Assembly: GCA_016290135.1 (NCBI GenBank)
Contig: JAEESW010000002.1
Coordinates: forward strand, 122,584-186,583
Length of the DNA: 64,000 bases
Direction: 5' to 3'
Source: a bacterium
GTDB lineage: Bacteria > UBP6 > UBA1177
Shown here one piece after another: positions 1-64,000 of the stretch. The notes beneath the pieces were generated by a model. It did not search any database. It was not told where the DNA came from and saw nothing but the letters and a program-made list of their open reading frames with translations. Position numbers and translations under genes: made by a program. How positions within the stretch are numbered: position 1 is the first letter of the stretch; each line of letters begins with the position of its first letter.

Positions 1-144
1 AATTTAGTCCGTTTATTTTAATGATAAGAGCCTGTTTTTCAACTATTTTGAAGGAAAAGTGTAAAATGACAATAAGGTCCGGACCTCTTTACTTTTCACG
101 CTGAAACAATAATATGCACTCGTTTTTTTGCCGGGGAGGAAGGC

Positions 145-2607
145 ATGTTTCTAAAAAACAGCAACAATATCGCCGTAATCACAGGAAATTCTGAAATTTC
201 CTATGCCACACTGCTCAAAACAGTTGCACTTTTCTCCGACATTCTCGGAGACCTTGACGGAAAAAGAGTACTCATCATCAGCGAGAACAGGGCGGAATAC
301 ATCTACACGCTCTATGCCGTATGGAAATCAGGCGGAGTCGTAGTACCCGTCGACTTCATGAGCACTCCCGACGAGATCGCCTACATTCTCAACGACTGTT
401 CGCCCGATACCGTCTGTTTTTCTGAAAAAGTGCGTGAAAACGTAGAGAAAGCGATCGGACTTTCAGGCAGGACATCGATAAAAAGCGTAGTTTTTGAAGA
501 CATCCGCGGAGACGTTTCCAAATATGAAGCCGCCGATTTCGATGCCGAGGACAAAAGCAAAGTCGCGATGATAATCTACACCTCGGGAACGACAGGTTCA
601 CCGAAAGGGGTTGTCCTCTCTTTTGCAAACATCATGGTGAACATGGACGCACTCCAGAAATGCGGATACTACAGCAAGGACGATGTTGTCCTGATGATAC
701 TTCCGCTGCACCACATATTCCCTCTTTTGGGAACAGTCGTAGCACCGCTTTTAGGCGGCGGAAAAGTCCTTATGGCGCCCTCGCTCCAGGCCGCAGACAT
801 CGCAAAAACAATGGCTGAAGGTCATCCCACGATGATCATCGCAGTCCCGAGATTCTACGAGATGCTGATGAAAGGGATAATGCAGAAAATAAACTCCGGG
901 ATCCTGACCAGAGCGGTATTCAAGATCGCCAAACTCGCAAACAGCACTGCTTTTTCAAAAATAGTTTTCAGATCCGTTGCAAAAAGATTCGGCGGGAACG
1001 TCAGATACTGCATCTGCGGAGGGGCGAAACTCGACATCGCGGTGTGGAATTTCTTCAAAGTCATCGGATTCACGATAAGCGAAGGCTACGGCATGACCGA
1101 GGCAAGTCCGATGATAACTTTCCCCCGTCCAGGCAAAGGCAAGGCCGGATTCGTAGGGACAGAACTTGAAAAAGGCGGGGTCAGGATCGTCGACGGCGAG
1201 ATCCTGGCACGCGGAAACAACATCATGATCGGCTATTACAACCGTCCGGAAGAGACTGCGGAAGTGCTTAAAGACGGATGGCTCCACACCGGCGACCTCG
1301 GTTTTCTCGACAAGGACGGCAACCTCTGCATAACAGGCAGAAAAAAGGAGATCATAGTTTTGGGAAACGGCAAAAATGTCAATCCCGCCGAGATAGAACA
1401 GGCTGTAGAGCGCAGCGACACGCTGATCGCCGAGATCGCAGTGATAGGAAAGAACGGTGTTCTCTGCGCGATAATCCGTCCTGACGAGAAGGTGCTTGCA
1501 TCGAGGCAGATCCCCAATCTTGAAGAGTACATACGCTGGGAGATCATCGACAAATACAACTCGACAGCCTCGCATCACAAAAAGATCCTTGATTTCGTCC
1601 TCGTGAACCAGCCGCTTCCCCGCACCAGGCTTGACAAGATACAGCGCTACAAACTCGAAGATTTCCTAACAAAAAAGGACGAGAACCGCGCTCGAAGCGA
1701 GATCCCTGACACAAAGGAATACGCCGGGATCGCAGCTTACCTGAAAAGAACAACGGAAAAGCCGGTCTATCCGGACGATCATATCGAAATAGATCTCGGA
1801 CTCGACTCACTCGACAAGATCGAGTTCGTATCGTTCCTGAATTCGGAATTCGGCATAAAAATAACCGAAAACGACCTCCAGAACTGCGCAACAGTGCGTA
1901 AGATCGCCGATTTCACAGCGGAACGCAGCAGCAAAAAGGCGGAAAGCACGAAACAGGACTGGAAGACCGTCCTCAGGGAGAATCTCGACAAGATAGAGCT
2001 TCCCAGAAGCGCTTTCTACCACAGATTTTTGCGTTTCAGCCTTGTCGCAGCGGTAAGGACATTCTTCAAAGTCCGTTTTTACGGTGCAGAAAATATCCCG
2101 AAAGGGCCCGTGATCTTCGCCGCGAACCACCAGAGCGTAGTCGACGCCCTTTTCGTCTTGGCGAAAATTCCGGCAAAAGAGTTCAAAAAGACCTACTGTT
2201 TTGCCAAAGGAAAGCATTTCAGGCAGTGGTGGCGCAGATACATGGCCAAACGCAACAACATCATCATAATGCGTGAAAACGAAGAGATCGTTGATTCGAT
2301 AAAACGCATGGCATCAGTCCTCAAAAAAGGGCGCAACGTCCTGATTTTTCCCGAGGGGACCCGCAGCCGCGACGGCGAACTCGGCGAGTTCAAGCAGACA
2401 TTCTCCCTTCTTGCCTGCGAGATCAGTGTTCCTGTAGTCCCGGTAGCGATAGACGGAGCTTTCGAGGCTTTCCCGCGCAACAGAAAGTTCCCGCACCCAT
2501 TCAAAAGGATCACTGTCACCTACCTTCCGCCGATAAGCCCTGAAGGAAAATCAAGGGAAGAGCTGGCGCAAGCCGTAAAAGAAGCTATCGAAGAAAAGAT
2601 CAGATAA
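145..2607 (+). CDS. Tri-domain fatty-acid AMP ligase / acyl carrier (PP-binding) / lysophospholipid acyltransferase fusion (Aas-like)
   Basis: N-terminal AMP-binding signature YTSGTTGSPKG. Central phosphopantetheine-attachment-like segment DLGLDSLDKIEFV. C-terminal LPLAT motifs NHQSVVD (HX4D) and FPEGTRS. Confidence 0.6.
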   Translation: MFLKNSNNIAVITGNSEISYATLLKTVALFSDILGDLDGKRVLIISENRAEYIYTLYAVWKSGGVVVPVDFMSTPDEIAYILNDCSPDTVCFSEKVRENVEKAIGLSGRTSIKSVVFEDIRGDVSKYEAADFDAEDKSKVAMIIYTSGTTGSPKGVVLSFANIMVNMDALQKCGYYSKDDVVLMILPLHHIFPLLGTVVAPLLGGGKVLMAPSLQAADIAKTMAEGHPTMIIAVPRFYEMLMKGIMQKINSGILTRAVFKIAKLANSTAFSKIVFRSVAKRFGGNVRYCICGGAKLDIAVWNFFKVIGFTISEGYGMTEASPMITFPRPGKGKAGFVGTELEKGGVRIVDGEILARGNNIMIGYYNRPEETAEVLKDGWLHTGDLGFLDKDGNLCITGRKKEIIVLGNGKNVNPAEIEQAVERSDTLIAEIAVIGKNGVLCAIIRPDEKVLASRQIPNLEEYIRWEIIDKYNSTASHHKKILDFVLVNQPLPRTRLDKIQRYKLEDFLTKKDENRARSEIPDTKEYAGIAAYLKRTTEKPVYPDDHIEIDLGLDSLDKIEFVSFLNSEFGIKITENDLQNCATVRKIADFTAERSSKKAESTKQDWKTVLRENLDKIELPRSAFYHRFLRFSLVAAVRTFFKVRFYGAENIPKGPVIFAANHQSVVDALFVLAKIPAKEFKKTYCFAKGKHFRQWWRRYMAKRNNIIIMRENEEIVDSIKRMASVLKKGRNVLIFPEGTRSRDGELGEFKQTFSLLACEISVPVVPVAIDGAFEAFPRNRKFPHPFKRITVTYLPPISPEGKSREELAQAVKEAIEEKIR

Positions 2608-2610
2608 TAT

Positions 2611-2658
2611 CGTTATCCCGTTATCCCGTTATTCCGTTATTCCGTTATCCCGTTATTG
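2611..2658. repeat. Six tandem copies of the octamer CGTTAT(C/T)C between convergent genes
   Basis: Read directly: cgttatcc cgttatcc cgttattc cgttattc cgttatcc cgttattg. It starts 4 nt after the TAA stop of the 145..2607 gene. Confidence 0.8.
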
Positions 2659-2667
2659 ATGCCGGAA

Positions 2668-3690
2668 TTATTTCGTCCAGTTGTTGTAGAGAAGCGTTCC
2701 TGTGTAAAGAAGCGAGAATGTCGGCGCGATCTGCTGGATTATGCGGTTGTAGCTGACAAGCGCCATCGTTGCGACATAAACTCTGTCGCCAGGCATCAGG
2801 CGCACCTGACCTGCCTTGCCTGTCATAATATCGTCGAAGTGGAACTGGATGAGCAGGTGTTTCCCGCCTGTCTGACGGACCATGTAGATCCTTCCGTCGG
2901 CTGCGTTGGGCTGAACGAGTCCTCCCGCATCCGCAACGAGGTCTATCATGGTATAGTTGCCTGATGTCATCTCGAAAGCGCCGGGATTTTTGACTTCGCC
3001 CAAAATATAGACTCTGTTTGCCGAAGGAGCCGGAACATAAAATGTGTCGCCGTCTTTCAGATAATACTTCGAAAAATCGCGTGTTCCCGTTGCGATCTCG
3101 CTGATGCTTATCGGAAGGACCGTTTCTCCGCGTTTGAGGTAGACGAATTCAATGGAATTCTTTTCCGAAGAAGATGCAGGGACCATTCCGGTAACGGCTT
3201 CAAGCAGGTTCGTATTGACTTTTATCGGGTTTTTGCCGGCATTTTTCACATTGCCGACAACATAGTAGAATTTACTTTCGTATTTGACGACATCGAACAT
3301 TATGTGCGGGTCTTTTATAAATTTCGAATAGCCCTCTTCAAGTTTTTCGACGATCTCTTTTCTCGTAAACCCGGCTATTTTCACCTGCTTCAGAAGCGGG
3401 ATATTGACTTCACCGTTTTCATCTACGGCATAGCCGAAGATCTCGCCCAGCGCGGTCGCTTGAGTGCTGTCCTGCGGGTTTCCGTAGATTGTGATCTTGA
3501 TTTCGTCGCCGACTCCGACAGTATAACTCATATCTTCAGAAGCAAATTCTTTGAAATCCTCGTCGAAATTCATTTCTTCTATCTTGAATTCTTCTTCCGG
3601 AACATCGGCGAATTTCCTGGCTCCGGAATAGGCGCAGGAACTTACAAGAAGGAGAATCACACAAAAAATCAGTGAATGTTTAAAAGCCAT
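2668..3690 (-). CDS. Polysaccharide export protein, Wza/KpsD-like (Poly_export + SLBB), lipoprotein
   Basis: Start moved to the internal Met giving MAFKHSLIFCVILLLVSSC (lipobox); the ORF-track 5' extension has no signal peptide. Motifs PGDRVYV and GEVKNPG are typical of this family. Confidence 0.6.
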   Translation of the reverse strand: MAFKHSLIFCVILLLVSSCAYSGARKFADVPEEEFKIEEMNFDEDFKEFASEDMSYTVGVGDEIKITIYGNPQDSTQATALGEIFGYAVDENGEVNIPLLKQVKIAGFTRKEIVEKLEEGYSKFIKDPHIMFDVVKYESKFYYVVGNVKNAGKNPIKVNTNLLEAVTGMVPASSSEKNSIEFVYLKRGETVLPISISEIATGTRDFSKYYLKDGDTFYVPAPSANRVYILGEVKNPGAFEMTSGNYTMIDLVADAGGLVQPNAADGRIYMVRQTGGKHLLIQFHFDDIMTGKAGQVRLMPGDRVYVATMALVSYNRIIQQIAPTFSLLYTGTLLYNNWTK

Positions 3691-4034
3691 ATCCCACCTA
3701 TAATCATAAAAAGGCCGCCGAACTGAAAAGCGCTCAACCTTTCGTGGAACACCAGAAGAGACCACAGCGTCACGATTATGAGACCGCATGAAGTCATCAT
3801 CGGGTAAGCTATCGAGAGATTGAACTTTTCGAGAGCTTTCGTGTAGAAAACAAGCGCGATCCCGAAGCATGCGATACCTGACATCAGCTTGATATTGGTG
3901 ACATAGCTCAGCACGAAAGGAATGATCCCGTCGCTAAGCTTCACCGGATCCGCCATAACTCCGGCCTTCATCAGAATATTCGCTCCGGCGTTGAAAACTA
4001 TCGCCAGAATGAGAAAGATCACACTTGTGCTCAT
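3669..4034 (-). CDS. Small four-TM DMT/SMR-like membrane transporter (EamA/ArnE-like)
   Basis: 121 aa, four hydrophobic helices. ATGA overlap with the upstream PfkB gene and a 22-nt overlap with the Wza-like gene. Confidence 0.4.
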   Translation of the reverse strand: MSTSVIFLILAIVFNAGANILMKAGVMADPVKLSDGIIPFVLSYVTNIKLMSGIACFGIALVFYTKALEKFNLSIAYPMMTSCGLIIVTLWSLLVFHERLSAFQFGGLFMIIGGIWLLNIH

Positions 4035-5005
4035 AACGCCTTTATCCTGGCAATAAGTTCAGGCCAGCACTCATCCGGGATCTTCGCACCGATCTTTTCG
4101 ATCACGCACGCAGCGAGGATCGTTCCTGCCATCGCGCTTTTTTCAAGCGGGAGCCCGTTTGCAAGCCCGTAAAGGAAACCTGATGCATAAAGGTCTCCTG
4201 CGCCGGTCGTATCGACACGTTTAGCATCGACCGGAGGAATATGCAGAAGTTCTTTGCCGGTCGCAACTATCGAGCCTCTGGGACCTGTCTTCACAACAGC
4301 AGTTCTGCATATTTCGGCTATTTTCAGAGCGCTTTCCTCCGCCGGAAGACCGGTGAACGAACGCGCCTCTTCCTCGTTTGCAAAGACGATATCGACATAT
4401 CTTTCGACTATCGACTGCAGGAATCCCAGATTTTCGACAACGACATTGAAGCTTGCAAGGTCAAGAGAAGTCGTAAGCCCTGCCTCTTTCGCAAGGACAA
4501 GCGACCTTTCGATCAGATCGTGATCCTGCACGAGGTATCCCTCGACGTGAAAAATATCGTATCCTTTGAAAAGATCGACCGAAAGCTCGTCCGCGGCAAG
4601 TTTTACAGCCGAACCGAGATAAGTCGCAAAAGTGCGTTCTGAATCAGGTGAGATCAGAGCGATCGCCCTGCCTGTCTGAGGTCCGTCTTTGAAAAGAAGC
4701 GGAGTGATACCGGAATTCTGCATATCTTTTCTAAAAATATCGCCGAATCCGTCTTCGCTCACCTTGCCGATAAAAGCCGTCTCTATCCCCAGTTTCGCCA
4801 GACCGTGGATCGTGTTGGAGGCGCTGCCGCCGCTCACGAGAGAAAAATCAAGATTCTCGACCGTTTTCAAAACCCTTTCGCTGAATGCAAGATCGACAAG
4901 CTGCATGCTGCCTTTTGCAAGACCGAGTTCCTCAAGGACCGAGTCTCCGGGCAGAGCTACAAGGATATCCAGAAGAGCATTTCCCATGCCAAGGATCTTT
5001 TTCAT
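4031..5005 (-). CDS. PfkB-family carbohydrate/nucleoside kinase (adenosine kinase-like)
   Basis: C-terminal PfkB signature DTTGAGDLYASGFLYGL and an N-terminal GG-containing substrate lid. Confidence 0.7.
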   Translation of the reverse strand: MKKILGMGNALLDILVALPGDSVLEELGLAKGSMQLVDLAFSERVLKTVENLDFSLVSGGSASNTIHGLAKLGIETAFIGKVSEDGFGDIFRKDMQNSGITPLLFKDGPQTGRAIALISPDSERTFATYLGSAVKLAADELSVDLFKGYDIFHVEGYLVQDHDLIERSLVLAKEAGLTTSLDLASFNVVVENLGFLQSIVERYVDIVFANEEEARSFTGLPAEESALKIAEICRTAVVKTGPRGSIVATGKELLHIPPVDAKRVDTTGAGDLYASGFLYGLANGLPLEKSAMAGTILAACVIEKIGAKIPDECWPELIARIKAL

Positions 5006-5036
5006 GTCTGATACCTATCGGATTTGAATCAAAAGA

Positions 5037-6593
5037 TTACTTGTTAATAATTTTTACGCGGTCTACATTCGTTTTTGCAAATGTGCCTTTCGCCTTCATG
5101 TAATCAACAAGGATCGATGAAAGAAGGTAAGCGGTATCCTTTTTGGATCTGATTTCTTTGAGGATCGTGTATCCGTCTCCGCCGTTCGCGATGAACGAAT
5201 TGAGGGCGACTTTGTATTTTTTAGCCTTGTCGAGAGGTTTCCCTGCGACTTTGATCTCAAGAGCTTCGCCTTTATAGATCTTAAGTTCGATGCCGGAAAC
5301 CTGAAGGAATCCGCCTGCACCGATGCCTTTCTGAGCAAAGAAATCAAGGACATCCTGGATCTGCGCGCCGGTAAGTTCAGCCGTGTAGACAGTATCCTGG
5401 AACGGGAAGATGCTGTAGATGTCTTTTTCTGTGACAGCGCCTTTCTTGAGCGACTGTCTGATGCTTCCGCCGTTCAGGAAAGCGACATCCGCACCGGTCT
5501 TTTCACGCATGATGTCGGTGATGATGTCGCCCAGTTCGACCTCTTTTTTCCTTGCGATATCGTCGCTGCCGTCAAGGTCTCTGTCGATCTTTCCGATCTG
5601 TTTGGTCGGAAATTCGCATTTGAAACCGTTGAGCATATCGATCATCGCCTTGTTTTCCTTTATTTCCTCGCCTATGAATTTGTAGCCTTTGTCCTTCTTT
5701 TCCTTGAGGTTGATCGGATAGATCTTGTAATCGGTCTTCACGATTCTGGTCCCCTGGAAGTAGAAGTCGATCCTGCCGACCCATTTGCCCAGGCCTTCTG
5801 TCTGGACGATGTGCGTATCGCCGATCTTTACAGGGCTTGCAAGCTGTCTCTGGGTGTGTCCGCCGACGATGAGGTCGATGCCCTGAACAGCTTTAGCGAG
5901 GTAATTGTCGCCTTCGTAACCGTCGAAACTCTTGTCGCTGTCGTAGAAACCGAGGTGGCTGAGAACTATAACGACATCGTTTTTCTTCTTGAGGATCGGG
6001 ACCCACATTTTAGCGGTCTCGACAGGGTCGCTCATCGTAAGGTTTCCTTTGATGCCCTGGCTGGAGATGCTTTCGGTCTCTCTTGTCGTAAGACCGAGGA
6101 CAGCGACTTTGAGACCGTCGTCGAACTTCTTTTCGATGTAGTTCTGACCGATCGATTCTGTTCCGCCTTCTTTATACATATTTGCGCTGAGGAACGGGAA
6201 CTTAGCCGTTTCCTGCATCTTCTTGAATGCCTCGAACCCGAAGTCGAATTCGTGGTTTCCGATAGCCATCGCATCGTAGCCGACAAGGTTCATGCCCTCA
6301 ACCATCGGAATATTTTCGCAGATGTTGCTTCTCGGATCACCGAGCGTGATGTCGCCGGCGCTGAGAACGAGAACGTTTCCGCCTTTGCCCTGAACTTCAG
6401 CCCTGATGTTGTCGACCAGAGTCTTCTGAGCTGCAAGACCGCCGATGCCCGGATTGTGAGGCTCGTCGAATTTCCAAGCCATACCGTGGGAATCATTGGT
6501 AAAAATGACGGTAAGAAGACGGTCTTTGTTGTCTGCACCGAAAACCGTCAAAACTGAAAGAATACAAAAAACAGCAACGAGAAATTTTCTCAT
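5037..6593 (-). CDS. Secreted bifunctional 5'-nucleotidase / UDP-sugar hydrolase (UshA-like metallophosphoesterase)
   Basis: Signal peptide, calcineurin-like motifs (GDITLGD, GNHEFDFG) and a C-terminal 5'-nucleotidase domain. Confidence 0.7.
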   Translation of the reverse strand: MRKFLVAVFCILSVLTVFGADNKDRLLTVIFTNDSHGMAWKFDEPHNPGIGGLAAQKTLVDNIRAEVQGKGGNVLVLSAGDITLGDPRSNICENIPMVEGMNLVGYDAMAIGNHEFDFGFEAFKKMQETAKFPFLSANMYKEGGTESIGQNYIEKKFDDGLKVAVLGLTTRETESISSQGIKGNLTMSDPVETAKMWVPILKKKNDVVIVLSHLGFYDSDKSFDGYEGDNYLAKAVQGIDLIVGGHTQRQLASPVKIGDTHIVQTEGLGKWVGRIDFYFQGTRIVKTDYKIYPINLKEKKDKGYKFIGEEIKENKAMIDMLNGFKCEFPTKQIGKIDRDLDGSDDIARKKEVELGDIITDIMREKTGADVAFLNGGSIRQSLKKGAVTEKDIYSIFPFQDTVYTAELTGAQIQDVLDFFAQKGIGAGGFLQVSGIELKIYKGEALEIKVAGKPLDKAKKYKVALNSFIANGGDGYTILKEIRSKKDTAYLLSSILVDYMKAKGTFAKTNVDRVKIINK

Positions 6594-7180
6594 TTTAATC
6601 CCCCTGATTTATCAGATGTTAAACTTTCGATGATCCGTTTCATGTCGGACGAAGAATATATTGAATCTTTTGAAGATGTCAAATAGTTGCGCGCATATCT
6701 CGCATAATTTTCAGCCGATTTCCTCAAGCCTTCGATCTCTTCCGCGGTGACAGTGCGTCTGACCTTTGCCGGATTGCCCGCCACAAGAACGCCTTCCGGG
6801 ATCTCAGTTCCGCCGAGAACGATCGAATTTGCGGCGATTATCGAATTTTTCCCGATTTTACAGCCGTCAAGAACGACCGCCCCCATTCCGATGAGCACAT
6901 TGTCGCCGATCACCGAACCGTGAATGACGGCGTTGTGCCCGACCGTAACGTCGTCGCCGATCACTGTCGGATAAAGCGCAGTCGTGACGTGGATCGTCGC
7001 ATTGTCCTGGATATTCGTCCTTCTGCCTATTTTTATGCTGTTGACATCGCCTCTTACCACAGCGCCGAACCAGATGCCGCTCTCAGCACCGACAGTTACA
7101 TCGCCTATAACGTCGGCAGTTCTGAAGATCACCGCTTCCGGATCAACTGCCGGGATCTTGTCAAGATAGTTTGTTATCAT
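6590..7180 (-). CDS. Gamma-carbonic-anhydrase-family hexapeptide-repeat protein (YrdA/PaaY-like)
   Basis: Left-handed beta-helix hexapeptide repeats. Start chosen at MITNYLDK, preceded by AGGAG. ATGA overlap with the 5'-nucleotidase gene. Confidence 0.6.
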   Translation of the reverse strand: MITNYLDKIPAVDPEAVIFRTADVIGDVTVGAESGIWFGAVVRGDVNSIKIGRRTNIQDNATIHVTTALYPTVIGDDVTVGHNAVIHGSVIGDNVLIGMGAVVLDGCKIGKNSIIAANSIVLGGTEIPEGVLVAGNPAKVRRTVTAEEIEGLRKSAENYARYARNYLTSSKDSIYSSSDMKRIIESLTSDKSGGLK

Positions 7181-7580
7181 CTTTTTCTCCTTTTTCCTCT
7201 GGATCTTCCGCTTCAAATTCTTCCAACACTTTGTCTGACTCGCTTTTTATGTTTGCAAACGACGAACCTAAAAGCAGGAGACCGATCATTGCGAGGACCG
7301 CGAAAACAGAGGGCGCATGCTCGGCCTGAGAGAGCCTGTTGGATGCAGCCATACACCTGCGCGCGATCTTTTTCTGCTCCTCATAACTAAGATCTTTCCA
7401 GGAATCGGGTGCTTTGTCTGCAAAGCAGGTCCCATCGGCTTTGAGCTGCTCGTATTCAGCTCTTGCGTCGTCTCTCGCATAAAGCATCCAGCAGAGTGCG
7501 GCAATACTTACGACCGAAAGAATAAGACCGTAAAGCCCCCTTTTTGTTCCAAGCACTCGTTCTTTCAAAGAGTTATTCAT
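7161..7580 (-). CDS. Hypothetical small membrane protein with acidic C-terminus
   Basis: One or two hydrophobic segments. In-string position between the helicase and the gamma-CA gene. No recognisable family. Confidence 0.3.
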   Translation of the reverse strand: MNNSLKERVLGTKRGLYGLILSVVSIAALCWMLYARDDARAEYEQLKADGTCFADKAPDSWKDLSYEEQKKIARRCMAASNRLSQAEHAPSVFAVLAMIGLLLLGSSFANIKSESDKVLEEFEAEDPEEKGEKDDNKLS

Positions 7581-7588
7581 TTTTCCTC

Positions 7589-10495
7589 CTATTCAAACGC
7601 CAGATCTGCCACCATTTTGACAAAATCCTCATCCGGCTCTTTAAGACTTTTCGAAAGGAAAAAGTCGATCATACCGCGTTTTTTCTGATGCAGATTGAGG
7701 ATCTTCTCCTCGATCGTCCCCTTGGAATAAAGCTTTGTGACAATGACTCTTTTTGTCTGCCCGATCCTGTGGGCACGCGACCAGGCCTGTTCTTCGACAG
7801 CCGGGTTCCACCACGGATCAACGATGATGACATGGTCAGCACCGGTGAGGTTGAGACCGACTCCGCCCACTTTCAGGCTGAGCAGGAATGCCTTTTTCTC
7901 CCCGGCATTGAACCTTTCGACAAGCTCCATGCGGTCTTTCGTGTCGCCGTCCATGTAAAAATATTCAGCTTTATCGGCCTGGAAAGCCGCCTCGATGATC
8001 TTCAGCATCTTCACATACTGGCTGAATATCAGAACTCTGCCGCCTCCCGAAAAGATCTCCTCGCAAAGTTCCCTCACAGCTGCGATCTTGCCGGAAAGCT
8101 CAGGGTCAAACGCGCCTTCGGCCGCAAGAGACGGATGGTCTGCGGCAAGCCTCAGTTTTGAAAGCAGCGCCAGGATCTCGATCTTGTTTATCGAGTCTCC
8201 GCGATCTATGAACTCGGCCTTTCCGCGCAGCATCGCCGCAAGGTAGACATCCTTCTGCTTCTGCGTCATTTCAACCGGATATTCCTTGATTATAAGGTCC
8301 GGAAGTTCATCAAGGATCTCGCTTTTCAGACGGCGCAGGATGAACGGCGATGTTTTTTTGCGCAGCATGTCGAGATCCTCGCCGGCACCGAGTTTTTCCA
8401 TTCTGTCGACATCCTTTTTCATGCCGAGATAATTCGGCATTATGAACTGGAATATGCTCCACAGATCGCTCACATGGTTTTCCAGCGGAGTTCCTGTCAG
8501 GGCGAAACGGTGCCGCGACTTGAGCGAACTCAGGAGTTTGAACCTTTTCGTGTTGTTGTTCTTTATCTGCTGGGCCTCGTCGATTACGACAGTTTCGAAC
8601 GATTTCTCCTTAAGGAGCGAAAAGTCGTTGATAACGACCGAATACGAAGTGATTATGAGTTCCTTGCCTGCATTTTTCCACTTCGCAGTCCTTTCTTCAG
8701 GTTTGAGCGAATCTATGACTGTCCGTTCCATCTCGGGGAAAAATTTCTCGATCTCGCGGTCCCAGCTCCAGACAAGGGTCTTCGGACAGACGACTATCGA
8801 CGGAAGATCTCCGGTCTCAGATTTTATCATGCAGAGGGACTGCAGAGTTTTACCGAGACCCATTTCATCGGCAAGGACGCCGCCCAATCCAAGTGCCTTG
8901 AGGAGCGACATCCAGCGGAAACCTTCGAGCTGATACTTCCTCAGCGGGATCCCTTTGAGATGGCTCTCGTCAGGCTTCGGAAGTTCTCCTTTCGAAAGAG
9001 AATCGAAGATCGCGATGTATTTCCGTTTTGCCTCGGCGGAACCTGTAAAATTTTTCAGGATCTTTTTGTTTTTCGACTTAAGAAGACCTACCAGATTGGC
9101 GACCGGCAGTTTTTCACCGTCCGAATAGACCGCAGAGCCTATCATCTCAGAGATCTTGTTCAGAAAATCCGTGCTGTTTTCAAGGATCACCGGTCTTCCT
9201 TCGGTATCGTTGACGACTGGCTCCTCGATGCCGCGTCCGAACTGACGCACAGCTTCGACAAGAGAAGTCGACGGAATGAAATCGGACATCTGCGGCAGCT
9301 TGATGTTGAACGAAAACCACTGCTCGTCGCTGTTCACGTCGAGAACGATCTCCGAATTTTCGGCCGCTGTCTGCGGAAGATTGATCTTTTTGATCTCCTG
9401 CTCATTCACGACTGTTCCGATCTGCGAAAGAGCGCTTCCTGAGGATATTATCCTCGAATATTCCTGCATGGGGACAGTGTATGAGTTTTTGAAAAGCCTG
9501 AAACCATCGTCTGCAAGGGCCGACTTTATGTTTTTGACGAGCTGAGGATCGATCGAATAAATACGCCCGTTTACAGGGTAATTCTGCTCAAGGATCCTTT
9601 TTCTCGGCTGGAATTCGATCGACGTTCTGCCGTTTTTAAGAAAGATCTTCAGGAAGACTTTTCCTTCGCGAAGCTCTGTCTTGAAAACGACATTCGTGTT
9701 TTCATCGAGCTCTATCTTTTTAAGGTTGAAGACGCCGCTTAAAACGACATCCGGGCTGAGACTGTCGCTGAGATCGGAGACCGCCTTGATAAGAGCCTCC
9801 TTTCTGGAATAGCCTATCGTTTTTCCTGCAAGAGCAGAAACTGTATCCCTGACCCCTGCCGGGAAACGCCAGACGGCACCTTCGTCGCAGTCTATCGCCA
9901 CTCCGTTCTTCTCGGAATAAAAAAGGCTTTCCGGCATCGAAAAATATATCCCGTCGGAATCGACATGATATGAAAGAATCAGCGGATGCTCAGCCGGGAA
10001 AAGCTGGAGCTGCCCCAGTGTGAACTTTTCCGGAGAGAGCGCGGCTGCAAGCAGGATGTCGTCACCGGAGAAGAGCTTCGAAAGCCTTGAAAGCTGCAGA
10101 TCGCCGCCGTCTTCGAGCCTGACAGATGAACTTTTTCTGTCAATGTAAAGTTTGAACGGAGGCTGCAGTTTTACAGTGTCCTTCTTCACATTGAAGCGTG
10201 AGAGCTGCTCCGAAATGTCGGTATTGTCCATCGAAAGATCATTGAAGGCAAGCGCGACCGCGACGATATGAGCACATATTTCATCGCTGTGGCAGGAACA
10301 AACTCTGTTGAAAAGATTGCCGGTCCCGTCTATCTCGAGCCTGACATCGCATCCGCCCGCAGAACCCTGCACGAACGTTATCCCCTCTTTGACAGATACC
10401 GAAAGTATCATCGTGGAATTCTGTCCGTGCAGAGCGCATCCGTCAAAATACGAATCGGACGTCACAAGATCTGCAAGGCGGATGAGAACAGACAT
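7589..10495 (-). CDS. SWIM zinc-finger / SNF2-family helicase (RapA/HepA-like ATPase)
   Basis: N-terminal SWIM CxC..CxH motif (CSCHSDEICAHIVAV). C-terminal SNF2_N (LADEMGLGKTLQ, DEAQQIKN) and helicase-C motifs. Confidence 0.75.
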   Translation of the reverse strand: MSVLIRLADLVTSDSYFDGCALHGQNSTMILSVSVKEGITFVQGSAGGCDVRLEIDGTGNLFNRVCSCHSDEICAHIVAVALAFNDLSMDNTDISEQLSRFNVKKDTVKLQPPFKLYIDRKSSSVRLEDGGDLQLSRLSKLFSGDDILLAAALSPEKFTLGQLQLFPAEHPLILSYHVDSDGIYFSMPESLFYSEKNGVAIDCDEGAVWRFPAGVRDTVSALAGKTIGYSRKEALIKAVSDLSDSLSPDVVLSGVFNLKKIELDENTNVVFKTELREGKVFLKIFLKNGRTSIEFQPRKRILEQNYPVNGRIYSIDPQLVKNIKSALADDGFRLFKNSYTVPMQEYSRIISSGSALSQIGTVVNEQEIKKINLPQTAAENSEIVLDVNSDEQWFSFNIKLPQMSDFIPSTSLVEAVRQFGRGIEEPVVNDTEGRPVILENSTDFLNKISEMIGSAVYSDGEKLPVANLVGLLKSKNKKILKNFTGSAEAKRKYIAIFDSLSKGELPKPDESHLKGIPLRKYQLEGFRWMSLLKALGLGGVLADEMGLGKTLQSLCMIKSETGDLPSIVVCPKTLVWSWDREIEKFFPEMERTVIDSLKPEERTAKWKNAGKELIITSYSVVINDFSLLKEKSFETVVIDEAQQIKNNNTKRFKLLSSLKSRHRFALTGTPLENHVSDLWSIFQFIMPNYLGMKKDVDRMEKLGAGEDLDMLRKKTSPFILRRLKSEILDELPDLIIKEYPVEMTQKQKDVYLAAMLRGKAEFIDRGDSINKIEILALLSKLRLAADHPSLAAEGAFDPELSGKIAAVRELCEEIFSGGGRVLIFSQYVKMLKIIEAAFQADKAEYFYMDGDTKDRMELVERFNAGEKKAFLLSLKVGGVGLNLTGADHVIIVDPWWNPAVEEQAWSRAHRIGQTKRVIVTKLYSKGTIEEKILNLHQKKRGMIDFFLSKSLKEPDEDFVKMVADLAFE

Positions 10496-10507
10496 TTTAA
10501 AAAGAAC

Positions 10508-12691
10508 TTACATAAGGTGGAAAACGACCGTAAGACCGACCATAACGATCGAGACCATGCTCATGAGCTTGATAAGGATGTTGAGCGACGGGCCCGATGT
10601 ATCTTTGAAAGGATCGCCGACTGTGTCGCCGACGACTGTAGCTTTGTGGTTGTCGGAACCTTTGCCGCCGAAGTTGCCTTCTTCGATGTATTTTTTAGCG
10701 TTGTCCCATGCGCCGCCTGCGTTAGCCATGAATACTGCAAGGACGAAGCCGCAGGAGAGACCGCCGATAAGAAGACCCATGACGCCCGCAACACCGAGAA
10801 CTACACCTGTAAGAACAGGAACTACGATCGCGATTATTGACGGAACCAGCATCTCGTGCTGAGCGCCTTTTGTCGAGATCGCAACGCATCTTGCGTAGTC
10901 GGGTTCTGCCTTTCCTTCCATGATCCCTGCTATCTCGCGGAACTGACGGCGGACTTCCTCAACCATCTTCTGAGCTGCTCTGCCGACAGCGTTCATCGTA
11001 AGACCGCAGAAAAGGAACGCCATCATAGCACCTACGAAAACACCGACGAGAACGACCGGGTTCATAAGGTTTACGTTGTATGCATCCATGAAGTCGATGA
11101 GTGTTGCTTTCGCCGGTTCGAGACCGTTCGGAAGTTTTTCGCCGATACGGATAAGGGCGATCTTGATCTCTTCAACGTAGGAAGCAAGAAGAGCGAGAGC
11201 GGTAAGCGCAGCGGAGCCGATAGCAAAACCTTTGCCTGTTGCAGCCGTCGTGTTGCCGAGTGCATCGAGAGCGTCGGTTCTTTTTCTTACTTCTTCGCCG
11301 AGGCCGCTCATTTCAGCGTTTCCGCCTGCATTGTCGGCGATCGGACCGTAAGCATCGGTTGCAAGGGTGATTCCGAGAGTCGAAAGCATACCGACTGCCG
11401 CGATGCCGATTCCGTAAAGTCCCTGCGAAAGAGCCGTTGCAGAGAAATTAAGGTCGAAACCGTTTGCGCAGAGGTAAGCCATAACGATCGCAACACCGAC
11501 TGTGATTACAGGAATAGCGGTCGAAAGCATTCCGAGTCCGAGACCGGAAATGATAACTGTCGCAGGACCAGTAGACGAGCTTTCAGCGACTTTCTGCGTC
11601 GGTTTGTAGGACTGCGAAGTGTAGTATTCAGTAGCCTGGCCGATGATGATACCTGCAACAAGACCGCTGACTACCGAGAAGGATATTCCGAGCCAGTTTT
11701 CGAAGCCCATGACGTAAAGAATTACGAATGTTGCTATCGTGATGAGGAATGCGCTGACGTTTACGCCTCTTCCGAGTGCACGGAGAAGTTCTTTCATCGT
11801 TGCGCCTTCTTTGGTTTTGACAAGGAAAATGCCGATGAGCGAAAGAACGACACCGATCGAAGCGATGAGCATCGGAGCGATGACAGCCTTTTCCTGGAAA
11901 TCAGCATTGCCCGAGAATGCCGAAGCGCCGAGAGCAGCCGTAGCAAGGATAGAGCCTGCATACGATTCGTAAAGGTCTGCACCCATACCAGCGACGTCGC
12001 CTACGTTGTCGCCTACGTTGTCAGCGATCGTAGCGGGGTTGCGCGGGTCGTCTTCAGGAATACCTGCTTCAACTTTACCGACGAGGTCAGCACCGACATC
12101 GGCCGCCTTCGTGTAGATACCGCCGCCGACTCTTGCGAAGAGAGCCTGAGTGGAAGCACCCATTCCGAATGTAAGCATCGTCGTGGTTATGAAGATAAGT
12201 TTGTGAGCCGCATCAGCCTCTTTAACGAAAATATTGAGGATAATGTACCAAGCTGAAATGTCGAGAAGCGCGAGACCGACAACGGTAAGACCCATGACCG
12301 CACCGGAGCGGAAAGCGACTTTGAGCCCTTTGTCAAGCGACTTCTGAGCAGCATTGGCAGTTCTTGCCGAAGCGTAGGTCGCAGTTTTCATTCCGAAAAA
12401 TCCTGCCAGACCGGAGAAGAAACCGCCGGTAAGGAAAGCGAACGGGACCCAGCTGTTCTGAAGACCGAAAACAGCCATTACAGCAAAAATAACAGCGAGG
12501 ATCACAAAAACGATCCCTACGATTTTGTACTGCTGTTTGAGATACGCCATCGCGCCTTTTCTGACATGAAGCGCGATCTTCTTCATCGTGTCCGTTCCCT
12601 CGGATTCCTTCATCATCTGCTTGAAGAAGAAGAAAGCGAATGCAAGAGCGAGAACGGAAGCACCCAAAACCAGGAAAACAAGATTTGACAT
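10508..12691 (-). CDS. hppA: Membrane-bound H+/Na+-translocating pyrophosphatase
   Basis: 727 aa polytopic protein with the V-PPase signatures GGGIYTKAADVGADLVGKVE, DNVGDNVGD and EYYTS. Confidence 0.9.
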   Translation of the reverse strand: MSNLVFLVLGASVLALAFAFFFFKQMMKESEGTDTMKKIALHVRKGAMAYLKQQYKIVGIVFVILAVIFAVMAVFGLQNSWVPFAFLTGGFFSGLAGFFGMKTATYASARTANAAQKSLDKGLKVAFRSGAVMGLTVVGLALLDISAWYIILNIFVKEADAAHKLIFITTTMLTFGMGASTQALFARVGGGIYTKAADVGADLVGKVEAGIPEDDPRNPATIADNVGDNVGDVAGMGADLYESYAGSILATAALGASAFSGNADFQEKAVIAPMLIASIGVVLSLIGIFLVKTKEGATMKELLRALGRGVNVSAFLITIATFVILYVMGFENWLGISFSVVSGLVAGIIIGQATEYYTSQSYKPTQKVAESSSTGPATVIISGLGLGMLSTAIPVITVGVAIVMAYLCANGFDLNFSATALSQGLYGIGIAAVGMLSTLGITLATDAYGPIADNAGGNAEMSGLGEEVRKRTDALDALGNTTAATGKGFAIGSAALTALALLASYVEEIKIALIRIGEKLPNGLEPAKATLIDFMDAYNVNLMNPVVLVGVFVGAMMAFLFCGLTMNAVGRAAQKMVEEVRRQFREIAGIMEGKAEPDYARCVAISTKGAQHEMLVPSIIAIVVPVLTGVVLGVAGVMGLLIGGLSCGFVLAVFMANAGGAWDNAKKYIEEGNFGGKGSDNHKATVVGDTVGDPFKDTSGPSLNILIKLMSMVSIVMVGLTVVFHLM

Positions 12692-12776
12692 AAAAGCCTC
12701 CTAAAATAACAAAAAAAAAGACCGTTCAAAAAAAATGCGCCGTATTTAACGACTTTTTTTTAAATTAAGCAAATAT

Positions 12777-13421
12777 TTATATACGGGCTTTGATTTCCCG
12801 GAAAAAGGCAGCGATAACAAGGATCACAAAAAACAGACCGTAAAAAATGCTGTATGTGACATGGTCAGGCAGCGGCGATGCAAAATGTGAAAACGAAGGA
12901 TGCTCGGGATTCACGGCAAACCATGAAAATCCGAGGCAGAAAAACGAAGCGTATGTCGAAAAAAGAGCCGCGGCGGCCGACCTTAAAACTTTTCCCGAGA
13001 GCAGAAGGCCTAAAGCAAAAGATCCGAGGACGAGCAGCACGAGTTCCGGAAACATCGGCCAGTCGTATTCATGCGCTGCAAGAAGAGTGAGCATGTCGAA
13101 CGCGACTTGCTTGAAAGAAACCGGATTTATGAAGTTGAGATGCCATTCATGGTGCATAACGGCGGAATAGAGCATCGGGATATAAGTGAGAAAACCGCCT
13201 GCGAACAACACCGGAAGATCGCCGTTTCTAACTTTGAGGATATATTTGAAGCCTATGACAAAAAACATCAGGACACAGTCGAACCAGAAAAGCTGCATAA
13301 CAAAAATGGAAGGCTTCACCTCCCCCATTTCGATAAAGATCCTTGCTGAGATCAGGATCTGATAGAGCAGAAACGCCGCCCAAAGTGGGATCCTGTTTAT
13401 TTTTTCGACAAGTTTTCTCAT
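12777..13421 (-). CDS. Hypothetical polytopic membrane protein
   Basis: About six hydrophobic helices. ATGA overlap with fmt. No CPBP or other motifs recognised. Confidence 0.35.
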   Translation of the reverse strand: MRKLVEKINRIPLWAAFLLYQILISARIFIEMGEVKPSIFVMQLFWFDCVLMFFVIGFKYILKVRNGDLPVLFAGGFLTYIPMLYSAVMHHEWHLNFINPVSFKQVAFDMLTLLAAHEYDWPMFPELVLLVLGSFALGLLLSGKVLRSAAAALFSTYASFFCLGFSWFAVNPEHPSFSHFASPLPDHVTYSIFYGLFFVILVIAAFFREIKARI

Positions 13422-14356
13422 TTGCCCTCTTCGGGTCTCGGGCTGAAAACTTCGCCCGGCTGAGGCCTGTATCCGTTGATGAATTCAGCGGCCCGCATCG
13501 GATTTTTTCCCGCCGGCTTGAGTTCGGTGATCTTTATCCCGCCGTTTCTGCAGGCAACGACTATCCCGCTTTTCGAGACTTCTGAAATTTCGCCGGGATC
13601 TCCGGCACATTTTTCGACGAATTCAGCTTTTTCGATCCCGACAATGTTTCCGCGGAAAACGGCACGCACACCGGGTTCTTTGGTCAACGCCTTGATTTTA
13701 TTGAACAAAACTCTAGCATCGCTCTCAAAATCAAGCCACATGTCCGACTTCTGGATCATACTCGTGAAAACGGGCTCTCCCCGCTGCGGAACCCTTTCGA
13801 CATTTCCGTTTTCGATCTTTTCCCAGTTCTTTTCGAGCAGGTCTAGTGAAAGTTTCGTCAGTTTATCAAAAAGGGTCGTCGCATTGTCGTTCTCGTCCAC
13901 GCCGCACTCGGCCGACATGATCACGTCTCCGCTGTCAAGCTCCTCGTCCATAACCATTATCGAAGTGCCGCTCACCTTATCCCCGTTCATCAAAGCGGTG
14001 TTTACAGGAGTCGAGCCGCGGTATTTCGGAAGAAGCGAAAAATGGACATTCAGCGGATAAAGCCTCGGTATATCGAGAATGCGTTTAGGCAGGATCTGTC
14101 CGTAAGCCACGACAAAAAGGATGTCAGGCGCAAAATTTTTGATTATTTCAAACGCCTTTTCCGATTTTGACCAGAGAGTATGTACCTCGAGACCGAGTTC
14201 TACAGCCCTCTTTTTTACCGGTGTCGGCTCCAGCTTTTTGCCGCGCCCGCGGATCTTGTCCTTCTGCGAAAAAACGATTATCTCAGCCTTTTTTTCAACG
14301 CAGAAATCAAGAAAAGGGACCGAAATCTCGGGACTTCCCATAAAAACTATCTTCAT
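13418..14356 (-). CDS. fmt: Methionyl-tRNA formyltransferase
   Basis: Start set at MKIVFMGSPE, preceded by GGAGGG. Motif HFSLLPKYRGSTPVNTA matches the Formyl_trans_N active-site region. Confidence 0.8.
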   Translation of the reverse strand: MKIVFMGSPEISVPFLDFCVEKKAEIIVFSQKDKIRGRGKKLEPTPVKKRAVELGLEVHTLWSKSEKAFEIIKNFAPDILFVVAYGQILPKRILDIPRLYPLNVHFSLLPKYRGSTPVNTALMNGDKVSGTSIMVMDEELDSGDVIMSAECGVDENDNATTLFDKLTKLSLDLLEKNWEKIENGNVERVPQRGEPVFTSMIQKSDMWLDFESDARVLFNKIKALTKEPGVRAVFRGNIVGIEKAEFVEKCAGDPGEISEVSKSGIVVACRNGGIKITELKPAGKNPMRAAEFINGYRPQPGEVFSPRPEEGK

Positions 14357-14430
14357 TTTTCCCTCCGAAAAACCAAGTCGGCAAAGCATACTTTTTATTT
14401 CATTGTTGGCAAGAGTACTTTATTTTGTTG

Positions 14431-14458
14431 TTGACACTTACGTCAGGAAAAATAAAAT
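14431..14458 (+). promoter_or_regulatory. Sigma70-like promoter (TTGACA-16-TAAAAT) for the 14484 gene
   Basis: Hexamers read directly. A GGAGG RBS and GTG start follow. Confidence 0.4.
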
Positions 14459-14483
14459 CATCTGCTTTTGATGGAGGTCGATT

Positions 14484-15407
14484 GTGAAAAAAGCCGTTTT
14501 TTTATTGTTTTTTCTCTTTTTAGTATCCGTTTCCGCTCAGGAGCCGCTTCCTGAAAATCTTGAAATGAGGCAGCTTCCGACCGCTCCGGTCGTGGATCTT
14601 CCTGCAAATTACGATGAACTTATCAAAAACTCGAAGGGGAACGTTCAGGAAAAAAAGATTGACGAAATTATCGGAAAAGCTCTCAAAAGCAGTCACGTTG
14701 TGATAGAAACCCTTAATGAGTTCATGTTTTTGCAGGTTGTACCCAACTTTGCTTACGCTGATGAAAAAGGCGAAGAAAGGCTTGGAGAAGATTTAATGGA
14801 AATTCTTCATTCCGGCAAAATTTCAGCTTCCGCGAATTCGCAGTTCATGAGTCTGGATTACACCGAAATGAGGATGATGGGGCTTCCGTTCAAAAGAAAA
14901 GTTGTCGATAATCTCGTTTTAGGCGCCGATAAGTTCGATCTTTCGATTTCGCTTACGTTCTTCATAAACATGAACAAACTCACCAACATGGTTTTGAATT
15001 CGCTTGAAAACATCAAGGATTTCAAGCCCGTGTTCAATCAGGCAGAAAAATTTTACCGTGCGAAGTTTGCCGACAGCAAAATGCTTTATTTCATCAGGAT
15101 CCCGAATATCGCTTATGAGATCGCATACACAGGCGAGCTTTACGAAAATATCATTGCTAAAAATATCAAAGAGGCTCTTTTCATCCACGATGCGATCAAA
15201 AGCGTCGAAGCAAAAATCGAAAAAGACCCTCTGCTCTCTTTTGACGGAAGATATATAAAAGGTGTCAAAAACGACAAGATCCTCATTGATCTGTGGTTCC
15301 TCCCGGAAAAAACGGCGATGAACCAGGCTGAAGCGGCAAAGATCATAGCGAAAGCACTCAAACACGAACCGGTCAACATTTCAGGCAGCGAAAAGGAAGG
15401 AAAATGA
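14484..15407 (+). CDS. Hypothetical secreted protein
   Basis: N-terminal signal peptide MKKAVFLLFFLFLVSVSAQ. No recognisable domain. Confidence 0.4.
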   Translation: MKKAVFLLFFLFLVSVSAQEPLPENLEMRQLPTAPVVDLPANYDELIKNSKGNVQEKKIDEIIGKALKSSHVVIETLNEFMFLQVVPNFAYADEKGEERLGEDLMEILHSGKISASANSQFMSLDYTEMRMMGLPFKRKVVDNLVLGADKFDLSISLTFFINMNKLTNMVLNSLENIKDFKPVFNQAEKFYRAKFADSKMLYFIRIPNIAYEIAYTGELYENIIAKNIKEALFIHDAIKSVEAKIEKDPLLSFDGRYIKGVKNDKILIDLWFLPEKTAMNQAEAAKIIAKALKHEPVNISGSEKEGK

Positions 15408-16093
15408 CGGTCTGTCCGCACTGCAAAAGCACGAACAACAATTTTTACTACTGCAAAGGCTGCGGAAGGAAGATACCAGAAAACTCAAAGCCGGCTGCCA
15501 GAAAAGAATCCGCATCTCCCAGATTCATAGAAGAAGTTATCGATATCATTGAAAGAAACCTTGATTATTCAGATATAACGATCTCGGCTCCGGCAAGCAA
15601 TTTCGGGATAAATCTGAGCGAGATATCCAAAGACGAAGGGATCCTCATCATCGGCGGAGAACAGTGGCAGGAGACAGATCCTGCGCAGCAGTGCAGCTGT
15701 TTTTTCGGCGAGATCATCTGCACATACCTCATTTCGGCAATAATCACGATGGTCGGATTCATAGCGGGAGCTGACGGGATCGAAATGATCTTCCAGCTTT
15801 ACGCCTCGGCATTTCTGGTCCTTTCACTCATCACCTGGTTCATAGTCCCCTACTTCACAGGATTTTCGCCGGTATCGTCGCTTCTTTACAACTGTTCGAT
15901 GTTCACCCTGGACAATGAAAGTGCAAAAAACAAGGCAAAGAATCTCTTCATGATGTTCCTTTTCTCATCCATCCCTTCTCTTTTCGTCCTGCCTTTTTTT
16001 TATTCACTGCTTAAATCAAGATTCTCCGAGAATTATCTTCCTCCTGCATTTTCCTCAAGTGAGATCAGATATTTGGAAAAAGCGGAAAATTAA
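15404..16093 (+). CDS. Hypothetical membrane protein with N-terminal zinc ribbon
   Basis: CPHC..CKGC at the N-terminus, followed by about four TM helices. ATGA overlap with the upstream gene. Confidence 0.35.
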   Translation: MTVCPHCKSTNNNFYYCKGCGRKIPENSKPAARKESASPRFIEEVIDIIERNLDYSDITISAPASNFGINLSEISKDEGILIIGGEQWQETDPAQQCSCFFGEIICTYLISAIITMVGFIAGADGIEMIFQLYASAFLVLSLITWFIVPYFTGFSPVSSLLYNCSMFTLDNESAKNKAKNLFMMFLFSSIPSLFVLPFFYSLLKSRFSENYLPPAFSSSEIRYLEKAEN

Positions 16094-17184
16094 AGATCTT
16101 TTCTCAAAAAAACTACGAAATCATTGAGATTGAGTCCGGTATAGCCGCTCTTTACCGTAAGACCGTATCTGTCAAGCAGTTCCGCTGAGTTATAACTTTC
16201 AAGTGCGGCCGGCACTTCATTTTCAGGTATTTCGGGCGAACTGCCGACGATCGCTCCGGCAAAAGGCGAGTTTCCGTCGATCCCGTCGGAAGAAAGCGCC
16301 CAAAGTTTCATTCCGTTCTTTAAAAAAGGAAGCATCGAAAGCGCAAAATGGCTCATCCTGCCGCCTGTTCCGGCACTTTTTGAAGTGATCTTCAAAAGAG
16401 GCTCTCCTGTAACGATAACAGCCTCCGAACCTGCTTCGATCCTGCTCAAAAGAAGAGTCTGCAGCTCATCAACGCTTCCTGTAAAACGCCTGAAAGATTC
16501 GGTATTTTCGGGAAGCTGCCTTAAAAGCGCATCATGCAGCAAATCCGAGTCGGCACACTTGAAAAGATGGGTATTCTCAAGATCTTCCCTGAAAAAAGGC
16601 ATGCTTCCGACAAATTTTTCGCCGTTTTCAAAAGGAATGTCGCTTGCAACGAAAACAAACCATTCGATTGATGCAAACATTCCGGCAAGTTTTCCGTTTT
16701 TTATAAGAGAATACTCTCCCCTTTTTTTATTTATCTCGGTTATCGGAAGGCCGCTTTTGAGCAGTTTTTCGTTGAGTTCAATAGCCTCTTTTTCGTTATC
16801 ACTTTTCTCGATCAGAGCCGAACTTCCGCCGCTAAGAAGAACGATCACATTCTCAGGCTCATGCGTTTTTATGAAGTTTATCAGCTTTTCGACCGCCTCG
16901 AAACTCTTTTCCGTAAGGTGAGGATGGCTTGAAAAAACAACATCAGCTTCTTTCAAAATTCCCGTATCGCTTCCGATCGGAAGAACTGCAAGAACAGGCA
17001 AAGCGAGCACCTCAGGATACTGCGAAACGAACTTTTCATACATGTATGCAGCAGATTTTCCGACACTTACCACAATTTTACGTGGTTTTTCGCATACAGC
17101 CTCGAATGCTGAAAAATCAAACTGAACCGATTTCAGAAAATCGCGATATTCTTTTGCATTATCAAACATTGCCGACAAAGACAC
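16090..17184 (-). CDS. MOFRL-family glycerate kinase (hydroxypyruvate reductase/glycerate 2-kinase-like)
   Basis: Family motifs VGKSAAYM (GKAA-type), LLSGGSSALIE and C-terminal SSDGIDGNSPFAGA. Confidence 0.5.
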   Translation of the reverse strand: MSLSAMFDNAKEYRDFLKSVQFDFSAFEAVCEKPRKIVVSVGKSAAYMYEKFVSQYPEVLALPVLAVLPIGSDTGILKEADVVFSSHPHLTEKSFEAVEKLINFIKTHEPENVIVLLSGGSSALIEKSDNEKEAIELNEKLLKSGLPITEINKKRGEYSLIKNGKLAGMFASIEWFVFVASDIPFENGEKFVGSMPFFREDLENTHLFKCADSDLLHDALLRQLPENTESFRRFTGSVDELQTLLLSRIEAGSEAVIVTGEPLLKITSKSAGTGGRMSHFALSMLPFLKNGMKLWALSSDGIDGNSPFAGAIVGSSPEIPENEVPAALESYNSAELLDRYGLTVKSGYTGLNLNDFVVFLRKDL

Positions 17185-17230
17185 CTCAAAGATAACAATT
17201 TGATTTTATTTACGAATTTTCACAAGAGAA

Positions 17231-17461
17231 TTATGCCACTTTGGAATAATCCATAATAAAGATTTTGCTTGCGATGTTTCTGACTTTTTCCAAAATGTCA
17301 TCTATCGTTTCCTGAACAGACATCGGGTAAACGACCGCTCCGCACTGTTTGCACTTAAAACATGGAACATTTTCAATGATAACATAGCAGTTATCAACCT
17401 GAGTAAAATAAGTGCTGGTGCTCTCACTCATTTCTTCCGCTTTGCATACCAAACATTTCAT
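17231..17461 (-). CDS. YgiT/MqsA-type zinc-finger small protein
   Basis: 76 aa with CxxC...CxxC arranged like the MqsA N-terminal zinc ribbon. No HTH domain and no adjacent toxin gene. Confidence 0.35.
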   Translation of the reverse strand: MKCLVCKAEEMSESTSTYFTQVDNCYVIIENVPCFKCKQCGAVVYPMSVQETIDDILEKVRNIASKIFIMDYSKVA

Positions 17462-17690
17462 CCTATTTCTCCAACCTTTGCCTAAAATCTTCGCTCCAAA
17501 GTTTTTTATCGGGGTAATAGTTCCGCGGCGTGTTCAGTAACAAAAACTTTATCGTTTTCGTAATAAAATCTTAATTTTTCAATCTTGATCACAATTCAAC
17601 TCTTCGTTAAAAAAACAAAAACGCGCTAATTATACTCAAATTTTAGAAATTTCGACAGATTTTTTTGAAAATCAATCAGAAAGTTTGAAA

Positions 17691-18563
17691 TTAGATGAAC
17701 AGCATCGAACAGCCGTCAGATTTGCTTTCTTCTTTATTTTCAGAATCTGCTTTGGAGCCCGAAGACTCTTCTACATCAAAATCTTCACCAGGAACCGCAC
17801 TGTCGTCAGCAGGTGCTTCAGTATTTGCAGCATCTACACCGCCTTCGCCTTCATCATAGCTATCATAACCGAGCTGGACATCACAAGTTGCACAGCATTC
17901 TTTGTTTTCACAAGTACCTGCAGCCTCGACACATTCGAATTTAGTCTTATAGATGTTTCTCATGCCCTCATTCTGACAGCAGTTTGCGATATCTTCTGCC
18001 AATCCGCTTTCTTTTACAGAAGTTTCAAGAAGAACTGCTATATCTTCATCTGTAAGCGGTTCAAAGCAGGTGTCTGCAAAAGTCTGTTCGTAGGAAATGC
18101 AATCATTGAGAATTTTCTCATCTGTACAGACTAGTTTAGGAGTCGCCGCCTGTGTTCCGCATTCTGTTTCCAAAACAGCAGTGCAGCCTTCAGCGCTGAA
18201 ATTCTCACTTTCTCCGCTTTTCCTTCCTGCAACGCCGAAACATGCACATCTGTAATGTCCATCCGGGTCAAGATCGCAGTATCCCGCTTCGTTTTCACAT
18301 TTGAAACCGGCATCTTTGCAGACTTTTTCAAGTTCGGCTTCGCATTCTTCGGCTGTCGGCAGTGTCTTTGAGTCATCAATTGTTGAATCTTCCCCGACAC
18401 TCATACCGTCACGGCATGTGCATTCCTGAGAATAAAATTCATCAGTAATCTCATAAGTGCATTTTCCTTTTTCTGACTCGCAGTCGACAGTTTCTGCAAA
18501 AAGTGTTGTCGCAACAGCAAGCATTGCAATAAAAATCATCGATTTTTTCATGATAGCCTCCAA
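17691..18563 (-). CDS. Secreted cysteine-rich acidic protein ending in a ...KSDGCSMLFI tail
   Basis: Signal peptide, more than 20 Cys, acidic C-terminal linker, then Gly-Cys plus five hydrophobic residues and stop. Confidence 0.5.
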   Translation of the reverse strand: MEAIMKKSMIFIAMLAVATTLFAETVDCESEKGKCTYEITDEFYSQECTCRDGMSVGEDSTIDDSKTLPTAEECEAELEKVCKDAGFKCENEAGYCDLDPDGHYRCACFGVAGRKSGESENFSAEGCTAVLETECGTQAATPKLVCTDEKILNDCISYEQTFADTCFEPLTDEDIAVLLETSVKESGLAEDIANCCQNEGMRNIYKTKFECVEAAGTCENKECCATCDVQLGYDSYDEGEGGVDAANTEAPADDSAVPGEDFDVEESSGSKADSENKEESKSDGCSMLFI

Positions 18564-18629
18564 GTAAAAAAAACCAGACTCGTCTTATATTTAGTACCAC
18601 AAAATCCGATTTTTATTGAGAAAAAATCA

Positions 18630-18637
18630 CCCCCCCC
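18630..18637. repeat. Homopolymeric C8 (G8 on the coding strand) tract in the upstream region of the Cys-rich secreted protein gene
   Basis: Read directly, about 67 bp upstream of the 18563 start. Confidence 0.5.
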
Positions 18638-18702
18638 GAAGAAAAGTTTTATAAACAGCGGATTTTATTGACAAATTTTCGCATCTTCAATTAAAACCCG
18701 GC

Positions 18703-19542
18703 TCACACATTATTGAAAGTCTTGCACTTTGTGTTGTTCTTTCTGTATTCGGCATCAGCCGCAAGTATCTCCTCCTCGATTTTGTCGGTGATGCGCTTTG
18801 CCGCGGCCGGAGCCGGCATTCCTTCGTAGTCTGAACTTTTTATCTCGGGAAGAAGGATGAAATCGTAAAAATATTCTTCAACAGGATTGAATGAAAAAAG
18901 CGGATCGTGCTTGCCTAAGCCGTATTTGTCGCTTCCGCCGATAAAGACAGGAAGAACGTCGCATCCTGCGTAAAGGGCGATACGCGCGGCACCTTTCTGA
19001 TAAACGTTTCTTTTGAAGCGCGGAGTGCGCGTTCCTTCAGGAAAAATCAGGACATTGTTGCCGTTGTCAAGATCCTCTTTGCACGCTTTGAAAAGATCGT
19101 CGTAGTTTTCGTCATTCGTAATGTAGATCTGGCTGATTATACCGACATAAGGCGTTTTTGTGAGATTCGCGCGGACGATGCAGTTCGCATTCGGAACAAG
19201 TGCCGTCATGCAGACGAAATCAAGTAGCGACGGATGGTTTGCAACTATCACCTTTCCTTTCATGTTCCGCAACTTCTCCATGTCCGGCACTCTCATCTCG
19301 ACGATGCCGGTTATTTTGAGCATGAAAAGGAAACGCTTGAAAACGTTGGAGACATAACGGCGCGCCTTCACAAAAAAGTCGTTTTTGTCTTTTGAAAAGA
19401 GCCTGATGAAGGGAAAAATGATGAAACCGATCACCATAGAACCGAAAACGATGTAAAGTATCGCAGCGATCTTTCCCAAAGAGCGGTAGCAGTATATAAA
19501 AACATTGTCGGTCTTCGGTAGGTTTGAGGGGATCTTAAACAT
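18703..19542 (-). CDS. 1-acyl-sn-glycerol-3-phosphate acyltransferase family protein (PlsC/LPLAT)
   Basis: N-terminal TM, then NHPSLLD (HX4D) and FPEGTRT motifs. Confidence 0.7.
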   Translation of the reverse strand: MFKIPSNLPKTDNVFIYCYRSLGKIAAILYIVFGSMVIGFIIFPFIRLFSKDKNDFFVKARRYVSNVFKRFLFMLKITGIVEMRVPDMEKLRNMKGKVIVANHPSLLDFVCMTALVPNANCIVRANLTKTPYVGIISQIYITNDENYDDLFKACKEDLDNGNNVLIFPEGTRTPRFKRNVYQKGAARIALYAGCDVLPVFIGGSDKYGLGKHDPLFSFNPVEEYFYDFILLPEIKSSDYEGMPAPAAAKRITDKIEEEILAADAEYRKNNTKCKTFNNV

Positions 19543-20200
19543 TGCTTTCCCCCGCTTCGAGGAGGCGCCTCAAAAAACCGGCAGGCGATTTTTCCTCAAT
19601 AATATCGGCCAGTTTCACACTGTCACCTCTATTTTCAGAGCTGACAAGCGCGGCAAATGCAAGCGGAATCGAATCAACGCCGTAACATTCAGGAACGAGC
19701 TCATCTGCATAGACTAAAAGCACCTCTTTTTCAGAACCGCTTTTCACAGCTGCAAACACCGTTTTCAAGAGGTAAGAAAAATCACCTTTTGACGGATAGA
19801 CCGCCGAATATCCTCCGGTCAAACCGAAAGCTATCGTTGCAAGGGCGACAGGAGTATTGAAGACAGAAAGCGAAAAACCTGCAGGAAGTATCGTTTTTTC
19901 TTCGATTATCCCCTGATTTATCGAAAACTCGCGTGCGATCTCTCCGCGCAGAGAAACAAAAATCACTTTTGTATCTTTCTCCATGCCGCATCTTTCCAAA
20001 AAACTGTGGATCACATGGACTGTCATCTTCGAGATCTGGCTCAGTCTGCGGCGGAACATCGGATCGGTGTATTCAAGTTTCGGAGAAGCCTTTGATCTTT
20101 CGACCGCTTCTTCACCTTTCAGCCATTTTTCCCATTTTTCGTGATTATCTTCGAGCCCTGGAGCCCACATCACCGGTTTTGAAATGAAAACTTCGCTCAT
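19535..20200 (-). CDS. Hypothetical protein, possibly a ketosynthase N-terminal-like (chain-length-factor-like) domain without the catalytic Cys
   Basis: Weak resemblance of ...NTPVALATIAFGLTGGYSAV... to the KS region around the active-site Cys. Coupled to the flanking acyltransferase and methyltransferase genes. Confidence 0.25.
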   Translation of the reverse strand: MSEVFISKPVMWAPGLEDNHEKWEKWLKGEEAVERSKASPKLEYTDPMFRRRLSQISKMTVHVIHSFLERCGMEKDTKVIFVSLRGEIAREFSINQGIIEEKTILPAGFSLSVFNTPVALATIAFGLTGGYSAVYPSKGDFSYLLKTVFAAVKSGSEKEVLLVYADELVPECYGVDSIPLAFAALVSSENRGDSVKLADIIEEKSPAGFLRRLLEAGESNV

Positions 20201-21315
20201 ATTTTTTTAAAGACAAGCAGTGAATAAGAGTTCGAACCGAGATTGTGGTGCGCGCATTCGAGTCTGAATCCGCCGTCGCAGATAGCGTCGCAAAGCTCTT
20301 TGAAGCGGTACATCTTGCTGTTTCCGTTCGCGATGCAGGTAAAATAGAGCGAAGTCGCCTGGAGCGAATATGCCGCAGCCTGAAAGCGCTGTCTGTCCCA
20401 AAGCGGCTCTAAAACATAGACTTTGGTCTTTTCGTTTGCCGCTTCGTGTATTTTCTTCATTATTTTCGTTATCTGGTGAAGCGAGAAGCAGTCAAGAAAC
20501 TGGCTCATCCAGAAAGCATCGGGATCTTCGGGAAGTTTCGTCGATTCGTGGAGGATGTTGCCTTCGCAGTAGGAGATCCTGTCAGCAAAGCCCTCTTTTT
20601 CCGCATTTTCCGCCGCAACTTTCGTCTGACCGGGAAGATCAGCGATTATCATTCTGACGTTTTTGTCGTATTTGCAGCATGCGATCGACCATTTCGCCGT
20701 GTTTCCGCCGATATCTACTATCGTTTTCGGATCTTCCGCAAAAACTATCGGAAGCGCTTCGGGGAAAGCTATGTCTGAATAGAAGTGGTCGAACTCGAAC
20801 CAGCTCTTTTTCGCCTTTTCGGGGAGCGTTGAGAGAGCCTCGTAGACAGTGACCCACTTGTCACCGAAGACTTTGAGCCCTTCAGGCCTGCCGTTTTTTA
20901 TCGATTCTTCCAAATCGAAGGAACCCTGGAAGCAGATGTCGTTCGTAAAACGGAAGTTGACCCGGGTGAGATCGTCCTCAAGCAGCATCCAGCCGATCTT
21001 GCCGAGTACGAATTTTTCGGTATTTTCATCGGAATCGGCGGAAAGTTTGAGGACATTCATTCCGAGCGCCATTTCGCACAGAACAGAAAGTCCGTATTTT
21101 GAAATTCCCGATCTCTCCGATATTTCAGCCAAAGTAATGCCGCTATCCCCAGAATCTTCAATGATCTTCATTATTCCGAGTTCAAGCAGTGAATTTACGG
21201 CCTGAAACGCAAGAGGGGCGAACGCTATCTTCTGTGCTTCGAATTTCGCATCTACGCCGCGGATATCGTCCTTTTTAAAATTGTCGTAAGAAAAATAAGC
21301 CTTATCCATCAACAA
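20197..21315 (-). CDS. Class I SAM-dependent O-methyltransferase (dimerisation + Methyltransf_2 type)
   Basis: Glycine-rich SAM motif VDIGGNTAKW and acidic residue ADLP in the MT fold. N-terminal helical dimerisation-like region. Confidence 0.6.
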   Translation of the reverse strand: MLMDKAYFSYDNFKKDDIRGVDAKFEAQKIAFAPLAFQAVNSLLELGIMKIIEDSGDSGITLAEISERSGISKYGLSVLCEMALGMNVLKLSADSDENTEKFVLGKIGWMLLEDDLTRVNFRFTNDICFQGSFDLEESIKNGRPEGLKVFGDKWVTVYEALSTLPEKAKKSWFEFDHFYSDIAFPEALPIVFAEDPKTIVDIGGNTAKWSIACCKYDKNVRMIIADLPGQTKVAAENAEKEGFADRISYCEGNILHESTKLPEDPDAFWMSQFLDCFSLHQITKIMKKIHEAANEKTKVYVLEPLWDRQRFQAAAYSLQATSLYFTCIANGNSKMYRFKELCDAICDGGFRLECAHHNLGSNSYSLLVFKKI

Positions 21316-21321
21316 CCTCCG

Positions 21322-24300
21322 TTAAACCTGTCTTTTTCCCATGTTCAGCATATCGGCAACTTTTCCGTTTATGTCAATGTCGCCGTCGTAAAACTGTGAA
21401 ACAACAGGAATGTTATATGTGTTTTTGACTTCCTGGAAAACCGAATCGGTTATCGTTCCGTGCATGCAGCCGAACGGAGCGACGTTCACGATCATCGAAG
21501 CTCCCTGTTTCACGAACTCTACCGCGCGTCCTACGGTGAGGATCGCCTCTCCGACAAATTCGGGGTGAAGATACTTCATTCCTTCGTCGAGAGTAGATTT
21601 TATCGAGGGTTCGCGCCTGTCGTGCAGGATCTTGTCCGCCGCTTTGTAGTATGCTTCGTCGAAATGCGAGACGTAGAGGTTCTTGATAAGCGATTCGCCT
21701 CTTCCGAAAAGGGAGAACGCTTTCTGTTTCGCCATGAAATCCTGCACCCAGACAGTGTAGATGAGCCACTCGAAAAGCGGTGCGAGCCAGGCTTCTCCGC
21801 CGTTTTCCTCGATGACACGGATCAAATCTCCGTTCGCGCAGGCATTGCTTCTGACGTATATTTCTCCGACGATGCCTACAAGCGGCTTCTTCTCGTTGTA
21901 GCGCGGGATCCTGTCAAGCTCTGAAGCAAGTTCCTCAACGACCGGAAGCGGACTTTTTTTCTGCTCGAAAACTTTTTCAAGAGTCTTCATCGCCTTTTCC
22001 AGAAACGCATCGACATCGCCTTTCGTCTTTTCGTAAGGCCTCGTACGCGTCGTCATTTTCATGAGGATGTCGCTCGTCATCACGGAATGCATCAGGTATC
22101 TTCTGAGCTGTTCCTCGACTCCCTGGTAGGAATTTATGCTTGAAGGAGCCAGAATATCGATGTTGTCAAGCCCCAGATGCTCAAACGCGATCCGCTCGAG
22201 CATATTGTACTGCCCGAGCCTGCACGGTCCTTCCGAAGAAGGCATGAACAGTGTGTGCTGCTTCCCTGGCTCCTTTTTGACCTGATTCAGGAAAGAGCCC
22301 AGAGTGAGTATCATCGGCAGGCATTCCTGACCTCTGACGTACTTTTTCCCTGTGACAAGATCGTGCCTGGTTTCAAGCGGAACAGCCTCAGCCTCATAGC
22401 CGAAACCTCTGAATGCCGCTGCGAAAAGAGGCGAACCTATGTGCATAGGAGGGATCCAGATCTTTCCCGGCTTGACGCTTTTGCCCGCAAGATAGACGTC
22501 AGGAAGCGGATGTTCCACAGGAACCGGCCTGTTTTTCATGTATCCTTTCACGACGTCGATAAAAGCCTCGATCCTCGTGAGGTATCCGCCGTCACTGTCA
22601 TGCTCGTCAAGTTCCAGGATGAGCATGGGACGCCCTTTCATTTCGTTTTCGGCGAACGAAAGAATAAAGCTGTCGGGGCCGCACGAAAAGTTTGTGAGGT
22701 ATATCGGAAAGACGTTTTCCTCTTTTTTCGCGCGTTTAAGTGCCGCGATTATCTTCTGCCCGTAATTCCAGAAGAGATTCCAGTAATTTGTATCGGCAAG
22801 TCCTCCGACATTTATGTGCATCATGTCGATCGGAATGACGTTGAACCCCATTCCTGCAATGGTTTCCGGAATGCCTAAGTTCATCCCTTTGTCGTAAAGG
22901 TTGTAAGGGCGTCCTACAAGCAGGAACACCGGCTTTTTCTCTTTCTGAGCGTTTTTAAGGAATGCCTCTCCCTCTTCGATAAGTCTCGCAGTCTCGCTTT
23001 TATAATGATCCCGCGCTTCCTTCCACGCCTTTCTCACCTGTCTTTCCTTGAGAGTCGGGAAGAAGGGCTCGAGAGCTTTGAAGATCATGGTCCCGTTTTT
23101 GTCGTCCGACATTCTGAAATCGATCACCGGATCTATGATCTTCGACTTCGTATCCATCCCGTTCTTTTCCATGACGGTCGAAATTATCGACGGGCCGCTC
23201 TGGACATAAGGACAGAAGAAACTGATCGCCGTTTTTACATTGTCACCTGCCGATATCAGCGTCGGAAAGAAAACGGGCAGCCCCTTATTTGTCAGTTCAA
23301 GTGCGTGTCCGATCGAAGTTTTTACCGGGAAGCAGAAATCGGATGCCGAGTATTTTGACGAAAGCCCTTTGATTTCATGTGTTGTCTGAGTTGCCGAGAC
23401 GACAGTCTCGATGTTTAAAAGCGAGAACATCTTCTTCCAGAGCGGAAGAAAAGTCCAAGTAGAAACTGCAAGCGGAAGCCCTACCTTTCCGATGCTCTCT
23501 TTTTCCGTGAGAAAGTTTTTGAAAAACGATGAATTTCTATGCTTTATAAGCTCGAATTCCTTTATTTCCTTGCGGACAGGCGTTTCCGGATCCCTTCCGC
23601 AGCCGTAACCCCACGACGACTCCCTACCGCCTTTTTCGGAGATGTGGTTGATCCGGCAGAAGTTGCTGCAGAGTTTGCATGTCTCTGTCCTCGATGTCAC
23701 TTCGATAGTCGCCGATTCAGCACCTCTGAACGATGATTTTTTCGCTTCGCCGTCTGCTTTGACTTCTTCAAAAGCGGCCAGAGCCGCACCGATGCACCCC
23801 ATGACATGGCAGAAAGGAGATACCACCATCTCGACTCCGAGAAGATTCTCGAATGCCGCGACAAGCCCTTTGTTTCTCGCCGTGGCACCCTGGAAGAATA
23901 TTTTGTCCTTACTGATCCTGCGGTTCCCGACGACTCTGTTGAGATAGTTCTTAACAACGGAATAGTGCACTGCGGCCAAAACTTCGTTCTTGTCGAAACC
24001 CTGCTGCAGAAGAGAGCGGATATCCTGCTCCATAAATACTGTGCAGCGGTCGCTCGTTACGGGCGGTGCCACATGTTCCGTAAGTTTTCCCGCAAGATTT
24101 ATCGGAATACCGAGTTTTCTCGCCTGCTCCTCGACAAAAGATCCTGTTCCCGCCGCGCAGACATAGTTCATGTTGACGTCGGTCACGAAACCGTGTGAAA
24201 GCCTGATGAACTTTGCATCCTGACCGCCTATTTCAAAGATCGTCTCGACTTCGGGAAATATCGAAGCAGTCCCTTTTGCATGGGCTGTGATCTCGTTTAT

Positions 24301-25452
24301 TATCGCGTCGGCGCCGAAGATTATCCCTGAAAGTTTTCTCCCTGAACCCGTCGTTCCGAAGGCCCGGATCGTTGTTTTTGCAGGATCTATGAGCGAATAA
24401 AGCGCTTTGAAGAGCTTTTTCGCCGCGTTTACAGGGTCTCCGCCGGTCTTTCTGTAAATATCGAGGACCGGCTCTCCTTTGAGGTCGAGCAGAGCTATCT
24501 TCGTGCTCGTCGAACCGATATCCATACCAAGTATCGCTTCCGGAATTTCGCGGTGATCTGCCTTGTGGATCCTTATTTCGTTGCCCGAGTCATCGAGATC
24601 GGGTTCGACAAAGACAGGATATTTGCTCTTTTTGAGCGTGAGCGGCGGCATTTTTTCGAAAGCTGCCGAGTGGGAGAATCTGTCAGGATCGATCTCCGAA
24701 ATTCTGACGCACGCTGTTTGAGCGGCACCTTTAGCGATAAAGGCTTCACTGAACTCAGGAACGATCCACTCTGAGGCGGGGAAAAGCGTCCTGAACCAGC
24801 GGACGACTTCTTTGTTGAGGCTGACTCCGCCGATGAGAAGGAAGTTTCCTTTGATCTCAAGCCCTTTGAAAAGGGTATTCGTCGCCGAAACGACAAGGGC
24901 GCGGCACATCCCGGCCCACATTTCGTCTTTCGTGCGCCCTTCCTGCTGGTGATGGATGAGATCGCTTTTCGCAAAAACGGTGCATCGGCTCGCTATCGAC
25001 GGCGGTGCGGCAATATCCAAAGCCGGCATGTTCTCAAGGTCGATCGAAAGCCTTTCCGCCTGCTCCTCAAGGAAAAGTCCCGTTCCCGAAGCACAGAGCG
25101 AATTCGAGGAAATATCTGAAATCTTTCCCGATCTTATCGTGTATTTTTTAAGCGATGACGCACCGATACTTACTATCGCAAAATCTTTCCCGTCGAAAAA
25201 ATTTTCCGTCCCAAGGTTCGCATTTACAGCTTCAGCCTCTGAAATACAGAGATCTTTGCGGATGTGAGCAAATTCCGCGACCGTTTTTCCGGTAAAGCGG
25301 ACCAAAGTCTCTCCGTCGGTATTCGCGAAAATTTTCCTCAGCGATTCCGCTATTTTCCCGCTGTGTCTTGAACGGAAAACGACCCTGTTTTCATTCTGTG
25401 AAAAAACGGTTATGAATGTCGAACCGATATCGATCCCTAAACGCTCCTGCAT
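21322..25452 (-). CDS. Fused BCR/HAD-family enzyme: two BadF/BadG/BcrA/BcrD (HgdC-like) activase ATPase domains + Cys cluster + 2-hydroxyacyl-CoA-dehydratase-like domains (candidate PlsA/PlsR-type plasmalogen synthase)
   Basis: Two ATPase starts, GIDIGSTFI and ILGMDIGSTSTK. Cys cluster CKLCSNFC...CGRD. Large C-terminal dehydratase-component-like region. Start set at MQERLGIDIG, preceded by GGAGG. Confidence 0.65.
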   Translation of the reverse strand: MQERLGIDIGSTFITVFSQNENRVVFRSRHSGKIAESLRKIFANTDGETLVRFTGKTVAEFAHIRKDLCISEAEAVNANLGTENFFDGKDFAIVSIGASSLKKYTIRSGKISDISSNSLCASGTGLFLEEQAERLSIDLENMPALDIAAPPSIASRCTVFAKSDLIHHQQEGRTKDEMWAGMCRALVVSATNTLFKGLEIKGNFLLIGGVSLNKEVVRWFRTLFPASEWIVPEFSEAFIAKGAAQTACVRISEIDPDRFSHSAAFEKMPPLTLKKSKYPVFVEPDLDDSGNEIRIHKADHREIPEAILGMDIGSTSTKIALLDLKGEPVLDIYRKTGGDPVNAAKKLFKALYSLIDPAKTTIRAFGTTGSGRKLSGIIFGADAIINEITAHAKGTASIFPEVETIFEIGGQDAKFIRLSHGFVTDVNMNYVCAAGTGSFVEEQARKLGIPINLAGKLTEHVAPPVTSDRCTVFMEQDIRSLLQQGFDKNEVLAAVHYSVVKNYLNRVVGNRRISKDKIFFQGATARNKGLVAAFENLLGVEMVVSPFCHVMGCIGAALAAFEEVKADGEAKKSSFRGAESATIEVTSRTETCKLCSNFCRINHISEKGGRESSWGYGCGRDPETPVRKEIKEFELIKHRNSSFFKNFLTEKESIGKVGLPLAVSTWTFLPLWKKMFSLLNIETVVSATQTTHEIKGLSSKYSASDFCFPVKTSIGHALELTNKGLPVFFPTLISAGDNVKTAISFFCPYVQSGPSIISTVMEKNGMDTKSKIIDPVIDFRMSDDKNGTMIFKALEPFFPTLKERQVRKAWKEARDHYKSETARLIEEGEAFLKNAQKEKKPVFLLVGRPYNLYDKGMNLGIPETIAGMGFNVIPIDMMHINVGGLADTNYWNLFWNYGQKIIAALKRAKKEENVFPIYLTNFSCGPDSFILSFAENEMKGRPMLILELDEHDSDGGYLTRIEAFIDVVKGYMKNRPVPVEHPLPDVYLAGKSVKPGKIWIPPMHIGSPLFAAAFRGFGYEAEAVPLETRHDLVTGKKYVRGQECLPMILTLGSFLNQVKKEPGKQHTLFMPSSEGPCRLGQYNMLERIAFEHLGLDNIDILAPSSINSYQGVEEQLRRYLMHSVMTSDILMKMTTRTRPYEKTKGDVDAFLEKAMKTLEKVFEQKKSPLPVVEELASELDRIPRYNEKKPLVGIVGEIYVRSNACANGDLIRVIEENGGEAWLAPLFEWLIYTVWVQDFMAKQKAFSLFGRGESLIKNLYVSHFDEAYYKAADKILHDRREPSIKSTLDEGMKYLHPEFVGEAILTVGRAVEFVKQGASMIVNVAPFGCMHGTITDSVFQEVKNTYNIPVVSQFYDGDIDINGKVADMLNMGKRQV

Positions 25453-25529
25453 TTCTCCTCCAAGTGCAAAAAACAAATTCAGAGGGTTATATTTTTAAAA
25501 AATATTATTTCAAGTGTAAAAAAGAAAAC

Positions 25530-26765
25530 TCAGAGGATCTGTTTCCCTTTTACGAAAACTTTTTCGCAGTGGTTGTGCGCGAAGTGGTATATCGGATATG
25601 CGACGCTCGGCGAATCCATGATGACTAAATCTGCGTCCTTGCCTGCTTCGATGGAGCCTTTGGTTTTGTCTCTTCTGAGCGATTTTGCACCGTTTATGGT
25701 TATTCCTTTGAGCGATTCCTCAACGCTGAGTTTTAGCTGCGTAGCCCCCAGACTTGCCGCGAGCGGAAGGAATCCGCACATGCAGCTTCCCGGGTTCATG
25801 TCGGTCGCCAGAGCTACCGTTACGCCGTTTTCTGCCATTTTGCGGGCAGGTGCGAAGGGAAGGCGCGAGAATACCGAAGTTATCGGCAGAACGCCCGCGA
25901 CGACGCCGTTTTCGGCAAGTTTTCTGATCCCTTCGTCGCTTATTGCCTCGAGATGGTCAACGGAAGCCGCGCCCATTTCAGCCGCAAGTTCGGTTCCGCC
26001 TAAAGAGTGGAATTCGTCCGCGTGGAGTTTGAGTCCGAAACCGAGTTCTTTCGCTCTCACCATCAGTTTTTCGGTCTCTTTGAGCGAGAAGTAGCCTTCT
26101 TCACAGAAAACATCGGCGAATTCGGCAAGATTTCGCGCTTTTATCTCAGGCAGCATCTCGTTGTTTATGAGATTTATGTAGCCTTCGTGGTCGTTTTTGA
26201 ATTCGGGCGGATATGCGTGAGCCCCGAGAAACGTGGAAACTATCTCGATCGGGAAACGTTTTTTGAGTTCCGCTATCGCCGTGAGAAGTTTGAGCTCGCT
26301 TTCGGTGTCGAGGCCGTAGCCTGATTTGATCTCGACAGTCGTGACGCCGTAGGAAACGAGCTGGGACAAGCGTTTCGAAGCCTGCTCGACGATCTCTTCC
26401 AGAGTCGCTTTTTTCGTTTTGACAGTGCTGTTTATGATACCACCGCCGGCTGCCGCGATCTCTTCGTAAGTCGCGCCTCTCGATTTCATCGCAAATTCGT
26501 CTTCTCTCGTCGCCGCAAAAACGAGATGGGTGTGGCTGTCTACAAGACCCGGGAAGACCGCTTTGTTTCCGGCATCGGCAACGACATCTTTGAATTTTGT
26601 TTCGAAACCGGGTTCCGTTTTTCTGAAATCTTCCTCTTTTCCGACAAAAGCAATCCTGCCGTTTTCGTCAGCCGCGATCAAAAGATCCCCGCCTTTTAAG
26701 ACCGGAGACAAATTTTCAGCGGTAAAGATTTCGGAAATGTTTTGGAGTATAAGAGAGTATTTCAA
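25530..26765 (-). CDS. hutI: Imidazolonepropionase (amidohydrolase superfamily)
   Basis: About 410 aa. Metal-binding motif VDSHTHLVF and amidohydrolase motifs in the HutI-typical order. Confidence 0.6.
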   Translation of the reverse strand: MKYSLILQNISEIFTAENLSPVLKGGDLLIAADENGRIAFVGKEEDFRKTEPGFETKFKDVVADAGNKAVFPGLVDSHTHLVFAATREDEFAMKSRGATYEEIAAAGGGIINSTVKTKKATLEEIVEQASKRLSQLVSYGVTTVEIKSGYGLDTESELKLLTAIAELKKRFPIEIVSTFLGAHAYPPEFKNDHEGYINLINNEMLPEIKARNLAEFADVFCEEGYFSLKETEKLMVRAKELGFGLKLHADEFHSLGGTELAAEMGAASVDHLEAISDEGIRKLAENGVVAGVLPITSVFSRLPFAPARKMAENGVTVALATDMNPGSCMCGFLPLAASLGATQLKLSVEESLKGITINGAKSLRRDKTKGSIEAGKDADLVIMDSPSVAYPIYHFAHNHCEKVFVKGKQIL

Positions 26766-26768
26766 AAC

Positions 26769-27041
26769 TTATTTTGAGAAAGTTCTGTTGAACTGGCGTG
26801 CAAGTCTTGCGACCTTTCTTGCAGCGGTGTTTTTATGAAGAACGCCTTTGCTTGCAGCTTTCTGGATCTCGCTTATTGCTGTATTAAGTTTTGCGACTGC
26901 ATCTTCTTTGTTGTCAGCTGTCTCAGCTGCGACTTCGAAGTAGTGCGAGAAAGTTTTTACTCTTGATTTGATAGAACGGTTGTAAAGTCTTCTTTTTTCA
27001 CTTGTTCTAATTCTTTTTTTTGCCGATCTGTGGTGAGCCAA
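26769..27041 (-). CDS. rpsT: 30S ribosomal protein S20
   Basis: (M)AHHRSAKKRIRTSEKRR matches the S20 N-terminus. A TTG start at 27041 with GGAGGA upstream fits better than the ATG at 27053. Confidence 0.8.
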   Translation of the reverse strand: MAHHRSAKKRIRTSEKRRLYNRSIKSRVKTFSHYFEVAAETADNKEDAVAKLNTAISEIQKAASKGVLHKNTAARKVARLARQFNRTFSK

Positions 27042-27091
27042 AATATCCTCCATTTATAAAATTAAGTCTCACGGAACCAAAAACCGGCGCA

Positions 27092-27119
27092 TTCTATGCA
27101 AAAAAGTCCGAATGTCAAG
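27092..27119 (-). promoter_or_regulatory. Sigma70-like promoter TTGACA-16-TAGAAT for rpsT
   Basis: Hexamers read on the minus strand upstream of rpsT. Confidence 0.4.
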
Positions 27120-27172
27120 TTTAAGAGCCATTGTGTCAGCTAAAAACTTGAAAGCCCTGCTGCATAAGTCTC

Positions 27173-29353
27173 TTATATATCGAGTTTAAGCCCGATCCAT
27201 GGCGTGATGCCGGCAGTTCCGTATTCTACAGAATAGGCGTAGTCGTCGTTGTCGAGCATATTTTCGATTTTCGCGAATATTGTCACATAGTTGTTGATCC
27301 TGTATGAGATCGCGAAATTCAGTATGACAAAATCGTCTACAGTTACGATGTAGGGAGTTTTGGGATAGTTGTAGACCTCGTCCTTTCTTTCGCCGACATA
27401 GTCGACCTCAAGAGAAATATTCAGTTTTTTGTCATAGTTATAGTTGAGTATCGCATTGAACGAGTGTTCCGGTCTTCTCAAAGTAGGAGTTTTCGCCTTG
27501 TATTTCTTTCCTTTGTATTCGACCACTTTGTATTCCTGCATTTTGAAGATCCACGTGTATGAGCTGCGGAGACTGAGCCCCCAGAAAGGTTTTGTGTGGA
27601 GCGACACTTCGAGCCCGTGGTTCTCTATCCTGTATCTGTTTGAATATATTCCGCTTTTGTCGAGATCAATGTGGTTGTGCTTCTGTTCGTAGAAGTATCC
27701 TGCCTCAAGAAGGATCTTTCTGCCGGCAAAATACTGCTGCACAGCCCCGTCGAATCCGTATGCAGTCTCAGGTTTAAGTTCCTGGTAAAGGTTTGCGTAG
27801 CGGCTGAAGCGCTGAAAAAGAGTCGGTGTCTTGGCTCCTCTAGCGAATCTTGCCTTGAATCCGAGTTCTATTGGTGTCTCGTAGACCGCTCCGACCGAAA
27901 AAGTCGGCTCTATGTTCTTCTTCGTCTCGTTCGGGAGCGCAAGATCACTCTCTTTGTCGAGAAGGGAAAGCTGGTAAAAATTGTTCTGCAGGCGTCCGCC
28001 GATATTCAGTTCCAGTTTGTCCAGCGGTCTGAAGATGTTGAAAAGGTAGGCATCCAGGCTGATATCGGGATTGGGAACAAAATCCATGTTGAAGTATCTC
28101 CCTGCCGAATAATCCTCGTAATCCGCCGTTCCCCATTCAGTGCCGAGATCGACCCCTGTCACAAGTTCATACCACGCGGCCGGCACAACGCTGTTTTTCC
28201 AGTTCAAAGCGAAAGTCAGCGATCTGTAGCGGCTTTTCAAGTCTCCGGCCATTTTTCCTTTGTCAGCAGGGTCATCGTCTCTGAGAGAGCTCAAAAGAAG
28301 CGAGACATCAAACTTCAAGTTCCAGATTTTATTAAACAAATTCGATTCCGTCCCTGTTTTGAAAAGTAAAGATTCATTACGCAGCATCCTGTTAGGATCG
28401 TCCATACCGAGCCCGGGGCCGTCGTCGATATCCGCCTTGCCGATGTTGCCGCGGATTATCATTTCCCATGTATTTTCGCTGTCGATATCGACTCCGCCGC
28501 GGAAATAGACCGAACCTTTGATGACCGGATCGTTGTCGGGCCTCTTCGTATAGAGATTTTCCTTCACATCTTTGTATGAATCGGCCATCGATATACCCTT
28601 TGTGTAGAAGAAAGATCCGCCGCCCGAATAGTAAAAGCGTTTTTCGGAACCGCTCAAGTTCGCGCTCGCATTGACCGTGTCCGGAATGTAGCGGCTGTTG
28701 CTCATGTCGAGCACGGCTGTTGAGGCGGAAGCTGTGAATTTAGGTCTCCCGTGTCCCTTTTTTGTTCTGATGTCGAGCACTCCGGCAAGAGCGCCGCTAC
28801 CGTAAAGAACAGGCTGAGGTCCCTTAAAAAGTTCGATCTTCGCAATATTTTCCGGACTCATCGAAAGGTCTGCCGCGCCGTTTGGACTGAGAGGGTTCCG
28901 TATTTCGACGCCGTCTATCAGCACCAGGACATCCGCACTTCTGAAACCGCGGACGAAGAGGAACTGTGACTGCCCTGTCCTGCCGTCACCGTTGACATAG
29001 ACTCCCGGCATCTCCTTCACGGCATCTCCGGTCGTTATAGACTGTTTTTCCTCTATCTCTTTTGAATTGACAGAACTCTGTGCAGCCGTGCCGTCGCTTG
29101 ACGATTTTTTCTTACGCGAACCTTTCACCACGATCCTGTTGTCGTCGCTCTTCGCAGCCTTTTTCACCGTTTCCCCTTCCTGAGGCAAAGAGGCATCCTG
29201 CGGTGAATCCGTGTCTGAGAGCGGAGCCTGGTCTTCCTGCACAGACGACTCATTCTGAAGAGATGTTTCATTAAAAGCATCTGCATTCCGGGCAGAAAGT
29301 GCGCCGGTCAAAGCAGCGGAAATGAAAAGCACAAAAAATAAGAAAGACAACAT
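27173..29353 (-). CDS. TonB-dependent outer-membrane receptor (BtuB-like)
   Basis: Signal peptide, plug domain (VYVNGDGRTGQSQFLFVRGF), 22-strand-barrel-length C-terminus. Immediately downstream of a cobalamin riboswitch. Confidence 0.8.
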   Translation of the reverse strand: MLSFLFFVLFISAALTGALSARNADAFNETSLQNESSVQEDQAPLSDTDSPQDASLPQEGETVKKAAKSDDNRIVVKGSRKKKSSSDGTAAQSSVNSKEIEEKQSITTGDAVKEMPGVYVNGDGRTGQSQFLFVRGFRSADVLVLIDGVEIRNPLSPNGAADLSMSPENIAKIELFKGPQPVLYGSGALAGVLDIRTKKGHGRPKFTASASTAVLDMSNSRYIPDTVNASANLSGSEKRFYYSGGGSFFYTKGISMADSYKDVKENLYTKRPDNDPVIKGSVYFRGGVDIDSENTWEMIIRGNIGKADIDDGPGLGMDDPNRMLRNESLLFKTGTESNLFNKIWNLKFDVSLLLSSLRDDDPADKGKMAGDLKSRYRSLTFALNWKNSVVPAAWYELVTGVDLGTEWGTADYEDYSAGRYFNMDFVPNPDISLDAYLFNIFRPLDKLELNIGGRLQNNFYQLSLLDKESDLALPNETKKNIEPTFSVGAVYETPIELGFKARFARGAKTPTLFQRFSRYANLYQELKPETAYGFDGAVQQYFAGRKILLEAGYFYEQKHNHIDLDKSGIYSNRYRIENHGLEVSLHTKPFWGLSLRSSYTWIFKMQEYKVVEYKGKKYKAKTPTLRRPEHSFNAILNYNYDKKLNISLEVDYVGERKDEVYNYPKTPYIVTVDDFVILNFAISYRINNYVTIFAKIENMLDNDDYAYSVEYGTAGITPWIGLKLDI

Positions 29354-29356
29354 TCC

Positions 29357-29500
29357 CTCCTCGGGGAGTTAATCCGGCCCGAAAACTGCGTATCCGGCTG
29401 AGTCAAAGCCTCACGGTTGCGGGACAGCATCGGATTTTCACCGATTTCCGCAGGATCCGGAGATGCCAACTTAGGCATTGGGTAAAGAAAGTCAATAATT
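29357..29500 (-). ncRNA. Cobalamin (B12) riboswitch in the 5' leader of the TonB-dependent receptor gene
   Basis: Minus-strand read GCGGAAATCGGTGAAAATCCGATGCTGTCCCGCAACCGTGAGG matches the conserved GGTGAAAaTCC...GNCCCGCAACNGT core. The 3' end abuts the GAGGAGGG RBS of the receptor gene. Confidence 0.6.
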
Positions 29501-29592
29501 TGCTCAAATTAGATTTGACTGGACGCATCAAATGGGTATTATCCGCCGTTGCTTTTGTGGAACTGATTTCCTGTTTTTTTTGAAAGGTTTCG

Positions 29593-30666
29593 ATGAAAAA
29601 CAAAGTTTATATTGCTGAGATCACAACGATCCTTCCCCATCTTTTCACATCTTCCGAAGTTATAGAGATCCTTTATCCGAAAGATATCGACAACGGCCGT
29701 CCCCATCGGTTTGCAAGGCGTTCGGTCGGCGCCGTAGGGATAACCTACCGTCCGACGATACTTTCAAGAGAGGCTTTCCCGGACAGAGCGCTGGCTACTC
29801 CAGAATACCATCCGCTGGAATGGGGAAAACGCGCGGTGAAAGAACTTCTGAAAAGTGAAAGGATCGCGAAAGAAGATGTCGGTTTTCTTTCGATAGCATA
29901 CAACATCCGCTGTGACAAAGATGTTCTGCCCAGTCTTTCGAGCAAGATAGCCGCGGAATCAGGGCTCGAACTTGACTATCCTCCTCAGGAAATGGCTTAT
30001 CTGGGCTGTGCGGCTGGTCTTTTTTCACTTGAATCTTCGGTAAAATACTGCCGTGAGCACAACAAAGCAGCGATAACATTTCTTTTCGACCAGTGTTCGT
30101 GGATCGCAAATCCGACTTACGATATAGACGATCCCGAATTCAAGGAAAATCTTAAGACCACTCTCCTTTTTGCGGATGGTGCTGCCGGGATCCTGCTGAT
30201 CCCTGAATCAATGAGAGAAAACTTTGATCTTCCTTTGATGGAAGTCGATGAGATCATCACCGATTTTGTTGCAGGCGGCTCGCTTTCGATGCACGAAGGC
30301 AAACTCGTTCTCGAAGACAACCTCAAAGACACGGTCCCCGAAATAGTCCGCGACCGCATAATCAGGCCTTTGGGCGTAACACCGTCCAATATCGACGAAT
30401 GGTCGCTACACCAGGGCGGCATGCCGATCCTGATGCGTTTTACCGAACCTGAGATCCTGGGTTTGAATGAAGAGCAGATAAATCCGTCGAAATCGGTCTT
30501 TGAAAAATACGGGAATTTCAGTTCGCCAAGCGTGATGTTCGTTCTCGAGACTTGGTTCAAAGATGCAGAACGCCCGCTGAAAGACGAAAAGACGAGAGGC
30601 TGCGCGATCTCTTTCGGAGCCGGCTACTTCATGGGCGGAATGACTTATCACTGGTCGAAGAAATAA
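29593..30666 (+). CDS. Thiolase-fold condensing enzyme, type III polyketide synthase / FabH-like
   Basis: Cys-His-Asn triad spacing (C~139 in LGCAAG, H~276 in HQGGMPIL, N~309 in GNFSSPS). The HxGG and GNxSS contexts resemble chalcone/stilbene-synthase-family enzymes. Confidence 0.5.
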   Translation: MKNKVYIAEITTILPHLFTSSEVIEILYPKDIDNGRPHRFARRSVGAVGITYRPTILSREAFPDRALATPEYHPLEWGKRAVKELLKSERIAKEDVGFLSIAYNIRCDKDVLPSLSSKIAAESGLELDYPPQEMAYLGCAAGLFSLESSVKYCREHNKAAITFLFDQCSWIANPTYDIDDPEFKENLKTTLLFADGAAGILLIPESMRENFDLPLMEVDEIITDFVAGGSLSMHEGKLVLEDNLKDTVPEIVRDRIIRPLGVTPSNIDEWSLHQGGMPILMRFTEPEILGLNEEQINPSKSVFEKYGNFSSPSVMFVLETWFKDAERPLKDEKTRGCAISFGAGYFMGGMTYHWSKK

Positions 30667-31388
30667 TGCGCATAAACCGTTTCCTCGCACTTTGCAAAGT
30701 TGCCTCGAGAAGAAAATCGGAAGAACTCGTCACTGCGGGAAAGATCAAGATAAACGGGCGTGTCGCCGTTCTCGCTGACGATGTCGATCCCGAAAAGGAT
30801 ACTGTCGAATACAACGGAAAAGAGTTGCACCTGCCGCAGAGTTACGATTACTTTCTTCTGAACAAGCCCGCAGGTGTCATCTCGGCTGCAAGCGACGACA
30901 GAGGGAGGAAAGTGGTCACGGACTTTCTTCCTGCCGGGTCACATGCCGTGCCTGTCGGGCGTCTTGATTTTGACACGACAGGCGTTCTTCTCCTTACAAA
31001 TGACGGCGAACTCGCATACCGCCTGACACATCCTTCTTTCGGAGTGCGCAAGATCTACCGGGCGAAAGTTCTGGGCGATCTGACACAGGAAAAAGCTGAA
31101 ATGATAAAGTCCGGGATCGAGACTGAAGGCGGATTCATGCAGGCGGAAGCGGTTTCGATAACTTCGCGCCACGGAAGGATATCCCAGGTCACGATCTCTC
31201 TGCACGAAGGAAAGAAGCGCGAAGTCAAAGAACTCATCAAAGCGGTCGGATGCCGTGTTCTGGAACTTGAAAGGTTCGCTTTCGGAAGCATCACCTGCCG
31301 GGGCTTGAAACCGGGAGAGATCAGAAGACTGACTGAAGAAGAAGTCCAATATCTATATAAATTGACCGGAATCTCAGAAAAAAACTGA
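30666..31388 (+). CDS. Rsu-family rRNA pseudouridine synthase (RsuA/RluB-like) with S4 domain
   Basis: Start set at MRINRFLA; its ATG overlaps the TAA of the upstream gene (TAATG). Catalytic motif VGRLDFDTTGVLLLTNDG. Confidence 0.7.
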   Translation: MRINRFLALCKVASRRKSEELVTAGKIKINGRVAVLADDVDPEKDTVEYNGKELHLPQSYDYFLLNKPAGVISAASDDRGRKVVTDFLPAGSHAVPVGRLDFDTTGVLLLTNDGELAYRLTHPSFGVRKIYRAKVLGDLTQEKAEMIKSGIETEGGFMQAEAVSITSRHGRISQVTISLHEGKKREVKELIKAVGCRVLELERFAFGSITCRGLKPGEIRRLTEEEVQYLYKLTGISEKN

Positions 31389-31412
31389 TCTCGATATATC
31401 AAGATAACGATA

Positions 31413-32453
31413 TTATTTGATCTTCTTTGCGGCTCTCTGCTTTATGACGTTTGAAACGTTTCGGCTTTTAGCGATGTTTTTAAGGTCGTTCATCCTTATC
31501 GTTTCAAGGAGCATGAGAGCAGTTTTCATGGGTGTTTTCGGGTTGTTTACGAGGGCGAGTTTGACGGCATAGCTTTTGCTGAGCGACTTGTTGGAAGCAA
31601 TGTAGCTTATCGCATCAAGCGATGATGACGGATCTCCGGCAATAGAAGCGACTTCCTTGTCGGTGATCCTTGCGTTTCCCAAGACCGCCATGACTATCTG
31701 TTTGCGCGGATCTTTGATGAGGATCTTCCTCACTTCAAGATTTCCGAGCATCGCGACCTTTATCTTCTGACCGACATTCATATCGCGCAGTGCTTCCGAA
31801 ATCGTCTTGCGCTGGTCGAGCATGTCATCGGCACTAAGACCTTCAAAAGCGGTCTCTGAAGTCAGGAAATCGGGAAAATCAAAGATCGTGTCTTCAAGTT
31901 CAACGACCTCCTCCTCTTCCTCCTCTTCTGCGGCTTCAGTCTCCACAGGCTTTTCAGGCTGTTCGGGACGGGCAGTCTGACGCTCATCGGAAAAATATGA
32001 AAGCTGTTCTTCGTAAAGAGATTCAATAACTTCGCTGATCGCCGAAAACAACTGCTTGAATTCAGTCATCTGCGGAAGCGTAAACTCTACGAAATCTTTA
32101 TGTGTTACAAGAGTCCTCCAAAAGACAGCATCGTTTGTGGCAAGAAAATCGAGGATCCACTGCCGCTGCAGCTTTCCTGTCGGAAGGAGCGCGATTATGA
32201 GAGAAGAATCCTTTCTTTCGCCTGCAAGTTTCGTCAGAGTTTTGACAGAGTTTTCGGGTATCTCCGGAGAGATCGTCCTTTTTATCTCGTTCGACTGCGT
32301 AAAGCGGAGTTTGTCGAGCGCCGCTTTTTGAACAGCTTCGTCATCATCTCCGCAGAAAAAAACAAGAGCTTTCTGATATTCGACAGCCGTTAAAGGAAGA
32401 AGCCCGTTGATTACCGCCAGTTTTTGCGGGGCGTTTACCGCTTGTCTCCACAT
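31413..32453 (-). CDS. Hypothetical protein with central poly-Glu stretch
   Basis: No signal peptide. EAAEEEEEEEVVELED acidic tract. No recognised domain. Confidence 0.3.
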   Translation of the reverse strand: MWRQAVNAPQKLAVINGLLPLTAVEYQKALVFFCGDDDEAVQKAALDKLRFTQSNEIKRTISPEIPENSVKTLTKLAGERKDSSLIIALLPTGKLQRQWILDFLATNDAVFWRTLVTHKDFVEFTLPQMTEFKQLFSAISEVIESLYEEQLSYFSDERQTARPEQPEKPVETEAAEEEEEEEVVELEDTIFDFPDFLTSETAFEGLSADDMLDQRKTISEALRDMNVGQKIKVAMLGNLEVRKILIKDPRKQIVMAVLGNARITDKEVASIAGDPSSSLDAISYIASNKSLSKSYAVKLALVNNPKTPMKTALMLLETIRMNDLKNIAKSRNVSNVIKQRAAKKIK

Positions 32454-32471
32454 GAAAAAGCCTCCTTACGA

Positions 32472-34259
32472 TTACAGGTCGACTCTGAGGACATTGGATG
32501 TTTGTCCTGTCGCTCCGAAGTTCGTGGAACTGCCTCCGCCGCTCCCCGGGGTCCCTTTGGCGCATTTCATCGAATTGGAACCGTAAAGCGTACTGTCGGA
32601 AGAGTAGACAACGCATATTGTCGGACCGCCGCCGCCGCCGCCGCCGTCTCCGCCTATGCCGCCAAGACCGCCGTTACCGCCGTAACCGCCGCAACCGCCG
32701 TTGCCTTGTTCGCTTTTACCGCTGTACTGCCCTGCGCTGCCGCCTAAGCCGTAAGTTCCGCCGTTTCCTCCGGTCCCTCCTTTTCCTCCTTTTCCCCCTT
32801 TACCGGTTTCAAAAGAGGGTGATTCCAATATGATATTGGAGGAAGAGATAAGTAAAAGCGGAATGCTTGCACCGCCGCCGGTCCCTCCTTTTCCTCCTTT
32901 TCCGCCGCAGCCGCCTGCACCGCCGCCGCCGCCGCTGCTGCCGTAGCTGTTGCACCAGTCAGTGCCGCCTTTTCCGCCGCCACCGCCGCCGCCGCCCTGG
33001 CCGTTTTCTCCGTCAGCTCCGTCGCCTCCGTCGGACCTTATGTATCCTGCAGCCGAGAATATTCCGTAGCTCTTTCCTCCTTCACCGTCGCCACCGTTTC
33101 CTCCGTTCGCGCCGTTTTTACCGTTGGCTTCTATAGATGAATAAGGAGAACATTCTCCGTTTGTATCAGATACATATTTGACTGATCCGCCGGCTCCGCC
33201 GTTTGTCGATGACCCGACACCGTTTTGCCCGGGATCGCCGTTGTTACTATTTTTTCCTGCATTTCCGCCTTTACCGCCGTTTGCTCCGCATGTCGAAGTG
33301 CCGCCGGCAGCCCCCGAAGGTATAGGGTCACAATGATGCACGCAAAATAAAGCTGTGGATTCTTCGCACCCCTGGATACCATTTCCGCCGTTACCGCCGT
33401 TTGCTCCGTTTTCTCCGTTATCGCCGTCAATGCCGTCAGAACCGTCTGCAGTGACTATCTCTATATGGCTGAGGGTAATATCCTTGCACTTGTTCAGTAT
33501 CAGTCCGACCGAACTTCCTGAGGGATTGGGGTCGCCCGTCGCCGCTATCTTGATCTTCGAAAGAGTGATCCTCTGAAGAGAATTGAGTTTCCATCCCGAT
33601 GCCGGAGCGTGTATGACAGGAAGTTCCTCGCTTTCCGCCCAGATCCCGTTGTTGTTGCTGTAACCGCCGTAGATCGAGACACCGCTTTTCAGCGTAGGCA
33701 CATTGTCGAAAACGCCCCATGCGATAACTATCAGATTCCTTTCAAGCGCATTCGAAAGCTGGATCGCCTTGTCTATCGTCTTTACCGGAGCAGTCATCGT
33801 GCCGTTGTTGGAATCGTCGCCGTTGTATTTGTCCACATATACAGCTGTGCCGAGATCGGGTTCCAGATCCGGGATCTCCTCCCAGTCTTCATCGTCTTCC
33901 ATGTCGCCGTCGCTATCGGAAGTATCACCGTCGCCGTCCGGTGCAGTATCGGGGTCGTCATCTCCTGCCGGATCGGTATCGTCTGTCTGAGAATCAGTAT
34001 CTCTGTCGGTAGTATCTGTGTCGGTATCTGCATCATCCTTTTCCGTATCGCCGTCGTCACGGTCTTCTGTGTCGCCGTCGCTTTCTTCCGTATCTGCATC
34101 AGTCGTTTCTTCATCTTTGTCCGATACAGGCTCTTTATCGTCGTCGGATTGTCCCGAACTTCCTTCATCGTCGGGATAGTCGTAGATATCGCTGTTGCCG
34201 CCGCTGCACGCGACCAAAATGGCGAATATGAAAATCGCGAGAATTTTCATCGTTTTCAT
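32472..34259 (-). CDS. Lipoprotein with Asp/Thr-rich N-terminal region and long glycine-rich (GGxGG) low-complexity repeats
   Basis: Lipobox ILVACSGG. DTD/TDT acidic repeats. Repeated GGNGGNG / GGKGGKGG / G8-9 tracts. Confidence 0.4.
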   Translation of the reverse strand: MKTMKILAIFIFAILVACSGGNSDIYDYPDDEGSSGQSDDDKEPVSDKDEETTDADTEESDGDTEDRDDGDTEKDDADTDTDTTDRDTDSQTDDTDPAGDDDPDTAPDGDGDTSDSDGDMEDDEDWEEIPDLEPDLGTAVYVDKYNGDDSNNGTMTAPVKTIDKAIQLSNALERNLIVIAWGVFDNVPTLKSGVSIYGGYSNNNGIWAESEELPVIHAPASGWKLNSLQRITLSKIKIAATGDPNPSGSSVGLILNKCKDITLSHIEIVTADGSDGIDGDNGENGANGGNGGNGIQGCEESTALFCVHHCDPIPSGAAGGTSTCGANGGKGGNAGKNSNNGDPGQNGVGSSTNGGAGGSVKYVSDTNGECSPYSSIEANGKNGANGGNGGDGEGGKSYGIFSAAGYIRSDGGDGADGENGQGGGGGGGGKGGTDWCNSYGSSGGGGGAGGCGGKGGKGGTGGGASIPLLLISSSNIILESPSFETGKGGKGGKGGTGGNGGTYGLGGSAGQYSGKSEQGNGGCGGYGGNGGLGGIGGDGGGGGGGPTICVVYSSDSTLYGSNSMKCAKGTPGSGGGSSTNFGATGQTSNVLRVDL

Positions 34260-34270
34260 TTATATCTCCG

Positions 34271-36649
34271 TTAAAAAACTGTTATCGAACATCCTTTGCT
34301 TTTCTTTGCAGGTTTGTTTTCGTCAGTATCCTCAGTTTCTTCGGCATTAGTTTCATCTTCAGGCACGAAATCGTCGTCGGAAACCACGTCGTCGTCATCA
34401 AAAACCACGTCGCCGGATTCAGGTTCTTCCTCTTCATTTTCATAATAATAGACAGGCAGCTGCACAGTGCCTGAAGCACCTGTCAAAGTTGTGTATCTGA
34501 GATATAAATCAGACAGCCCCGGACCGCCGTAGTAATCTGCAAAACTGCTCCCGGAAGCAAAATCGTACGGTTCGGAATGAGTATGGTACTTAGCCTGCCA
34601 GATGAGAGAGAGAAACTTGTCCGCATTCAGGACTTTAGCGCTTGCCGGAATACCTTCTGAAATAACAGTGGTGTATTCGACTTCCGGAACAGGAACTTCG
34701 CCTTCTGTGATCTGCGAGATCGTCACATAATCGGTGAATTTCGTGAAATTCCTGTTGTAAAAGGCATCGAAAGCACTTCCGGCAGGAATTTTTCCCTTTA
34801 CGATTATGATAACTTTCGATTGGTCGGCTGAAGCGGCAGCATCGACTATCTTGAAGTTTTCGTTGTCAAGCTGATAGCCGTACTGCGTAACGGGCATGAC
34901 GAAACGCAGCGTCACATCCTCTTCTGTCGGCAGATAGTTTACGATTTCGGCGGTTACTTTTATTGCCGTGCCGTCGCCTCCTGCAAAAATCGACTCTTTG
35001 TTTTCAGAGCCGTGCTGCCAAGAATAGCTGACCCATAAGTTGCCTGCCGGGACTGACTGCATTCCGCGGTTGCTCTTGTTGATCCCGCAGTTTTCGTATC
35101 TTTCACAGGAGTAGTTGTATGAAACCTCGTCATCCGACATCTCGACTCTTCTGAAACCCCAGTAGTCGCCGCTTCCGCTCGTCGCCATTGTTGTCGTCAT
35201 GATGAATTCCATTTTTTCCGGCGCAATGACTCCGGTGTTCGGAATAAGTTCGTCGCCTTTTTCGAAGGTGAAGACTTTGTCGTGGTGAGTGTGACCGGAG
35301 AAATATATCGGCGGAATTTCCTTCTGTGCAATGAATGAAGTGAGCGAAACACCGTTGTTCGATGTCTGTGTTTCATTGAATACCCCGTCGAATACGTCGC
35401 TGTCCCATGCCGACGAGTCGAAGTTCCATTCCTGATCGTCGATTACGCTTACGATGCCGTAGATCTTAGAGAACGATCTGTTCGCATGGTATTTTCCCGT
35501 CCCGTCCTGACCGAGCGGCGTCATGTGACCGAAAACAGCCGCGACATCGTAGTCTTCAAGAATTGTCTGAGCCCAGTTCAGGGTCTTTTCAGCAAGATAA
35601 CCACCCCAGTTCGCCACAGGAGAAGCAGCTGTGTCACCGATTCCGATCTGGTTGCTTGCACGTCTCTGAGGAGTTCCGTCGTATGTGTTGAGCAGAAGGT
35701 AGGTCCTGTTTCTGAAGTTGAATGCGTTGTTCATCGGCCCCAGAAACTTTGCCCAATATTCAAGACCGTCCGATTCGAGAGGCGAGGTCAGATCATCAAC
35801 TTTTGTAAACTGAGCGTATCCGTCGTGGTTGCCGGGGATCGAGAACATCGGAATTTCAAGTTTTGTCATCATGTCGTAAAAGTCGGAGTATTCCTGCTGG
35901 TAGTTTATTCCGTAGGCGATGTCACCGAGCATGATCGAAAAGTTTGTGTCCGCCGAATTCAAATGTGAAAACGTCGCTTTTATGATCCCGAACTGCTGGT
36001 CGTAGTTGAGCAGCGAGTTTTTGGCATAGAACGGATAATTTTCCGGGTTGAAATTCATGTCGTCTGTCTTTTTGCTTAGAAGATCCTCGATCTGAGGGTC
36101 TGCAACGATGAGGAATTTCGCCGGGTCGCTTTCTTCGTAATGAGGAAAGAAAAGGGCGTTTCGAGAGATCATCTCTTCGCCGTCCGTCATTTTTAAAGCG
36201 ATATCGTATTTGGCTTCCGGAAGCAGAATATTGGTGCACACAGAGAGTTTGACAATGTTTTCGCCGATTTTTTCAAGATAGTTAAAATTGGGATTACTGT
36301 AATCAAAACTGTAGCGGGAAATATTAAGGAATTCTGTTCTTCCGCTGTCGTCAAGGCGGATTATTTTCACATATTCGAAAGGCTGGTTTCCATTGTATCT
36401 GAAAATGACTGAAAAGCACGGTTCATCCGGTGTTACTATTGCCGGAAAGCCGATTACTGGATACAGTATTCCGTTTATCGCGGGGTCGAGAATCGCTTTC
36501 GTCTGCATCTGGAACTGATAGTCTTCAAAAACATTAGAATTCTGCGGAAACCGGTTTATCGAAACCATTGATTCTTTAGGCTCTTCGGCGATCAGCGTTG
36601 AACCGAGCAAAAATAAAAGGAAAAAAAGAGCGGTTTTTAATTTTTGCAT
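34271..36649 (-). CDS. Secreted calcineurin-like metallophosphoesterase, large paralog A, ending ...KSKGCSITVF
   Basis: Start at MQKLKTALFF (GGAGGA upstream), signal peptide. Phosphoesterase motifs GDIAYG and GNHDG. C-terminal acidic linker plus GC tail. Confidence 0.55.
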   Translation of the reverse strand: MQKLKTALFFLLFLLGSTLIAEEPKESMVSINRFPQNSNVFEDYQFQMQTKAILDPAINGILYPVIGFPAIVTPDEPCFSVIFRYNGNQPFEYVKIIRLDDSGRTEFLNISRYSFDYSNPNFNYLEKIGENIVKLSVCTNILLPEAKYDIALKMTDGEEMISRNALFFPHYEESDPAKFLIVADPQIEDLLSKKTDDMNFNPENYPFYAKNSLLNYDQQFGIIKATFSHLNSADTNFSIMLGDIAYGINYQQEYSDFYDMMTKLEIPMFSIPGNHDGYAQFTKVDDLTSPLESDGLEYWAKFLGPMNNAFNFRNRTYLLLNTYDGTPQRRASNQIGIGDTAASPVANWGGYLAEKTLNWAQTILEDYDVAAVFGHMTPLGQDGTGKYHANRSFSKIYGIVSVIDDQEWNFDSSAWDSDVFDGVFNETQTSNNGVSLTSFIAQKEIPPIYFSGHTHHDKVFTFEKGDELIPNTGVIAPEKMEFIMTTTMATSGSGDYWGFRRVEMSDDEVSYNYSCERYENCGINKSNRGMQSVPAGNLWVSYSWQHGSENKESIFAGGDGTAIKVTAEIVNYLPTEEDVTLRFVMPVTQYGYQLDNENFKIVDAAASADQSKVIIIVKGKIPAGSAFDAFYNRNFTKFTDYVTISQITEGEVPVPEVEYTTVISEGIPASAKVLNADKFLSLIWQAKYHTHSEPYDFASGSSFADYYGGPGLSDLYLRYTTLTGASGTVQLPVYYYENEEEEPESGDVVFDDDDVVSDDDFVPEDETNAEETEDTDENKPAKKSKGCSITVF

Positions 36650-36739
36650 AGTTTCCTCCAAACAAAAGACCGCTTATTTTAATGGAAAAATAAATATAGT
36701 CAATTGTTGGGGTGTTGCGTGTGTCCAGATTTTTTTTGA

Positions 36740-39001
36740 TTACATAACCATTGTCGAGCAGCCTGAACCGCTTTTTTTGCCGGAACCCGAATCCGTACCG
36801 AGATCGTCTTTGTCATCAGAATTGTGATCGCCGGAATCTGTGTCTGTACCGCTATCGTGATCACCGGAACCGGTGTCCGTGCCGTCATCGTCATCGTACC
36901 AGTCGTCACAGCAGCCGTTGTCATAATTTTCTTCGATTTTTGTAGTGAATTCGAGTTTTCCCGAAATCCCGTCGGGGGTCGTGTATCTGAGATTGTAATT
37001 GCTTGAAAATGTTTTCTGCACGATATCGTCCAGAACGATCTCTTCCCCGCCGGCAAAGTCAAAGAGTTGCGGATCCGAGTTCATATATTGGATTTTTACC
37101 TGCCAGATCAGTGATGAAAATTTAAAAGCATTTCTGACCCATAAGTTGTGGACCATCATTTCTGCGACATCTATTTTTTCGGGAAAATCGACAAGAGGAA
37201 TCGGAATTTCTTTCGTATCTGACGGTGAAATCGTCACATAATCGGTGAATTTTGTGAAATTTTTTTCGTAAAAGTCATCAAGAGCGCTTCCGGCCGGTAT
37301 CTTTCCCTTAACGGTCAAAAATACAGTCGAAAGGTCGCCTGAAGCGACTGCATCGGCGAATGTGAAATTCGGGTTGTCGAGTTTATATCCGTATTTTGCA
37401 GCCGGCATGATGAAGCGCAGCGTTACTTCTTCATCGGTCGGCAGCCAGTTCACGATTTCGGCTGTCACGCTTTCTGATGATCCGTCTCCTCCGCTGAAGA
37501 GCGATTCTTTTTCACCTGATCCGCTTTCCCACGAATATTTCACCCACATATTTCCTGCCGGAACCGACTGCATACCGCGTTTTTCAGGGTCGTCAGGCTG
37601 ACAGTTTTCGTATCTTCCGCAGGTGTAGTTGTAAGAAACATCGTTGTATAAAAATTCGGCATTTGAATTTTCTACGCTGATAACTTCGACTTTTCTGAAA
37701 CCCCGGTAGCCCTTTCCGCTTCCCGAGAGAGGTGCCGTGGAGACAAATTCCATCTTTTTGTTTGCAAAGATCCCGCTGTTTTCAACGAGTTCGCTTCCCG
37801 GATCGAACACAGAAACAGAGTCCTGCCGGTCGTGACCTGAAAAATAGACGGGCGGATAGTTTTTATTGGTCAGGATTTTCAGAAATTCTCTTCCGGTTTC
37901 TGATGAGTGCGTTTTGCCGGTCGGTGCAAAATGACCGAAAACCGCGGCGTATTCATAGTTTGAAACGCCTTCAAGCCACTCCAGAGTCTCTGGCTGAAGT
38001 TCGAATCCGGAACTCTCTTCAGAAGCGCGTTTCTGTGCCGTTCCTTCGCTCGTATTGAGCAGAAGATATATTCTTCCGAGCAGGAATGCGTTGTTGGTAG
38101 GACCGATAAACTTCGACCAGTATTCGAGCCCGTCAAATTCTGGAAGAGATGTTGTTCCTCCGTCGTTTGAAGCGAAACGGGTGAGGAGGTCACGCTCGCC
38201 GGGAACCGCAAACATCGGAATTTCCAAATTGAGTGCGAGATCATAAAAGCCGCGGTATTCATTCTGAAAATCAATTCCGCTGACTGCGTTGCCGAGCATT
38301 ACCGCAAAATGGCTGTCGCCGGCATTGAACTGTGAAAAAGCCGCATCAACTATTCCCTTTTGAGGATCTCCGTTTTGACACGGATATTCGCCTGAATTGA
38401 AGTCTAAATCTTCGCTTTGATCGTTTCCGTCTGTCCGAGGACTCGAAAAAACGATGAATTTTGCCGGATCTCTGTATTTGTATTGAGGAAAGAAAACGGC
38501 GTTGCGCGAAATCATCTCCTTTTCGCCTCGAATTTTCAAAGCGATATCGTATCCTGCTTCGGGCAGTTTGACTGGCACGGATATTCCCAGAATCCAGGTG
38601 TCCGGTCCGATCCTGTCAACATACTGATAAAAGTTCTCATAGTGGGTATAGGCAGGATGGAGCGTCAGAAATTCGCTCCTTCCGTTTTCGTCATTCCGGA
38701 AGATTTTTACATATTCGACTTCATAAACTGAAAAATGGACGTCGTGTTCAAGCCTGAAAATAACGGAAAGCGAAGTGTTGTCTGCTACCATCGACGGAAA
38801 ACCGATGACAGGGTATAAAATGCCGTTTATCGGATAATCGTGAATCCCGGCTGTCTGCATCGTCTGTTGGTAGTCTTCAATTGTAAACCGTTCCCCGTAT
38901 TTCTGAGAACTGCGGTTTATCGACAGCATCGATTCGCCGTAAACTTGAAGTGTCAAAAATGATAAAAACAGCAGAAAAAGGAGAAAAAATCGTTTGATCA
39001 T
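36740..39001 (-). CDS. Secreted calcineurin-like metallophosphoesterase, paralog B, ending ...SGCSTMVM
   Basis: Start at MIKRFF (GGAGAG upstream). Collinear similarity to the upstream paralog (SINR...INGILYPVIGFP, GNHD-type motifs). Acidic TD/SGD linker then GC tail. Confidence 0.55.
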   Translation of the reverse strand: MIKRFFLLFLLFLSFLTLQVYGESMLSINRSSQKYGERFTIEDYQQTMQTAGIHDYPINGILYPVIGFPSMVADNTSLSVIFRLEHDVHFSVYEVEYVKIFRNDENGRSEFLTLHPAYTHYENFYQYVDRIGPDTWILGISVPVKLPEAGYDIALKIRGEKEMISRNAVFFPQYKYRDPAKFIVFSSPRTDGNDQSEDLDFNSGEYPCQNGDPQKGIVDAAFSQFNAGDSHFAVMLGNAVSGIDFQNEYRGFYDLALNLEIPMFAVPGERDLLTRFASNDGGTTSLPEFDGLEYWSKFIGPTNNAFLLGRIYLLLNTSEGTAQKRASEESSGFELQPETLEWLEGVSNYEYAAVFGHFAPTGKTHSSETGREFLKILTNKNYPPVYFSGHDRQDSVSVFDPGSELVENSGIFANKKMEFVSTAPLSGSGKGYRGFRKVEVISVENSNAEFLYNDVSYNYTCGRYENCQPDDPEKRGMQSVPAGNMWVKYSWESGSGEKESLFSGGDGSSESVTAEIVNWLPTDEEVTLRFIMPAAKYGYKLDNPNFTFADAVASGDLSTVFLTVKGKIPAGSALDDFYEKNFTKFTDYVTISPSDTKEIPIPLVDFPEKIDVAEMMVHNLWVRNAFKFSSLIWQVKIQYMNSDPQLFDFAGGEEIVLDDIVQKTFSSNYNLRYTTPDGISGKLEFTTKIEENYDNGCCDDWYDDDDGTDTGSGDHDSGTDTDSGDHNSDDKDDLGTDSGSGKKSGSGCSTMVM

Positions 39002-39083
39002 AACTCTCTCCATTCACAAATGGTTTAATATTTTACAGTGAGAAATATTTCTGTCAATTCAGCCGCCGTTTCCAAAAAAAATC

Positions 39084-39112
39084 TTGACAAATAAAGAGTT
39101 TTTCACTATAAA
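39084..39112 (+). promoter_or_regulatory. Sigma70-like promoter TTGACA-17-TATAAA upstream of tRNA-Gln and the L25-pth operon
   Basis: Hexamers read directly, about 57 bp before the tRNA 5' end. Confidence 0.5.
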
Positions 39113-39168
39113 CTGCGACCGATTTTTTCGGGGTGTTCTTTAATAAGAAGAGTTTTACTAACAGGCTT

Positions 39169-39243
39169 TGGGGCATCGTCAAGCGGTAAGACACCAGATT
39201 TTGGTTCTGGCATCCGGAGGTTCGAATCCTTCTGCCCCAGCCA
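39169..39243 (+). tRNA. tRNA-Gln (anticodon UUG), CCA encoded
   Basis: Folded by hand. Acceptor stem TGGGGCA/TGCCCCA, anticodon stem CCAGA/TCTGG with loop TTTTGGT (U33, anticodon TTG). T-arm GGAGG-TTCGAAT-CCTTC. Discriminator G followed by CCA. Confidence 0.8.
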
Positions 39244-39269
39244 TTGATAATTTGTATGTGGAGGAAATT

Positions 39270-39833
39270 ATGGAAACTTTTAAGCTCGCAGTCGAAAAAA
39301 GAGAACAGGGCAAAAAAAGTGTAAAAGCGGTAAGAAACAACGGATTTGTTCCGGTCGAAATCTATGGTAAAGGTCTCGAAAGCAATATCAGCGGTTCTGT
39401 TGAGAGAAAAGAGCTTATCAAAGGACTTCACACTCCGCAGGGAAAGAATGTTATTTTCAGCCTTGATTATGAAGGAAAATCCTACCTCGCGATCGCTCAC
39501 GAACTTCAGATCCATCCGGTAAAGGACAACATCATCCATGTTGACTTCATGACCGTTTCTGAAGACAAAGAGATCACCATCGTCGTTCCTGTCACGAAAC
39601 AGGGAAGATCGAAAGGCGAGATCGCCGGCGGAAAAATTTTCCAGGTCGTCAAGGAAGTTAAAGTTGCCTGCAAACCGGCTGACGTTCCGGCTGAGATAGT
39701 TGTCGATGTTACGAACAATGAGATCGGCGACAGGATCAAACTTTCGACCCTTCCTTATCCGCAGGGCGTAAGACCCGTTTTCAACCAGGATGCTCCGGTT
39801 ATCGTTATCAACAAGGGAAGAGGCGGCGAATAA
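39270..39833 (+). CDS. 50S ribosomal protein L25 / general stress protein Ctc
   Basis: Start at METFKLAVEKREQGKK with GGAGGA RBS. L25 N-terminal domain plus Ctc-type C-terminal extension. Confidence 0.8.
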   Translation: METFKLAVEKREQGKKSVKAVRNNGFVPVEIYGKGLESNISGSVERKELIKGLHTPQGKNVIFSLDYEGKSYLAIAHELQIHPVKDNIIHVDFMTVSEDKEITIVVPVTKQGRSKGEIAGGKIFQVVKEVKVACKPADVPAEIVVDVTNNEIGDRIKLSTLPYPQGVRPVFNQDAPVIVINKGRGGE

Positions 39834-39851
39834 CCGCTTCCGGTCGTCATT

Positions 39852-40463
39852 TTGTGGTTTCATTTTTTCTCAAAAAAACCTCTTAGTGAAGATGTTCTGA
39901 TAGCTGGTCTCGGCAACCCTGAAAAACGCTATCTTACTACGCGCCACAATATCGGGTTCATGTTTGTCGAAAGCATAGCTTCATCTTTTGGATTCGGCGA
40001 GTTCGAATTTTCGAAAAAGGTGAACGGCTTTCTTGCAAAAGGAAAGATCGGTGACAAAAATGTCATTCTGCTCAAACCTTCGACCTATATGAACAATTCC
40101 GGGAAAGCGCTCAAGGCAGCCAAAAAACTTTTCAGCATAAAGCCCGAAAACGTAATGATAGCCCACGACGACATGGATATCGCTTTCGGCTCACAGAGGA
40201 TCAGAAAAAACGGAAGTTCAGCCGGTCACAACGGTATAAAATCGATAATTACCGAGCTTAAGACCCCCGATTTTACAAGGATAAAACTCGGAATAGGAAG
40301 GCCTATGCCCGGAACAGACATCGCAGAATATGTCCTTTCGGAATTTTCAGAAGAAGAACTTGAAGCCGTCTCCGAAAACCGCGGAAAATGGGCTGAGATA
40401 GCAAAAACTATCGTTTCCGAAAGTGTTGAAACGGCAATGAACGCTTTCAACAGGAAAAATTAG
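39852..40463 (+). CDS. pth: Peptidyl-tRNA hydrolase
   Basis: LIAGLGNPEKRYLTTRHNIGF matches the Pth N-terminal catalytic motif. The annotated TTG start may be slightly too far upstream. Confidence 0.75.
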   Translation: MWFHFFSKKPLSEDVLIAGLGNPEKRYLTTRHNIGFMFVESIASSFGFGEFEFSKKVNGFLAKGKIGDKNVILLKPSTYMNNSGKALKAAKKLFSIKPENVMIAHDDMDIAFGSQRIRKNGSSAGHNGIKSIITELKTPDFTRIKLGIGRPMPGTDIAEYVLSEFSEEELEAVSENRGKWAEIAKTIVSESVETAMNAFNRKN

Positions 40464-40472
40464 CGGTGTAAG

Positions 40473-41972
40473 TTGAAAATCCTTCTCATTGCGCCGCCTG
40501 TTTTCGATTTTTACTTCACAACTCACAGAATGGAGCCGCTCGGGCTCGAATACATCCGGGAAGCTTTGGAAAAAGCGGGGCATTCGGTCATGCTTTATGA
40601 TGCGACCGCTTCAGGCAAAGTCAAAACGGTTTCCACTCCCTCCGAATTTGCATATCTTTCCAAGTTCTACGAAGAGGACTTATCACCTTTTTCGCTTCAC
40701 TGCGGCTACAAAAGACTAGGCGACAGTTTTTCAAAGATCGTTGATCTTATTAGCAGAAACGATTTCGACCTAATTGCCTTAAGTTCTCTTTTTTCACCCT
40801 ACCATCCCGATGTAGAACTTCTTGCAGCTGAAATAAAAAAAGTGACGAAAACGCCTCTCTGCATCGGAGGGACCGCGGTCGGAGCCCAGAAAAGGAAGAT
40901 CGCTGAAACCACGAACGCAGACTATCTCAACTGCGGGAACGGGGCCGTCACTCTGCCGCTCCTTGCTGACGCTATGAGCGGAAAGATCGGTTTTGAAGAA
41001 GTCCCCGGACTGATCTACAGGAAAAACGGCGGAATTTTTATGAACAAGCCTTCGTTAGAACCTGCGTGGTGCGGAGACCTGATCCCGAAGCGGGATAATC
41101 TGCGCTGGTTCAGAAAGAAAAGGATCGCCAAGATCATTTTCTCATCAGGATGCCGCAACCGCTGCGCATTCTGCTCTATCCACAGAGACAACCGTCTTGC
41201 ATACAGGGATATTCCGCACATAAAAAAGGAACTTGAATACCTTTTGAGTATCGGCGCCGAAGTAGTTGACATCGAAGACGACGACATATTCTCAAACGGA
41301 GAATATTCTTCGCAAATTCTCGATATCCTTGAGGAAATGCACGAAAAAGGATTATCTTACACCGCGATGAACGGCATGACAGTCAGAAACATCCTTCCGT
41401 TTGCCGCAAAACTTGCGAAAGCGGGCTTCATAAAGCTTGACCTCTCGCTTGTGTCCGCTGAAAAAAGTGTTGCCGACCATCTTCACAGACCGCACGGAAT
41501 AGCCGAGATCGAAAAAGTGATAGAACTCACCGAAGGAAATATAGAAATCGAAGTTTTCCTCATTCCGGGACTTCCCGGAACGGAACCCGCCGATACCTGC
41601 AGCACACTGCTTCACCTGAACAGACTCGGCGTTAAAGGCGGCTTGAGCCCGCTCTACCTCGTTCCCGGCGTACCGATGTTTGAAGAGACTGGGATCCCCG
41701 AAAACGTTCGCTTATGCCGCGGAAGCGCACTCTACCCTTTCGATGAGGAAAAACGGGCGGATATTGCATCTCTGCTCAAGATCTCAAGGTTCCTCAACTA
41801 TTCGCTCGATCACAAAAACGATGAAAACTATTCTGAATTTCTGAATTATTTCAACGAGTCGCTGAGACGAGGGCGCTGGTTCAAACTCGGTAAAGACGGT
41901 GAGTGGCGTGATTCGTTTGAATTCAGCGAAAGGTTCGAAGTCCGCCTGCTCTCTCACACAAATGCAAAATAG
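40473..41972 (+). CDS. B12-binding-domain radical SAM protein
   Basis: N-terminal cobalamin-binding-like Rossmann region. CRNRCAFCS (CxxxCxxC) radical SAM cluster motif. TTG start 10 nt after the pth stop. Confidence 0.6.
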   Translation: MKILLIAPPVFDFYFTTHRMEPLGLEYIREALEKAGHSVMLYDATASGKVKTVSTPSEFAYLSKFYEEDLSPFSLHCGYKRLGDSFSKIVDLISRNDFDLIALSSLFSPYHPDVELLAAEIKKVTKTPLCIGGTAVGAQKRKIAETTNADYLNCGNGAVTLPLLADAMSGKIGFEEVPGLIYRKNGGIFMNKPSLEPAWCGDLIPKRDNLRWFRKKRIAKIIFSSGCRNRCAFCSIHRDNRLAYRDIPHIKKELEYLLSIGAEVVDIEDDDIFSNGEYSSQILDILEEMHEKGLSYTAMNGMTVRNILPFAAKLAKAGFIKLDLSLVSAEKSVADHLHRPHGIAEIEKVIELTEGNIEIEVFLIPGLPGTEPADTCSTLLHLNRLGVKGGLSPLYLVPGVPMFEETGIPENVRLCRGSALYPFDEEKRADIASLLKISRFLNYSLDHKNDENYSEFLNYFNESLRRGRWFKLGKDGEWRDSFEFSERFEVRLLSHTNAK

Positions 41973-42829
41973 GATACTTTGTCTCCGGCTTTGCTGACTA
42001 TAAGAAAGACCTCGCCGTTGAATTTCAGGAGATTCAGACCTTCTTCGAGATTTAAATGCAAGTCTTCGATTTTATTGCCGTTTTTCAAATAGTTAAAACC
42101 TTCTTCGTCAACATCGCAGGCGTTTTTGCCCGACAGGAATCCTGGAACTGAAAGAATTGCCTTGCAGACATTTTCAGGGTCTTTCTTGAGTTCCTCGATC
42201 GAAACGGCATTTTCAAGTCTGAAAGGGCCGACTTCGCGCCTGATCAGCTCAGTGAGAACAGCTCCGCAGCCTAAAAATTCTCCGATGTCACCTGCAAGCG
42301 TGCGGATGTAGGTCCCTTTCGAGCATCTGACTAAAAACGAAAGCTCATCTGCTCCGGTCTGCGTGATATCAAGCGACTTTATTTCGACATTTCTCGCTTT
42401 CATTTCGGGAGTTTTGCCGTTGCGGGCAAGTCTGTAGGCTCTTTCGCCGTCGATTTTCAGCGCGCTGTAGACCGGCGGGATCTGAGAGATGACTCCTTGG
42501 AATTTTTTCTCGATCCCGGCGCAGTCGATATTTTGCGGAACGGTGCCGGATTTGGTAAGTTCCGTTCCCAGATCAAGGCTGTCGCTGGTGAAACCGAGCT
42601 TTATCTTTCCTGAATAGACTTTGTCGAAATCTGTTGCCAGCGATATCAGTTTCGTCGCCTTGTTCACTGCGACTACAAGAACTCCGCTCGCAAGCGGGTC
42701 AAGAGTTCCGCAGAAACCTGCCTTTTTGATTTTAAGCAGTCTTTTCAGGAAGTTAAGCTCGCCGTTAGAAGAAAAACCTTTTTGCTTGTTGAGAATGATA
42801 AAAAGAGAACTTTCGGGATTGAAAGGCAT
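41954..42829 (-). CDS. truB: tRNA pseudouridine(55) synthase
   Basis: Catalytic motif GTLDPLASGVLVV. C-terminal PUA-like region. Confidence 0.75.
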   Translation of the reverse strand: MPFNPESSLFIILNKQKGFSSNGELNFLKRLLKIKKAGFCGTLDPLASGVLVVAVNKATKLISLATDFDKVYSGKIKLGFTSDSLDLGTELTKSGTVPQNIDCAGIEKKFQGVISQIPPVYSALKIDGERAYRLARNGKTPEMKARNVEIKSLDITQTGADELSFLVRCSKGTYIRTLAGDIGEFLGCGAVLTELIRREVGPFRLENAVSIEELKKDPENVCKAILSVPGFLSGKNACDVDEEGFNYLKNGNKIEDLHLNLEEGLNLLKFNGEVFLIVSKAGDKVSYFAFV

Positions 42830-42838
42830 TTTTAAAGA

Positions 42839-42997
42839 CTATGCTTTCGAGAAATTGTCCTTGCTTACTCCGCAAACCGGGCATACCCAGTCTTCAGGGA
42901 TAGCTTCAAAAGGGGTGCCGGGAGCGATACCGCTGTCGGGATCTCCCACTGCCGGATCATAAACATAACCGCAGATTCCGCATACATACTTGACCAT
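42839..42997 (-). CDS. Rubredoxin (52 aa), absent from the supplied ORF track
   Basis: Translated by hand: [52 protein letters not shown]. It carries both the CxxCG and CPxCG motifs. Confidence 0.8.
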
Positions 42998-43006
42998 AGT
43001 TTCCTC

Positions 43007-44206
43007 CTAATTTCTATTGTTGATCTTTTCTCCGATCCCGCGCCCGAGGTCGAAGCACTGCTTTTTGATTTCTTCAGTCGGAGCATAGAGCGATTTTACG
43101 CTTCCGACCAATTCGCTGCCCATGTCTGTGAGCATCTGCGAAAGGTATTTGATGCTTTCACCGCTCCAGCCGTAGGAACCGAACGCCGCCGCCAAAGGAG
43201 TTTTGAATTTGAGTCCTTTGACGTAGCACATGATATCGGCCATCGACGGGAAGATCTCGTTGTTTATAGTCGGAGAGCCGGCGATGAGAGCCGATGCGTC
43301 AAGCATTTCGGTGGCCACTTCGCTTCTGTCGCACGACTGCAGGAAGAGCGATTTGACCTTGATCCCCTGAGAGACAAGACCGTCTTCGATACAACGGGCC
43401 ATTTGTTCTGTCGAATGCCACATCGAATCGTAGACGATGACCGCTTTTTTATCAGTTCTCCTTGCAGACCATTTGTCGTAAAGACCAAGCATTTTCACGA
43501 AGTTGTCCATATTTCTCCAGACAGGGCCGTGGTCAGGAGCTACGACTTTGAAGGTGAGTCCGCTCGCAGCCACTTTTTTGAGCAGATTCTGCACGAAGGG
43601 GCTGTAGAGCGTGATGATGTTCGCATAGTAGCCTGTCGACATATCAACAAGAAGCAGCCACGGAAGCTCGTCGTCAAAACGCTCGCTCGTGGCAAGATGC
43701 ATTCCGAAAGCGTCCTGACTGAAAAGGACTTCTTCTTCGGCAAGATACGAGAACATGCTGTCGGGCCAGTGGAGCATCTTCGTCTCCATGAATTTCAGCG
43801 TTTTGTTGCCGAGGCTGAGTTCTCCGCCGTCAGCCACAGCTTCGACCTGAAGTTCCGGATAGTATGCCGCAAGAGCACGGACGCCCCCTTTCGAAGCGAA
43901 GATCTTCTCAGGTTTGACTGCATCTGCGATCTTCGGTATTCCGCCGCTGTGATCTGGTTCCGCGTGGTTGGAAACGATGTATTCGATTTTCTTCGGGTCA
44001 ACGACCGAAGCGACTCTTTCAAGAAGTTCGTCTTCAAAACCCTTTTTAACTCCGTCGATGAGCGTGATCTTGTCGGCCAAAACGAGATATGCGTTGTAGG
44101 TCGTGCCCTTTTCAGTCGAATATCCGTGAAAATAACGGATGTTCCAGTCGATCGCGCCTACCCAGTAGACTGAATCGCTGATTTTTATTGCGTTGAGGTT
44201 CGGCAT
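43007..44206 (-). CDS. Flavodiiron protein (FprA / rubredoxin:oxygen oxidoreductase type): metallo-beta-lactamase-like + flavodoxin domains
   Basis: Start set at MPNLNAIKISDSVYWVGA (AGGAG upstream). Di-iron ligand motif HAEPDH-type (NHAEPDHSGG). C-terminal flavodoxin fold. Confidence 0.8.
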   Translation of the reverse strand: MPNLNAIKISDSVYWVGAIDWNIRYFHGYSTEKGTTYNAYLVLADKITLIDGVKKGFEDELLERVASVVDPKKIEYIVSNHAEPDHSGGIPKIADAVKPEKIFASKGGVRALAAYYPELQVEAVADGGELSLGNKTLKFMETKMLHWPDSMFSYLAEEEVLFSQDAFGMHLATSERFDDELPWLLLVDMSTGYYANIITLYSPFVQNLLKKVAASGLTFKVVAPDHGPVWRNMDNFVKMLGLYDKWSARRTDKKAVIVYDSMWHSTEQMARCIEDGLVSQGIKVKSLFLQSCDRSEVATEMLDASALIAGSPTINNEIFPSMADIMCYVKGLKFKTPLAAAFGSYGWSGESIKYLSQMLTDMGSELVGSVKSLYAPTEEIKKQCFDLGRGIGEKINNRN

Positions 44207-44214
44207 TTTTTCTC

Positions 44215-44598
44215 CTACTTTCTGTTTGCCCACAGTCCGTGGATGTTGCAGTATTCACGCGCAATGATTTCGTCGGAAAATTCCATCGGAAATTCCGCGC
44301 TCGGTGCCTCTCCTGGTTTGAGATACTTTCTCATGACGACATCGCCTTTGAGCACTTCGATCCATTCGATGTAGTGGTTGTCCATCATCGGATGAGCCGT
44401 CGAGCCGACAGTTACTTTGATTCCGCCTGCCGTTTTTTCGACTACCGGAACATGTTTTTCAATGGTCTGATCGGCTGTTTTTATGGGCATAAGCTCCATT
44501 TCTTTGCCGCAGCAGACAAGCGTTCCGCCCGCTTCGTGCGAAACAGTTACGATGTTTCCGCAGATCGAGCACTTGTAGACTTCGTTTCTTTTCGTCAT
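44215..44598 (-). CDS. Desulfoferrodoxin (2Fe superoxide reductase)
   Basis: N-terminal desulforedoxin CSICGN...CCGKEM. C-terminal SOR domain. 127 aa. Confidence 0.8.
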   Translation of the reverse strand: MTKRNEVYKCSICGNIVTVSHEAGGTLVCCGKEMELMPIKTADQTIEKHVPVVEKTAGGIKVTVGSTAHPMMDNHYIEWIEVLKGDVVMRKYLKPGEAPSAEFPMEFSDEIIAREYCNIHGLWANRK

Positions 44599-44613
44599 AT
44601 CAGTTCCCCGGAA

Positions 44614-45186
44614 TTACCAGTTAGTGTTGAGAACTTCGAAGTAAGCCTGCGGGTGCTCGCATGCCGGGCATTTTTCGGGAGCTTCTTTGCCGACGTGGAT
44701 GTATCCGCAGTTGAGGCAGCGCCATGTAACTTCGCGGTCTTTCGCGAACATTCCGCTTGCTTCGAGGTCTTTTATGAAAGCGTTGTATCTTTCTTCATGG
44801 TGTTTTTCTGCAACGGCGATCTTTCTGTACATTTCGGCGATGTCGTGGAAGCCTTCTTCGTCTGCGATTCTTGCAAATTCGGGATATGCTTCAGTCCACT
44901 CTTCATGCTCGCCTGCAGCGGCAGCCTTGAGGTTTGCAAGTGTGTCGGAAATCATTCCTGCCGGATATGTCGCGGTGATTTCAAGGTCGCCGCCTTCAAG
45001 GAATTTGAACATTCTCTTTGCGTGTTCCTTTTCCTGATTTGCAGTTTCTTCAAAAATAACAGCTATTTTCTCGAATCCGTCCTTTTTAGCCTTGCTTGCG
45101 AAGTAGTTGTAACGCATTCTTGCCTGAGATTCGCCTGCGAAAGAAGTAAGAAGATTTTTTTCTGTTCTTGTTCCTTTAAGTGACAT
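44614..45186 (-). CDS. Rubrerythrin
   Basis: Start at MSLKGTRTEKNLLTSFAGESQARMRY (GGAGGA upstream). C-terminal rubredoxin-like CLNCG...CPAC. Confidence 0.85.
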   Translation of the reverse strand: MSLKGTRTEKNLLTSFAGESQARMRYNYFASKAKKDGFEKIAVIFEETANQEKEHAKRMFKFLEGGDLEITATYPAGMISDTLANLKAAAAGEHEEWTEAYPEFARIADEEGFHDIAEMYRKIAVAEKHHEERYNAFIKDLEASGMFAKDREVTWRCLNCGYIHVGKEAPEKCPACEHPQAYFEVLNTNW

Positions 45187-45240
45187 GATTTCCTCCATTA
45201 AAATTGAATAAACTAACCATAAACGGTTTAAAAACTGCTA

Positions 45241-45268
45241 ATCATATTTAGTGCCGCATTTCTGTCAA
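45241..45268 (-). promoter_or_regulatory. Sigma70-like promoter TTGACA-16-TATGAT for the rbr-dfx-fprA-rd operon
   Basis: Hexamers read on the minus strand about 55 bp upstream of the rbr start. Confidence 0.4.
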
Positions 45269-45413
45269 TTTTTGGAAACGCTTTTCTGTGTTACTGCACG
45301 AACGATCCGCTTCCTTGCAAAAGAGGAGACAGGACTATTGATTTTTTTTCACTTTTAACTAAAATTTTCTGTTTTGTTTCGCTTTTTATCAACTTTTTTT
45401 CAAGAGGTTAGCT

Positions 45414-46274
45414 ATGAAAAAACTTATTTCTTTAACGATCGCACTTTTGACATGTATGCTTTCATTCAATCTGCTTGCAGAATGCACCGGCATCTCTTTT
45501 GATCCGGCTATGTCATTCGGTGAGGCTTACGATGACTACGGCAATGTTACCGGTTATTACCCCAGCAATCTTGAATCGTATGATCTGTCAGGATTCACCA
45601 GTGAAGATCAAGCCGGAATACTTTCCTTTGAATTCTATCCGGAAGATCTTGAAAACGGCAAATGGACTGAGGCTGCTGCAGTCGGAACCTACAATCTTGG
45701 CGCAGGAAACAACACCAACTATTCATCCTGCAACCAGTGCGTAAGAATGTATCACTTTGTTCACAACCCCAATGCAGCTTCAGAAGATGAAGAATGGAAT
45801 AATGACAAACAGTTCTTCCAGCAGGAAGGAACATTGCAGATATTGCACACTGATTTTGTGGCAAATGACCACTACTATTATCACGGGCTTCTTTCCGTCA
45901 AACTTGCCGAAGCCACCGTCGATACATCGACTTGGGTATCTTCATTTGTCGAAGGCGGCGACTGCTACGAAATAGAAAGTGGAGCATGGACAACTTATCC
46001 GGAAGGCACAGAACCGACAGACGATACGACGACCGATCCGACGACTGAGCCGACAACGGATCCGACAACCGATCCGACGACCGATCCGACGACTGAGCCG
46101 ACGACTGAGCCGACGACCGATCCGACGACTGAGCCGACGACCGAGCCGACGACTGAGCCGACTGACAACAGCGACACGGAAGTTCCCGCTGACACCGACG
46201 AGACTCCTGCTGACGACAGTTCGACCCCGGCAGACGAGGAAGATGATGGCGGCTGTGCACTTGTAACGATATAA
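45414..46274 (+). CDS. Secreted protein with YSSCxQC-containing N-terminal domain, Thr/Pro-rich TDPTTEPTT linker and ...DDGGCALVTI tail
   Basis: Signal peptide MKKLISLTIALLTCMLSFNLLA. Coding repeat (TDPTT/TEPTT)n at 46009..46165. GC + 5-residue C-terminus. Confidence 0.5.
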   Translation: MKKLISLTIALLTCMLSFNLLAECTGISFDPAMSFGEAYDDYGNVTGYYPSNLESYDLSGFTSEDQAGILSFEFYPEDLENGKWTEAAAVGTYNLGAGNNTNYSSCNQCVRMYHFVHNPNAASEDEEWNNDKQFFQQEGTLQILHTDFVANDHYYYHGLLSVKLAEATVDTSTWVSSFVEGGDCYEIESGAWTTYPEGTEPTDDTTTDPTTEPTTDPTTDPTTDPTTEPTTEPTTDPTTEPTTEPTTEPTDNSDTEVPADTDETPADDSSTPADEEDDGGCALVTI

Positions 46275-46300
46275 CACACTGATCAGCCTGTTGATTTTTC

Positions 46301-46326
46301 GGGGGTGCTTCGGCACCCCTTTTTTA
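46301..46326 (+). terminator. Rho-independent terminator (GGGGGTGC-TTCG-GCACCCC followed by T7)
   Basis: Perfect GC-rich hairpin plus U-tract 27 nt after the stop. It lies between convergent genes. Confidence 0.7.
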
Positions 46327-46337
46327 TTGGTAACAAA

Positions 46338-46742
46338 TTATTTCCCGAATTCGAAAACGCCTGAAAAAATATCGGATAAAACAAGATCCTGTTCGACCTG
46401 TTTCGTGTCGCTGTTGACTAAAATGACGCGCATTTTCGGGTTGAAATCAGCTAAGACCTGCCTGCATATCCCGCAGGGAAATACCGCTTTTCCGTTGAGG
46501 ACTGAGGCGATGACTATTGCTTCAAAATCCCTGTATCCAGCCGTAATTGCTGAGAAAAGCGCTGTTCTTTCTGCGCAGTTTGTTGCTCCGAAAGAGGAAT
46601 TTTCGACGTTGACCCCGGTGAAGATCGTTCCGTCAGTCGTTACGACCGCCGCTCCTACTGCGAAATTGGAATAAGGCGCATAGGCGTTTTTCCTCACTTC
46701 GAGCGCGGAGGAAACTGCTTTTTCAAATATTTCCTTTTTCAT
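46338..46742 (-). CDS. cdd: Cytidine deaminase
   Basis: Zinc-ligand motifs CAER and PCGICRQ. Confidence 0.8.
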   Translation of the reverse strand: MKKEIFEKAVSSALEVRKNAYAPYSNFAVGAAVVTTDGTIFTGVNVENSSFGATNCAERTALFSAITAGYRDFEAIVIASVLNGKAVFPCGICRQVLADFNPKMRVILVNSDTKQVEQDLVLSDIFSGVFEFGK

Positions 46743-47578
46743 TTGTCCTCTAAGACCAAAGAGATAAAGCGTTTCATGAAGGCTGAGAAGATCTTTTCTG
46801 CTTTTGCCGCGTTTTCGCTTACTTCTTCGTGTGAAAGCGGGTTCATAGAAAGTCCCGCCGCCTTGTTCGAGATGAAACTGATGCCCGAAACTTCGATCCC
46901 TGCGTGTTTTGCCGCGATGACCTCGGGAACAGTCGACATTCCTACCGCGTCGGCGCCGAGAGTCGCAAGCATCCTCACTTCGGCAGGAGTTTCGTAGGTC
47001 GGCCCCGTCAAAGCGATGTAAACTCCTTCTTTGAGCGAGATCCCGTGTTCCATCGCCGCTTTCTGCATGAGTATTGCCATTTTGCGGCTGTATGCGCTCG
47101 ACATGTCGGGAAAGCGCGGACCGAGATCGTCTTTGTTCTTTCCGATGAGCGGGTTCGTTCCCATCATGTTTATGTGGTCGCGGATTATCATAAAGTCGCC
47201 CGCGTCAAAGTTCCTGTTGATGCCGCCGGCTGCGTTCGTTACGACGAATTTCTTTATTCCGAGCAAAATCAGGGTCCGCAGCGGAAAAACGACCTCTTCC
47301 ATCGAATAACCCTCGTAATAGTGGATCCTCCCCTGCATGATCCAGAAGTTTTTGCCCGAAAATTCATCTTTCGCAAGGATAAGTCTCCCTTTGTGACCTG
47401 CGACTGTGGAAGCCGGAAAATCGGGGATCTCGCTATACGGAACGACTAAAAGCTGTTTTGCATTTTCGGCGAAAGCACCGAGCCCGCTGCCCAAAGTTAT
47501 TAGCAGTTCAGGCATCTCGAGATTCTTTTCCGTCACAAGATTCCTGATGTAGGAAGCTGCATTTCTCAATCTTTCCAT
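46739..47578 (-). CDS. Purine nucleoside phosphorylase, PNP/MTAP family (PunA-type)
   Basis: Start at MERLRNAASYI (GGAGGA upstream). Motifs ITLGSGLG and MSTVPEV. ATGA overlap with cdd. Confidence 0.7.
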   Translation of the reverse strand: MERLRNAASYIRNLVTEKNLEMPELLITLGSGLGAFAENAKQLLVVPYSEIPDFPASTVAGHKGRLILAKDEFSGKNFWIMQGRIHYYEGYSMEEVVFPLRTLILLGIKKFVVTNAAGGINRNFDAGDFMIIRDHINMMGTNPLIGKNKDDLGPRFPDMSSAYSRKMAILMQKAAMEHGISLKEGVYIALTGPTYETPAEVRMLATLGADAVGMSTVPEVIAAKHAGIEVSGISFISNKAAGLSMNPLSHEEVSENAAKAEKIFSAFMKRFISLVLEDK

Positions 47579-47635
47579 GGTTTCCTCCGTAAAAAAGTCG
47601 AAAAATTTTAGTGAAAGCAAAAAAAGAGTCAAAAT

Positions 47636-50600
47636 TTACTGCAAGACGAGCGTCTTGTATTTTCCGCCGAAACAGCTTGAAACGTCATTGATTTTATTTA
47701 AGCATTTTTTGCAGTTTCTGTTGTCGTATTCATCAAAATCCCCTTCTTCGTCGTAAAAGACGATCTCTGACCTGGAGGCAGCGCACTGCACGCTCTGATC
47801 CGATGCAACAGAAAATGTTCTTCCGCTGTTGTATGCTATCTTAAGTTTCGTGCCGGATGCAAAGTTGTGGGTCTCTGCGGCACATGAATGTTCCACATCA
47901 AGGCATATGTTTATGATATTGCAGTCAAAAGTGTGGCTGTGGTGCTCATTTTTAAAAAACACGAAATCGCCTTTGACCGTAAAATTATTCTGATAATTTT
48001 TGACAGCATAAACTGAATCATCCACCTTTTCGACACCGTCGCAGACCGAGGGGATCTCGGCATTCAGAGTCAGAGTGTAATCGTCTGCAGCAAGGCAGCC
48101 AGGCGCATCGTAAGAGACTCTCAGCGCATTGTTCCTGAAATCGAGCACCGCACTGTCGGCAGTTTCGTTGGAAGAAAGCAGGCAGTAGAGGAATGCGTTT
48201 GCGGAAGATCGAGTAAACTTTTTGACATAGCTGCTGCCGTCAGAAAAAGTTATTTTGATCTTCGCATGTCTGTACTGCCCGGGGGTGTCGAACTGAAGGC
48301 TTGATGAAAAGATAGTCTCCAGTGCAGATACGGGATTTTGATAACTTTTGCTTGAAACAAGTTTTTCTGTGTTGTCTTGAAGGACTCCGTTAAGGTATCT
48401 GCCGTAGAGATAAACTTCTGCCTTCGAGATTTCGGCCATTTTTCCTGATTTCGCCGTGACTCCGATCTTGAACAAGTCTCCCGAATGGAGGAACTGCCCT
48501 TTATGCGCATCGAGGGAAAGATCGAGATCGGCCATGTCAAAAAATTTGAATTCGGCCACATCCGTCCTTTTTGTAGTGGAAGAACTGCTTTCGACCGAGA
48601 CTGTGTAATAGCCGCTTCCCGAAAGCACCGAAGGGAGTATGTCGCTGTTGTTCGAACAATTCGCCGAAAAACCCGAATTCCCCTGTTTTGTTATCGTGCA
48701 TTTGTAATCGACTCCGCTTTTCGTTTCCCACCAGAGATAGGATTTGCTGTTGCTCGTAAAGAATTTTTCATTCAAATTTACTCTTAACGGTTCGACCGCA
48801 GCAAAATCCATCTGTATCGCAAGTGACCTTTCCGAACGGTTCCCGACCTCGTCGAAGGCCGTTATTGTGAAATTGTTGAGGCCGTGGACGCTCCCTTCCA
48901 GACTGCAGTAAAATTTGTTGCAGTTTCCCTGATATTCACCTGATTCCAGATTCGGCACATAGAAACAGCTTTTTATCCAGCCGGCTTCAGACGATTGTAT
49001 AAAAACACTCAAATCTTCAGAGGCGGAGAAATTGTCTTCATAACTAAGCAGGATCTGCGGATTTCTTGGCCCTACTATCAGATATCCTCCGTTGTTGCAG
49101 TTGGGTGAATCGAGGCACGGCTTTAGCATCGGCCAAGTCTCCACACATTCGGTAAAAACAGAATTTTCACCGTCGTAGGCGATGAAACTCGGCGGACGAC
49201 TGTCTATAAAGACAACTCCGAGAGGTTCGCTGAAATCACTGTTCGAGCAGTTGCCGACGGAATCACACACCGAAACAGAGCCCAGACATGCCACGACTTC
49301 ATCATCATTCACTGTCGTGAGCAGATTGAAAAAATCGAGACTCTCCTGCGCCGGAACATATCCTTCTCTCTTCTCCTGTGAGAAAGTACCGCCCAAAACA
49401 CCGCATGAGACCTTGAGTGCCCACTTGTCGATATCTTCATCAGGATCTACGAGCGAGACTGTAAAATAGTTTTTGCTGGTGACACTGTTTTTCAAAAGGA
49501 CACGGCCGTCCGATTCGACCCTGACGACAGGAACTTCCGGCGGAGTCGTATCGATCCTGAAAGAACCGTAGAGAGTAGAGCGGTTCCCCGCATGGTCGGC
49601 TGCCGAAAGGGTGATCTTGTAAAGTCCGTCAGCCGCACTGCCGGAATATCCGGCATCGGAGAGCATTTCCGCGAACTGTCCGGAAGAAAGCGCACATTCA
49701 CCGGCAGAACAGCTTTCGTATGCCTCTTCAAAGACGACGACCTCCTCCTCTTCCCACTTGGAGATCGTAAGTTTGATATTTTCGATCATACTGTCTGAAA
49801 CGTTCCATGAAACGGCGGCATCTTCGATCTTTACCGTTCCTTCAGGAGAGTCGAGATGCAGGAGAGGTTTTTTGCTGTCGAGAAAAACAGTCACCTCCTT
49901 TTCACTGACATTGTAGGCGATATCCTGCGCAGAAACAGAGAACAGAAGCTGCTTTTCTATCTGGACACCGTCATCGCCGGCATACTCCGCAAGCATGGCA
50001 AATTCACGGATTTCCCCCGAAAGACCGCCGTTTTCAATGTTCTGAGGCTCGATCCTTTTCACTCTGAAGACAAAATCGGGATCTTTACTTTTCAGCGAGA
50101 CGGAATCCAGATCGCTAAAAGTGCCCTCGCGCGGAGAAACTCTGAATTTAAGGAGAAAAGCCCCTGCAAAATGAGGGATCAGCCCTTGCTGAGGATCATA
50201 CTCCGCAAATCCGCTTTTCGTGTAAAAACCGAGATCTCCCGAAACTTCGGCTTCGTCAGCATTTTCTGTTCCGAAAAGGTCGTTGAAACCGATAATTTCC
50301 AATTTCGGGCCTGCTGAATCGACCGGCACCGGAACGCTTTCAGCAGGAAAGAGGAACTGGTCGGAATTTGATGCGATGTTTCCTACGACACTGCCCAGCT
50401 GATTAAAGACAGTTTTGTTGAAAGTACTTGAGAGGAATCTTTTTACGGAAAGGGCGTAGTAATACCTGAAAAAATTGGCGTCGATCGCTGTTTTTCCCCC
50501 GTCTTCGCCGAAAAAGAGCTGCACTTCACCGTTTTTTCCGTCAAAGACCGTGTCTCTGTAGTCTTCATGCAGAAGCCTCAGAATATTGGAGACATCGTAG

Positions 50601-52501
50601 ATCCCGTGTTCCGAGCCTATATCCGTCTCCATAAAATAGGCAAGATACTCAAGGCCTGCAAGCAGGATGAAATATTTTGTCCTGCTGTCTGCGGCATTTG
50701 TATTCCAGGGCTCTTCATTCCACTCAAAAGCGTGGCTGAGATGCTGCAAAAGATGTTCTGAAACAGTGCTCCACAACTCTTCATCCGGAACATTTCCGGA
50801 ATTTCTGCGGCTTGTGAAAATATAACTCCCGACTGTAGTAAGCGGTGTGACAACGATCGCGTCATCATTCACAGGGACGAACACTGCCGACAAAGTGCCG
50901 TTGAACCGTTTCGTTCCGCCGTTTTCCGAAACGACAGGTTCGTAGTTCCCGCCTGAAACAGTGACGGTGCACACCTGCCCCAGCTTGACTTTGATCTCGT
51001 TTCCCGCCGAAGGAAGATCATCGCTTTTCCTGCTGACCGCAGCATCACCGCAAGAGACCGAAACACTCTCGAAATCATTGAGAGGATTCGTTACGAACGC
51101 TTTTATCCCGACCGAAACAGTGTTCCTGCTGTAAAACGGGAACGATGCTTTATACTTTTTCGTATTTACCGTGGTTTCACATTCAAGAATGTTCTTTCCG
51201 TCCGGAAGTTTTTCGGTATCCACCACCGCTTTATACTGATAGTTGGAACTGCTCATGTTTTCCGTCTTATATCCTTCAAGAGAGCAGGAAAGATCTTCGA
51301 CTGCGTATCTTTTGTGCGAGGCCTCGACCTTTATATCGATGCTGTTTCTCGCCGGCGAATCCTCGCTTCCGGTAGGATCCAGCGTTCCGTGCCTGTAAAA
51401 AACGGCGCTGACGGAAGGGGCGTCGTTGTTGACTGTTATCGTTTTCACGGCACTCTCGAGAGTTATGCCGTTGCTTGCCTCACAGCGGATGACGACCTCT
51501 TTTTCCTCTTCGATATTTTCAGTAGTGAAACTCCCTTTAAAAAATGCCTTTTCTTCATCTTTGTCGGCAAGTTTTTCACCGTCTGCAAAACAGTTCAGCG
51601 TTACGATCATGTTTTCAGGTCCCGCTTTCGCTTCGACAGCGACTGCACCGCTGAAATAGTCCGGCTCGGCTCCCTTGTTTCCTTCAGGATAAACTTCTAT
51701 CTCTATCGAGACTCTGCCTTTTTCTGCATCGGCTCCTCCTAAAAAGGCGGCATCGGAATTCCTTATCTTTTCACTCCACTCTTTCAGTTCCGCAGCCGAA
51801 AACTTTCCGCTCACCTCACTCAGAAAATCGCCGAGCAGCCCTTTCATAAAAGCCGCACCGACAGATGCGCTCCCGAATTTTGCATACGTGGAACCGTTGA
51901 TGATGTTGTCGTCCTCAAGATCGCCATAGAGCAGATCCAGCAGATTTTCGGTAGAAAACTGAGTCTCAGGCTGAGTAGCATTAGCGGCCGAAACTGTCCC
52001 GGCGATCTTTGCAAAAGCCTGCTGCCACAACCAGCGTTTCGTAGCATCGGTAAGGGAACTTTGAAGTTCCGGGAAGGCGTCTCCGGCGATATCGAGATAT
52101 TCGAACCATTCGCTACAAGAAGTCTCCGACCTGTATTTCTCAATAAAGGTAGAAAGAAAATCGACAACGGCGACAATATTTTTTTCATTCACCGCCTTGA
52201 CAGTGCCTTCACTGCATCCGTTCCACGCAACATCTACATCCGACGAGACCAGGGCTACTGTCCCTCCGCAGACTTTAACCTTGAGTTCTCCGATACTGCG
52301 CACCGCTCCAAAGCTGACAGATCCGCTCTCGTCAGTCTTTCCGGACAAAACGGTCCCTTCTCCGCCTGAAACTTCCACAGACGCGTTTTTCTGCACGGAG
52401 AGCACCGTCAGATCGAACTCAAGTATGCCGCTGTCAGGCCTTTTGCCGTCGCAGGAAAAAAGAACAGCTCCAAGGATAAAAAAACAAAAAAACTTTTTCA
52501 T
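47636..52501 (-). CDS. Giant (1621 aa) lipoprotein / surface protein, last gene of the T4SS-like operon
   Basis: Lipobox GAVLFSC. No recognisable catalytic domain. ATGA overlap with the upstream OM beta-barrel gene. Confidence 0.5.
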   Translation of the reverse strand: MKKFFCFFILGAVLFSCDGKRPDSGILEFDLTVLSVQKNASVEVSGGEGTVLSGKTDESGSVSFGAVRSIGELKVKVCGGTVALVSSDVDVAWNGCSEGTVKAVNEKNIVAVVDFLSTFIEKYRSETSCSEWFEYLDIAGDAFPELQSSLTDATKRWLWQQAFAKIAGTVSAANATQPETQFSTENLLDLLYGDLEDDNIINGSTYAKFGSASVGAAFMKGLLGDFLSEVSGKFSAAELKEWSEKIRNSDAAFLGGADAEKGRVSIEIEVYPEGNKGAEPDYFSGAVAVEAKAGPENMIVTLNCFADGEKLADKDEEKAFFKGSFTTENIEEEKEVVIRCEASNGITLESAVKTITVNNDAPSVSAVFYRHGTLDPTGSEDSPARNSIDIKVEASHKRYAVEDLSCSLEGYKTENMSSSNYQYKAVVDTEKLPDGKNILECETTVNTKKYKASFPFYSRNTVSVGIKAFVTNPLNDFESVSVSCGDAAVSRKSDDLPSAGNEIKVKLGQVCTVTVSGGNYEPVVSENGGTKRFNGTLSAVFVPVNDDAIVVTPLTTVGSYIFTSRRNSGNVPDEELWSTVSEHLLQHLSHAFEWNEEPWNTNAADSRTKYFILLAGLEYLAYFMETDIGSEHGIYDVSNILRLLHEDYRDTVFDGKNGEVQLFFGEDGGKTAIDANFFRYYYALSVKRFLSSTFNKTVFNQLGSVVGNIASNSDQFLFPAESVPVPVDSAGPKLEIIGFNDLFGTENADEAEVSGDLGFYTKSGFAEYDPQQGLIPHFAGAFLLKFRVSPREGTFSDLDSVSLKSKDPDFVFRVKRIEPQNIENGGLSGEIREFAMLAEYAGDDGVQIEKQLLFSVSAQDIAYNVSEKEVTVFLDSKKPLLHLDSPEGTVKIEDAAVSWNVSDSMIENIKLTISKWEEEEVVVFEEAYESCSAGECALSSGQFAEMLSDAGYSGSAADGLYKITLSAADHAGNRSTLYGSFRIDTTPPEVPVVRVESDGRVLLKNSVTSKNYFTVSLVDPDEDIDKWALKVSCGVLGGTFSQEKREGYVPAQESLDFFNLLTTVNDDEVVACLGSVSVCDSVGNCSNSDFSEPLGVVFIDSRPPSFIAYDGENSVFTECVETWPMLKPCLDSPNCNNGGYLIVGPRNPQILLSYEDNFSASEDLSVFIQSSEAGWIKSCFYVPNLESGEYQGNCNKFYCSLEGSVHGLNNFTITAFDEVGNRSERSLAIQMDFAAVEPLRVNLNEKFFTSNSKSYLWWETKSGVDYKCTITKQGNSGFSANCSNNSDILPSVLSGSGYYTVSVESSSSTTKRTDVAEFKFFDMADLDLSLDAHKGQFLHSGDLFKIGVTAKSGKMAEISKAEVYLYGRYLNGVLQDNTEKLVSSKSYQNPVSALETIFSSSLQFDTPGQYRHAKIKITFSDGSSYVKKFTRSSANAFLYCLLSSNETADSAVLDFRNNALRVSYDAPGCLAADDYTLTLNAEIPSVCDGVEKVDDSVYAVKNYQNNFTVKGDFVFFKNEHHSHTFDCNIINICLDVEHSCAAETHNFASGTKLKIAYNSGRTFSVASDQSVQCAASRSEIVFYDEEGDFDEYDNRNCKKCLNKINDVSSCFGGKYKTLVLQ

Positions 52502-53124
52502 ACTTTCCCCCAGTTATAGTAATTCACAAAGAATGACGCACCGAAAAATCCGAACAGATCAAGCGAATTGTCATGCGGAGACCACTTGTAAAGCACCTGT
52601 GCCGAGAGTATTATCCACTCCCATACTCTGAACTGGAGATCGAACCCGGCCGCGATGACGCCGTTTACGCAAGCATAGTCATCCTTTCTGTAACTCGCGA
52701 CTTTCAGACCTCCTTCCGCAATAAATTCGATATTTGAAAATGTTTCGACTTTGAATCCTCCTCCTGCAACGATATGCGGCGAGAAAAAAGTCCCCGGAAA
52801 GAGATTGTATCTTGCAAGGACGAGCGTCTGGACCCGCCAGTAATCAAAGTATTCTTTTCCTTTTATATCCTGAAATTCCGCTTTCCTCGAAGTGTCCCCC
52901 ACCCGCGTGAATGAAGGCTGCAGACCGATGTCGAAGTTGTCGGTGAGACCAAAAAACATATTGAGACCGGCATTCCAGCTTGCATATACGACAGTGGTCT
53001 TATTGTCCGTTTTAAGCGAAAAAGGAAAAAAACCGCCGCCGCCTATATTTACCTGGAGCTCCCCTTCTTCTGCGGGAAGAGCAAAAGAAAACATAAATAA
53101 GATCAGAACTATGACTTTTTTCAT
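52498..53124 (-). CDS. Outer-membrane beta-barrel protein (OmpW/OMP_b-brl-like)
   Basis: Start at MKKVIVLILF with signal peptide. Alternating amphipathic strands; aromatic-rich C-terminus. Confidence 0.4.
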   Translation of the reverse strand: MKKVIVLILFMFSFALPAEEGELQVNIGGGGFFPFSLKTDNKTTVVYASWNAGLNMFFGLTDNFDIGLQPSFTRVGDTSRKAEFQDIKGKEYFDYWRVQTLVLARYNLFPGTFFSPHIVAGGGFKVETFSNIEFIAEGGLKVASYRKDDYACVNGVIAAGFDLQFRVWEWIILSAQVLYKWSPHDNSLDLFGFFGASFFVNYYNWGKV

Positions 53125-53125
53125 G

Positions 53126-54175
53126 CTATTCCAGATAAACAAAGAAAGATGTTCCTGCCGGAACTCTGTATTCCTGCCTCATTTTGTTAGCCTCTTCCTG
53201 CTTTGCCAGTTCCGAAGCGGCCGGATTCACGGTGTTCGCGGCGGTCGTTCCCGCAGTACTGCCCGCACTTCCGGCAAGTCTTGTGACCACGGCTCCAGCC
53301 GTTTTGGTAAATCCCTGCTTTACTTCCGATTTTATATTCTCATCGGCGATATCGGTAACTTCCGATTCTATTCCCGGATCCTTTCCCGAAACAGCAAACC
53401 CTTTGACCGAAAATTCGTCATTCCCGATGATGAGTTTTGAAAAGGCAAGCTGCGTCCTCTTGTTGACGAAACTTTTGGCCGACCCGAAGAATCTCGCCCC
53501 TTTCGGGATCCCGCCTGCTTCCTCGAGAACAGTCGCAACGACCGTTGACTGCGCAGTCGAACGTATCGAAAAATCGAGTTTGACCTTGACTTTGACATCG
53601 TGCAGAGCAAATATTTTTTCTTTTCCGTCCGCACCTTTCCTCCCTTTGACGAACACACCGCCGCCTGGATTTTCTCCGCCGGGAACGAAGTGTCTCTTTC
53701 TCCCTGTCTGACTGCCGCCTGCAGCCGCAGCATCGCTAAGTTTGGCATAGGCTTCAAGGATCTCTCTGTCTTTCTCCTCGTTTCTGTTTCTTCTCTTCAC
53801 CGCAGGATTTCTTGAGGGGACAGGCGCTCTCTTCACATCTTCTTCTTTCACTTCCGTCTCAAAATTTTTTCTGTGTTTCGCATTCATCGCCGATTTTATA
53901 TCTCCCACGACTCTGCCGCGTGCCAGCTCGCTGAAGTCATTGAATCCGGCTTCACCGCTATCGCCGGCTTCCGTTCCGCCGCCCTTTTTGAAGAGAGCCG
54001 CAGCAGATAGTGCAAGGAGAAGAAAAAGAACCGAAAGAGAGGCGAAAAATATGACTTTCCTGCGCACAGCAGAATATTTAGTTTTCCTTTCTTCACACTG
54101 AAAGGAGAGCTTGTTTTCATCCTTACCGCTTTCCGAGAGGATCTCAAGCGGCGACTTTTCCTTTTCTTCTCTCAA
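53126..54175 (-). CDS. VirB10/TrbI-like T4SS component
   Basis: Basic cytoplasmic N-terminus, single TM, Pro/Lys-rich spacer, C-terminal beta-domain ending ...YRVPAGTSFFVYLE (TrbI-like). Confidence 0.5.
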   Translation of the reverse strand: MREEKEKSPLEILSESGKDENKLSFQCEERKTKYSAVRRKVIFFASLSVLFLLLALSAAALFKKGGGTEAGDSGEAGFNDFSELARGRVVGDIKSAMNAKHRKNFETEVKEEDVKRAPVPSRNPAVKRRNRNEEKDREILEAYAKLSDAAAAGGSQTGRKRHFVPGGENPGGGVFVKGRKGADGKEKIFALHDVKVKVKLDFSIRSTAQSTVVATVLEEAGGIPKGARFFGSAKSFVNKRTQLAFSKLIIGNDEFSVKGFAVSGKDPGIESEVTDIADENIKSEVKQGFTKTAGAVVTRLAGSAGSTAGTTAANTVNPAASELAKQEEANKMRQEYRVPAGTSFFVYLE

Positions 54176-55119
54176 AACGACACCTTAAGTTCAAGTTTGC
54201 GCTTTTTTCCGGCGCTTTCGTTCACTTCGATTATGTATTCCCTGGAATAGTCTTCGTCGCTTATTTTAAAGGCTATACCGCCGCTTACTATCTCATCGAA
54301 CTGCATCGAGAATTTGTCGATGTGATACTGCGCATTATCGATCTCTACTTTTCCCCCTTTTGTCGAATAGATCTTCACCGATTCGATGTGGAAACGCTGT
54401 CTGTAACGGTTTTTCACCGAAAAATTGACCGTGACGAGAGCATCTTTACCGATTTTGCAGATGCGGTCGCTGCGCAGAAAAACGAGTTCTTCCTCGGTGC
54501 GTGCCGAATAACTGCTGCACTGGAAAAATTCGCTGAAAGATTTCGCCATCATCCCTATCATGCTTTTATCTATCTCTTTTTTTATCTCCTTCATCCTCTT
54601 CTCATACTTCCCTTCGAGCTCTTTCCTCAACATTTCCAGATGTTTATTGACCGCCTTATTCGAAGTTTCCCATTCGGGATACGAAAAAATTATCCTGTTG
54701 CTCGCCTCTTCGGAAGGACGTATGACGAAATTGAAAATGAAGGCCTGTCCCGAATTTATCTTGAACTGAACATTGGAACTGAGCCCGTACATCAGAGCCT
54801 CTTCAGGCGCCTCGTTGAACATGAGTCCCCACACTTTCATCTTCAGAGGCTCAGTTTCGACCTCGATCTTGAGAAGTCCGGCGTCTCCGACTGTCGGAGT
54901 TTCCGTGAGTGAAATGTTTTCCGGGAATTCAAAGACGAACACCTCTCCTAAAGCGATGTTCACTGTCCTGTAGATCACAGTGTCGCTGTTAGTGATCGTG
55001 ATGACGGCGACTTTTTCGGTGATCGGGATGAATTTTGCTTTTTCTTCTTCCCTGTCAAGATCTCTGCCGAACACGCCAAACACATCAAATAAAGCTAATA
55101 AGATCAGAAGTTTTTTCAT
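54172..55119 (-). CDS. VirB9/TrbG-like periplasmic/OM T4SS component (tentative)
   Basis: Signal peptide, roughly 300 aa beta-rich protein, positioned between the VirB8-like and VirB10-like genes with ATGA overlaps. Confidence 0.35.
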   Translation of the reverse strand: MKKLLILLALFDVFGVFGRDLDREEEKAKFIPITEKVAVITITNSDTVIYRTVNIALGEVFVFEFPENISLTETPTVGDAGLLKIEVETEPLKMKVWGLMFNEAPEEALMYGLSSNVQFKINSGQAFIFNFVIRPSEEASNRIIFSYPEWETSNKAVNKHLEMLRKELEGKYEKRMKEIKKEIDKSMIGMMAKSFSEFFQCSSYSARTEEELVFLRSDRICKIGKDALVTVNFSVKNRYRQRFHIESVKIYSTKGGKVEIDNAQYHIDKFSMQFDEIVSGGIAFKISDEDYSREYIIEVNESAGKKRKLELKVSF

Positions 55120-55856
55120 TCTGCACGCTCTTTTTCATCTTCAATGAGATATTCTTTTCCGTTTTCTGTAAGATAGGCCCGAAGTTCTCTGAAATCTTCG
55201 AAACTCTTTCCCGTGTAGAAATCGACAAGAAGCCCGTCGGGAGAGAGTTCCAGCGACACCGGAACAACAAGGAGGAGCGCCGAAAACCAGACTAAACTTT
55301 TCCTCTTTTCGTTTTCACCCGAATAATCGACGGCATTCCCGAAAGTCATCTCTCCCAGACCTTCGACAGTCAGCGATGACCCGACAGAAAAGCTCCCTTT
55401 TACGACTTTGAGTTTCGTGAGTGAAAACTTTGTCTCAAAATTCTTGTTTTTCCATGTGTCTATCTTTTCTTTGTGGACCGACTTGTCAAGCAGGATCTGC
55501 CTGAATTTCGGAGTCAGCATATTGTAGGCTTCTTTAAGATCCTCGTCGATATTGGGGCTCACTCCGTCAAATTTGCCGATGAAATCAGAAATGAACCGAT
55601 GGACTCTTACCAGATTGGTAGAAGTCTCGAGCGTTTCAGGACCATGAAAGACGATCCTTTTTCCCTCTTTGTCGAATGCGATGACGGGAGTCGGCCTCAT
55701 TGCGGCAGACCATGCAAAAAGAAGCGCTGCCAAAGCGATGAAAAACATCATCAGGCAGAAGATCAGGGCGAGTATGCGGAAAGACCTCCGCATTCTTTCA
55801 ATATCGCGATACTTTATTGTATCGAAAAAATCTGAAGCGTCATTTTTTCTCATCAT
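55116..55856 (-). CDS. VirB8-like bitopic T4SS component (tentative)
   Basis: Short cytoplasmic N-terminus, one TM (ILALIFCLMMFFIALAALLFAW) and a roughly 190-aa periplasmic domain. Operon position. Confidence 0.4.
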   Translation of the reverse strand: MMRKNDASDFFDTIKYRDIERMRRSFRILALIFCLMMFFIALAALLFAWSAAMRPTPVIAFDKEGKRIVFHGPETLETSTNLVRVHRFISDFIGKFDGVSPNIDEDLKEAYNMLTPKFRQILLDKSVHKEKIDTWKNKNFETKFSLTKLKVVKGSFSVGSSLTVEGLGEMTFGNAVDYSGENEKRKSLVWFSALLLVVPVSLELSPDGLLVDFYTGKSFEDFRELRAYLTENGKEYLIEDEKERAE

Positions 55857-56743
55857 TTCATCCTGTAGCGGTCAATACGGGCCATTGCTATCGTTTTTAT
55901 ATTTGAAACTGTGCTTTTGAGCTGATCTGAACAAGCCGCCTTTGAGGCCCAAAAAGGGATCGAGACAATGCCCAGACCTGTAAAGACAAGGCCTGACAAT
56001 ACTGTGACAGTGTCTCTGTCCATTCTGAAACTGTACGGGCATGAGCATATTTCGGAAGCGAGTTTCATAACTTCGACCTGCGCCTTTCCTGTGATGAAAA
56101 TAAAGACAGCATAAAGCACGGGCCACAGAGCGAACTCCGCAATAGAGCGGAAAAAACTTCCGACCGAAGCGAAACCCTGATCCGGGAAAGCCGGAAAGAC
56201 CAGTGCAAAGCACAGTCCGACCATGTTCAGCGACATCAAAGTCCCCCAGCCGTAAAAAAAGACCACCTCTTTCGCGCTCCACACGAAAAGCATAAGAATA
56301 AAAACTGCAAGTTTGCAGAAATACTGGAAATAGAAAGAGGTTATGAGTGCCGTTCCCGCTTCTCCCAAAAGCGGATCCGAAAAGCGCGGGCACTGATCCG
56401 GGATATTTCCTGAAAGTCCATCAGTCATCGAGAGATTCGATGAATAGAGGGAAAACGCTTTGAAAAATTCCTCGTCAAGTTCGGCAACTGTCGGAAAATC
56501 GTATGTTACAAGCATTGTCTTTTCGATAAAACCGGGCAGATAAAGATAAAGCAGTATGATCACCGCCGCCTTCCAAGCAACTCCCAAAAAATCAGGTTTT
56601 TCCGATTTCTGGATTTTAAAGACTTCAGTTACGAAACTTATGGCAAGACCTACCGAGATGACAATGAAGACCACGCTCCAGAGCCAGCCTGCGCCAGCTG
56701 ACTCAAGCAGTGTCTTCGGGTTGTAACAGATGTTGAGATTCAT
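55853..56743 (-). CDS. VirB6/TrbL-like polytopic inner-membrane T4SS component (tentative)
   Basis: Five or more TM helices, about 296 aa, immediately downstream of the VirB4-like ATPase. Confidence 0.4.
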   Translation of the reverse strand: MNLNICYNPKTLLESAGAGWLWSVVFIVISVGLAISFVTEVFKIQKSEKPDFLGVAWKAAVIILLYLYLPGFIEKTMLVTYDFPTVAELDEEFFKAFSLYSSNLSMTDGLSGNIPDQCPRFSDPLLGEAGTALITSFYFQYFCKLAVFILMLFVWSAKEVVFFYGWGTLMSLNMVGLCFALVFPAFPDQGFASVGSFFRSIAEFALWPVLYAVFIFITGKAQVEVMKLASEICSCPYSFRMDRDTVTVLSGLVFTGLGIVSIPFWASKAACSDQLKSTVSNIKTIAMARIDRYRMK

Positions 56744-59085
56744 ATTTTGTCCCCTAAAAAATCTTTTATCGCATCCATAACGAAAAGATCCTTCCTGTAT
56801 GCAAGCATCGCCGCTTCGGCACAGGCGTCGATAAGATCCAGTCCGCGGATCCCGGCAAATCTCTCGAGCAGCCGGTTTTCCTCTTTGTCACTTGTAGCCA
56901 CCGCATAATCGAACGGCGAAAGTTCTATTCTGACGACTTCAGATTCGAGCTCGGCTCCTCTCTGCGTCCTGAAAAGGGCGGTCGAATACTCCCCTTTCAC
57001 TGTTCTCAGGCTTCCGAAAGCCTCCTTTTCAGCCTCACTCAGACCGAAATCTTCCGCGATCACCCTTTTTGCCTCCTCATCGTTCGCATGGCTCAAAAAT
57101 ATAGTTGTCGTCGTGTTGATCTTTATTTTGGAAGAGAGCGCCGCCTCTTTGAAACTGAGGAAATTCTGCGTGACAGTCCAGACTCCGGTGTTGTATTTTC
57201 TCGCCGTGGCAAAGAGTTCTTCGATAAGATCGGCAAGACGCGGATCTTTGATAAGCTGCGCCGCTTCGTCAAAAACTATGAAGCTGTTCGTTATTTCGAA
57301 AGCGCTCCGTTTCGCCTCCTGGATAACGATAAAGGTGAGAAGTTCCTTCAGTTTTTCACTGAGCCCGGATATTCCCTGCAGATCGTAGATGACAAAAGGC
57401 TGTTTCCCGTAATCGACTGTCGATCTTCCGTTGATCGTTTTTGACACCGGATCATCCAGAAAACCGCAGAGGAGCCTGCGGATGATCTCAGCTTTTTCCG
57501 TATCTTCGTCTTCGACAAAATCGGGCAGATCGCCGAGCACAGGCTCTTCTTTGGCCGCATACATGCTGCGTACCGCCTTTGAAACGATGTTCCTGAAAAG
57601 ATCGGCGTTCATGTTTTTTTCGCGGATCTCAAGAACGATGTCGAGAATAGTACCGATAAAATTGAGGGCGGAACTGTTCCACTCACCGTTGACACAGACT
57701 TCGCTGCGCTTTGGGAAAGGGTTTATAACGATTTTTCCGCTCGGATCTATCGGAATGAAAACGCCGCCGTAAAGTTTCACCATTTTCAGATAGCTTGAGT
57801 TTTCAGCCCCCGCAAAATCAACGATGAAGATGCGCCCCGGGAAGTTTTTGTCGGAATTTATGTTCGGAAAAAAGGTGTGTGCAATAAGAGTGTTCACAGT
57901 CACCGACTTTCCGCTTCCCGAGCAGCCGAAAACAGAGCCGTTCTTGTTGTTGCGTTTTGAAGAGCCGGCGTCGAAGCCGTATATTTCACCGAAACGGTTC
58001 CGCAAAAAAAGAGGAGATCTTCCGTCAAAATCCCCGTGTCCGTGTCTTGCAGCCGGGAACATATCGGTAAAATTGGCGCTGAGGGCTCTGATCTGACGCT
58101 CCGAAAGGCTCATCAAAGACGGAAGCGACTTAAAAAACTCGAGATCGTGTCCCCATGTCTCTTCTTCAAAAAAGAAACCTCCGTTTTTCATGAGGAGCGA
58201 TATCTCTTCAGCACGTTTTTCAAGAAGCAGAGGATCGCTTTCTGAAACAACGATCTTTGCAGAGAGGAAGCCGATCTTGTGTTTCGAAACGGTAAGGAGG
58301 TTCATCAGCTCGTCTGTTTCTTTCGCGTTTTTTGCTGCCCCCCTGCCGCTCGTCGCAATGTAAAAACGCTCTTTTGCCTCGAGGGAAAGGAGTTCTCTCG
58401 ACTGCGGAAGCACCGTGAACGAGACTGAATATGAAAAGTTTCCCGAAAAAGTGTCGATGATGCGCGGGATCATAAAAGGAAAAGTCTCTTTCGGCATGAA
58501 TTTGAGCGAAAGGACTTTGCAGAAAGTGCCGCCGACTTTGAAATATTCAGGAGTCGCCGAGCACTGTTTTTGAATGAGTTCCTCCCTGATGCTCATTTCG
58601 GGGTGGATCTTCATCTCTCCGCCGAATGAGACAAGTTCAAACAAAAGTTCCTTGATCTCTGAAGTATCCGACTGCCGCGCGTTCATCTCAAAACTTTGGA
58701 CAAGATTTTTGTGATAGTTCATATCGGGCGCATCCGCCGGGGCTCCGCTTTTCGGCATATCGCTTGAGACCACGAAAAAACTGCGGCTTTTTTTGACCCC
58801 TTTTCTCCGCAGGAATCCGAGCCTCTGCCTTATCACAGGCTCGCTTTCAGAAGAGCAGCGTTCTTCAACAAGTTCGTCTTTGCCGCGGATAACAGTAAAG
58901 AATTCGACTGTCGTTCCCTCCTTTACTTCACGCATGAAAAACGAGTTTGCCCGTTGAAGCGCCGGTGAAAGAAAGTAGCAGTCCGCCCCTTCGGTCTCCC
59001 AGACGGAAAAGCGCCGCATTGAAGAAGTGAGAATAAAGTTGTCTTCAACTGCGGCTATTTTCAGCATTTCAAAGATGCTCTTCAT
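56740..59085 (-). CDS. VirB4/TrbE/CagE-family T4SS ATPase
   Basis: 781 aa. Walker A GCSGSGKS and Walker B IVFDEAAQ in the C-terminal half. Family size and domain order as in VirB4. Confidence 0.65.
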   Translation of the reverse strand: MKSIFEMLKIAAVEDNFILTSSMRRFSVWETEGADCYFLSPALQRANSFFMREVKEGTTVEFFTVIRGKDELVEERCSSESEPVIRQRLGFLRRKGVKKSRSFFVVSSDMPKSGAPADAPDMNYHKNLVQSFEMNARQSDTSEIKELLFELVSFGGEMKIHPEMSIREELIQKQCSATPEYFKVGGTFCKVLSLKFMPKETFPFMIPRIIDTFSGNFSYSVSFTVLPQSRELLSLEAKERFYIATSGRGAAKNAKETDELMNLLTVSKHKIGFLSAKIVVSESDPLLLEKRAEEISLLMKNGGFFFEEETWGHDLEFFKSLPSLMSLSERQIRALSANFTDMFPAARHGHGDFDGRSPLFLRNRFGEIYGFDAGSSKRNNKNGSVFGCSGSGKSVTVNTLIAHTFFPNINSDKNFPGRIFIVDFAGAENSSYLKMVKLYGGVFIPIDPSGKIVINPFPKRSEVCVNGEWNSSALNFIGTILDIVLEIREKNMNADLFRNIVSKAVRSMYAAKEEPVLGDLPDFVEDEDTEKAEIIRRLLCGFLDDPVSKTINGRSTVDYGKQPFVIYDLQGISGLSEKLKELLTFIVIQEAKRSAFEITNSFIVFDEAAQLIKDPRLADLIEELFATARKYNTGVWTVTQNFLSFKEAALSSKIKINTTTTIFLSHANDEEAKRVIAEDFGLSEAEKEAFGSLRTVKGEYSTALFRTQRGAELESEVVRIELSPFDYAVATSDKEENRLLERFAGIRGLDLIDACAEAAMLAYRKDLFVMDAIKDFLGDKI

Positions 59086-59359
59086 TTTTTACTCCGATCA
59101 GATCCCTCTGCTGGCGGCAGTAGCGGATCTTTCCACCGCCGGACATTCTCAGAACAAAGATCCACCAATCCGGCGAACCCGAAAAAATTTTTTCACGGAT
59201 AAGAAAAGTCACCGTAAAGACCACAGCCGGGATAACAAGAAGAAGAAAGATGTCCTTCAAGACAGCACCTGAAAAAAAGAAGAGTGTCATGACCGCCGCC
59301 TGCCCTTTGTCGACAAAAGTCTGCTTTGTTCCCAAAACTGAAAAAACTTTCATATCCAA
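59069..59359 (-). CDS. VirB3-like small membrane protein (tentative)
   Basis: 96 aa, one or two TM helices. Overlaps the start of the VirB4-like gene, as VirB3-VirB4 pairs often do. Confidence 0.4.
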   Translation of the reverse strand: MDMKVFSVLGTKQTFVDKGQAAVMTLFFFSGAVLKDIFLLLVIPAVVFTVTFLIREKIFSGSPDWWIFVLRMSGGGKIRYCRQQRDLIGVKNEEHL

Positions 59360-59673
59360 CCGGCAATGATGCTCAGGATCGTTGAAAAGGCTGCAAGTCC
59401 CGCACCGGCTCCCAGGATCTTCAAGGCGTCCGACCAGATATTCTGATCTTTGTTGATATACCTGAAAAAAAGTGAAACTATCGCTCCTCCAAGCCCGCCG
59501 TAGATCCCGATGTATCTCGCGACATCAAAAACGGTGTCAGCCATCTCCTGGAATTTGGATTTTATCCCGCTCGTGTCGGCAGCCGCTAATACAAATTCAG
59601 GAAAAAGCAAAACAGAGACTGCAAAAACTAACAAAAAGTAAAGCTTAATCTTTCTCAATGCATCACCTCTCAA
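59350..59673 (-). CDS. VirB2/TrbC-like pilin (tentative)
   Basis: 107 aa. Signal-peptide-like N-terminus, then two hydrophobic segments with Gly-rich IYGGLGGAI and GAGAGLAAF. First gene of the operon. Confidence 0.4.
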   Translation of the reverse strand: MRGDALRKIKLYFLLVFAVSVLLFPEFVLAAADTSGIKSKFQEMADTVFDVARYIGIYGGLGGAIVSLFFRYINKDQNIWSDALKILGAGAGLAAFSTILSIIAGWI

Positions 59674-59843
59674 GTATCAAAATTAACAAATATGCAAATA
59701 AACATTTACTCAAAAAATACATTTTTTCAATTTTTTTATTCAATATTTAAAATAAAACATTGAAATCAAGCAAAATCGTTAAGATTTTAACAAAAATATA
59801 AGGTCAATAAAACAAAATAAACATTTCACACTCAACAATTTTA

Positions 59844-59873
59844 TTGACTTTAAATTTCGAAAACATATATTAT
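59844..59873 (+). promoter_or_regulatory. Sigma70-like promoter TTGACT-18-TATTAT within a roughly 80% AT, 255-bp divergent intergenic region
   Basis: Hexamers read directly upstream of the GTG start (GGAGG RBS) of the XRE/S24 repressor gene. Confidence 0.45.
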
Positions 59874-59928
59874 AAGTAGATTTTAGCGAACGCTCATTTC
59901 AAAAACAGGCGGGGATCGGAGGTACCTC

Positions 59929-60549
59929 GTGACAAATATTGCCGAAAGGATAAAAACTTTACGCCTTATGTTTCAGCTCAATCAAAAGGATATGGCTGAC
60001 GAAACAGGCTTTTCGCAGTCTTATATCTGCGGGATCGAAAAAGGGATAAAAACACCTAACGCAGACTTTCTTCTCGCCCTTTCAGTAAAATTCGGGCTGA
60101 GTTTTTCATGGCTCGTAAACGGCTTCGGACCGATGCTTTCAGAAAGCGGCAAAAAAAATGCGAAATATCTCATCAAGGAAAAAGCTCCGCTCTACCTCTC
60201 TTCTGCAACCGTCGGCAGCATCGTCAGCGGGATAGAAGAAGGAAAAATGTTTCTCTTTGAAGTCGGCTGCGACAATATGGAACCGACTTTCATGAAAGGG
60301 GATAAAATCGTGATAGATCCTACCGGCAAAGAACTGCAGGACCGCGGGACATACCTTTTTGACATAAATTCACGAAAAACGCTCAAACGCTGCTTTAAGA
60401 TCGGAGAACACACTTTCAAACTTACAAACGACAAGCCCGCCATAAAAAACAACGATCTCATTTTCGACAGTTCGATGGAATGTCTGGGGCGCGCCGTATG
60501 GATGATCCGTGAAATAGACAAAGGACACGCAAACATCTCCACGATTTGA
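59929..60549 (+). CDS. CI/LexA-like repressor: XRE-family HTH + S24 peptidase-like C-terminal domain
   Basis: HTH QKDMADETGFSQSYICGIEKG. C-terminal GDKIVID...RKTLKRCF segment like the S24 self-cleaving domain. Confidence 0.65.
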   Translation: MTNIAERIKTLRLMFQLNQKDMADETGFSQSYICGIEKGIKTPNADFLLALSVKFGLSFSWLVNGFGPMLSESGKKNAKYLIKEKAPLYLSSATVGSIVSGIEEGKMFLFEVGCDNMEPTFMKGDKIVIDPTGKELQDRGTYLFDINSRKTLKRCFKIGEHTFKLTNDKPAIKNNDLIFDSSMECLGRAVWMIREIDKGHANISTI

Positions 60550-60564
60550 AATAATCCGCAATTA

Positions 60565-61536
60565 GTGCATACTCTCACGATTTTTGCTGAGCTAATGAGA
60601 ACGGAATCTTTTATGCTTGCAGTCATCATAAATCCGAGATCGGGCAAAAAACACTTGAAGCGTCAGCGGCACTATCTTATGCTCCGGCTTGAAGAGCACT
60701 GTAGCGCTTTCACGACCAGAGATACCGAGTACAAAGGGCACGCCACGGAAATTGCGCGTGATTTTGTCGAATCGGGCTGCAACACGATCTTAGTCTGGGG
60801 CGGCGACGGAACCATAAGCGAAACTGTAAACGGCATCATGACGGCAGATATCCCCGAAGAGAAGAGGAAAAACATCCGGCTCGGGCTTATTCCGCGCGGA
60901 ACAGGCAACGATTTCGGACGTTTCTGGGGACTGACAAAAAATTACAGGAGATCGCTTGACATCTTTTTTGACGGCAGGGCTCAGCCTTTGGATGTGGGAA
61001 GACTTACATATTTCGAAAACGGCATTGAAAAGCACAGATATTTCATAAATTCTATCGGATACGGCGTCGATCCTTTGACTTGTGTCTATGCCGATAAGCT
61101 GAAACCCTTCATCGGCTCGCACCATCTCAACTATCTTTTCGGTCTTATCGCAGCAGTTTTCAGGCAGAGACCTATCCCTGTCACGCTGAAAGTTGACGGA
61201 ACAGAGTGTTTCAAAGCGGGACTTTTCACGATGAATGTCGGAAACGGACCATACTCAGGCGGCGGGATCAGACAAAACCCAGATGCAGACCCGCGGGACG
61301 GCATTTTCAACGCGATGTTCGTCGAAAAACCGACGCTCGGACAGCTTTTCAAGGCGCTTCCCAATCTGTTTAACGGTCATCTCACCGACGTACCCGTCAT
61401 CCACACGATAAAAGGCAGCGAAATAGAGATCGAGACTGAAGAAAGCATTGTCGTCGAGACTGACGGGATCTTAATGAATTACAAGGGGAACGGACGCCTG
61501 AACTGCATCCATAACGCGATAAAATTTATTATTTGA
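60565..61536 (+). CDS. Lipid kinase, diacylglycerol-kinase catalytic-domain family (YegS/BmrU-like)
   Basis: AVIINPRSGKK and GGDGT motifs of DAGK_cat. An alternative ATG lies at 60613. Confidence 0.65.
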   Translation: MHTLTIFAELMRTESFMLAVIINPRSGKKHLKRQRHYLMLRLEEHCSAFTTRDTEYKGHATEIARDFVESGCNTILVWGGDGTISETVNGIMTADIPEEKRKNIRLGLIPRGTGNDFGRFWGLTKNYRRSLDIFFDGRAQPLDVGRLTYFENGIEKHRYFINSIGYGVDPLTCVYADKLKPFIGSHHLNYLFGLIAAVFRQRPIPVTLKVDGTECFKAGLFTMNVGNGPYSGGGIRQNPDADPRDGIFNAMFVEKPTLGQLFKALPNLFNGHLTDVPVIHTIKGSEIEIETEESIVVETDGILMNYKGNGRLNCIHNAIKFII

Positions 61537-63088
61537 GAGCGCCGACAGCCTTTTCAGCCGTTTTTACGATCTCGTATTCTTTCTTGAGAACATTCATGAA
61601 CATCGGGTGAAGGAATGCGTCGTTTTCCATGAAGGGAACGTCCTTGCGGATGAGTTTGTAAACCGGTTCGATGCCTGCGCCTGCCTTCATCGGTTTTCTG
61701 AAATCGATCGCCTGCATTGCAGTGAGAAGCTCGATGCAGATGATCTTTACGGTATTTTCAACAACTGCCGTGCACTTTCTTGCAGCTGTAGTTCCCATGC
61801 TGACGTGGTCTTCTTTTCCTGCAGATGTCGGGATCGAATCTACTGTTGCGGGGAAAGACTGGGTCTTGTTCTCGCTTGCAAGGCTTGCTGCAGCGACGTG
61901 AGCGATCATGAAGCCGCTGTTGAGACCTTTGTTTTTAACCAAAAATGCAGGAGCCTGGTTGAAAACGGGGTTGATGAGCTGCTCGATCCTGCGCTCGGAG
62001 ATGCTTCCAAGCTCGGAGACAGCCGCAGTGAGGTAATCCATAACGAGTCCGATCGGCTCGCCGTGGAAGTTTCCAGCAGAGATCGTCTCTTTCTCGTCGG
62101 GGAAAATAAGCGGGTTGTCGGTGGAAGAATTGAGCTCTGTCGTGATGACTTTTTCAACATGGCGGAGTGCGTCTCTGACTGCGCCGTGGACCTGCGGAGC
62201 ACAGCGGAGGCTGTATGCGTCCTGGACTTTCGGGCAGTTGCGGTGGCTTTCGCGGATCTCAGATTTAGCAATAAGTTTGAGGACGTTTTCGGAAACTTCA
62301 GCCTGTCCGGGGTGAGCTCTGACGATGTTTACCTTCTGATCAAAAGCACGGTCTGTTCCCATGATGCCTTCGATAGTAGAGGTGAGCGCGATATCTGCAA
62401 GTTTGAGAAGGTTGTGGACTCTGTGGACTGCGAGAGCGCCGAGAGCCGTCATTACCTGCGTTCCGTTGATGAGAGCGAGACCTTCCTTAGCCTTGAGCGT
62501 GATGGGTTTTATCTTTTTAGCTTTGAAGACTTCTGCCGTATCGACCATTCTGCCGTCGTCGGTCATTACGAAGCCTTCTCCGCAGAGAACTATCGCGAGA
62601 TGAGCAAGAGGAGCAAGGTCGCCGCTTGCGCCGACACTTCCCTGCGACGGAATGAACGGGATTATGTCTTTATTGAGGAGTTCCAAAAGTTTGTCGAAAG
62701 TTTCAAGTGAGATTCCGCTGAAACCTTTTGCGAGGACGTTTGCGCGGAGCAGCATGATCGCTCTGACAGTCTCTTTGTTGAAAGGAGCGCCGACACCGAT
62801 CGCGTGGCTGCGGATAAGGTTGATCTGAAGCGTTTCAAGGTCTTTGTGCTCGACTTTGACATCGCTTAAGATTCCGAAACCGGTGTTGATACCGTAAACA
62901 GCCTTGTCCTTTTTGAGGATCGAATCAACGAACTTGCGGCATTTCGCCATTTTAGCACGCGTTTTTTCGTTGATAGCGACTTCAGCCTGACCTTTAGCAA
63001 CAAGAACGACATCATCGATCGTAAGGTTTTCACCGTTAAGAAAAACTTTTTTCATAATTTCCCCCAAAATTTCAAGTTTATAAAACAA
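61529..63088 (-). CDS. hutH: Histidine ammonia-lyase (MIO-dependent)
   Basis: MIO-forming ASG triplet in GASGDLAPLAH. The Ser-His selectivity pair (LIRSHAIGVG) fits a histidine-specific enzyme. Confidence 0.75.
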   Translation of the reverse strand: MFYKLEILGEIMKKVFLNGENLTIDDVVLVAKGQAEVAINEKTRAKMAKCRKFVDSILKKDKAVYGINTGFGILSDVKVEHKDLETLQINLIRSHAIGVGAPFNKETVRAIMLLRANVLAKGFSGISLETFDKLLELLNKDIIPFIPSQGSVGASGDLAPLAHLAIVLCGEGFVMTDDGRMVDTAEVFKAKKIKPITLKAKEGLALINGTQVMTALGALAVHRVHNLLKLADIALTSTIEGIMGTDRAFDQKVNIVRAHPGQAEVSENVLKLIAKSEIRESHRNCPKVQDAYSLRCAPQVHGAVRDALRHVEKVITTELNSSTDNPLIFPDEKETISAGNFHGEPIGLVMDYLTAAVSELGSISERRIEQLINPVFNQAPAFLVKNKGLNSGFMIAHVAAASLASENKTQSFPATVDSIPTSAGKEDHVSMGTTAARKCTAVVENTVKIICIELLTAMQAIDFRKPMKAGAGIEPVYKLIRKDVPFMENDAFLHPMFMNVLKKEYEIVKTAEKAVGALK

Positions 63089-63311
63089 AAAACGGACGCT
63101 TATAGCACAAAAAACTGAAAAAAGAATTTTAATCTCTAATAATGTTAGGGCGTGTGTGGACCTCTTGCACGTGCGACTTCCGCACCTGAAACGACCACTT
63201 CCGCACTTTGTTCAAGATTTTTCCGCGGATCCACGGCAATTAGCAAAAAAGGTTTATTTTTACGGATCAAAGAGTAGAATCTTTCCGTTGGTTTTTCAAA
63301 AGGAGGAATTT

Positions 63312-64000
63312 ATGAAAAATTTTTCAATTATCGTGGTTTTGATCTTTTCGTTCTTTTTCTTCGTTTCATGCGGCAGTGACGATGATGAAGGAGACACTAC
63401 CGCCGACACCGGCGACATGGCTACCGATACCGACACAAACACGGATACCGGCACTGACACAGACACGGATACGGACACTGACACAAACACGGATACCGGC
63501 ACTGACACAGACACGGATACAGACACTGATACTGACACTGACACTGACACTGACACTGACACCGACACCGACACCGACACTGACACTGACACCGATACTG
63601 ACACAGATACCGGCGACATCGATGCTGGAGATTGCGCAGTGATATCTTTGGGAGCAATGAAGATCGACGGGTCGATCGACAGTTACGCCTACTATTCCGG
63701 CACTTATCAGCCCGGAACCGGCACGGCTGTGACCGATGAGATAAATTTCGAGATCTACAGCGAAACGACACCCGGGACATACGACCTTACCGAAGGATAC
63801 AACGCATCCTACAGTTCATGCGCTCAGTGCATCATAGTCTACGAAGACATCGTTTATGACAACGAAGGCTATTTCGACGGCGCCGGCAAATACTATTATC
63901 CTGACCGCGGCACGATGACCGTAAACTCATTCTCATACGATTCGGGCTCTCTGAACGTCACGCTTGAAAACGTCCGTTTGATCCAGGTCACAAGAGAATA
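63312..64000 (+). CDS. Lipoprotein with (Thr-Asp)n repeat and a YSSCAQC domain paralogous to the 45414 protein (partial, runs off the window)
   Basis: AGGAGG RBS, lipobox FFFVSCGS. Open frame to the window end. TD/TN repeat coded at about 63397..63612. Confidence 0.5.
   Translation, partial: MKNFSIIVVLIFSFFFFVSCGSDDDEGDTTADTGDMATDTDTNTDTGTDTDTDTDTDTNTDTGTDTDTDTDTDTDTDTDTDTDTDTDTDTDTDTDTDTDTGDIDAGDCAVISLGAMKIDGSIDSYAYYSGTYQPGTGTAVTDEINFEIYSETTPGTYDLTEGYNASYSSCAQCIIVYEDIVYDNEGYFDGAGKYYYPDRGTMTVNSFSYDSGSLNVTLENVRLIQVTRE

What the first reader, a model, noticed from the sequence alone, without database searches (positions are those of the whole stretch)
34271..39013. Tandem paralogous secreted metallophosphoesterases that both end in acidic linker + Gly-Cys + 5 hydrophobic residues (…KSKGCSITVF / …SGCSTMVM)
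Two 750-800-aa signal-peptide proteins share collinear sequence and calcineurin-type motifs (GDxxY, GNHD). Each terminates with a Asp/Thr/Gly-rich acidic linker, one or two Lys, then G-C-(S/A)-x-hydrophobic-hydrophobic-hydrophobic and the stop codon. The same tail occurs on two unrelated secreted proteins elsewhere in the window (17691..18563 …KSDGCSMLFI and 45414..46274 …DDGGCALVTI). Five residues after the Cys is too short for a PEP-CTERM, MYXO-CTERM or LPXTG-type membrane anchor. It looks more like a CaaX-like or Cys-lipidation/processing signal, and may be an undescribed C-terminal sorting motif.
Basis: seen in the sequence. Interest (0 to 1): 0.75.

Follow-up and report, generated by a model that had tools for sequence, protein, structure and literature searches.

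The report
Short cysteine tail tags exported proteins
Exported proteins of an uncultured rumen bacterium (candidate phylum UBP6) end in a highly conserved tag, a floppy acidic stalk followed by Gly-Cys and 4-5 oily residues, that looks like a stripped-down myxobacterial MYXO-CTERM surface-anchoring signal and probably tethers them to a membrane by their C-terminus.

Summary
Four ORFs in the window (three unrelated families) end in G-C-x5-stop after an acidic linker; about 0.06 are expected.

The tail is conserved much more strongly than the proteins that carry it. Across 119 sequences of the 290-aa family, identity to the window protein is 97% in the tail, 51% in the body and 33% in the linker. 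Codons vary synonymously, so selection acts on the peptide.

In the window plus related genomes the tail sits on at least 8 unrelated families, including a phosphoesterase, a GH18 chitinase, a CAP domain and a beta-propeller. A metagenome scan recovered 56 more ORFs with it.

There are two forms: G-C-S-x-ΦΦΦ and G-C-G-C-S-ΦΦΦ. GCGC is the published MYXO-CTERM signature. Distant Myxococcota homologues of the phosphoesterase carry the full MYXO-CTERM (Cys motif, transmembrane helix, Arg cluster). The short tail lacks the helix and the Arg cluster and matches no NCBIfam model.

Stop-codon readthrough and a DNA-level element are excluded.

My best reading is a minimal, CaaX-like version of a Cys-based C-terminal anchoring signal: Cys lipidation, possibly followed by clipping. 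The chemistry and the enzyme are not shown, and no CPBP protease lies nearby.

The second paralogue has lost the metallophosphoesterase motifs. I rate this a new variant of a known kind, not described in the literature I could search.

The parts
34271..36661 (-). Exported calcineurin-type metallophosphoesterase, paralogue 1 (796 aa from the TTG; likely start is the ATG 4 codons in). It has a signal peptide, an N-terminal beta-sandwich, a phosphoesterase core with intact motifs, C-terminal beta-sandwich domains, and then the linker and tail.
   Evidence: ORF. Pfam PF00149 E 1.5e-8. AF2 model pLDDT 81.7, folded over residues 30-744. Best PDB fold match is purple acid phosphatase 3zk4.
34295..34429 (-). 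Acidic disordered linker ending in a basic patch (EEPESGDVVFDDDD...DENKPAKKSK) of paralogue 1.
   Evidence: Translation. pLDDT 27-37 for residues 745-796. Linker sequence is highly variable among orthologues.
34274..34294 (-). C-terminal tail G-C-S-I-T-V-F of paralogue 1; the stop codon is at 34271-34273.
   Evidence: The Cys is invariant across the 22-sequence alignment (C791). Homologues down to about 36% identity keep such a tail, apart from a few truncated entries.
36740..39013 (-). Paralogue 2 (757 aa). Same fold family, 44% identical to paralogue 1, but the metal-binding motifs are lost, so it is probably a non-catalytic partner.
   Evidence: BLASTP alignment with the substitutions. Pfam Metallophos is below threshold. 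The tandem pair is conserved in L004, L005, L009 and L017.
36764..36925 (-). Asp/Gly/Thr/Ser-rich acidic linker with a basic patch (..GSGKKSGS) of paralogue 2.
36743..36763 (-). C-terminal tail G-C-S-T-M-V-M of paralogue 2.
   Evidence: Orthologues end ..KKSGSGCSTMVL..CSLQFL or ..CSLLFV.
17691..18563 (-). Unrelated 290-aa Cys-rich exported protein with an acidic linker and the tail G-C-S-M-L-F-I (tail 17694..17714).
   Evidence: All 120 listed homologues carry the tail. Identity to the window protein is 0.97 in the tail, 0.51 in the body and 0.33 in the linker.
45414..46274 (+). Unrelated 286-aa exported protein: a widespread about 110-aa domain, a Pro/Thr/Asp/Glu repeat linker (45999..46250) and the tail G-C-A-L-V-T-I (46251..46271).
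   Evidence: Tandem repeat in the linker DNA. Of 150 representative homologues, 15 carry an acidic linker plus a short Cys tail and 135 lack it.
32472..34259 (-). Gene immediately downstream of paralogue 1: an N-terminal lipoprotein (signal peptide ...ILVAC|SGG) whose lipidated Cys is followed by the same kind of long Asp/Glu/Thr linker. It is the mirror image of the tail architecture.
   Evidence: In most rumen-lineage loci it starts 3-4 codons after the phosphoesterase stop, with a GAGGA ribosome-binding site in that gap in many of them.
63312..64000 (+). Partial gene running off the window: an N-terminal lipoprotein (..FFFVSC|GSDDD), a (Asp-Thr)n linker, and a domain related to that of the 45414..46274 tail protein.
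   Evidence: BLASTP 34% identity over 53 aa, E 1e-6.

Best explanation
The tail is a lineage-wide C-terminal sorting and anchoring tag for Sec-exported proteins of candidate phylum UBP6 ('Ca. Asafiota') and relatives.

Anatomy:
- an N-terminal cleavable signal peptide;
- a folded passenger;
- a 40-80-residue disordered acidic stalk;
- a short basic patch (usually 1-3 Lys/Arg);
- then G-C-S-x-ΦΦΦ-COOH or G-C-G-C-S-ΦΦΦ-COOH.

It is the counterpart of the signature motif of MYXO-CTERM (the 'GC_trans_RRR' type), but it has no transmembrane helix and no Arg cluster.

Proposed mechanism, inferred by analogy and not shown here:
1. After Sec export, the basic patch and the short hydrophobic end dock the C-terminus on the periplasmic face of a membrane.
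2. The invariant Cys thiol is lipidated, by Lgt or an Lgt-like transferase as proposed for MYXO-CTERM.
3. The last 4-5 residues may then be clipped, as Rce1/CPBP proteases clip CaaX and MYXO-CTERM.
4. The enzyme is left tethered by its C-terminus on a long acidic stalk, probably at the cell surface.

The tandem genes at 34271..39013 are one client pair: an active phosphoesterase and a catalytically degenerate paralogue. They are co-transcribed with an N-terminally lipidated partner protein.
For: Shown here:
1. Strong positional enrichment of GC at -5 to -7 from the C-terminus. Four clients lie in the window against 0.057 expected.
2. The tail is under much stronger purifying selection than the rest of the protein: 0.97 versus 0.51 for the body and 0.33 for the linker across 119 sequences. 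Cys and Gly are invariant or nearly so in the phosphoesterase family. Among 180 distinct tails, Gly precedes the first Cys in 177, Ser follows the last Cys in 155, and 178 have 4 or 5 residues after it.
3. Selection is on the peptide. Codons vary synonymously: TGC/TGT, GGC/GGA/GGT/GGG, TCG/TCA/TCT/AGC.
4. The tag is modular. It occurs on at least 8 unrelated families, including CAP, GH18 chitinase with PPC, and beta-propeller proteins. Homologues of the 45414 domain mostly lack it (135 of 150).
5. By a crude N-terminal heuristic, tail proteins have plain signal peptides rather than lipoboxes (36 versus 1, with 12 unclassified), while non-tail exported proteins split 74 versus 39.
6. Link to MYXO-CTERM. 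The sister form of the tail is GCGC, the published MYXO-CTERM signature (bioRxiv 10.1101/2023.06.07.544157; PMC11980579). Distant Myxococcota homologues of the same phosphoesterase end in GC(G)C, a TM helix and RRRR. They hit the MYXO-CTERM models: TIGR03382 at 18.4 bits against a cutoff of 15.85, and TIGR03901 at 19.6 against 20.
7. The linker and tail are disordered (pLDDT 27-37).
8. Mirror-image anchoring. A classical lipoprotein next door, and a second lipoprotein sharing the domain of a tail protein, carry the same acidic linker directly after their N-terminal lipid-Cys.
9. Other lineages put a plain TM anchor at the C-terminus of the same phosphoesterase family (P0083 and P0085).

From the literature: MrtX cleaves MYXO-CTERM in a Cys-dependent way, also in E. 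coli, and Lgt is the leading candidate lipid transferase (PMC11980579).
Against: - No lipidation, cleavage or localisation data exist for any of these proteins.
- No CPBP/Rce1-type protease was found in the 64-kb window, in its 10-kb flanks, or among the multi-pass membrane ORFs checked next to tail genes in about 530 kb of related genome loci and 39 metagenome loci. Only membrane ORFs were screened, by motif plus Pfam on the candidates. One-to-many sorting enzymes are usually not adjacent to their clients, so this is weak evidence.
- Without a stop-transfer helix the protein is not held at the inner membrane, so the published MYXO-CTERM pathway cannot apply unchanged.
- The residues before the Cys do not form a canonical lipobox: there is no Leu at -3 and no preceding hydrophobic region.
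- Whole-genome counts and phylogenetic profiling could not be done with these tools.
Confidence: 0.55

Rival explanations
1. The tail is a recognition or secretion signal rather than a lipid anchor. Its free hydrophobic C-terminus would be read by a PDZ-domain periplasmic protease or chaperone (Prc/Ctp/DegP type), or by an outer-membrane export machine. The protein would then be released or processed, not tethered.
For: The last three residues are almost always hydrophobic with a free carboxylate (F, I, L or V at the end in 174 of 180 tails), which is the kind of ligand PDZ domains bind (established knowledge). Type II secretion / type IV pilus components occur in related loci (T2SSE ATPase in L027, pseudopilins in L026).
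Against: It does not explain the near-invariant Gly-Cys (177 of 180 Gly, Cys always) or the GCGC variant shared with a Cys-dependent anchoring signal. Nor does it explain the long stalk-like linker, which in neighbouring proteins sits next to a known lipid anchor.
Confidence: 0.15
2. The Cys is not lipidated. Instead it forms a disulfide or other covalent bond with a partner protein or with itself, for example pairing the two paralogues, and the hydrophobic residues give weak peripheral membrane or partner binding.
For: There is a single conserved Cys at the end of a flexible arm. The two paralogues are always adjacent and both are tagged. The 290-aa client is itself Cys-rich, which suggests extracytoplasmic disulfide chemistry.
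Against: The same tail sits on many unrelated single proteins with no obvious paired partner. The constant spacing to the C-terminus and the hydrophobic end are not needed for a disulfide. The organisms are rumen and sludge anaerobes.
Confidence: 0.12
3. Artefact. The true protein continues through the stop codon (recoding) into a normal TM helix plus Arg cluster, or the conservation reflects a DNA element (terminator or ribosome-binding site) rather than a peptide.
For: Hydrophobic codons are T-rich, and the downstream gene's ribosome-binding site follows the stop closely in many loci.
Against: All three stop codons are used (TAG 26, TAA 18, TGA 5). Downstream in-frame sequence has further stops or is the next gene, and never encodes a TM helix plus Arg cluster. 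Tail codons show abundant synonymous variation with the amino acids conserved. Tails occur in many different downstream contexts.
Confidence: 0.02

Closest known systems
MYXO-CTERM (NCBIfam TIGR03901 / TIGR03382 'GC_trans_RRR') processed by myxosortase MrtX, a CPBP/Rce1-family intramembrane protease
   Same: It sits at the extreme C-terminus of Sec-exported proteins after a disordered linker. It has an invariant Cys in a GC or GCGC motif and is shared by many unrelated proteins. Homologues of the same phosphoesterase in Myxococcota carry the full signal.
   Different: There is no transmembrane helix and no Arg cluster; only 4-5 residues follow the last Cys. It has no HMM match. It occurs in UBP6-type uncultured bacteria rather than Myxococcota. 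No cognate protease was identified. It cannot be held in the inner membrane by stop-transfer.
Eukaryotic CaaX box (prenylation, Rce1/Ste24 cleavage, methylation), in particular K-Ras4B with a polybasic stretch before CVIM (recalled from memory, not tested here)
   Same: A Cys a few residues from the C-terminus is followed by aliphatic residues and preceded by Lys residues. The enzyme family that clips CaaX (Rce1/CPBP) is the one that clips the related MYXO-CTERM (PMC11980579).
   Different: Four or five residues follow the Cys, not three. Gly-Cys-Ser is conserved. The proteins carry signal peptides, so the motif acts outside the cytoplasm, where CaaX prenyltransferases do not operate.
Bacterial N-terminal lipoprotein lipobox (Lgt / LspA pathway)
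   Same: A small residue (Gly) precedes an invariant Cys beside a hydrophobic segment. In this genome the same acidic linkers flank both the N-terminal lipid-Cys of lipoproteins and the C-terminal Cys tail. Lgt is the published candidate for lipidating MYXO-CTERM.
   Different: Opposite end of the protein and inverted order (Cys first, then hydrophobic). The hydrophobic stretch is 3-4 residues rather than a helix. There is no Leu at -3.
Other Cys-containing tripartite signals (JDVT-CTERM, Synerg-CTERM, CGP-CTERM) and GlyGly-CTERM / rhombosortase
   Same: They are small C-terminal tags, specific to a lineage, on many unrelated exported proteins.
   Different: All are tripartite, with a membrane-spanning segment and basic residues. 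None matched the tails.

Membership tests
MYXO-CTERM sorting domain (TIGR03901/TIGR03382) | Short signature motif with an invariant Cys (generic GCGC) at the C-terminal end of proteins that have N-terminal signal peptides | tested here: met
   GC or GCGC in all 180 distinct tails, with Gly before the first Cys in 177. Signal peptides present.
MYXO-CTERM sorting domain (TIGR03901/TIGR03382) | A hydrophobic transmembrane helix directly after the motif | tested here: not met
   Only 4-5 residues follow the last Cys. No readthrough into a helix. Tripartite tails were found only in the Myxococcota loci.
MYXO-CTERM sorting domain (TIGR03901/TIGR03382) | An Arg-rich cluster at the very end | tested here: not met
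   Tails end in F, I, L or V. The basic residues lie before the Cys instead.
MYXO-CTERM sorting domain (TIGR03901/TIGR03382) | Match to the curated HMM at or above its cutoff | tested here: not met
   Three short tails gave no hit to any NCBIfam model at E<=10. Myxococcota homologue tails scored 18.4 (cutoff 15.85) and 19.6 (cutoff 20).
MYXO-CTERM sorting domain (TIGR03901/TIGR03382) | Shared by many proteins with no other similarity; homologues elsewhere lack it or carry another signal | tested here: met
   At least 8 unrelated families. 135 of 150 homologues of one client lack it. Other phosphoesterase homologues carry MYXO-CTERM or a plain TM anchor.
MYXO-CTERM sorting domain (TIGR03901/TIGR03382) | A cognate CPBP-family myxosortase in the same genome, with Cys-dependent cleavage | not testable with these tools
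   Whole genomes could not be read. None was found in the window, its flanks or the membrane ORFs checked next to tail genes.
CaaX box | Cys exactly four residues from the C-terminus of a cytosolic protein, prenylated by a cytosolic transferase | tested here: not met
   The Cys is at -5 or -6, and the proteins carry Sec signal peptides.
Lgt/LspA lipoprotein lipobox | [LVI][ASTVI][GAS]C at the end of an N-terminal signal peptide | tested here: not met
   The motif is C-terminal and preceded by K/S/D/G residues. Only the G-C pair matches.
Calcineurin-like metallophosphoesterase (Pfam PF00149) | Match above the gathering score, with the metal-binding motifs (GDxx, GNH[DE], GH, GHxH) present | tested here: met
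   Paralogue 1 (34271..36661): 35.7 bits against 21.5, motifs GDIAY, GNHD, GHM and GHTH present. Fold match to purple acid phosphatase.
Calcineurin-like metallophosphoesterase (Pfam PF00149) | The same, for paralogue 2 (36740..39013) | tested here: not met
   16.3 bits, below the 21.5 cutoff. GD to GN, GNHD to GERD, GHTH to GHDR, and the first-motif Asp to Ser. It is homologous in fold but probably inactive.

The most novel reading that the evidence does not exclude
Diderm bacteria of candidate phylum UBP6 and relatives use an extracytoplasmic, CaaX-like minimal box (basic patch, then G-C-(G-C)-S-Φ3-4-COOH) as a general C-terminal lipid-anchoring signal that needs no transmembrane helix. This would mean that the Cys-lipidating enzyme, and any CPBP-type protease, recognise little more than 'GC plus a few hydrophobic residues'. 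It would be a previously undescribed class of prokaryotic protein-sorting signal, and the simplest natural substrate for working out the unknown lipidation step of the MYXO-CTERM pathway.
Probability: 0.4. Interest if true: 0.85.

Novelty: new variant of a known kind. Interest (0 to 1): 0.66.

Why it matters
- All prokaryotic C-terminal sorting signals catalogued so far (LPXTG, PEP-CTERM, GlyGly-CTERM, PGF-CTERM, MYXO-CTERM and its Cys-containing relatives) are described as tripartite: motif, membrane helix, basic cluster. A natural signal that keeps only the Cys motif and a 4-5-residue hydrophobic stub challenges the view that the helix is needed for recognition.
- The step that modifies the Cys in MYXO-CTERM is still unidentified (PMC11980579). 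A 7-8-residue tag that can be fused to reporters and tested in E. coli, with or without Lgt depletion and with or without a CPBP protease, makes that question directly testable.
- It also gives an annotation rule for surface-exposed enzymes (phosphoesterases, chitinases, CAP proteins) in an uncultured phylum found in rumen and anaerobic digesters.
- It could serve as a very short C-terminal surface-display tag.

Tried and rejected
- Stop-codon readthrough or recoding into a hidden TM helix plus Arg cluster. Rejected: mixed stop codons, and no such sequence downstream.
- Conservation caused by a terminator or ribosome-binding site. Rejected: synonymous codon variation.
- Match to any curated sorting-signal model. 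None, whether for full-length proteins or isolated tails.
- Database search with a tail profile. A 42-aa profile returned a single fragment. The tail is too short and compositionally biased for HMM searching, and one capped search was lost.
- Search for a neighbouring CPBP/Rce1-type protease. I used Pfam on window genes and on multi-pass membrane proteins of related loci, a motif screen (EExxxR / FxxxH / HxxxN) on membrane ORFs, and the Pfam-annotated flanks of the source contig. None was found.
  - A recurrent 192-aa six-TM neighbour looks like a ChrA-type chromate transporter by sequence (FGGGYAM-like motif; not scanned with Pfam).
  - An M48 (HtpX-type) protease lay near a tail gene in only one metagenome locus.
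- Lgt lies within 10 kb of the phosphoesterase in two loci (L006, L026) but not in the window or the other loci. I treat this as coincidence.
- Mutual exclusion of the tail and an N-terminal lipobox. It holds as a strong trend but not absolutely: L023 12403..14136 has both. The heuristic is crude.
- The source genome (NCBI GCA_016648615.1, contig of 165,191 bp) could not be read beyond gene tables.
Full report
**What is there**

The finding covers two adjacent minus-strand genes, 36740..39013 (757 aa) and 34271..36661 (796 aa).
- Both begin with a signal peptide.
- Both end with an acidic, low-complexity linker, a short basic patch, and then GCSTMVM or GCSITVF before the stop.
- They are 44% identical and collinear.

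Two unrelated ORFs elsewhere in the window have the same ending: 17691..18563 (..KSDGCSMLFI) and 45414..46274 (..DDGGCALVTI). So the coordinates and the description are correct.

One part of the description is not. Only the 796-aa protein is a bona fide calcineurin-type phosphoesterase (Pfam PF00149, E 1.5e-8). Its predicted fold resembles purple acid phosphatase. The 757-aa paralogue has replaced the metal-binding motifs (GDIAY to GNAVS, GNHD to GERD, GHTHH to GHDRQ, and the first-motif Asp to Ser) and falls below the Pfam threshold. It is probably a non-catalytic partner.

**Is it more than chance?**

I pooled 462 ORFs from the window and 37 related genome loci. The dipeptide Gly-Cys has its Cys at positions -5, -6 or -7 from the C-terminus 17, 27 and 22 times. 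At every other position from -1 to -15 the count is 0-2. With that background, 0.057 such ORFs are expected in the window and four are seen (P about 5e-7, or about 3e-5 if the paralogues count once).

**Conservation**

- Phosphoesterase family: 93 database homologues were found. Those down to about 36% identity, apart from a few truncated entries, keep a short Cys tail while the linker before it changes freely. The Cys is invariant in a 22-sequence alignment.
- 290-aa protein: all 120 listed homologues end ..KEESKSDGCSMLFI. Identity to the window protein is 0.97 over the last 14 residues, 0.51 for the body and 0.33 for the linker.
- Codons: the tail codons vary synonymously (TGC/TGT; GGC/GGA/GGT/GGG; TCG/TCA/TCT/AGC), so the peptide is what is selected, not a DNA or RNA element.
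- Stop codons: all three are used, and the in-frame sequence after them never encodes a helix plus Arg cluster. In most rumen-lineage loci the next gene starts three or four codons later. Readthrough is therefore excluded.

**A modular tag**

In the window and related loci the tail sits on at least eight unrelated families. These include a CAP-domain protein, a GH18 chitinase with a PPC domain, and beta-propeller / delta-60-repeat proteins.

The N-terminal domain of the 45414..46274 protein is widespread. Of 150 representative homologues, 135 stop right after the domain and 15 add an acidic linker plus a short Cys tail.

A DNA-pattern scan of metagenomes for GCGC-[SA]-Φ-Φ-F-stop returned 120 loci. 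In them, 56 ORFs end in an acidic linker plus this tail, mostly from sludge and digester samples.

Over 180 distinct tails:
- Gly precedes the first Cys in 177.
- Ser follows the last Cys in 155.
- 178 have four residues (GCGC form) or five residues (GC form) after the last Cys.
- The final residue is F, I, L or V in 174.
- One to three Lys/Arg lie just upstream in most.

The AF2 model of the 796-aa protein is confident for residues 30-744 and disordered (pLDDT 27-37) for residues 745-796.

**Whose genome**

The window is part of a 165-kb contig of NCBI assembly GCA_016648615.1. The closest loci are rumen MAGs named 'bacterium UBP6_UBA1196/UBA1177', plus RUG/RGIG MAGs. More distant ones are labelled Ca. 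Sumerlaeota or Spirochaetales, or are unnamed GC-rich MAGs.

UBP6 has been renamed 'Ca. Asafiota': 32 genomes, 28.6-60.8% GC, from rumen, sludge and hypersaline sediment (PMC11382960). The organism is diderm, since the window encodes a TonB-dependent receptor and a Poly_export protein.

**Link to a known system**

The GC-rich relatives use G-C-G-C-S-ΦΦΦ, and GCGC is the published generic signature of MYXO-CTERM.

The most distant homologues of the phosphoesterase come from Myxococcota. They end in GC(G)C, a transmembrane helix and RRRR. Their isolated tails score on the MYXO-CTERM models: TIGR03382 at 18.4 bits against a cutoff of 15.85, and TIGR03901 at 19.6 against 20. The short tails hit nothing at E<=10.

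Other members of the family carry a plain C-terminal TM anchor (P0083 and P0085). So the C-terminus of this enzyme family is a place where different lineages put a membrane anchor. The UBP6 version keeps the Cys motif of one such anchor and drops the helix and the Arg cluster.

**Mirror-image evidence for anchoring**

The gene immediately downstream of the phosphoesterase, 32472..34259, is a classical lipoprotein (..ILVAC|SGG). Its lipid-Cys is followed by more than 100 residues of the same Asp/Glu/Thr linker.

At the window end, 63312..>64000 encodes another lipoprotein (..FVSC|GSDDD) with a (DT)n linker. It is followed by a domain related to that of the tail protein 45414..46274 (34% over 53 aa, E 1e-6).

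The same kind of stalk therefore sits next to a known lipidated Cys at the N-terminus, or next to the conserved Cys at the C-terminus. By a crude heuristic, tail proteins almost never also have a lipobox (1 of 37, against 39 of 113 other exported proteins).

**Mechanism: what is shown and what is inferred**

Shown: this is a conserved, modular C-terminal tag on exported proteins, with an invariant Gly-Cys and a hydrophobic end, on a disordered stalk. It is related in motif and in client family to MYXO-CTERM.

Inferred: the Cys is lipidated on the periplasmic side, and the last 4-5 residues may be clipped, leaving a C-terminally tethered surface enzyme. The inference rests on the working model for MYXO-CTERM, in which lipidation (possibly by Lgt) is followed by Cys-dependent cleavage by the Rce1-type protease MrtX, which also works in E. 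coli (PMC11980579).

The resemblance to CaaX, and to the K-Ras4B polybasic-CaaX end, is recalled from memory and is an analogy only. The Cys is at -5/-6 rather than -4, and the proteins are exported.

I could not identify a processing enzyme. No CPBP protease lies in the window, its flanks, or among the membrane ORFs checked next to tail genes in related or metagenomic loci. This is expected for one-to-many sorting enzymes, but it leaves the key step open.

**Rivals**

- A PDZ- or secretion-recognition signal would explain the hydrophobic free C-terminus but not the invariant Gly-Cys or the GCGC form.
- A disulfide tether would explain the Cys but not the fixed distance to the end or the hydrophobic residues.
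- Artefact explanations are excluded.

**Novelty**

Neither the papers on Cys-containing sorting signals nor broader literature searches describe a form without the helix and basic cluster. NCBIfam release 20 has no model that matches it. Absence from this library is not proof.

I rate it a new variant of a known kind (Cys-based C-terminal sorting signals). It is of real interest to people working on protein sorting, because it suggests the recognised element is tiny, and it offers a simple substrate for finding the missing lipidation enzyme.

Noticed in passing
window 36740..39013 (-): The upstream phosphoesterase paralogue has lost at least four catalytic-motif residues yet is conserved in tandem with the active copy in several rumen MAGs (L004, L005, L009, L017). 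This suggests a pseudoenzyme partner.
   Followed up: partly
window 63312..64000 (+), repeat DNA 63414..63607: Partial lipoprotein gene whose linker is a 24-bp tandem repeat encoding (Asp-Thr)n. The minus-strand 'CQCQ...' ORF at 63421..63780 is a shadow of this repeat.
   Followed up: partly
window 52498..59673 (-): A type IV secretion / conjugation-like gene block. It has a VirB4/TraG-type ATPase (56740..59085), a six-TM protein, small membrane proteins and several exported proteins without Pfam hits. A 1621-aa lipoprotein (47636..52501) lies downstream of it (lower coordinates); a LexA/S24-type repressor gene lies upstream, just beyond the block.
   Followed up: no
window 29390..29449 (-): A cobalamin riboswitch aptamer (partial match, 32.6 bits against a gathering score of 31.5) directly upstream of the TonB-dependent receptor gene 27173..29353. 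This suggests a B12-regulated corrinoid uptake receptor.
   Followed up: no
window 145..2607, 18703..25476, 29593..30666, 61529..63055: Scattered lipid / polyketide-type genes. They comprise an AMP-binding-ACP-acyltransferase fusion, a lysophospholipid-type acyltransferase, a KS-like protein, an O-methyltransferase, a 1384-aa BcrAD/BadFG-type activase fusion, a type III PKS-like enzyme and an aromatic amino-acid ammonia-lyase. This may be an aryl-lipid pathway. The acyltransferase gene abuts the tail protein 17691..18563.
   Followed up: no
window 31413..32453 (-): A 346-aa protein with no Pfam hit is conserved directly after the phosphoesterase-lipoprotein pair in L001 and L006. It may be part of the same operon.
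   Followed up: no
L006 20553..21407; L026 6116..7030: Prolipoprotein diacylglyceryl transferase (Lgt) genes lie within 10 kb of the tail-bearing phosphoesterase in two unrelated loci. In L026 they sit beside pseudopilin genes. This is probably coincidence, but Lgt is the published candidate for lipidating MYXO-CTERM.
   Followed up: partly
L021 4924..17316 (also L023, L027, L029): In the GC-rich relatives, tail-bearing genes cluster: five in 13 kb in L021 (CAP protein, delta-60 repeat protein, phosphoesterase, beta-propeller protein, GH18 chitinase). The cluster is preceded by DUF4349 proteins.
   Followed up: partly
window 2611..2657: The octamer CGTTATCC is repeated about 6 times in the gap between the convergent genes 145..2607 and 2668..3870.
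   Followed up: no
window 39054..39863 (-) versus 39169..39243 (+): The 269-aa minus-strand ORF overlaps tRNA-Gln (39169..39243) and a plus-strand ORF (39168..39833) that looks like ribosomal protein L25 by eye. The minus-strand ORF is therefore almost certainly spurious.
   Followed up: no

Follow-up and report, generated by a model that had tools for sequence, protein, structure and literature searches.

A stalked beta-barrel protein that ends in Gly-Cys and five residues, a candidate transmembrane-less anchor signal of bacterial surface proteins

How an exported bacterial protein could be held at the cell surface by a C-terminus of only a few residues is the question raised by the gene at 45414..46274 on the forward strand of the 64,000-nucleotide stretch of DNA analysed here (the window). 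The gene comes from an uncultured rumen bacterium and is a complete ORF of 286 aa followed by TAA, and its product is an exported beta-barrel protein with a stalk and a tail of Gly-Cys plus five residues (GC+5). We consider it fairly likely that this is a cell-surface protein made up of a disulfide-containing barrel, a disordered stalk and a short, CaaX-like, Cys-based C-terminal anchor signal, G-C-[SA]-ΦΦΦΦ-COOH.

Residues 1-22 of the precursor (45414..45479) form a signal peptidase I type Sec signal peptide, which reads MKKLISLTIALLTCMLSFNLLA|ECTG in the ORF translation and was identified from the sequence and the orthologue alignment. Cleavage is predicted at LLA|EC, a signal peptidase I type site that was found to be conserved among the orthologues, and the signal peptide would be cut after Ala22. 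The LLTC at residues 11-14 was considered as a lipobox; it lies inside the h-region and was rejected because its Cys14 varies in the orthologue alignment. The signal peptide is followed by an all-beta domain of 177 aa (45480..46010), supported by alignments, an AlphaFold2 model and 581 relatives, which includes the stretch ...GTYNLGAGNNTNYSSCNQCVRMYHF... and the motifs GTYxLG, NxNYxxCxQC, FQQxGTL and FVxxGxCYE observed in the alignments. Its four conserved Cys are C24, C106, C109 and C184 in precursor numbering. Next comes a Thr/Pro/Asp/Glu low-complexity stalk of 79 aa with TDPTT/TEPTT repeats (46011..46247), for which pLDDT is below 50 and whose DNA forms a 12/48-nt tandem array at 46014..46162. 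The last element is the tail GGCALVTI (46248..46271), namely Gly279-Gly280-Cys281 and five hydrophobic residues, a candidate anchor or sorting signal with which the protein ends (...EEDDGGCALVTI, then the TAA stop). The sequence-only reading had described the ORF as a signal, a domain, a TDPTT/TEPTT linker and a GC+5 end, and this description agrees with the translation. The gene is monocistronic and lies between a candidate sigma-70-like promoter upstream (TTGATT-16-TAAAAT at 45338..45365, forward strand, a consensus match only) and an intrinsic-terminator-like element on the same strand, a strong hairpin followed by a T run that was recognised in the sequence at 46301..46320.

All nine orthologues of the protein were found to end in [GS]GC[AST]L[VL]x[IL]-COOH, with G280, C281 and L283 invariant in the alignment. 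The tail is better conserved than the domain, as the orthologues share a pairwise identity of 0.70 over the last eight residues but 0.52 over the domain and 0.31 over the linker. The linkers are hypervariable stalks, from 72 to 92 aa in length and unalignable. A total of 120 tails were pooled from all the proteins fetched. Exactly five residues follow the Cys in 107 of these (the Cys being sixth from the C-terminus), with the Cys fifth from the end in ten, fourth in two and seventh in one, and no basic residue after the Cys was found in any of the 120. The 80 unique C+5 tails give the consensus KK[SK][SG]S-G-C-[SA]-ΦΦΦΦ-COOH, in which Gly precedes the Cys in 78 tails, Ser or Ala follows it in 77, and the last residue is Leu, Ile or Phe, again in 77. 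The remaining residues after the Cys are hydrophobic, and Lys-Lys and Ser/Gly are common just upstream of it. A second class of tails reads GC[GS]C[ST]xxF/I.

The ending is also over-represented in the window itself, where G-C-x5-stop terminates four of the 48 predicted ORFs and composition predicts 0.056 (Poisson P=4e-7). All four products carry signal peptides. The other three, which are encoded on the reverse strand, are unrelated to the protein at 45414 and each has an acidic linker. The first, at 17691..18551, is a Cys-rich exported protein of 286 aa that has an acidic stalk, ends in SDGCSMLFI and matches no Pfam or NCBIfam model. The second (34271..36649) is an exported metallophosphoesterase of 792 aa whose acidic stalk leads to the tail KKSKGCSITVF, and the third (36740..39013) is its paralogue, an exported metallophosphoesterase of 757 aa in which a stalk precedes the tail KKSGSGCSTMVM. 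Stop-codon readthrough, recoding and a hidden transmembrane segment were considered and rejected, as the stops are TAA or TGA, often with further stops or a terminator beyond them, and no transmembrane or Arg segment lies downstream in frame. On these comparisons, the tail appears to be a C-terminal signal that is both conserved and transferable.

The domain is one of a large family: 1.84 billion cluster representatives were searched exhaustively with a profile, and this gave the 581 relatives at E<=1e-3, of which 166 reach E<=1e-10. Most members of the family are N-terminal lipoproteins. Many relatives contain two to five tandem copies of the domain (one sequence has 29 matched stretches), and some are fused to other modules such as an 'S8 family serine peptidase'. 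Throughout the family alignment, conservation is seen at the N-terminal Cys and in the motifs GTYDLG, NxNYxTCxxC, FQxSGTL, LxEVT and PVxGGxCxEI. The structure prediction that had been suggested for the domain gave a confident all-beta model (pLDDT 96, pTM 0.89, from a 45-sequence alignment). Comparison of the domain with the PDB by Foldseek gave no match at E<=1e-3, and a sequence-profile search of the PDB gave none either. Pfam and NCBIfam scans of five window proteins returned no model for the domain or the tail, and the same scans of 45 diverse domain members returned isolated sub-threshold matches, none at a curated cutoff (Riean_0653 in two of the 45; DUF6252, NigD_C and Spiralin in one each). 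No curated cutoff is reached by this domain for NF052634 Riean_0653, DUF6252, NigD_C, or the TbpB/LbpB-type and avidin/YceI-like barrels, and the four-Cys pattern with its CxxC is specific to the present family as compared with those beta-barrel lipoprotein domains. The domain is a widespread surface-protein module outside any curated family. Its four Cys probably form two disulfides, and we suggest with low confidence that the barrel is a displayed binding module.

A second member of the family, a lipoprotein cut by the window end, is found at 63312..64000 on the forward strand. Its frame starts with MKNFSIIVVLIFSFFFFVSC|GSDDD, where the lipobox FVSC (FFFVSC|GSDDD, Cys20 at 63369..63371) follows a Lys-containing n-region and an h-region. 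A (TD)n stalk comes next (63372..63626, with a DNA tandem array at 63414..63607), and then the beta-barrel domain shared with the protein at 45414, which starts at 63627, includes ...TYDLTEGYNASYSSCAQCIIVYED... and runs off the window end. The sequence-only reading had called this protein a paralogue of the 45414 domain, and three comparisons bear this out: BLASTP aligned the two with 34% identity over 53 aa (E=1e-6), a profile of eight orthologues of the 45414 protein found 63312 as its sole other match in the six-frame ORFs of the window (E=2.5e-8), and the two domains align end to end, the N-terminal Cys and the CxxC included. The differing linkers that had been pointed out, Thr/Pro-rich in the one and (TD)n in the other, were both found.

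A GC tail had also been expected on the paralogue, and this expectation failed at the ends of both relatives available. The closest full-length relative of 63312 (P0079) is 63% identical and can be aligned as far as the window end; 28 residues beyond that point it stops at ...EPVENGSCLVIQNTTLNI with neither linker nor tail, and a fragment from another locus (P0010, locus L013) ends likewise. The full-length relative, whose N-terminus also carries a lipobox, came from the exhaustive profile search, the word-indexed search having given just an 81-aa fragment from a partly chimeric contig. The paralogue is tethered through its N-terminal lipobox Cys and linker and the 45414 protein through its linker and C-terminal Cys tail, so that the two are mirror images of each other. 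Tethering from opposite ends means that the lack of a tail on the relative of 63312 explains the proposed architecture and does not refute it. Of the module shuffling that had been read into the two genes, the domain, linker and tail architecture stands (a widespread module, hypervariable stalks and a seemingly transferable tail), while the shared tail on the paralogue does not.

This choice between the two ends extends over the family. Of the 154 members compared, a lipobox without a tail is found in 81, a tail without a lipobox in 22 and the two together in none (Fisher p=1e-8, for members that are not phylogenetically independent), and the 22 tail-only members carry signal peptidase I type signals. 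Within a single genome (locus L011), three adjacent paralogues were found to have a common two-domain core and to differ in their anchor. The middle paralogue has the lipobox LFLASC|GGGSD and no tail, and the flanking ones have signal peptidase I type signals and end in KKSSGCALVTL and KKSSGCSLSLI; the pair at 5787..7160 and 7264..8460 of this locus shares 55% identity over 343 aa. The geometry is mirrored as well. In lipobox members the lipobox Cys is separated from the first domain by a median of 90 mostly polar residues, and the protein ends a median of three residues past the last domain; in tail members the median is 85 polar residues from the last domain to the tail Cys. In lipobox and tail members alike, the stalk is always positioned between the Cys and the fold. 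The choice of anchor, the mirror geometry and the substitution of a known signal for the tail, described below, point to the tail as an anchor.

The known signal is MYXO-CTERM. All the prokaryotic C-terminal sorting signals described in PMC11980579 and 10.1101/2023.06.07.544157, namely LPXTG, PEP-CTERM, PGF-CTERM, GlyGly-CTERM, MYXO-CTERM and related ones, consist of a signature, a transmembrane helix and a basic cluster. In the MYXO-CTERM model, an Lgt-like enzyme lipidates the Cys of a Sec-exported protein in which the signal lies next to a disordered region, and MrtX, a CPBP protease, cleaves the protein (PMC11980579; 10.1101/2023.06.07.544157); the lipidation itself is only proposed, with Lgt as the leading candidate (PMC11980579, Guo, Haft & Wall 2025). 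The CPBP family of MrtX takes in Rce1, which trims the aaX from lipidated CaaX boxes (PMC11980579; 10.1101/2023.06.07.544157).

Among the 87 retrieved homologues of the window metallophosphoesterase, about 80 keep the GC+5 tail, down to 36% identity. In more distant metallophosphoesterases, at about 36-41% identity, the tail is GC[GS]C[ST]xxF/I and includes the MYXO-CTERM signature GCGC, and the most distant homologue (P0252) ends in GCGGCC followed by a transmembrane segment and RRRRR and reaches the cutoff of the MYXO-CTERM model TIGR03901 (20.1 bits, cutoff 20). A 1146-aa protein that adjoins members of the domain family in two loci of the same lineage (L009 and L011) ends in KKKGGC-AVTEI-ENDFT-TM-RRE. 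This is a full tripartite Cys signal in which the first five residues after the Cys resemble the short tail, and its likeness to JDVT-CTERM is weak (16.1 bits against a cutoff of 27). The four tail proteins of the window gave no match at E<=1 to the CTERM sorting-domain models.

Both MYXO-CTERM and GC+5 are C-terminal on Sec-exported surface proteins (at the extreme C-terminus in the case of the tail), both have a Gly-Cys signature with an invariant Cys, both are preceded by a low-complexity disordered region, and both occur on many unrelated proteins per genome; the distant short tails read GCGCS, which is the generic MYXO-CTERM motif. GC+5 differs in having only five (sometimes three to six) residues after the Cys, with no transmembrane helix and no Arg-rich cluster. 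The window proteins also stay below TIGR03901, and the hosts are uncultured and non-myxobacterial. JDVT-CTERM and Synerg-CTERM, as well as CGP-CTERM, likewise have an invariant Cys in a short C-terminal signature, but they are tripartite with a transmembrane helix and an Arg cluster, both absent from GC+5. The tail has the appearance of a short, hitherto undescribed variant within the MYXO-CTERM class of Cys-containing C-terminal signals, one that has no transmembrane helix. Full-text literature searches returned no description of a C-terminal lipobox or of a prokaryotic CaaX-like signal, an absence that is not proof, and no short sorting signal without a transmembrane helix is described in PMC11980579 or 10.1101/2023.06.07.544157.

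As GC+5 looks like a MYXO-CTERM-class signature minus the helix and the Arg cluster, it is formally an extracytoplasmic CaaX-like box. It shares with the eukaryotic CaaX box a Cys that lies a few residues from the C-terminus, aliphatic residues after this Cys and often a Lys-rich stretch before it. Human RhoA, for example, ends in ...KKKSGCLVL, which may be compared with the tail ...KKKSGCSVTVI. The two differ in that the Cys of GC+5 is sixth and not fourth from the end, with an invariant Gly before it and Ser or Ala after it, and in that the GC+5 substrates have signal peptides and are extracytoplasmic, not cytosolic. We know of no prenyltransferase on the extracytoplasmic side of the bacterial membrane. 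The lipobox (Lgt/LspA/Lnt) offers a second comparison, as G-C-S resembles its positions -1, +1 and +2 and lipoproteins, too, have a polar tether between the Cys and the folded domain. However, the lipobox is at the opposite end of the protein, GC+5 has no Leu at -3, and the hydrophobic element consists of the five residues after the Cys in GC+5 but of an h-region of 10-15 residues before it in the lipobox.

These likenesses suggest a route to the surface. The 45414 protein would be exported by Sec and cut by signal peptidase I after Ala22, and its domain would fold in the periplasm. Cys281 would be modified, with a lipid as the likeliest group by analogy with the MYXO-CTERM proposal and with the lipobox and CaaX Cys, and the last five residues (ALVTI) might be trimmed by a CPBP/Rce1-type protease. 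The protein would then be displayed at the outer membrane, to which it would be attached through its C-terminus and from which the stalk of about 80 residues would space it, and the 63312 paralogue would arrive at the same end state from the opposite end through its lipobox Cys, (TD)n stalk and domain. The tail probably anchors the 45414 protein to the cell surface; the Cys chemistry, the trimming of the tail, the enzymes and the final location are what we infer from the sequences. The chief difficulty is one of topology. Five residues cannot span a membrane, and hence, in contrast to MYXO-CTERM, there is no obvious element to keep the precursor at the inner membrane for its modification. Neither the 64-kb window nor any fetched locus yielded a gene for a candidate enzyme, whether CPBP, Lgt-like or other, and no CPBP or other peptidase gene adjoins the tail genes in nine contexts. 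An ORF with multiple transmembrane segments at 12777..13421 was considered as a CPBP protease and rejected, as it has no CPBP motifs. A broader proposal, which we put forward tentatively and hold to be possible rather than likely, is that GC+5 may be a prokaryotic extracytoplasmic CaaX-type box, i.e., a third lipid-anchor route, beside the N-terminal lipobox and the tripartite C-terminal signals, that has no transmembrane helper, involves CPBP/Rce1-like trimming and serves dozens of proteins per genome in several uncultured lineages. On this proposal GC+5 would join MYXO-CTERM sorting to eukaryotic CaaX processing as their missing short-signal link.

The tail might instead be a recognition tag for a PDZ-type protease (Prc/CtpA-like) or for an outer-membrane translocation system, in which case its role would be to govern maturation, turnover or secretion, and the protein would be set free, not anchored. 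PDZ-domain ligands and Tsp/Prc substrates end in hydrophobic residues, and the terminal residue of the tails is likewise hydrophobic (L/I/F in 77/80); the tail is also too short as a membrane anchor. The type II secretion system, moreover, is required by MYXO-CTERM and GlyGly-CTERM proteins, some of which is released (PMC11980579). A tag nevertheless leaves the invariant Gly-Cys and the constant long stalk before it unexplained, and a spacer beside the tag would be needless on a released protein. Neither the exclusivity of tail and lipobox nor the substitution of a MYXO-CTERM signal for the tail is accounted for, and we regard this role as unlikely.

Alternatively, the tail Cys could form a covalent link to a protein or to the cell wall, either by a disulfide with a partner in the outer membrane or the S-layer or by sortase-like transpeptidation at Gly|Cys. 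The invariant Cys with a Gly before it would fit such a link, the geometry of a stalk with terminal attachment suits any covalent tether, and sortase/exosortase-type systems do cut inside short signature motifs (10.1101/2023.06.07.544157). All known signals of the transpeptidase type, however, include a transmembrane helix together with a basic cluster, and the tail has neither. The interchange with lipoboxes and MYXO-CTERM points to a lipid, none of the loci examined has a linked gene for a partner or a sortase-like enzyme, and a covalent link of this kind appears quite improbable to us. That the tail is functionless (a chance ending, a decayed MYXO-CTERM remnant or an annotation or recoding artefact) deserves next to no credence and is effectively refuted by its conservation, for although its sequence recalls the start of a truncated tripartite signal, its fixed length is kept in more than 100 sequences of at least two unrelated families and down to 36% identity, its identity exceeds that of the domain, its chance probability in the window is P=4e-7 and the stops are genuine.

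If the tail is an anchor signal, Gly-Cys and five hydrophobic residues would suffice, and the transmembrane helix and basic cluster would be dispensable. GC+5 would then be a bacterial counterpart of CaaX that works outside the cytoplasm; the tail substitutes for lipoboxes and MYXO-CTERM alike. A simple rule (a signal peptide together with [GS]-C-[SA]-Φ4-stop) would help to annotate the surface proteomes of little-known rumen and environmental lineages, the candidate phylum UBP6 included, and GC+5 would provide a small transplantable tag with which to hunt the enzyme that modifies the MYXO-CTERM-type Cys. Our analysis in addition defines a large beta-barrel lipoprotein domain family for which there is no Pfam or NCBIfam model.

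A protein identical to that at 45414 is present on four public contigs, including a 165-kb contig of the MAG GCA_016648615.1. Its orthologues come from ruminant-gut MAGs, and one relative was found in the bacterium UBP6_UBA1209; a literature search on UBP6 found no genome analysis. The TonB-dependent receptor at 27173..29353 in the window and a TolC-like OEP in a related contig (L003) indicate that the host cell has an outer membrane. The neighbourhoods of the orthologues are not conserved, with unrelated housekeeping genes around them. Tail genes were found on contigs of 35, 41, 43-44, 47-48 and 62% G+C, near-complete genomes included, so the signal is not confined to one lineage. Near-complete assemblies among those retrieved are GCA_942492635.1 and the ENA contigs ctg38521c and ctg9565l. 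Finally, an acyltransferase gene at 18703..19542 in the window adjoins the tail gene at 17691 and is part of an aryl-polyene-like lipid cluster.

A DUF11-repeat surface protein of 1146 aa is encoded on the minus strand in two database loci outside the window that hold relatives of the four-Cys beta-barrel domain family (L009, 816 to 4256; L011, 534 to 3974). It ends in KKKGGCAVTEIENDFT followed by a transmembrane segment and RRE, a complete sorting signal of the tripartite, Cys-containing kind, and the match of this protein to JDVT-CTERM is weak (16.1 bits versus a cutoff of 27). The gene adjoins, in the same lineage, an array of genes of the family in which the GC+5 tail occurs, a short C-terminal Gly-Cys tail with five residues after the Cys. 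Tandem paralogues of the beta-barrel family occupy 4061 to 9772 in L011, where one array gene is broken by a run of N, and 4368 to 7140 in L009. In some of these paralogues, a Cys-rich linker (CxxCxGKxCGxDGCGGxCGxGCG) that is reminiscent of myxobacterial Cys-rich repeats connects two barrel domains.

An additional anchor type within the metallophosphoesterase family is represented by the ending of P0251, a distant homologue of the GC+5 protein at 34271 to 36649, which terminates in a transmembrane segment followed by RREKKE and has no Cys among the final 40 residues shown. In the window, the pair of GC+5 metallophosphoesterase genes is directly followed downstream by a lipoprotein gene (32472 to 34259, minus strand). 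Its product has the lipobox ILVAC|SGGNS, an acidic tether and a C-terminal region rich in Gly, and weakly matches the LIC10774 surface-protein family of Leptospira.

A fragment related to the paralogue at 63312 lies on a 1.9-kb metagenome contig (L013) with its stop codon and C-terminal part intact. The left end of this contig (1 to 125) is probably an assembly chimera, as it does not extend the reading frame of the paralogue. Within the window, several long ORFs over the linker repeats (45898 to 46316 and 63296 to 63780), either Arg/Ser-rich or Cys/Arg-rich, are antisense or alternative-frame readings of these repeats and were rejected as artefacts.

Just upstream of the exported barrel protein gene (45414 to 46274) is a compact oxygen-defence set on the minus strand (42865 to 45198) comprising rubredoxin, flavodiiron protein, desulfoferrodoxin and rubrerythrin, which fits an anaerobic gut bacterium. 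An operon on the same strand (47636 to 59353) includes a lipoprotein of 1621 aa, five small envelope ORFs that match no family, a weak VirB8-like protein (55116 to 55856) and a VirB4/TraG-like ATPase (56740 to 59085; PF19044 at 1e-15, PF03135 at 7e-5). Together these genes resemble a type IV secretion or conjugation-type apparatus, in which the giant lipoprotein is an unusual component.

Directly upstream of the GC+5 gene at 17691 to 18551 is a lipid or aryl-polyene-like set (18703 to 25452, minus strand) with an LPLAT acyltransferase, a Ketoacyl-synt_2 protein, an O-methyltransferase and a BadF/BcrA-type activase. An AMP-ligase-ACP-acyltransferase fusion (145 to 2607) and a type III PKS-like gene (29593 to 30666) lie apart from this set on the plus strand.

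What the first reader, a model, noticed from the sequence alone, without database searches (positions are those of the whole stretch)
47636..59673. Minimal T4SS-like apparatus (VirB2/3/4/6/8/9/10 homologue set) without VirB11, coupling protein or relaxase, transcriptionally fused to an OM barrel and a 1621-aa lipoprotein
Nine minus-strand genes are joined by 4-17-nt overlaps and read in canonical VirB order. They are a pilin-like 107-aa protein, a 96-aa VirB3-like protein, a 781-aa Walker A/B ATPase of VirB4 size, a polytopic VirB6-like protein, a bitopic VirB8-like protein, a signal-peptide VirB9-like protein and a TrbI/VirB10-like protein with a Pro-rich spacer. The operon then continues into a beta-barrel OMP and a giant lipoprotein whose start shares an ATGA with the OMP stop. 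A set of B2, B3, B4, B6, B8, B9 and B10 with no B11, D4 or relaxase is exactly the composition of the Helicobacter ComB DNA-uptake T4SS rather than a conjugative system. The fusion to a giant surface protein is not a described arrangement. This could be a competence-type or surface-protein-export T4SS variant.
Basis: partly seen in the sequence, partly recalled or inferred. Interest (0 to 1): 0.85.

Follow-up and report, generated by a model that had tools for sequence, protein, structure and literature searches.

The report
Chromosomal coupling-protein-less T4SS with giant lipoprotein
An uncultured rumen bacterium carries, fixed in its chromosome and under purifying selection, the nine-gene channel-and-pilus half of a previously undescribed type of conjugation machine, including a small outer-membrane protein and a 1621-residue lipoprotein, but without the coupling protein its plasmid-borne relatives have, so it has probably been repurposed.

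Summary
Nine co-oriented, abutting or overlapping minus-strand genes (47636-59673) encode a very divergent diderm type IV secretion system.

Support for each part:
- VirB4 is solid.
- VirB2, VirB8, VirB9 and VirB10 are supported by orthologue profiles, transitive HMM links or predicted fold.
- VirB3 and VirB6 are supported by position and topology only.

No T4CP, VirB11, relaxase, VirB1 or integrase lies anywhere in the 64-kb window, and the flanks are housekeeping genes.

The ComB reading is not supported. ComB does need a VirB11, encoded elsewhere (PMC13395361). The real relatives of this locus are conjugative elements. The same nine genes, including the ~208-aa outer-membrane protein and the giant lipoprotein, sit next to a T4CP, SLT, ParB, ArdC, SSB and topoisomerase in metagenomic elements, and partly on Myxococcus plasmid pYRE. 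So the "fused" OMP and lipoprotein are integral parts of an undescribed mating-apparatus class, not cargo.

The window belongs to a monophyletic (100/100), T4CP-less clade seen in at least four chromosomal contexts, with dN/dS of 0.03-0.15.

Best reading: a domesticated mating-pair module that works without a coupling protein. Its actual function (adhesion or pilus, DNA uptake, or conjugation with partners encoded elsewhere) is unresolved.

Verdict: a new variant of a known kind, of moderate to high interest.

The parts
59350..59673 (-). VirB2/TrbC-type pilin precursor (107 aa as listed; probable start TTG 59658, giving 102 aa). It has a signal peptide and two hydrophobic helices.
   Evidence: Pfam TrbC E 0.011, sub-threshold. 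An hhalign profile of orthologues against the L025 pilin gives 91.6%, E 8e-7, and that pilin hits PF04956 TrbC. Topology.
59069..59359 (-). VirB3-like small inner-membrane protein (probable ATG 59353, ATGA overlap with the pilin stop).
   Evidence: No family hit. Has a TM hairpin and overlaps the VirB4 gene. Homologous to the equivalent gene of T4CP-bearing L025 (hhalign 97.7%, E 2e-12). The VirB3 assignment rests on position and topology only.
56740..59085 (-). VirB4-family ATPase (781 aa), Walker A GCSGSGKS, Walker B FIVFDE, no TM segment.
   Evidence: TIGR00929 VirB4_CagE E 2.6e-40 and TraC-F-type E 7e-36, both far below their cut-offs. PF19044 E 1e-15 and PF03135 E 7e-5. The closest plasmid protein is 27% identical.
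55853..56743 (-). VirB6-like polytopic inner-membrane protein (296 aa, about 6 TM segments).
   Evidence: No family hit. TM prediction. Homologous to the 510-aa polytopic protein of L025 (hhalign 97.1%, E 7e-11). Assignment is by position and topology.
55116..55856 (-). VirB8-like bitopic protein (246 aa).
   Evidence: Pfam VirB8 E 0.025 for the window protein. Eight of 9 orthologues hit VirB8, best E 5e-7. N-terminal TM. A PDB sequence profile found nothing.
54172..55119 (-). VirB9-like periplasmic/outer-membrane core protein (315 aa). It is two beta-sandwich domains joined by a ~50-residue helix and is the most conserved protein of the set.
53126..54175 (-). VirB10/TrbI/TraM-like protein (349 aa). 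It has an N-terminal TM, a charged linker (not Pro-rich) and a conserved C-terminal domain.
   Evidence: Orthologues weakly hit Transposon_TraM and TrbI. Of 10 distant relatives from an exhaustive phmmer search, 8 hit TrbI and/or TraM, and two reach the gathering score.
52498..53142 (-). Class-specific small outer-membrane protein (probable ATG 53124, 208 aa). It has a signal peptide and is probably a small beta-barrel.
   Evidence: No family or PDB hit. Alternating hydrophobicity over the whole mature chain, 20% aromatic. Conserved next to the giant protein in all relatives, including conjugative ones (39-41% identity, E 1e-38 to 1e-46). dN/dS 0.06-0.10.
47636..52501 (-). Class-specific giant lipoprotein (1621 aa). 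It has a conserved lipobox followed by a C-[DEG]-[GS]-[KD]-R-P motif. The N-terminal ~750 aa is conserved: a duplicated beta-sandwich plus helical-bundle module with two Ig-like domains between. The C-terminal half is a fast-evolving Ig-like array with conserved Cys pairs.
59674..59928 (.). AT-rich divergent control region between the regulator gene and the pilin gene.
   Evidence: Sequence. Promoter-like hexamers and many imperfect repeats, nothing decisive.
59929..60549 (+). Divergently transcribed HTH (XRE-type) regulator with an S24-like C-domain that lacks the nucleophile serine. Probable repressor of the operon.
   Evidence: Pfam HTH_19, HTH_3 and Peptidase_S24. An HTH-only regulator sits at the same divergent position in T4CP-bearing L024/L025, 32-39% identical. 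The D-N-M-E-P motif replaces G-D-S-M-x-P in 4 of 4 orthologues. The gene is present in only some chromosomal loci.

Best explanation
The region is the complete mating-pair-formation (channel plus pilus) module of a previously undescribed class of diderm type IV secretion system. It is fixed in the chromosome of an uncultured rumen bacterium (UBP6 / 'Spirochaetales' MAGs) and has lost its coupling protein and other DNA-transfer genes.

Shown:
- A VirB4 ATPase, a TrbC/VirB2-type pilin, VirB8-, VirB9- and VirB10/TraM-like proteins, and VirB3- and VirB6-like membrane proteins are encoded in one tight operon.
- The operon also encodes a small outer-membrane protein and a 1621-aa lipoprotein.
- All nine have homologues, in the same arrangement, in elements that also carry a T4CP, an SLT transglycosylase, ParB, a recombinase, ArdC, SSB and a topoisomerase.
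- The T4CP-less copies form one clade, occupy ordinary chromosomal positions and are under purifying selection.

Inferred:
- The ancestor was conjugative.
- The OMP and the giant Ig-rich lipoprotein are the outer-membrane and surface part of the apparatus. The lipoprotein's conserved N-terminal module would be docked at the VirB9/VirB10 core (a VirB7-like role). Its variable Ig-like array would be exposed as a partner-cell or substrate adhesin, analogous to F TraN or pCF10 PrgB.
- In this lineage the module still assembles the envelope-spanning complex and pilus, powered by VirB4 alone. It is used for a coupling-protein-independent task: contact or adhesion, possibly with DNA uptake or exchange.
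- The HTH regulator encoded divergently upstream probably represses it.

For: Same nine genes beside conjugation genes: L024 and L025 carry a T4CP (PF02534, PF10412, PF12696), SLT, ParB_N and Phage_integrase. L022 carries SSB, a topoisomerase, ArdC, ParA and resolvases. pYRE carries a T4CP, ArdC, ParAB, TopA, a B9-like protein and a giant protein with the helical module.

No such genes near the chromosomal copies: the 64-kb window and the 10-kb flanks of loci in at least four contexts.

Vertical inheritance: the HutH-DAGK flank is shared by most of L001-L009, and there is no compositional island.

Monophyly of the T4CP-less loci: 100/100, with T4CP-bearing lineages as sister and as deeper branches.

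Purifying selection on all nine genes: dN/dS 0.03-0.15.

Lipoprotein features: invariant lipobox, conserved N-terminal module, variable C-terminal half, and Ig/adhesin-type folds.

Diderm host: a TonB-dependent receptor and a Wza-like exporter are in the window.

Precedent for a lineage-wide chromosomal, relaxase-less T4SS: Patescibacteria (PMC12102498).
Against: - Whole genomes of this clade could not be searched. A T4CP, VirB11 or relaxase encoded elsewhere is not excluded, and ComB11 shows that this does happen.
- No relaxase was recognised even in the element-borne relatives. The class may use an unrecognised relaxase, so 'no relaxase' carries little weight.
- The roles proposed for the OMP and the lipoprotein are by analogy only. 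No complex model, localisation or expression data exist.
- VirB3 and VirB6 identities are positional.
- The module's synonymous divergence is 2-3 times that of its flanks. That does not fit simple vertical descent and may mean the module is still exchanged between lineages.
- The tree is neighbour-joining on 16 sequences with a single outgroup.
Confidence: 0.55

Rival explanations
1. It is a split but still conjugative system. The chromosomal module is a working mating-pair apparatus, and its T4CP and relaxase are encoded elsewhere in the genome or on a co-resident mobilisable element. It then serves as a helper for DNA transfer.
For: All relatives outside the clade are on elements with a T4CP or plasmid functions. 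ComB11 shows that essential T4SS ATPases can be unlinked. The module's dS is 2-3 times that of its flanking genes, which fits continuing exchange of the module between lineages. The HTH regulator arrangement is retained from the mobile relatives.
Against: No T4CP lies within 10 kb in any of at least four independent chromosomal contexts, nor within 47 kb on one side in the window. VirB1-like SLT, ParB, recombinase, ArdC and SSB are all missing too. The clade is monophyletic and positionally stable, unlike ICEs.
Confidence: 0.22
2. It is a ComB-like competence system. The T4CP-less T4SS imports environmental DNA into the periplasm, as in Helicobacter pylori.
For: It is chromosomal, lacks a T4CP and relaxase in cis, and retains B2, B3, B4, B6, B8, B9 and B10 equivalents. 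The comB operons likewise lack VirD4.
Against: There is no specific sequence relationship to ComB, and the relatives are conjugative. ComB needs a VirB11 ATPase, and none is in the window. ComB has no OMP or giant-lipoprotein pair. No ComEC, ComEA, ComH or DprA is near the locus. [quoted passage not shown]
Confidence: 0.12
3. It is a dedicated export or display machine for the giant lipoprotein, with the T4SS core and the OMP moving it across the outer membrane.
For: The lipoprotein and OMP genes are invariably co-transcribed last in the operon. A conserved C-x-x-K-R-P motif follows the lipid cysteine and could be a sorting signal. The C-terminal half is variable and looks surface-exposed.
Against: The same pair is present in the conjugative relatives, where the machine's substrate is DNA recruited by a T4CP. 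No T4SS is known to export lipoproteins. The lipoprotein's most conserved part is N-terminal, which is what a docking module would look like and not what a passenger would look like.
Confidence: 0.06
4. It is a decaying remnant of an integrated conjugative element with no present function.
For: T4CP, SLT, recombinase and partition genes have been lost.
Against: All nine ORFs are intact in more than 15 species-level genomes. dN/dS is 0.03-0.15 for every gene. The tight translational coupling is preserved. The clade spans 51-99% ATPase identity.
Confidence: 0.03

Closest known systems
Uncharacterised conjugative modules: metagenomic elements L024/L025 (GCA_024712465.1; ENA k141_7545256) and L022, and Myxococcus stipitatus plasmid pYRE (NZ_CP102771.1)
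   Same: L022, L024 and L025 have homologues of all nine genes in nearly the same order, including the ~208-aa OMP and the giant lipoprotein. pYRE shares VirB4 (27%), the VirB9-like protein (hhalign 96.5%), a TraM-like VirB10 and a 1605-aa protein with the same helical module.
   Different: Those carry a T4CP, SLT/VirB1, ParA/ParB, a recombinase, ArdC, SSB and a topoisomerase, and the window clade has none of these. In L024/L025 the B10-like gene precedes the B9-like gene and the polytopic protein is 503-510 aa. pYRE lacks a detectable OMP homologue. None of these elements has been studied experimentally as far as the searched literature shows.
Bacteroidetes conjugative-transposon T4SS (MPF-B, CTnDOT TraE-TraO)
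   Same: The gene order and sizes are parallel: pilin, small protein, ATPase, polytopic protein, ~220-250 aa, ~420-440 aa TraM-like VirB10, ~325 aa VirB9-like, ~200 aa (L022, L024, L025). The VirB10 equivalent matches Pfam Transposon_TraM. In MPF-B, TraM is the protein that matches the VirB10 Pfam domain and TraN/TraQ are the VirB9 homologues (PMC4027160). That MPF-B has no VirB11 is from my own knowledge.
   Different: The ATPase scores 21.9 bits against Bac_Flav_CT_G, whose cut-off is 261. There are no hits to the CtnDOT TraJ, TraK, TraN or TraO families. MPF-B has no giant lipoprotein.
F-type T4SS (MPF-F: TraC, TraK, TraB, TraN)
   Same: The ATPase's second-best model is TraC-F-type, E 7e-36, and plasmid hits are annotated TraC family. 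The 315-aa protein's fold matches F TraK in the OMCC. From my own knowledge, F-type systems lack VirB11 and have a large Cys-rich outer-membrane adhesin (TraN) for mating-pair stabilisation.
   Different: The score is far below the TraC equivalog cut-off (123 against 567). No TraF/H/U/W/TrbC-type accessory genes are present. The giant lipoprotein shows no sequence relationship to TraN.
Helicobacter pylori ComB DNA-uptake T4SS
   Same: It is chromosomal, with no T4CP or relaxase, and keeps B2, B3, B4, B6, B8, B9 and B10 equivalents.
   Different: ComB needs ComB11, a VirB11 encoded elsewhere. It is split into two operons and has no OMP or giant-lipoprotein pair. There is no specific sequence affinity to this locus.
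Patescibacteria chromosomal T4SS (derived from MPF-FATA)
   Same: It is a lineage-wide, chromosomal, phylogenetically distinct T4SS that lacks a relaxase and is thought to be co-opted for another function (PMC12102498).
   Different: It is of the monoderm type, without a VirB9/VirB10 outer-membrane core, and belongs to a different VirB4 lineage. No giant lipoprotein has been described for it.

Membership tests
Type IV secretion system (VirB4-based) | VirB4-family ATPase with Walker A/B motifs and the CagE_TrbE_VirB N-domain | tested here: met
   TIGR00929 E 2.6e-40 over residues 141-723, PF03135 E 7e-5, PF19044 E 1e-15. Motifs read. All scores are below the curated equivalog cut-offs, so this is a divergent member.
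Type IV secretion system (VirB4-based) | VirB2/TrbC-type pilin | tested here: met
   The window protein is sub-threshold (E 0.011). Its orthologue profile matches the L025 pilin (hhalign 91.6%, E 8e-7), and that pilin hits PF04956. The topology is typical.
Type IV secretion system (VirB4-based) | VirB8-family bitopic protein | tested here: met
   Eight of 9 orthologues hit Pfam VirB8, best E 5e-7. The window protein itself reaches only E 0.025.
Type IV secretion system (VirB4-based) | VirB9-like outer-membrane core protein | tested here: met
Type IV secretion system (VirB4-based) | VirB10/TrbI-like core protein | tested here: met
   Transitive. Eight of 10 distant phmmer relatives hit TrbI and/or TraM, and two reach the gathering score. 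The window protein itself has no direct hit. No structure was predicted.
Type IV secretion system (VirB4-based) | VirB3 and VirB6 inner-membrane components | tested here: inconclusive
   No family hits for the window proteins or for orthologues. Only position, size and TM topology fit. They are conserved across the class.
Self-transmissible conjugative element (MPF + T4CP + relaxase) | Type IV coupling protein (VirD4/TraG/TraD) linked to the MPF genes | tested here: not met
   None in the 64-kb window or in the 10-kb flanks of the chromosomal loci (Pfam; tblastn with 3 T4CPs). The rest of the genome could not be searched.
Self-transmissible conjugative element (MPF + T4CP + relaxase) | Relaxase and integration or partition functions | tested here: not met
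   No relaxase, integrase or Par genes in the window. Caveat: no relaxase was recognisable in the T4CP-bearing relatives either.
ComB-type competence T4SS | VirB11-family ATPase (ComB11) interacting with ComB4 | tested here: not met
   No VirB11/T2SSE-family protein in the window.
ComB-type competence T4SS | Specific phylogenetic affinity to ComB and association with ComEC/ComH/DprA uptake genes | tested here: not met
   The nearest relatives are conjugative modules. No competence genes are in the window. A genome-wide test was not possible.
MPF-B (Bacteroidetes CTnDOT-type) | TraG-type ATPase (Bac_Flav_CT_G) plus TraJ, TraK, TraN and TraO families | tested here: not met
   Bac_Flav_CT_G scores 21.9 bits against a cut-off of 261. 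No hits to TraJ, TraK, TraN or TraO. Only weak TraM hits.
MPF-F (F-type) | TraC equivalog plus the F-specific TraF/H/U/W/N set | tested here: not met
   TraC-F-type scores 123 bits against a cut-off of 567. No F-specific accessory families are present in the operon.

The most novel reading that the evidence does not exclude
This would be a ninth, so far undescribed class of diderm T4SS. Its hallmark is an outer-membrane pair, a small barrel and a ~1600-1800-aa Ig-rich lipoprotein, built into the mating apparatus. In one uncultured rumen lineage the class has been domesticated into a chromosomal, coupling-protein-independent machine with a new function, such as T4SS-pilus and adhesin-mediated cell contact or DNA import. 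That would be a second independent case, after ComB, of a diderm conjugation apparatus turned to another use.
Probability: 0.35. Interest if true: 0.75.

Novelty: new variant of a known kind. Interest (0 to 1): 0.62.

Why it matters
T4SS diversity is organised around eight VirB4-based classes. This locus and its relatives match none of the class-specific models. Only the ATPase is recognisable by direct annotation, and the class is essentially absent from the 72,556 plasmids searched (one distant hit).

It adds two unexpected conserved parts to a conjugation-type apparatus: a small outer-membrane protein and a giant lipoprotein.

It also gives a natural comparison within one family between T4CP-bearing mobile versions and a T4CP-less chromosomal clade under purifying selection. 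That makes the question 'what can a T4SS channel and pilus do without a coupling protein?' directly testable, and pYRE in cultivable Myxococcus is a possible entry point.

For rumen microbiology, it marks a conserved cell-surface machine in a candidate phylum with no cultured members.

Tried and rejected
Searches that found nothing:
- Sequence-profile searches of the VirB8-like, VirB9-like, VirB10-like and OMP alignments against PDB sequences.
- Pfam on VirB3- and VirB6-like orthologues.
- Pfam on ten unannotated proteins of the element-borne relatives, looking for a relaxase.
- tblastn of the OMP against plasmids.
- Literature searches for UBP6 T4SS, for new MPF classes and for Myxococcus plasmid T4SS. 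None describes this system.

- The afdb50 fold library was unavailable.

Corrected along the way:
- My first alignments A2 and A3 mispaired the L014 genes, because there the B10-like gene precedes the B9-like gene. They were replaced by A4 and A5.

Readings rejected:
- An ICE fragment with its backbone just outside the window: the flanks are housekeeping and syntenic across species.
- A decaying remnant: dN/dS is far below 1.
- An SOS-cleavable LexA-type regulator: the S24 nucleophile Ser is replaced by Asn.
- A compositional island: GC is uniform.


Full report
**1. The observation**

Window 47636-59673 holds nine co-oriented minus-strand ORFs of 107, 96, 781, 296, 246, 315, 349, 214 and 1621 aa.
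- With the mechanical ORF starts they overlap by 4-17 nt.
- More plausible starts are a pilin TTG at 59658 behind a GAGGTGA Shine-Dalgarno, a VirB3-like ATG at 59353, and an OMP ATG at 53124, which gives the 208 aa seen in orthologues. With these, most junctions become 4-nt ATGA/TTGA overlaps or a 1-nt gap.
- The lipoprotein start and the OMP stop do share an ATGA.
- GC content is uniform with the rest of the window.
- The rest of the window encodes housekeeping and metabolic genes: nucleoside phosphorylase, cytidine deaminase, rubrerythrin, desulfoferrodoxin, TruB, Pth, tRNA-Gln, HutH, a DAG kinase, H+-PPase, a TonB receptor behind a B12 riboswitch, and others.
- There is no T4CP, VirB11, relaxase, lytic transglycosylase, integrase or partition gene.

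**2. Identity of the parts**

| Window protein | Assignment | Evidence |
|---|---|---|
| 781 aa | VirB4-family ATPase | TIGR00929 E 2.6e-40, TraC-F-type E 7e-36, PF03135 and PF19044. Every class-specific model is far below its curated cut-off. The best of 72,556 plasmids is 27% identical. |
| 246 aa | VirB8-like | Window protein marginal (E 0.025), but 8 of 9 orthologues hit Pfam VirB8, best E 5e-7. |
| 349 aa | VirB10/TrbI/TraM-like | No direct hit. An exhaustive phmmer search of 1.84 billion representatives found 37 relatives. Of the ten distant relatives scanned, eight hit TrbI and/or Bacteroides TraM over the aligned C-domain, and two reach the gathering score. |
| 107 aa | VirB2/TrbC pilin | Sub-threshold for TrbC (E 0.011). 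Its orthologue profile matches a TrbC-positive pilin of a relative (hhalign 91.6%). |
| 96 and 296 aa | VirB3- and VirB6-like | No family support. Assigned by position, size and TM topology only. |
| 214 aa | Small OM protein | Signal peptide, 20% aromatics and an alternating hydrophobic pattern throughout. This fits a small barrel, but it was not modelled. |
| 1621 aa | Giant lipoprotein | See below. |

**3. Distribution, and the turn in the argument**

The organism is an uncultured rumen bacterium filed as 'Spirochaetales' or UBP6.
- All nine genes are kept as a block in 11 species-level genomes, mostly next to the same HutH-DAGK flank.
- The block also occurs in more distant genomes with other housekeeping flanks: L012 on a 2.07-Mb contig, L020, L017, L018, and L027 on a 2.83-Mb contig.

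Further out the context changes.
- In L024 and L025 (44% ATPase identity) the same nine genes, including a 208-aa OMP and a 1673-1739-aa giant lipoprotein, are followed within 8 kb by a tyrosine recombinase, an SLT transglycosylase, a ParB-domain protein and a full T4CP.
- In L022 they lie beside SSB, a topoisomerase, ArdC, ParA and resolvases.
- Homology is shown gene by gene.
- The RefSeq plasmid pYRE of Myxococcus stipitatus, which has a T4CP, ArdC, ParAB and TopA, shares four parts. These are the VirB4, a VirB9-like protein (hhalign 96.5%), a kinase-fused TraM-like VirB10, and a 1605-aa protein carrying two copies of the lipoprotein's helical module.

None of these element genes has a homologue in the window or in the flanks of any chromosomal locus. 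The one exception is the HTH domain of the divergent upstream regulator.

**4. Evolutionary reading**

- In a VirB4 tree the nine T4CP-less loci are monophyletic (100/100). They are sister to the element-borne group, and T4CP-bearing pYRE and an ordinary conjugative outgroup branch deeper.
- The parsimonious reading is one domestication of a conjugative mating-pair module.
- All nine genes are under purifying selection, dN/dS 0.03-0.15. The locus is therefore functional and not a remnant.
- One observation is unexplained. The module's dS (1.1-1.9) is 2-3 times that of the adjacent HutH and DAGK genes (0.4-0.6) in the same genome pairs. This may reflect exchange of the module between lineages.

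**5. Mechanism**

Shown: a complete set of channel, core and pilin genes with a single ATPase, plus two class-specific outer-membrane components, in one operon.

Inferred: the machine still assembles an envelope-spanning complex and a VirB2-type pilus.
- The giant lipoprotein's conserved N-terminal part docks at the VirB9/VirB10 core, in a VirB7-like role.
- Its variable Ig array is surface-exposed as an adhesin, by analogy with F TraN or PrgB.
- Without a coupling protein the system cannot recruit DNA or protein from the cytoplasm in the usual way.
- It is therefore most likely used for a T4CP-independent task (contact or adhesion, possibly DNA uptake), unless partners are encoded elsewhere.

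**6. Comparison with known systems**

- The ComB analogy is weak. ComB requires an unlinked VirB11, ComB11 (PMC13395361), and this system has no specific affinity to it.
- Gene order and sizes in L022, L024 and L025 parallel Bacteroidetes TraE-TraO, and the VirB10 is TraM-like. MPF-B membership nevertheless fails. F-type membership fails too.
- The best conceptual precedent is the chromosomal, relaxase-less T4SS of Patescibacteria (PMC12102498), but that one is of monoderm type.
- No paper describing this class was found.

**7. Verdict**

This is a new variant of a known kind: an undescribed T4SS class with an integral OMP and giant lipoprotein, here in a domesticated, T4CP-less chromosomal form.

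The main limit is that whole genomes could not be searched for an unlinked T4CP, VirB11 or relaxase.

Noticed in passing
window 59929-60549 (+): The divergent HTH_19 regulator has a Peptidase_S24-like C-domain. The canonical G-D-S-M-x-P nucleophile motif reads D-N-M-E-P in the window and in three orthologues, so it is probably not a self-cleaving LexA/CI-type repressor. Element-borne relatives have an HTH-only regulator at the same position. Some chromosomal loci lack the gene.
   Followed up: partly
window 47636-59673 compared with 60565-63088, and L003/L006/L009: Synonymous divergence of the nine module genes (dS 1.1-1.9) is 2-3 times that of the adjacent HutH and DAGK genes (0.4-0.6) in the same genome pairs. 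This suggests module replacement by recombination or old alleles.
   Followed up: partly
L021:17486-19927 (pYRE WP_342382212) and P0245: In the Myxococcus plasmid and in one metagenomic relative, the VirB10/TraM-like C-terminal domain is fused to an N-terminal Ser/Thr protein kinase domain.
   Followed up: no
L015:5154-5732, L020:6072-6566, L024:15286-15762: Small Lcl_C (PF07603) domain proteins recur next to modules of this T4SS class in unrelated contexts.
   Followed up: no
L013/L014/L024/L025 compared with the window: The order of the VirB9-like and VirB10-like genes is inverted between the T4CP-bearing group (B10 then B9, as in CTnDOT TraM-TraN) and the chromosomal clade (B9 then B10). 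The polytopic protein there is 503-510 aa, against 296 aa in the window.
   Followed up: partly
window 29390-29449 (-) and 27173-29353 (-): A cobalamin riboswitch lies directly upstream of a TonB-dependent receptor gene. This is an ordinary B12-uptake arrangement, and it also confirms that the host is diderm.
   Followed up: no
window 46739-47632 (-): The purine-nucleoside phosphorylase gene starts 3 nt after the lipoprotein stop and may be co-transcribed here. This adjacency is not seen in the related loci, so it is not part of the module.
   Followed up: partly
window 31413-39013 (-) and 45414-46274 (+): Several sizeable ORFs (757, 595, 346 and 286 aa) have no Pfam match. A 796-aa neighbour has only a Metallophos domain.
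   Followed up: no
pYRE NZ_CP102771.1, L022, L024, L025: No recognisable relaxase was found in the visible parts of any T4CP- or plasmid-function-bearing relative, and MOB-suite types pYRE as non-mobilizable. The class may use an unrecognised relaxase family.
   Followed up: partly
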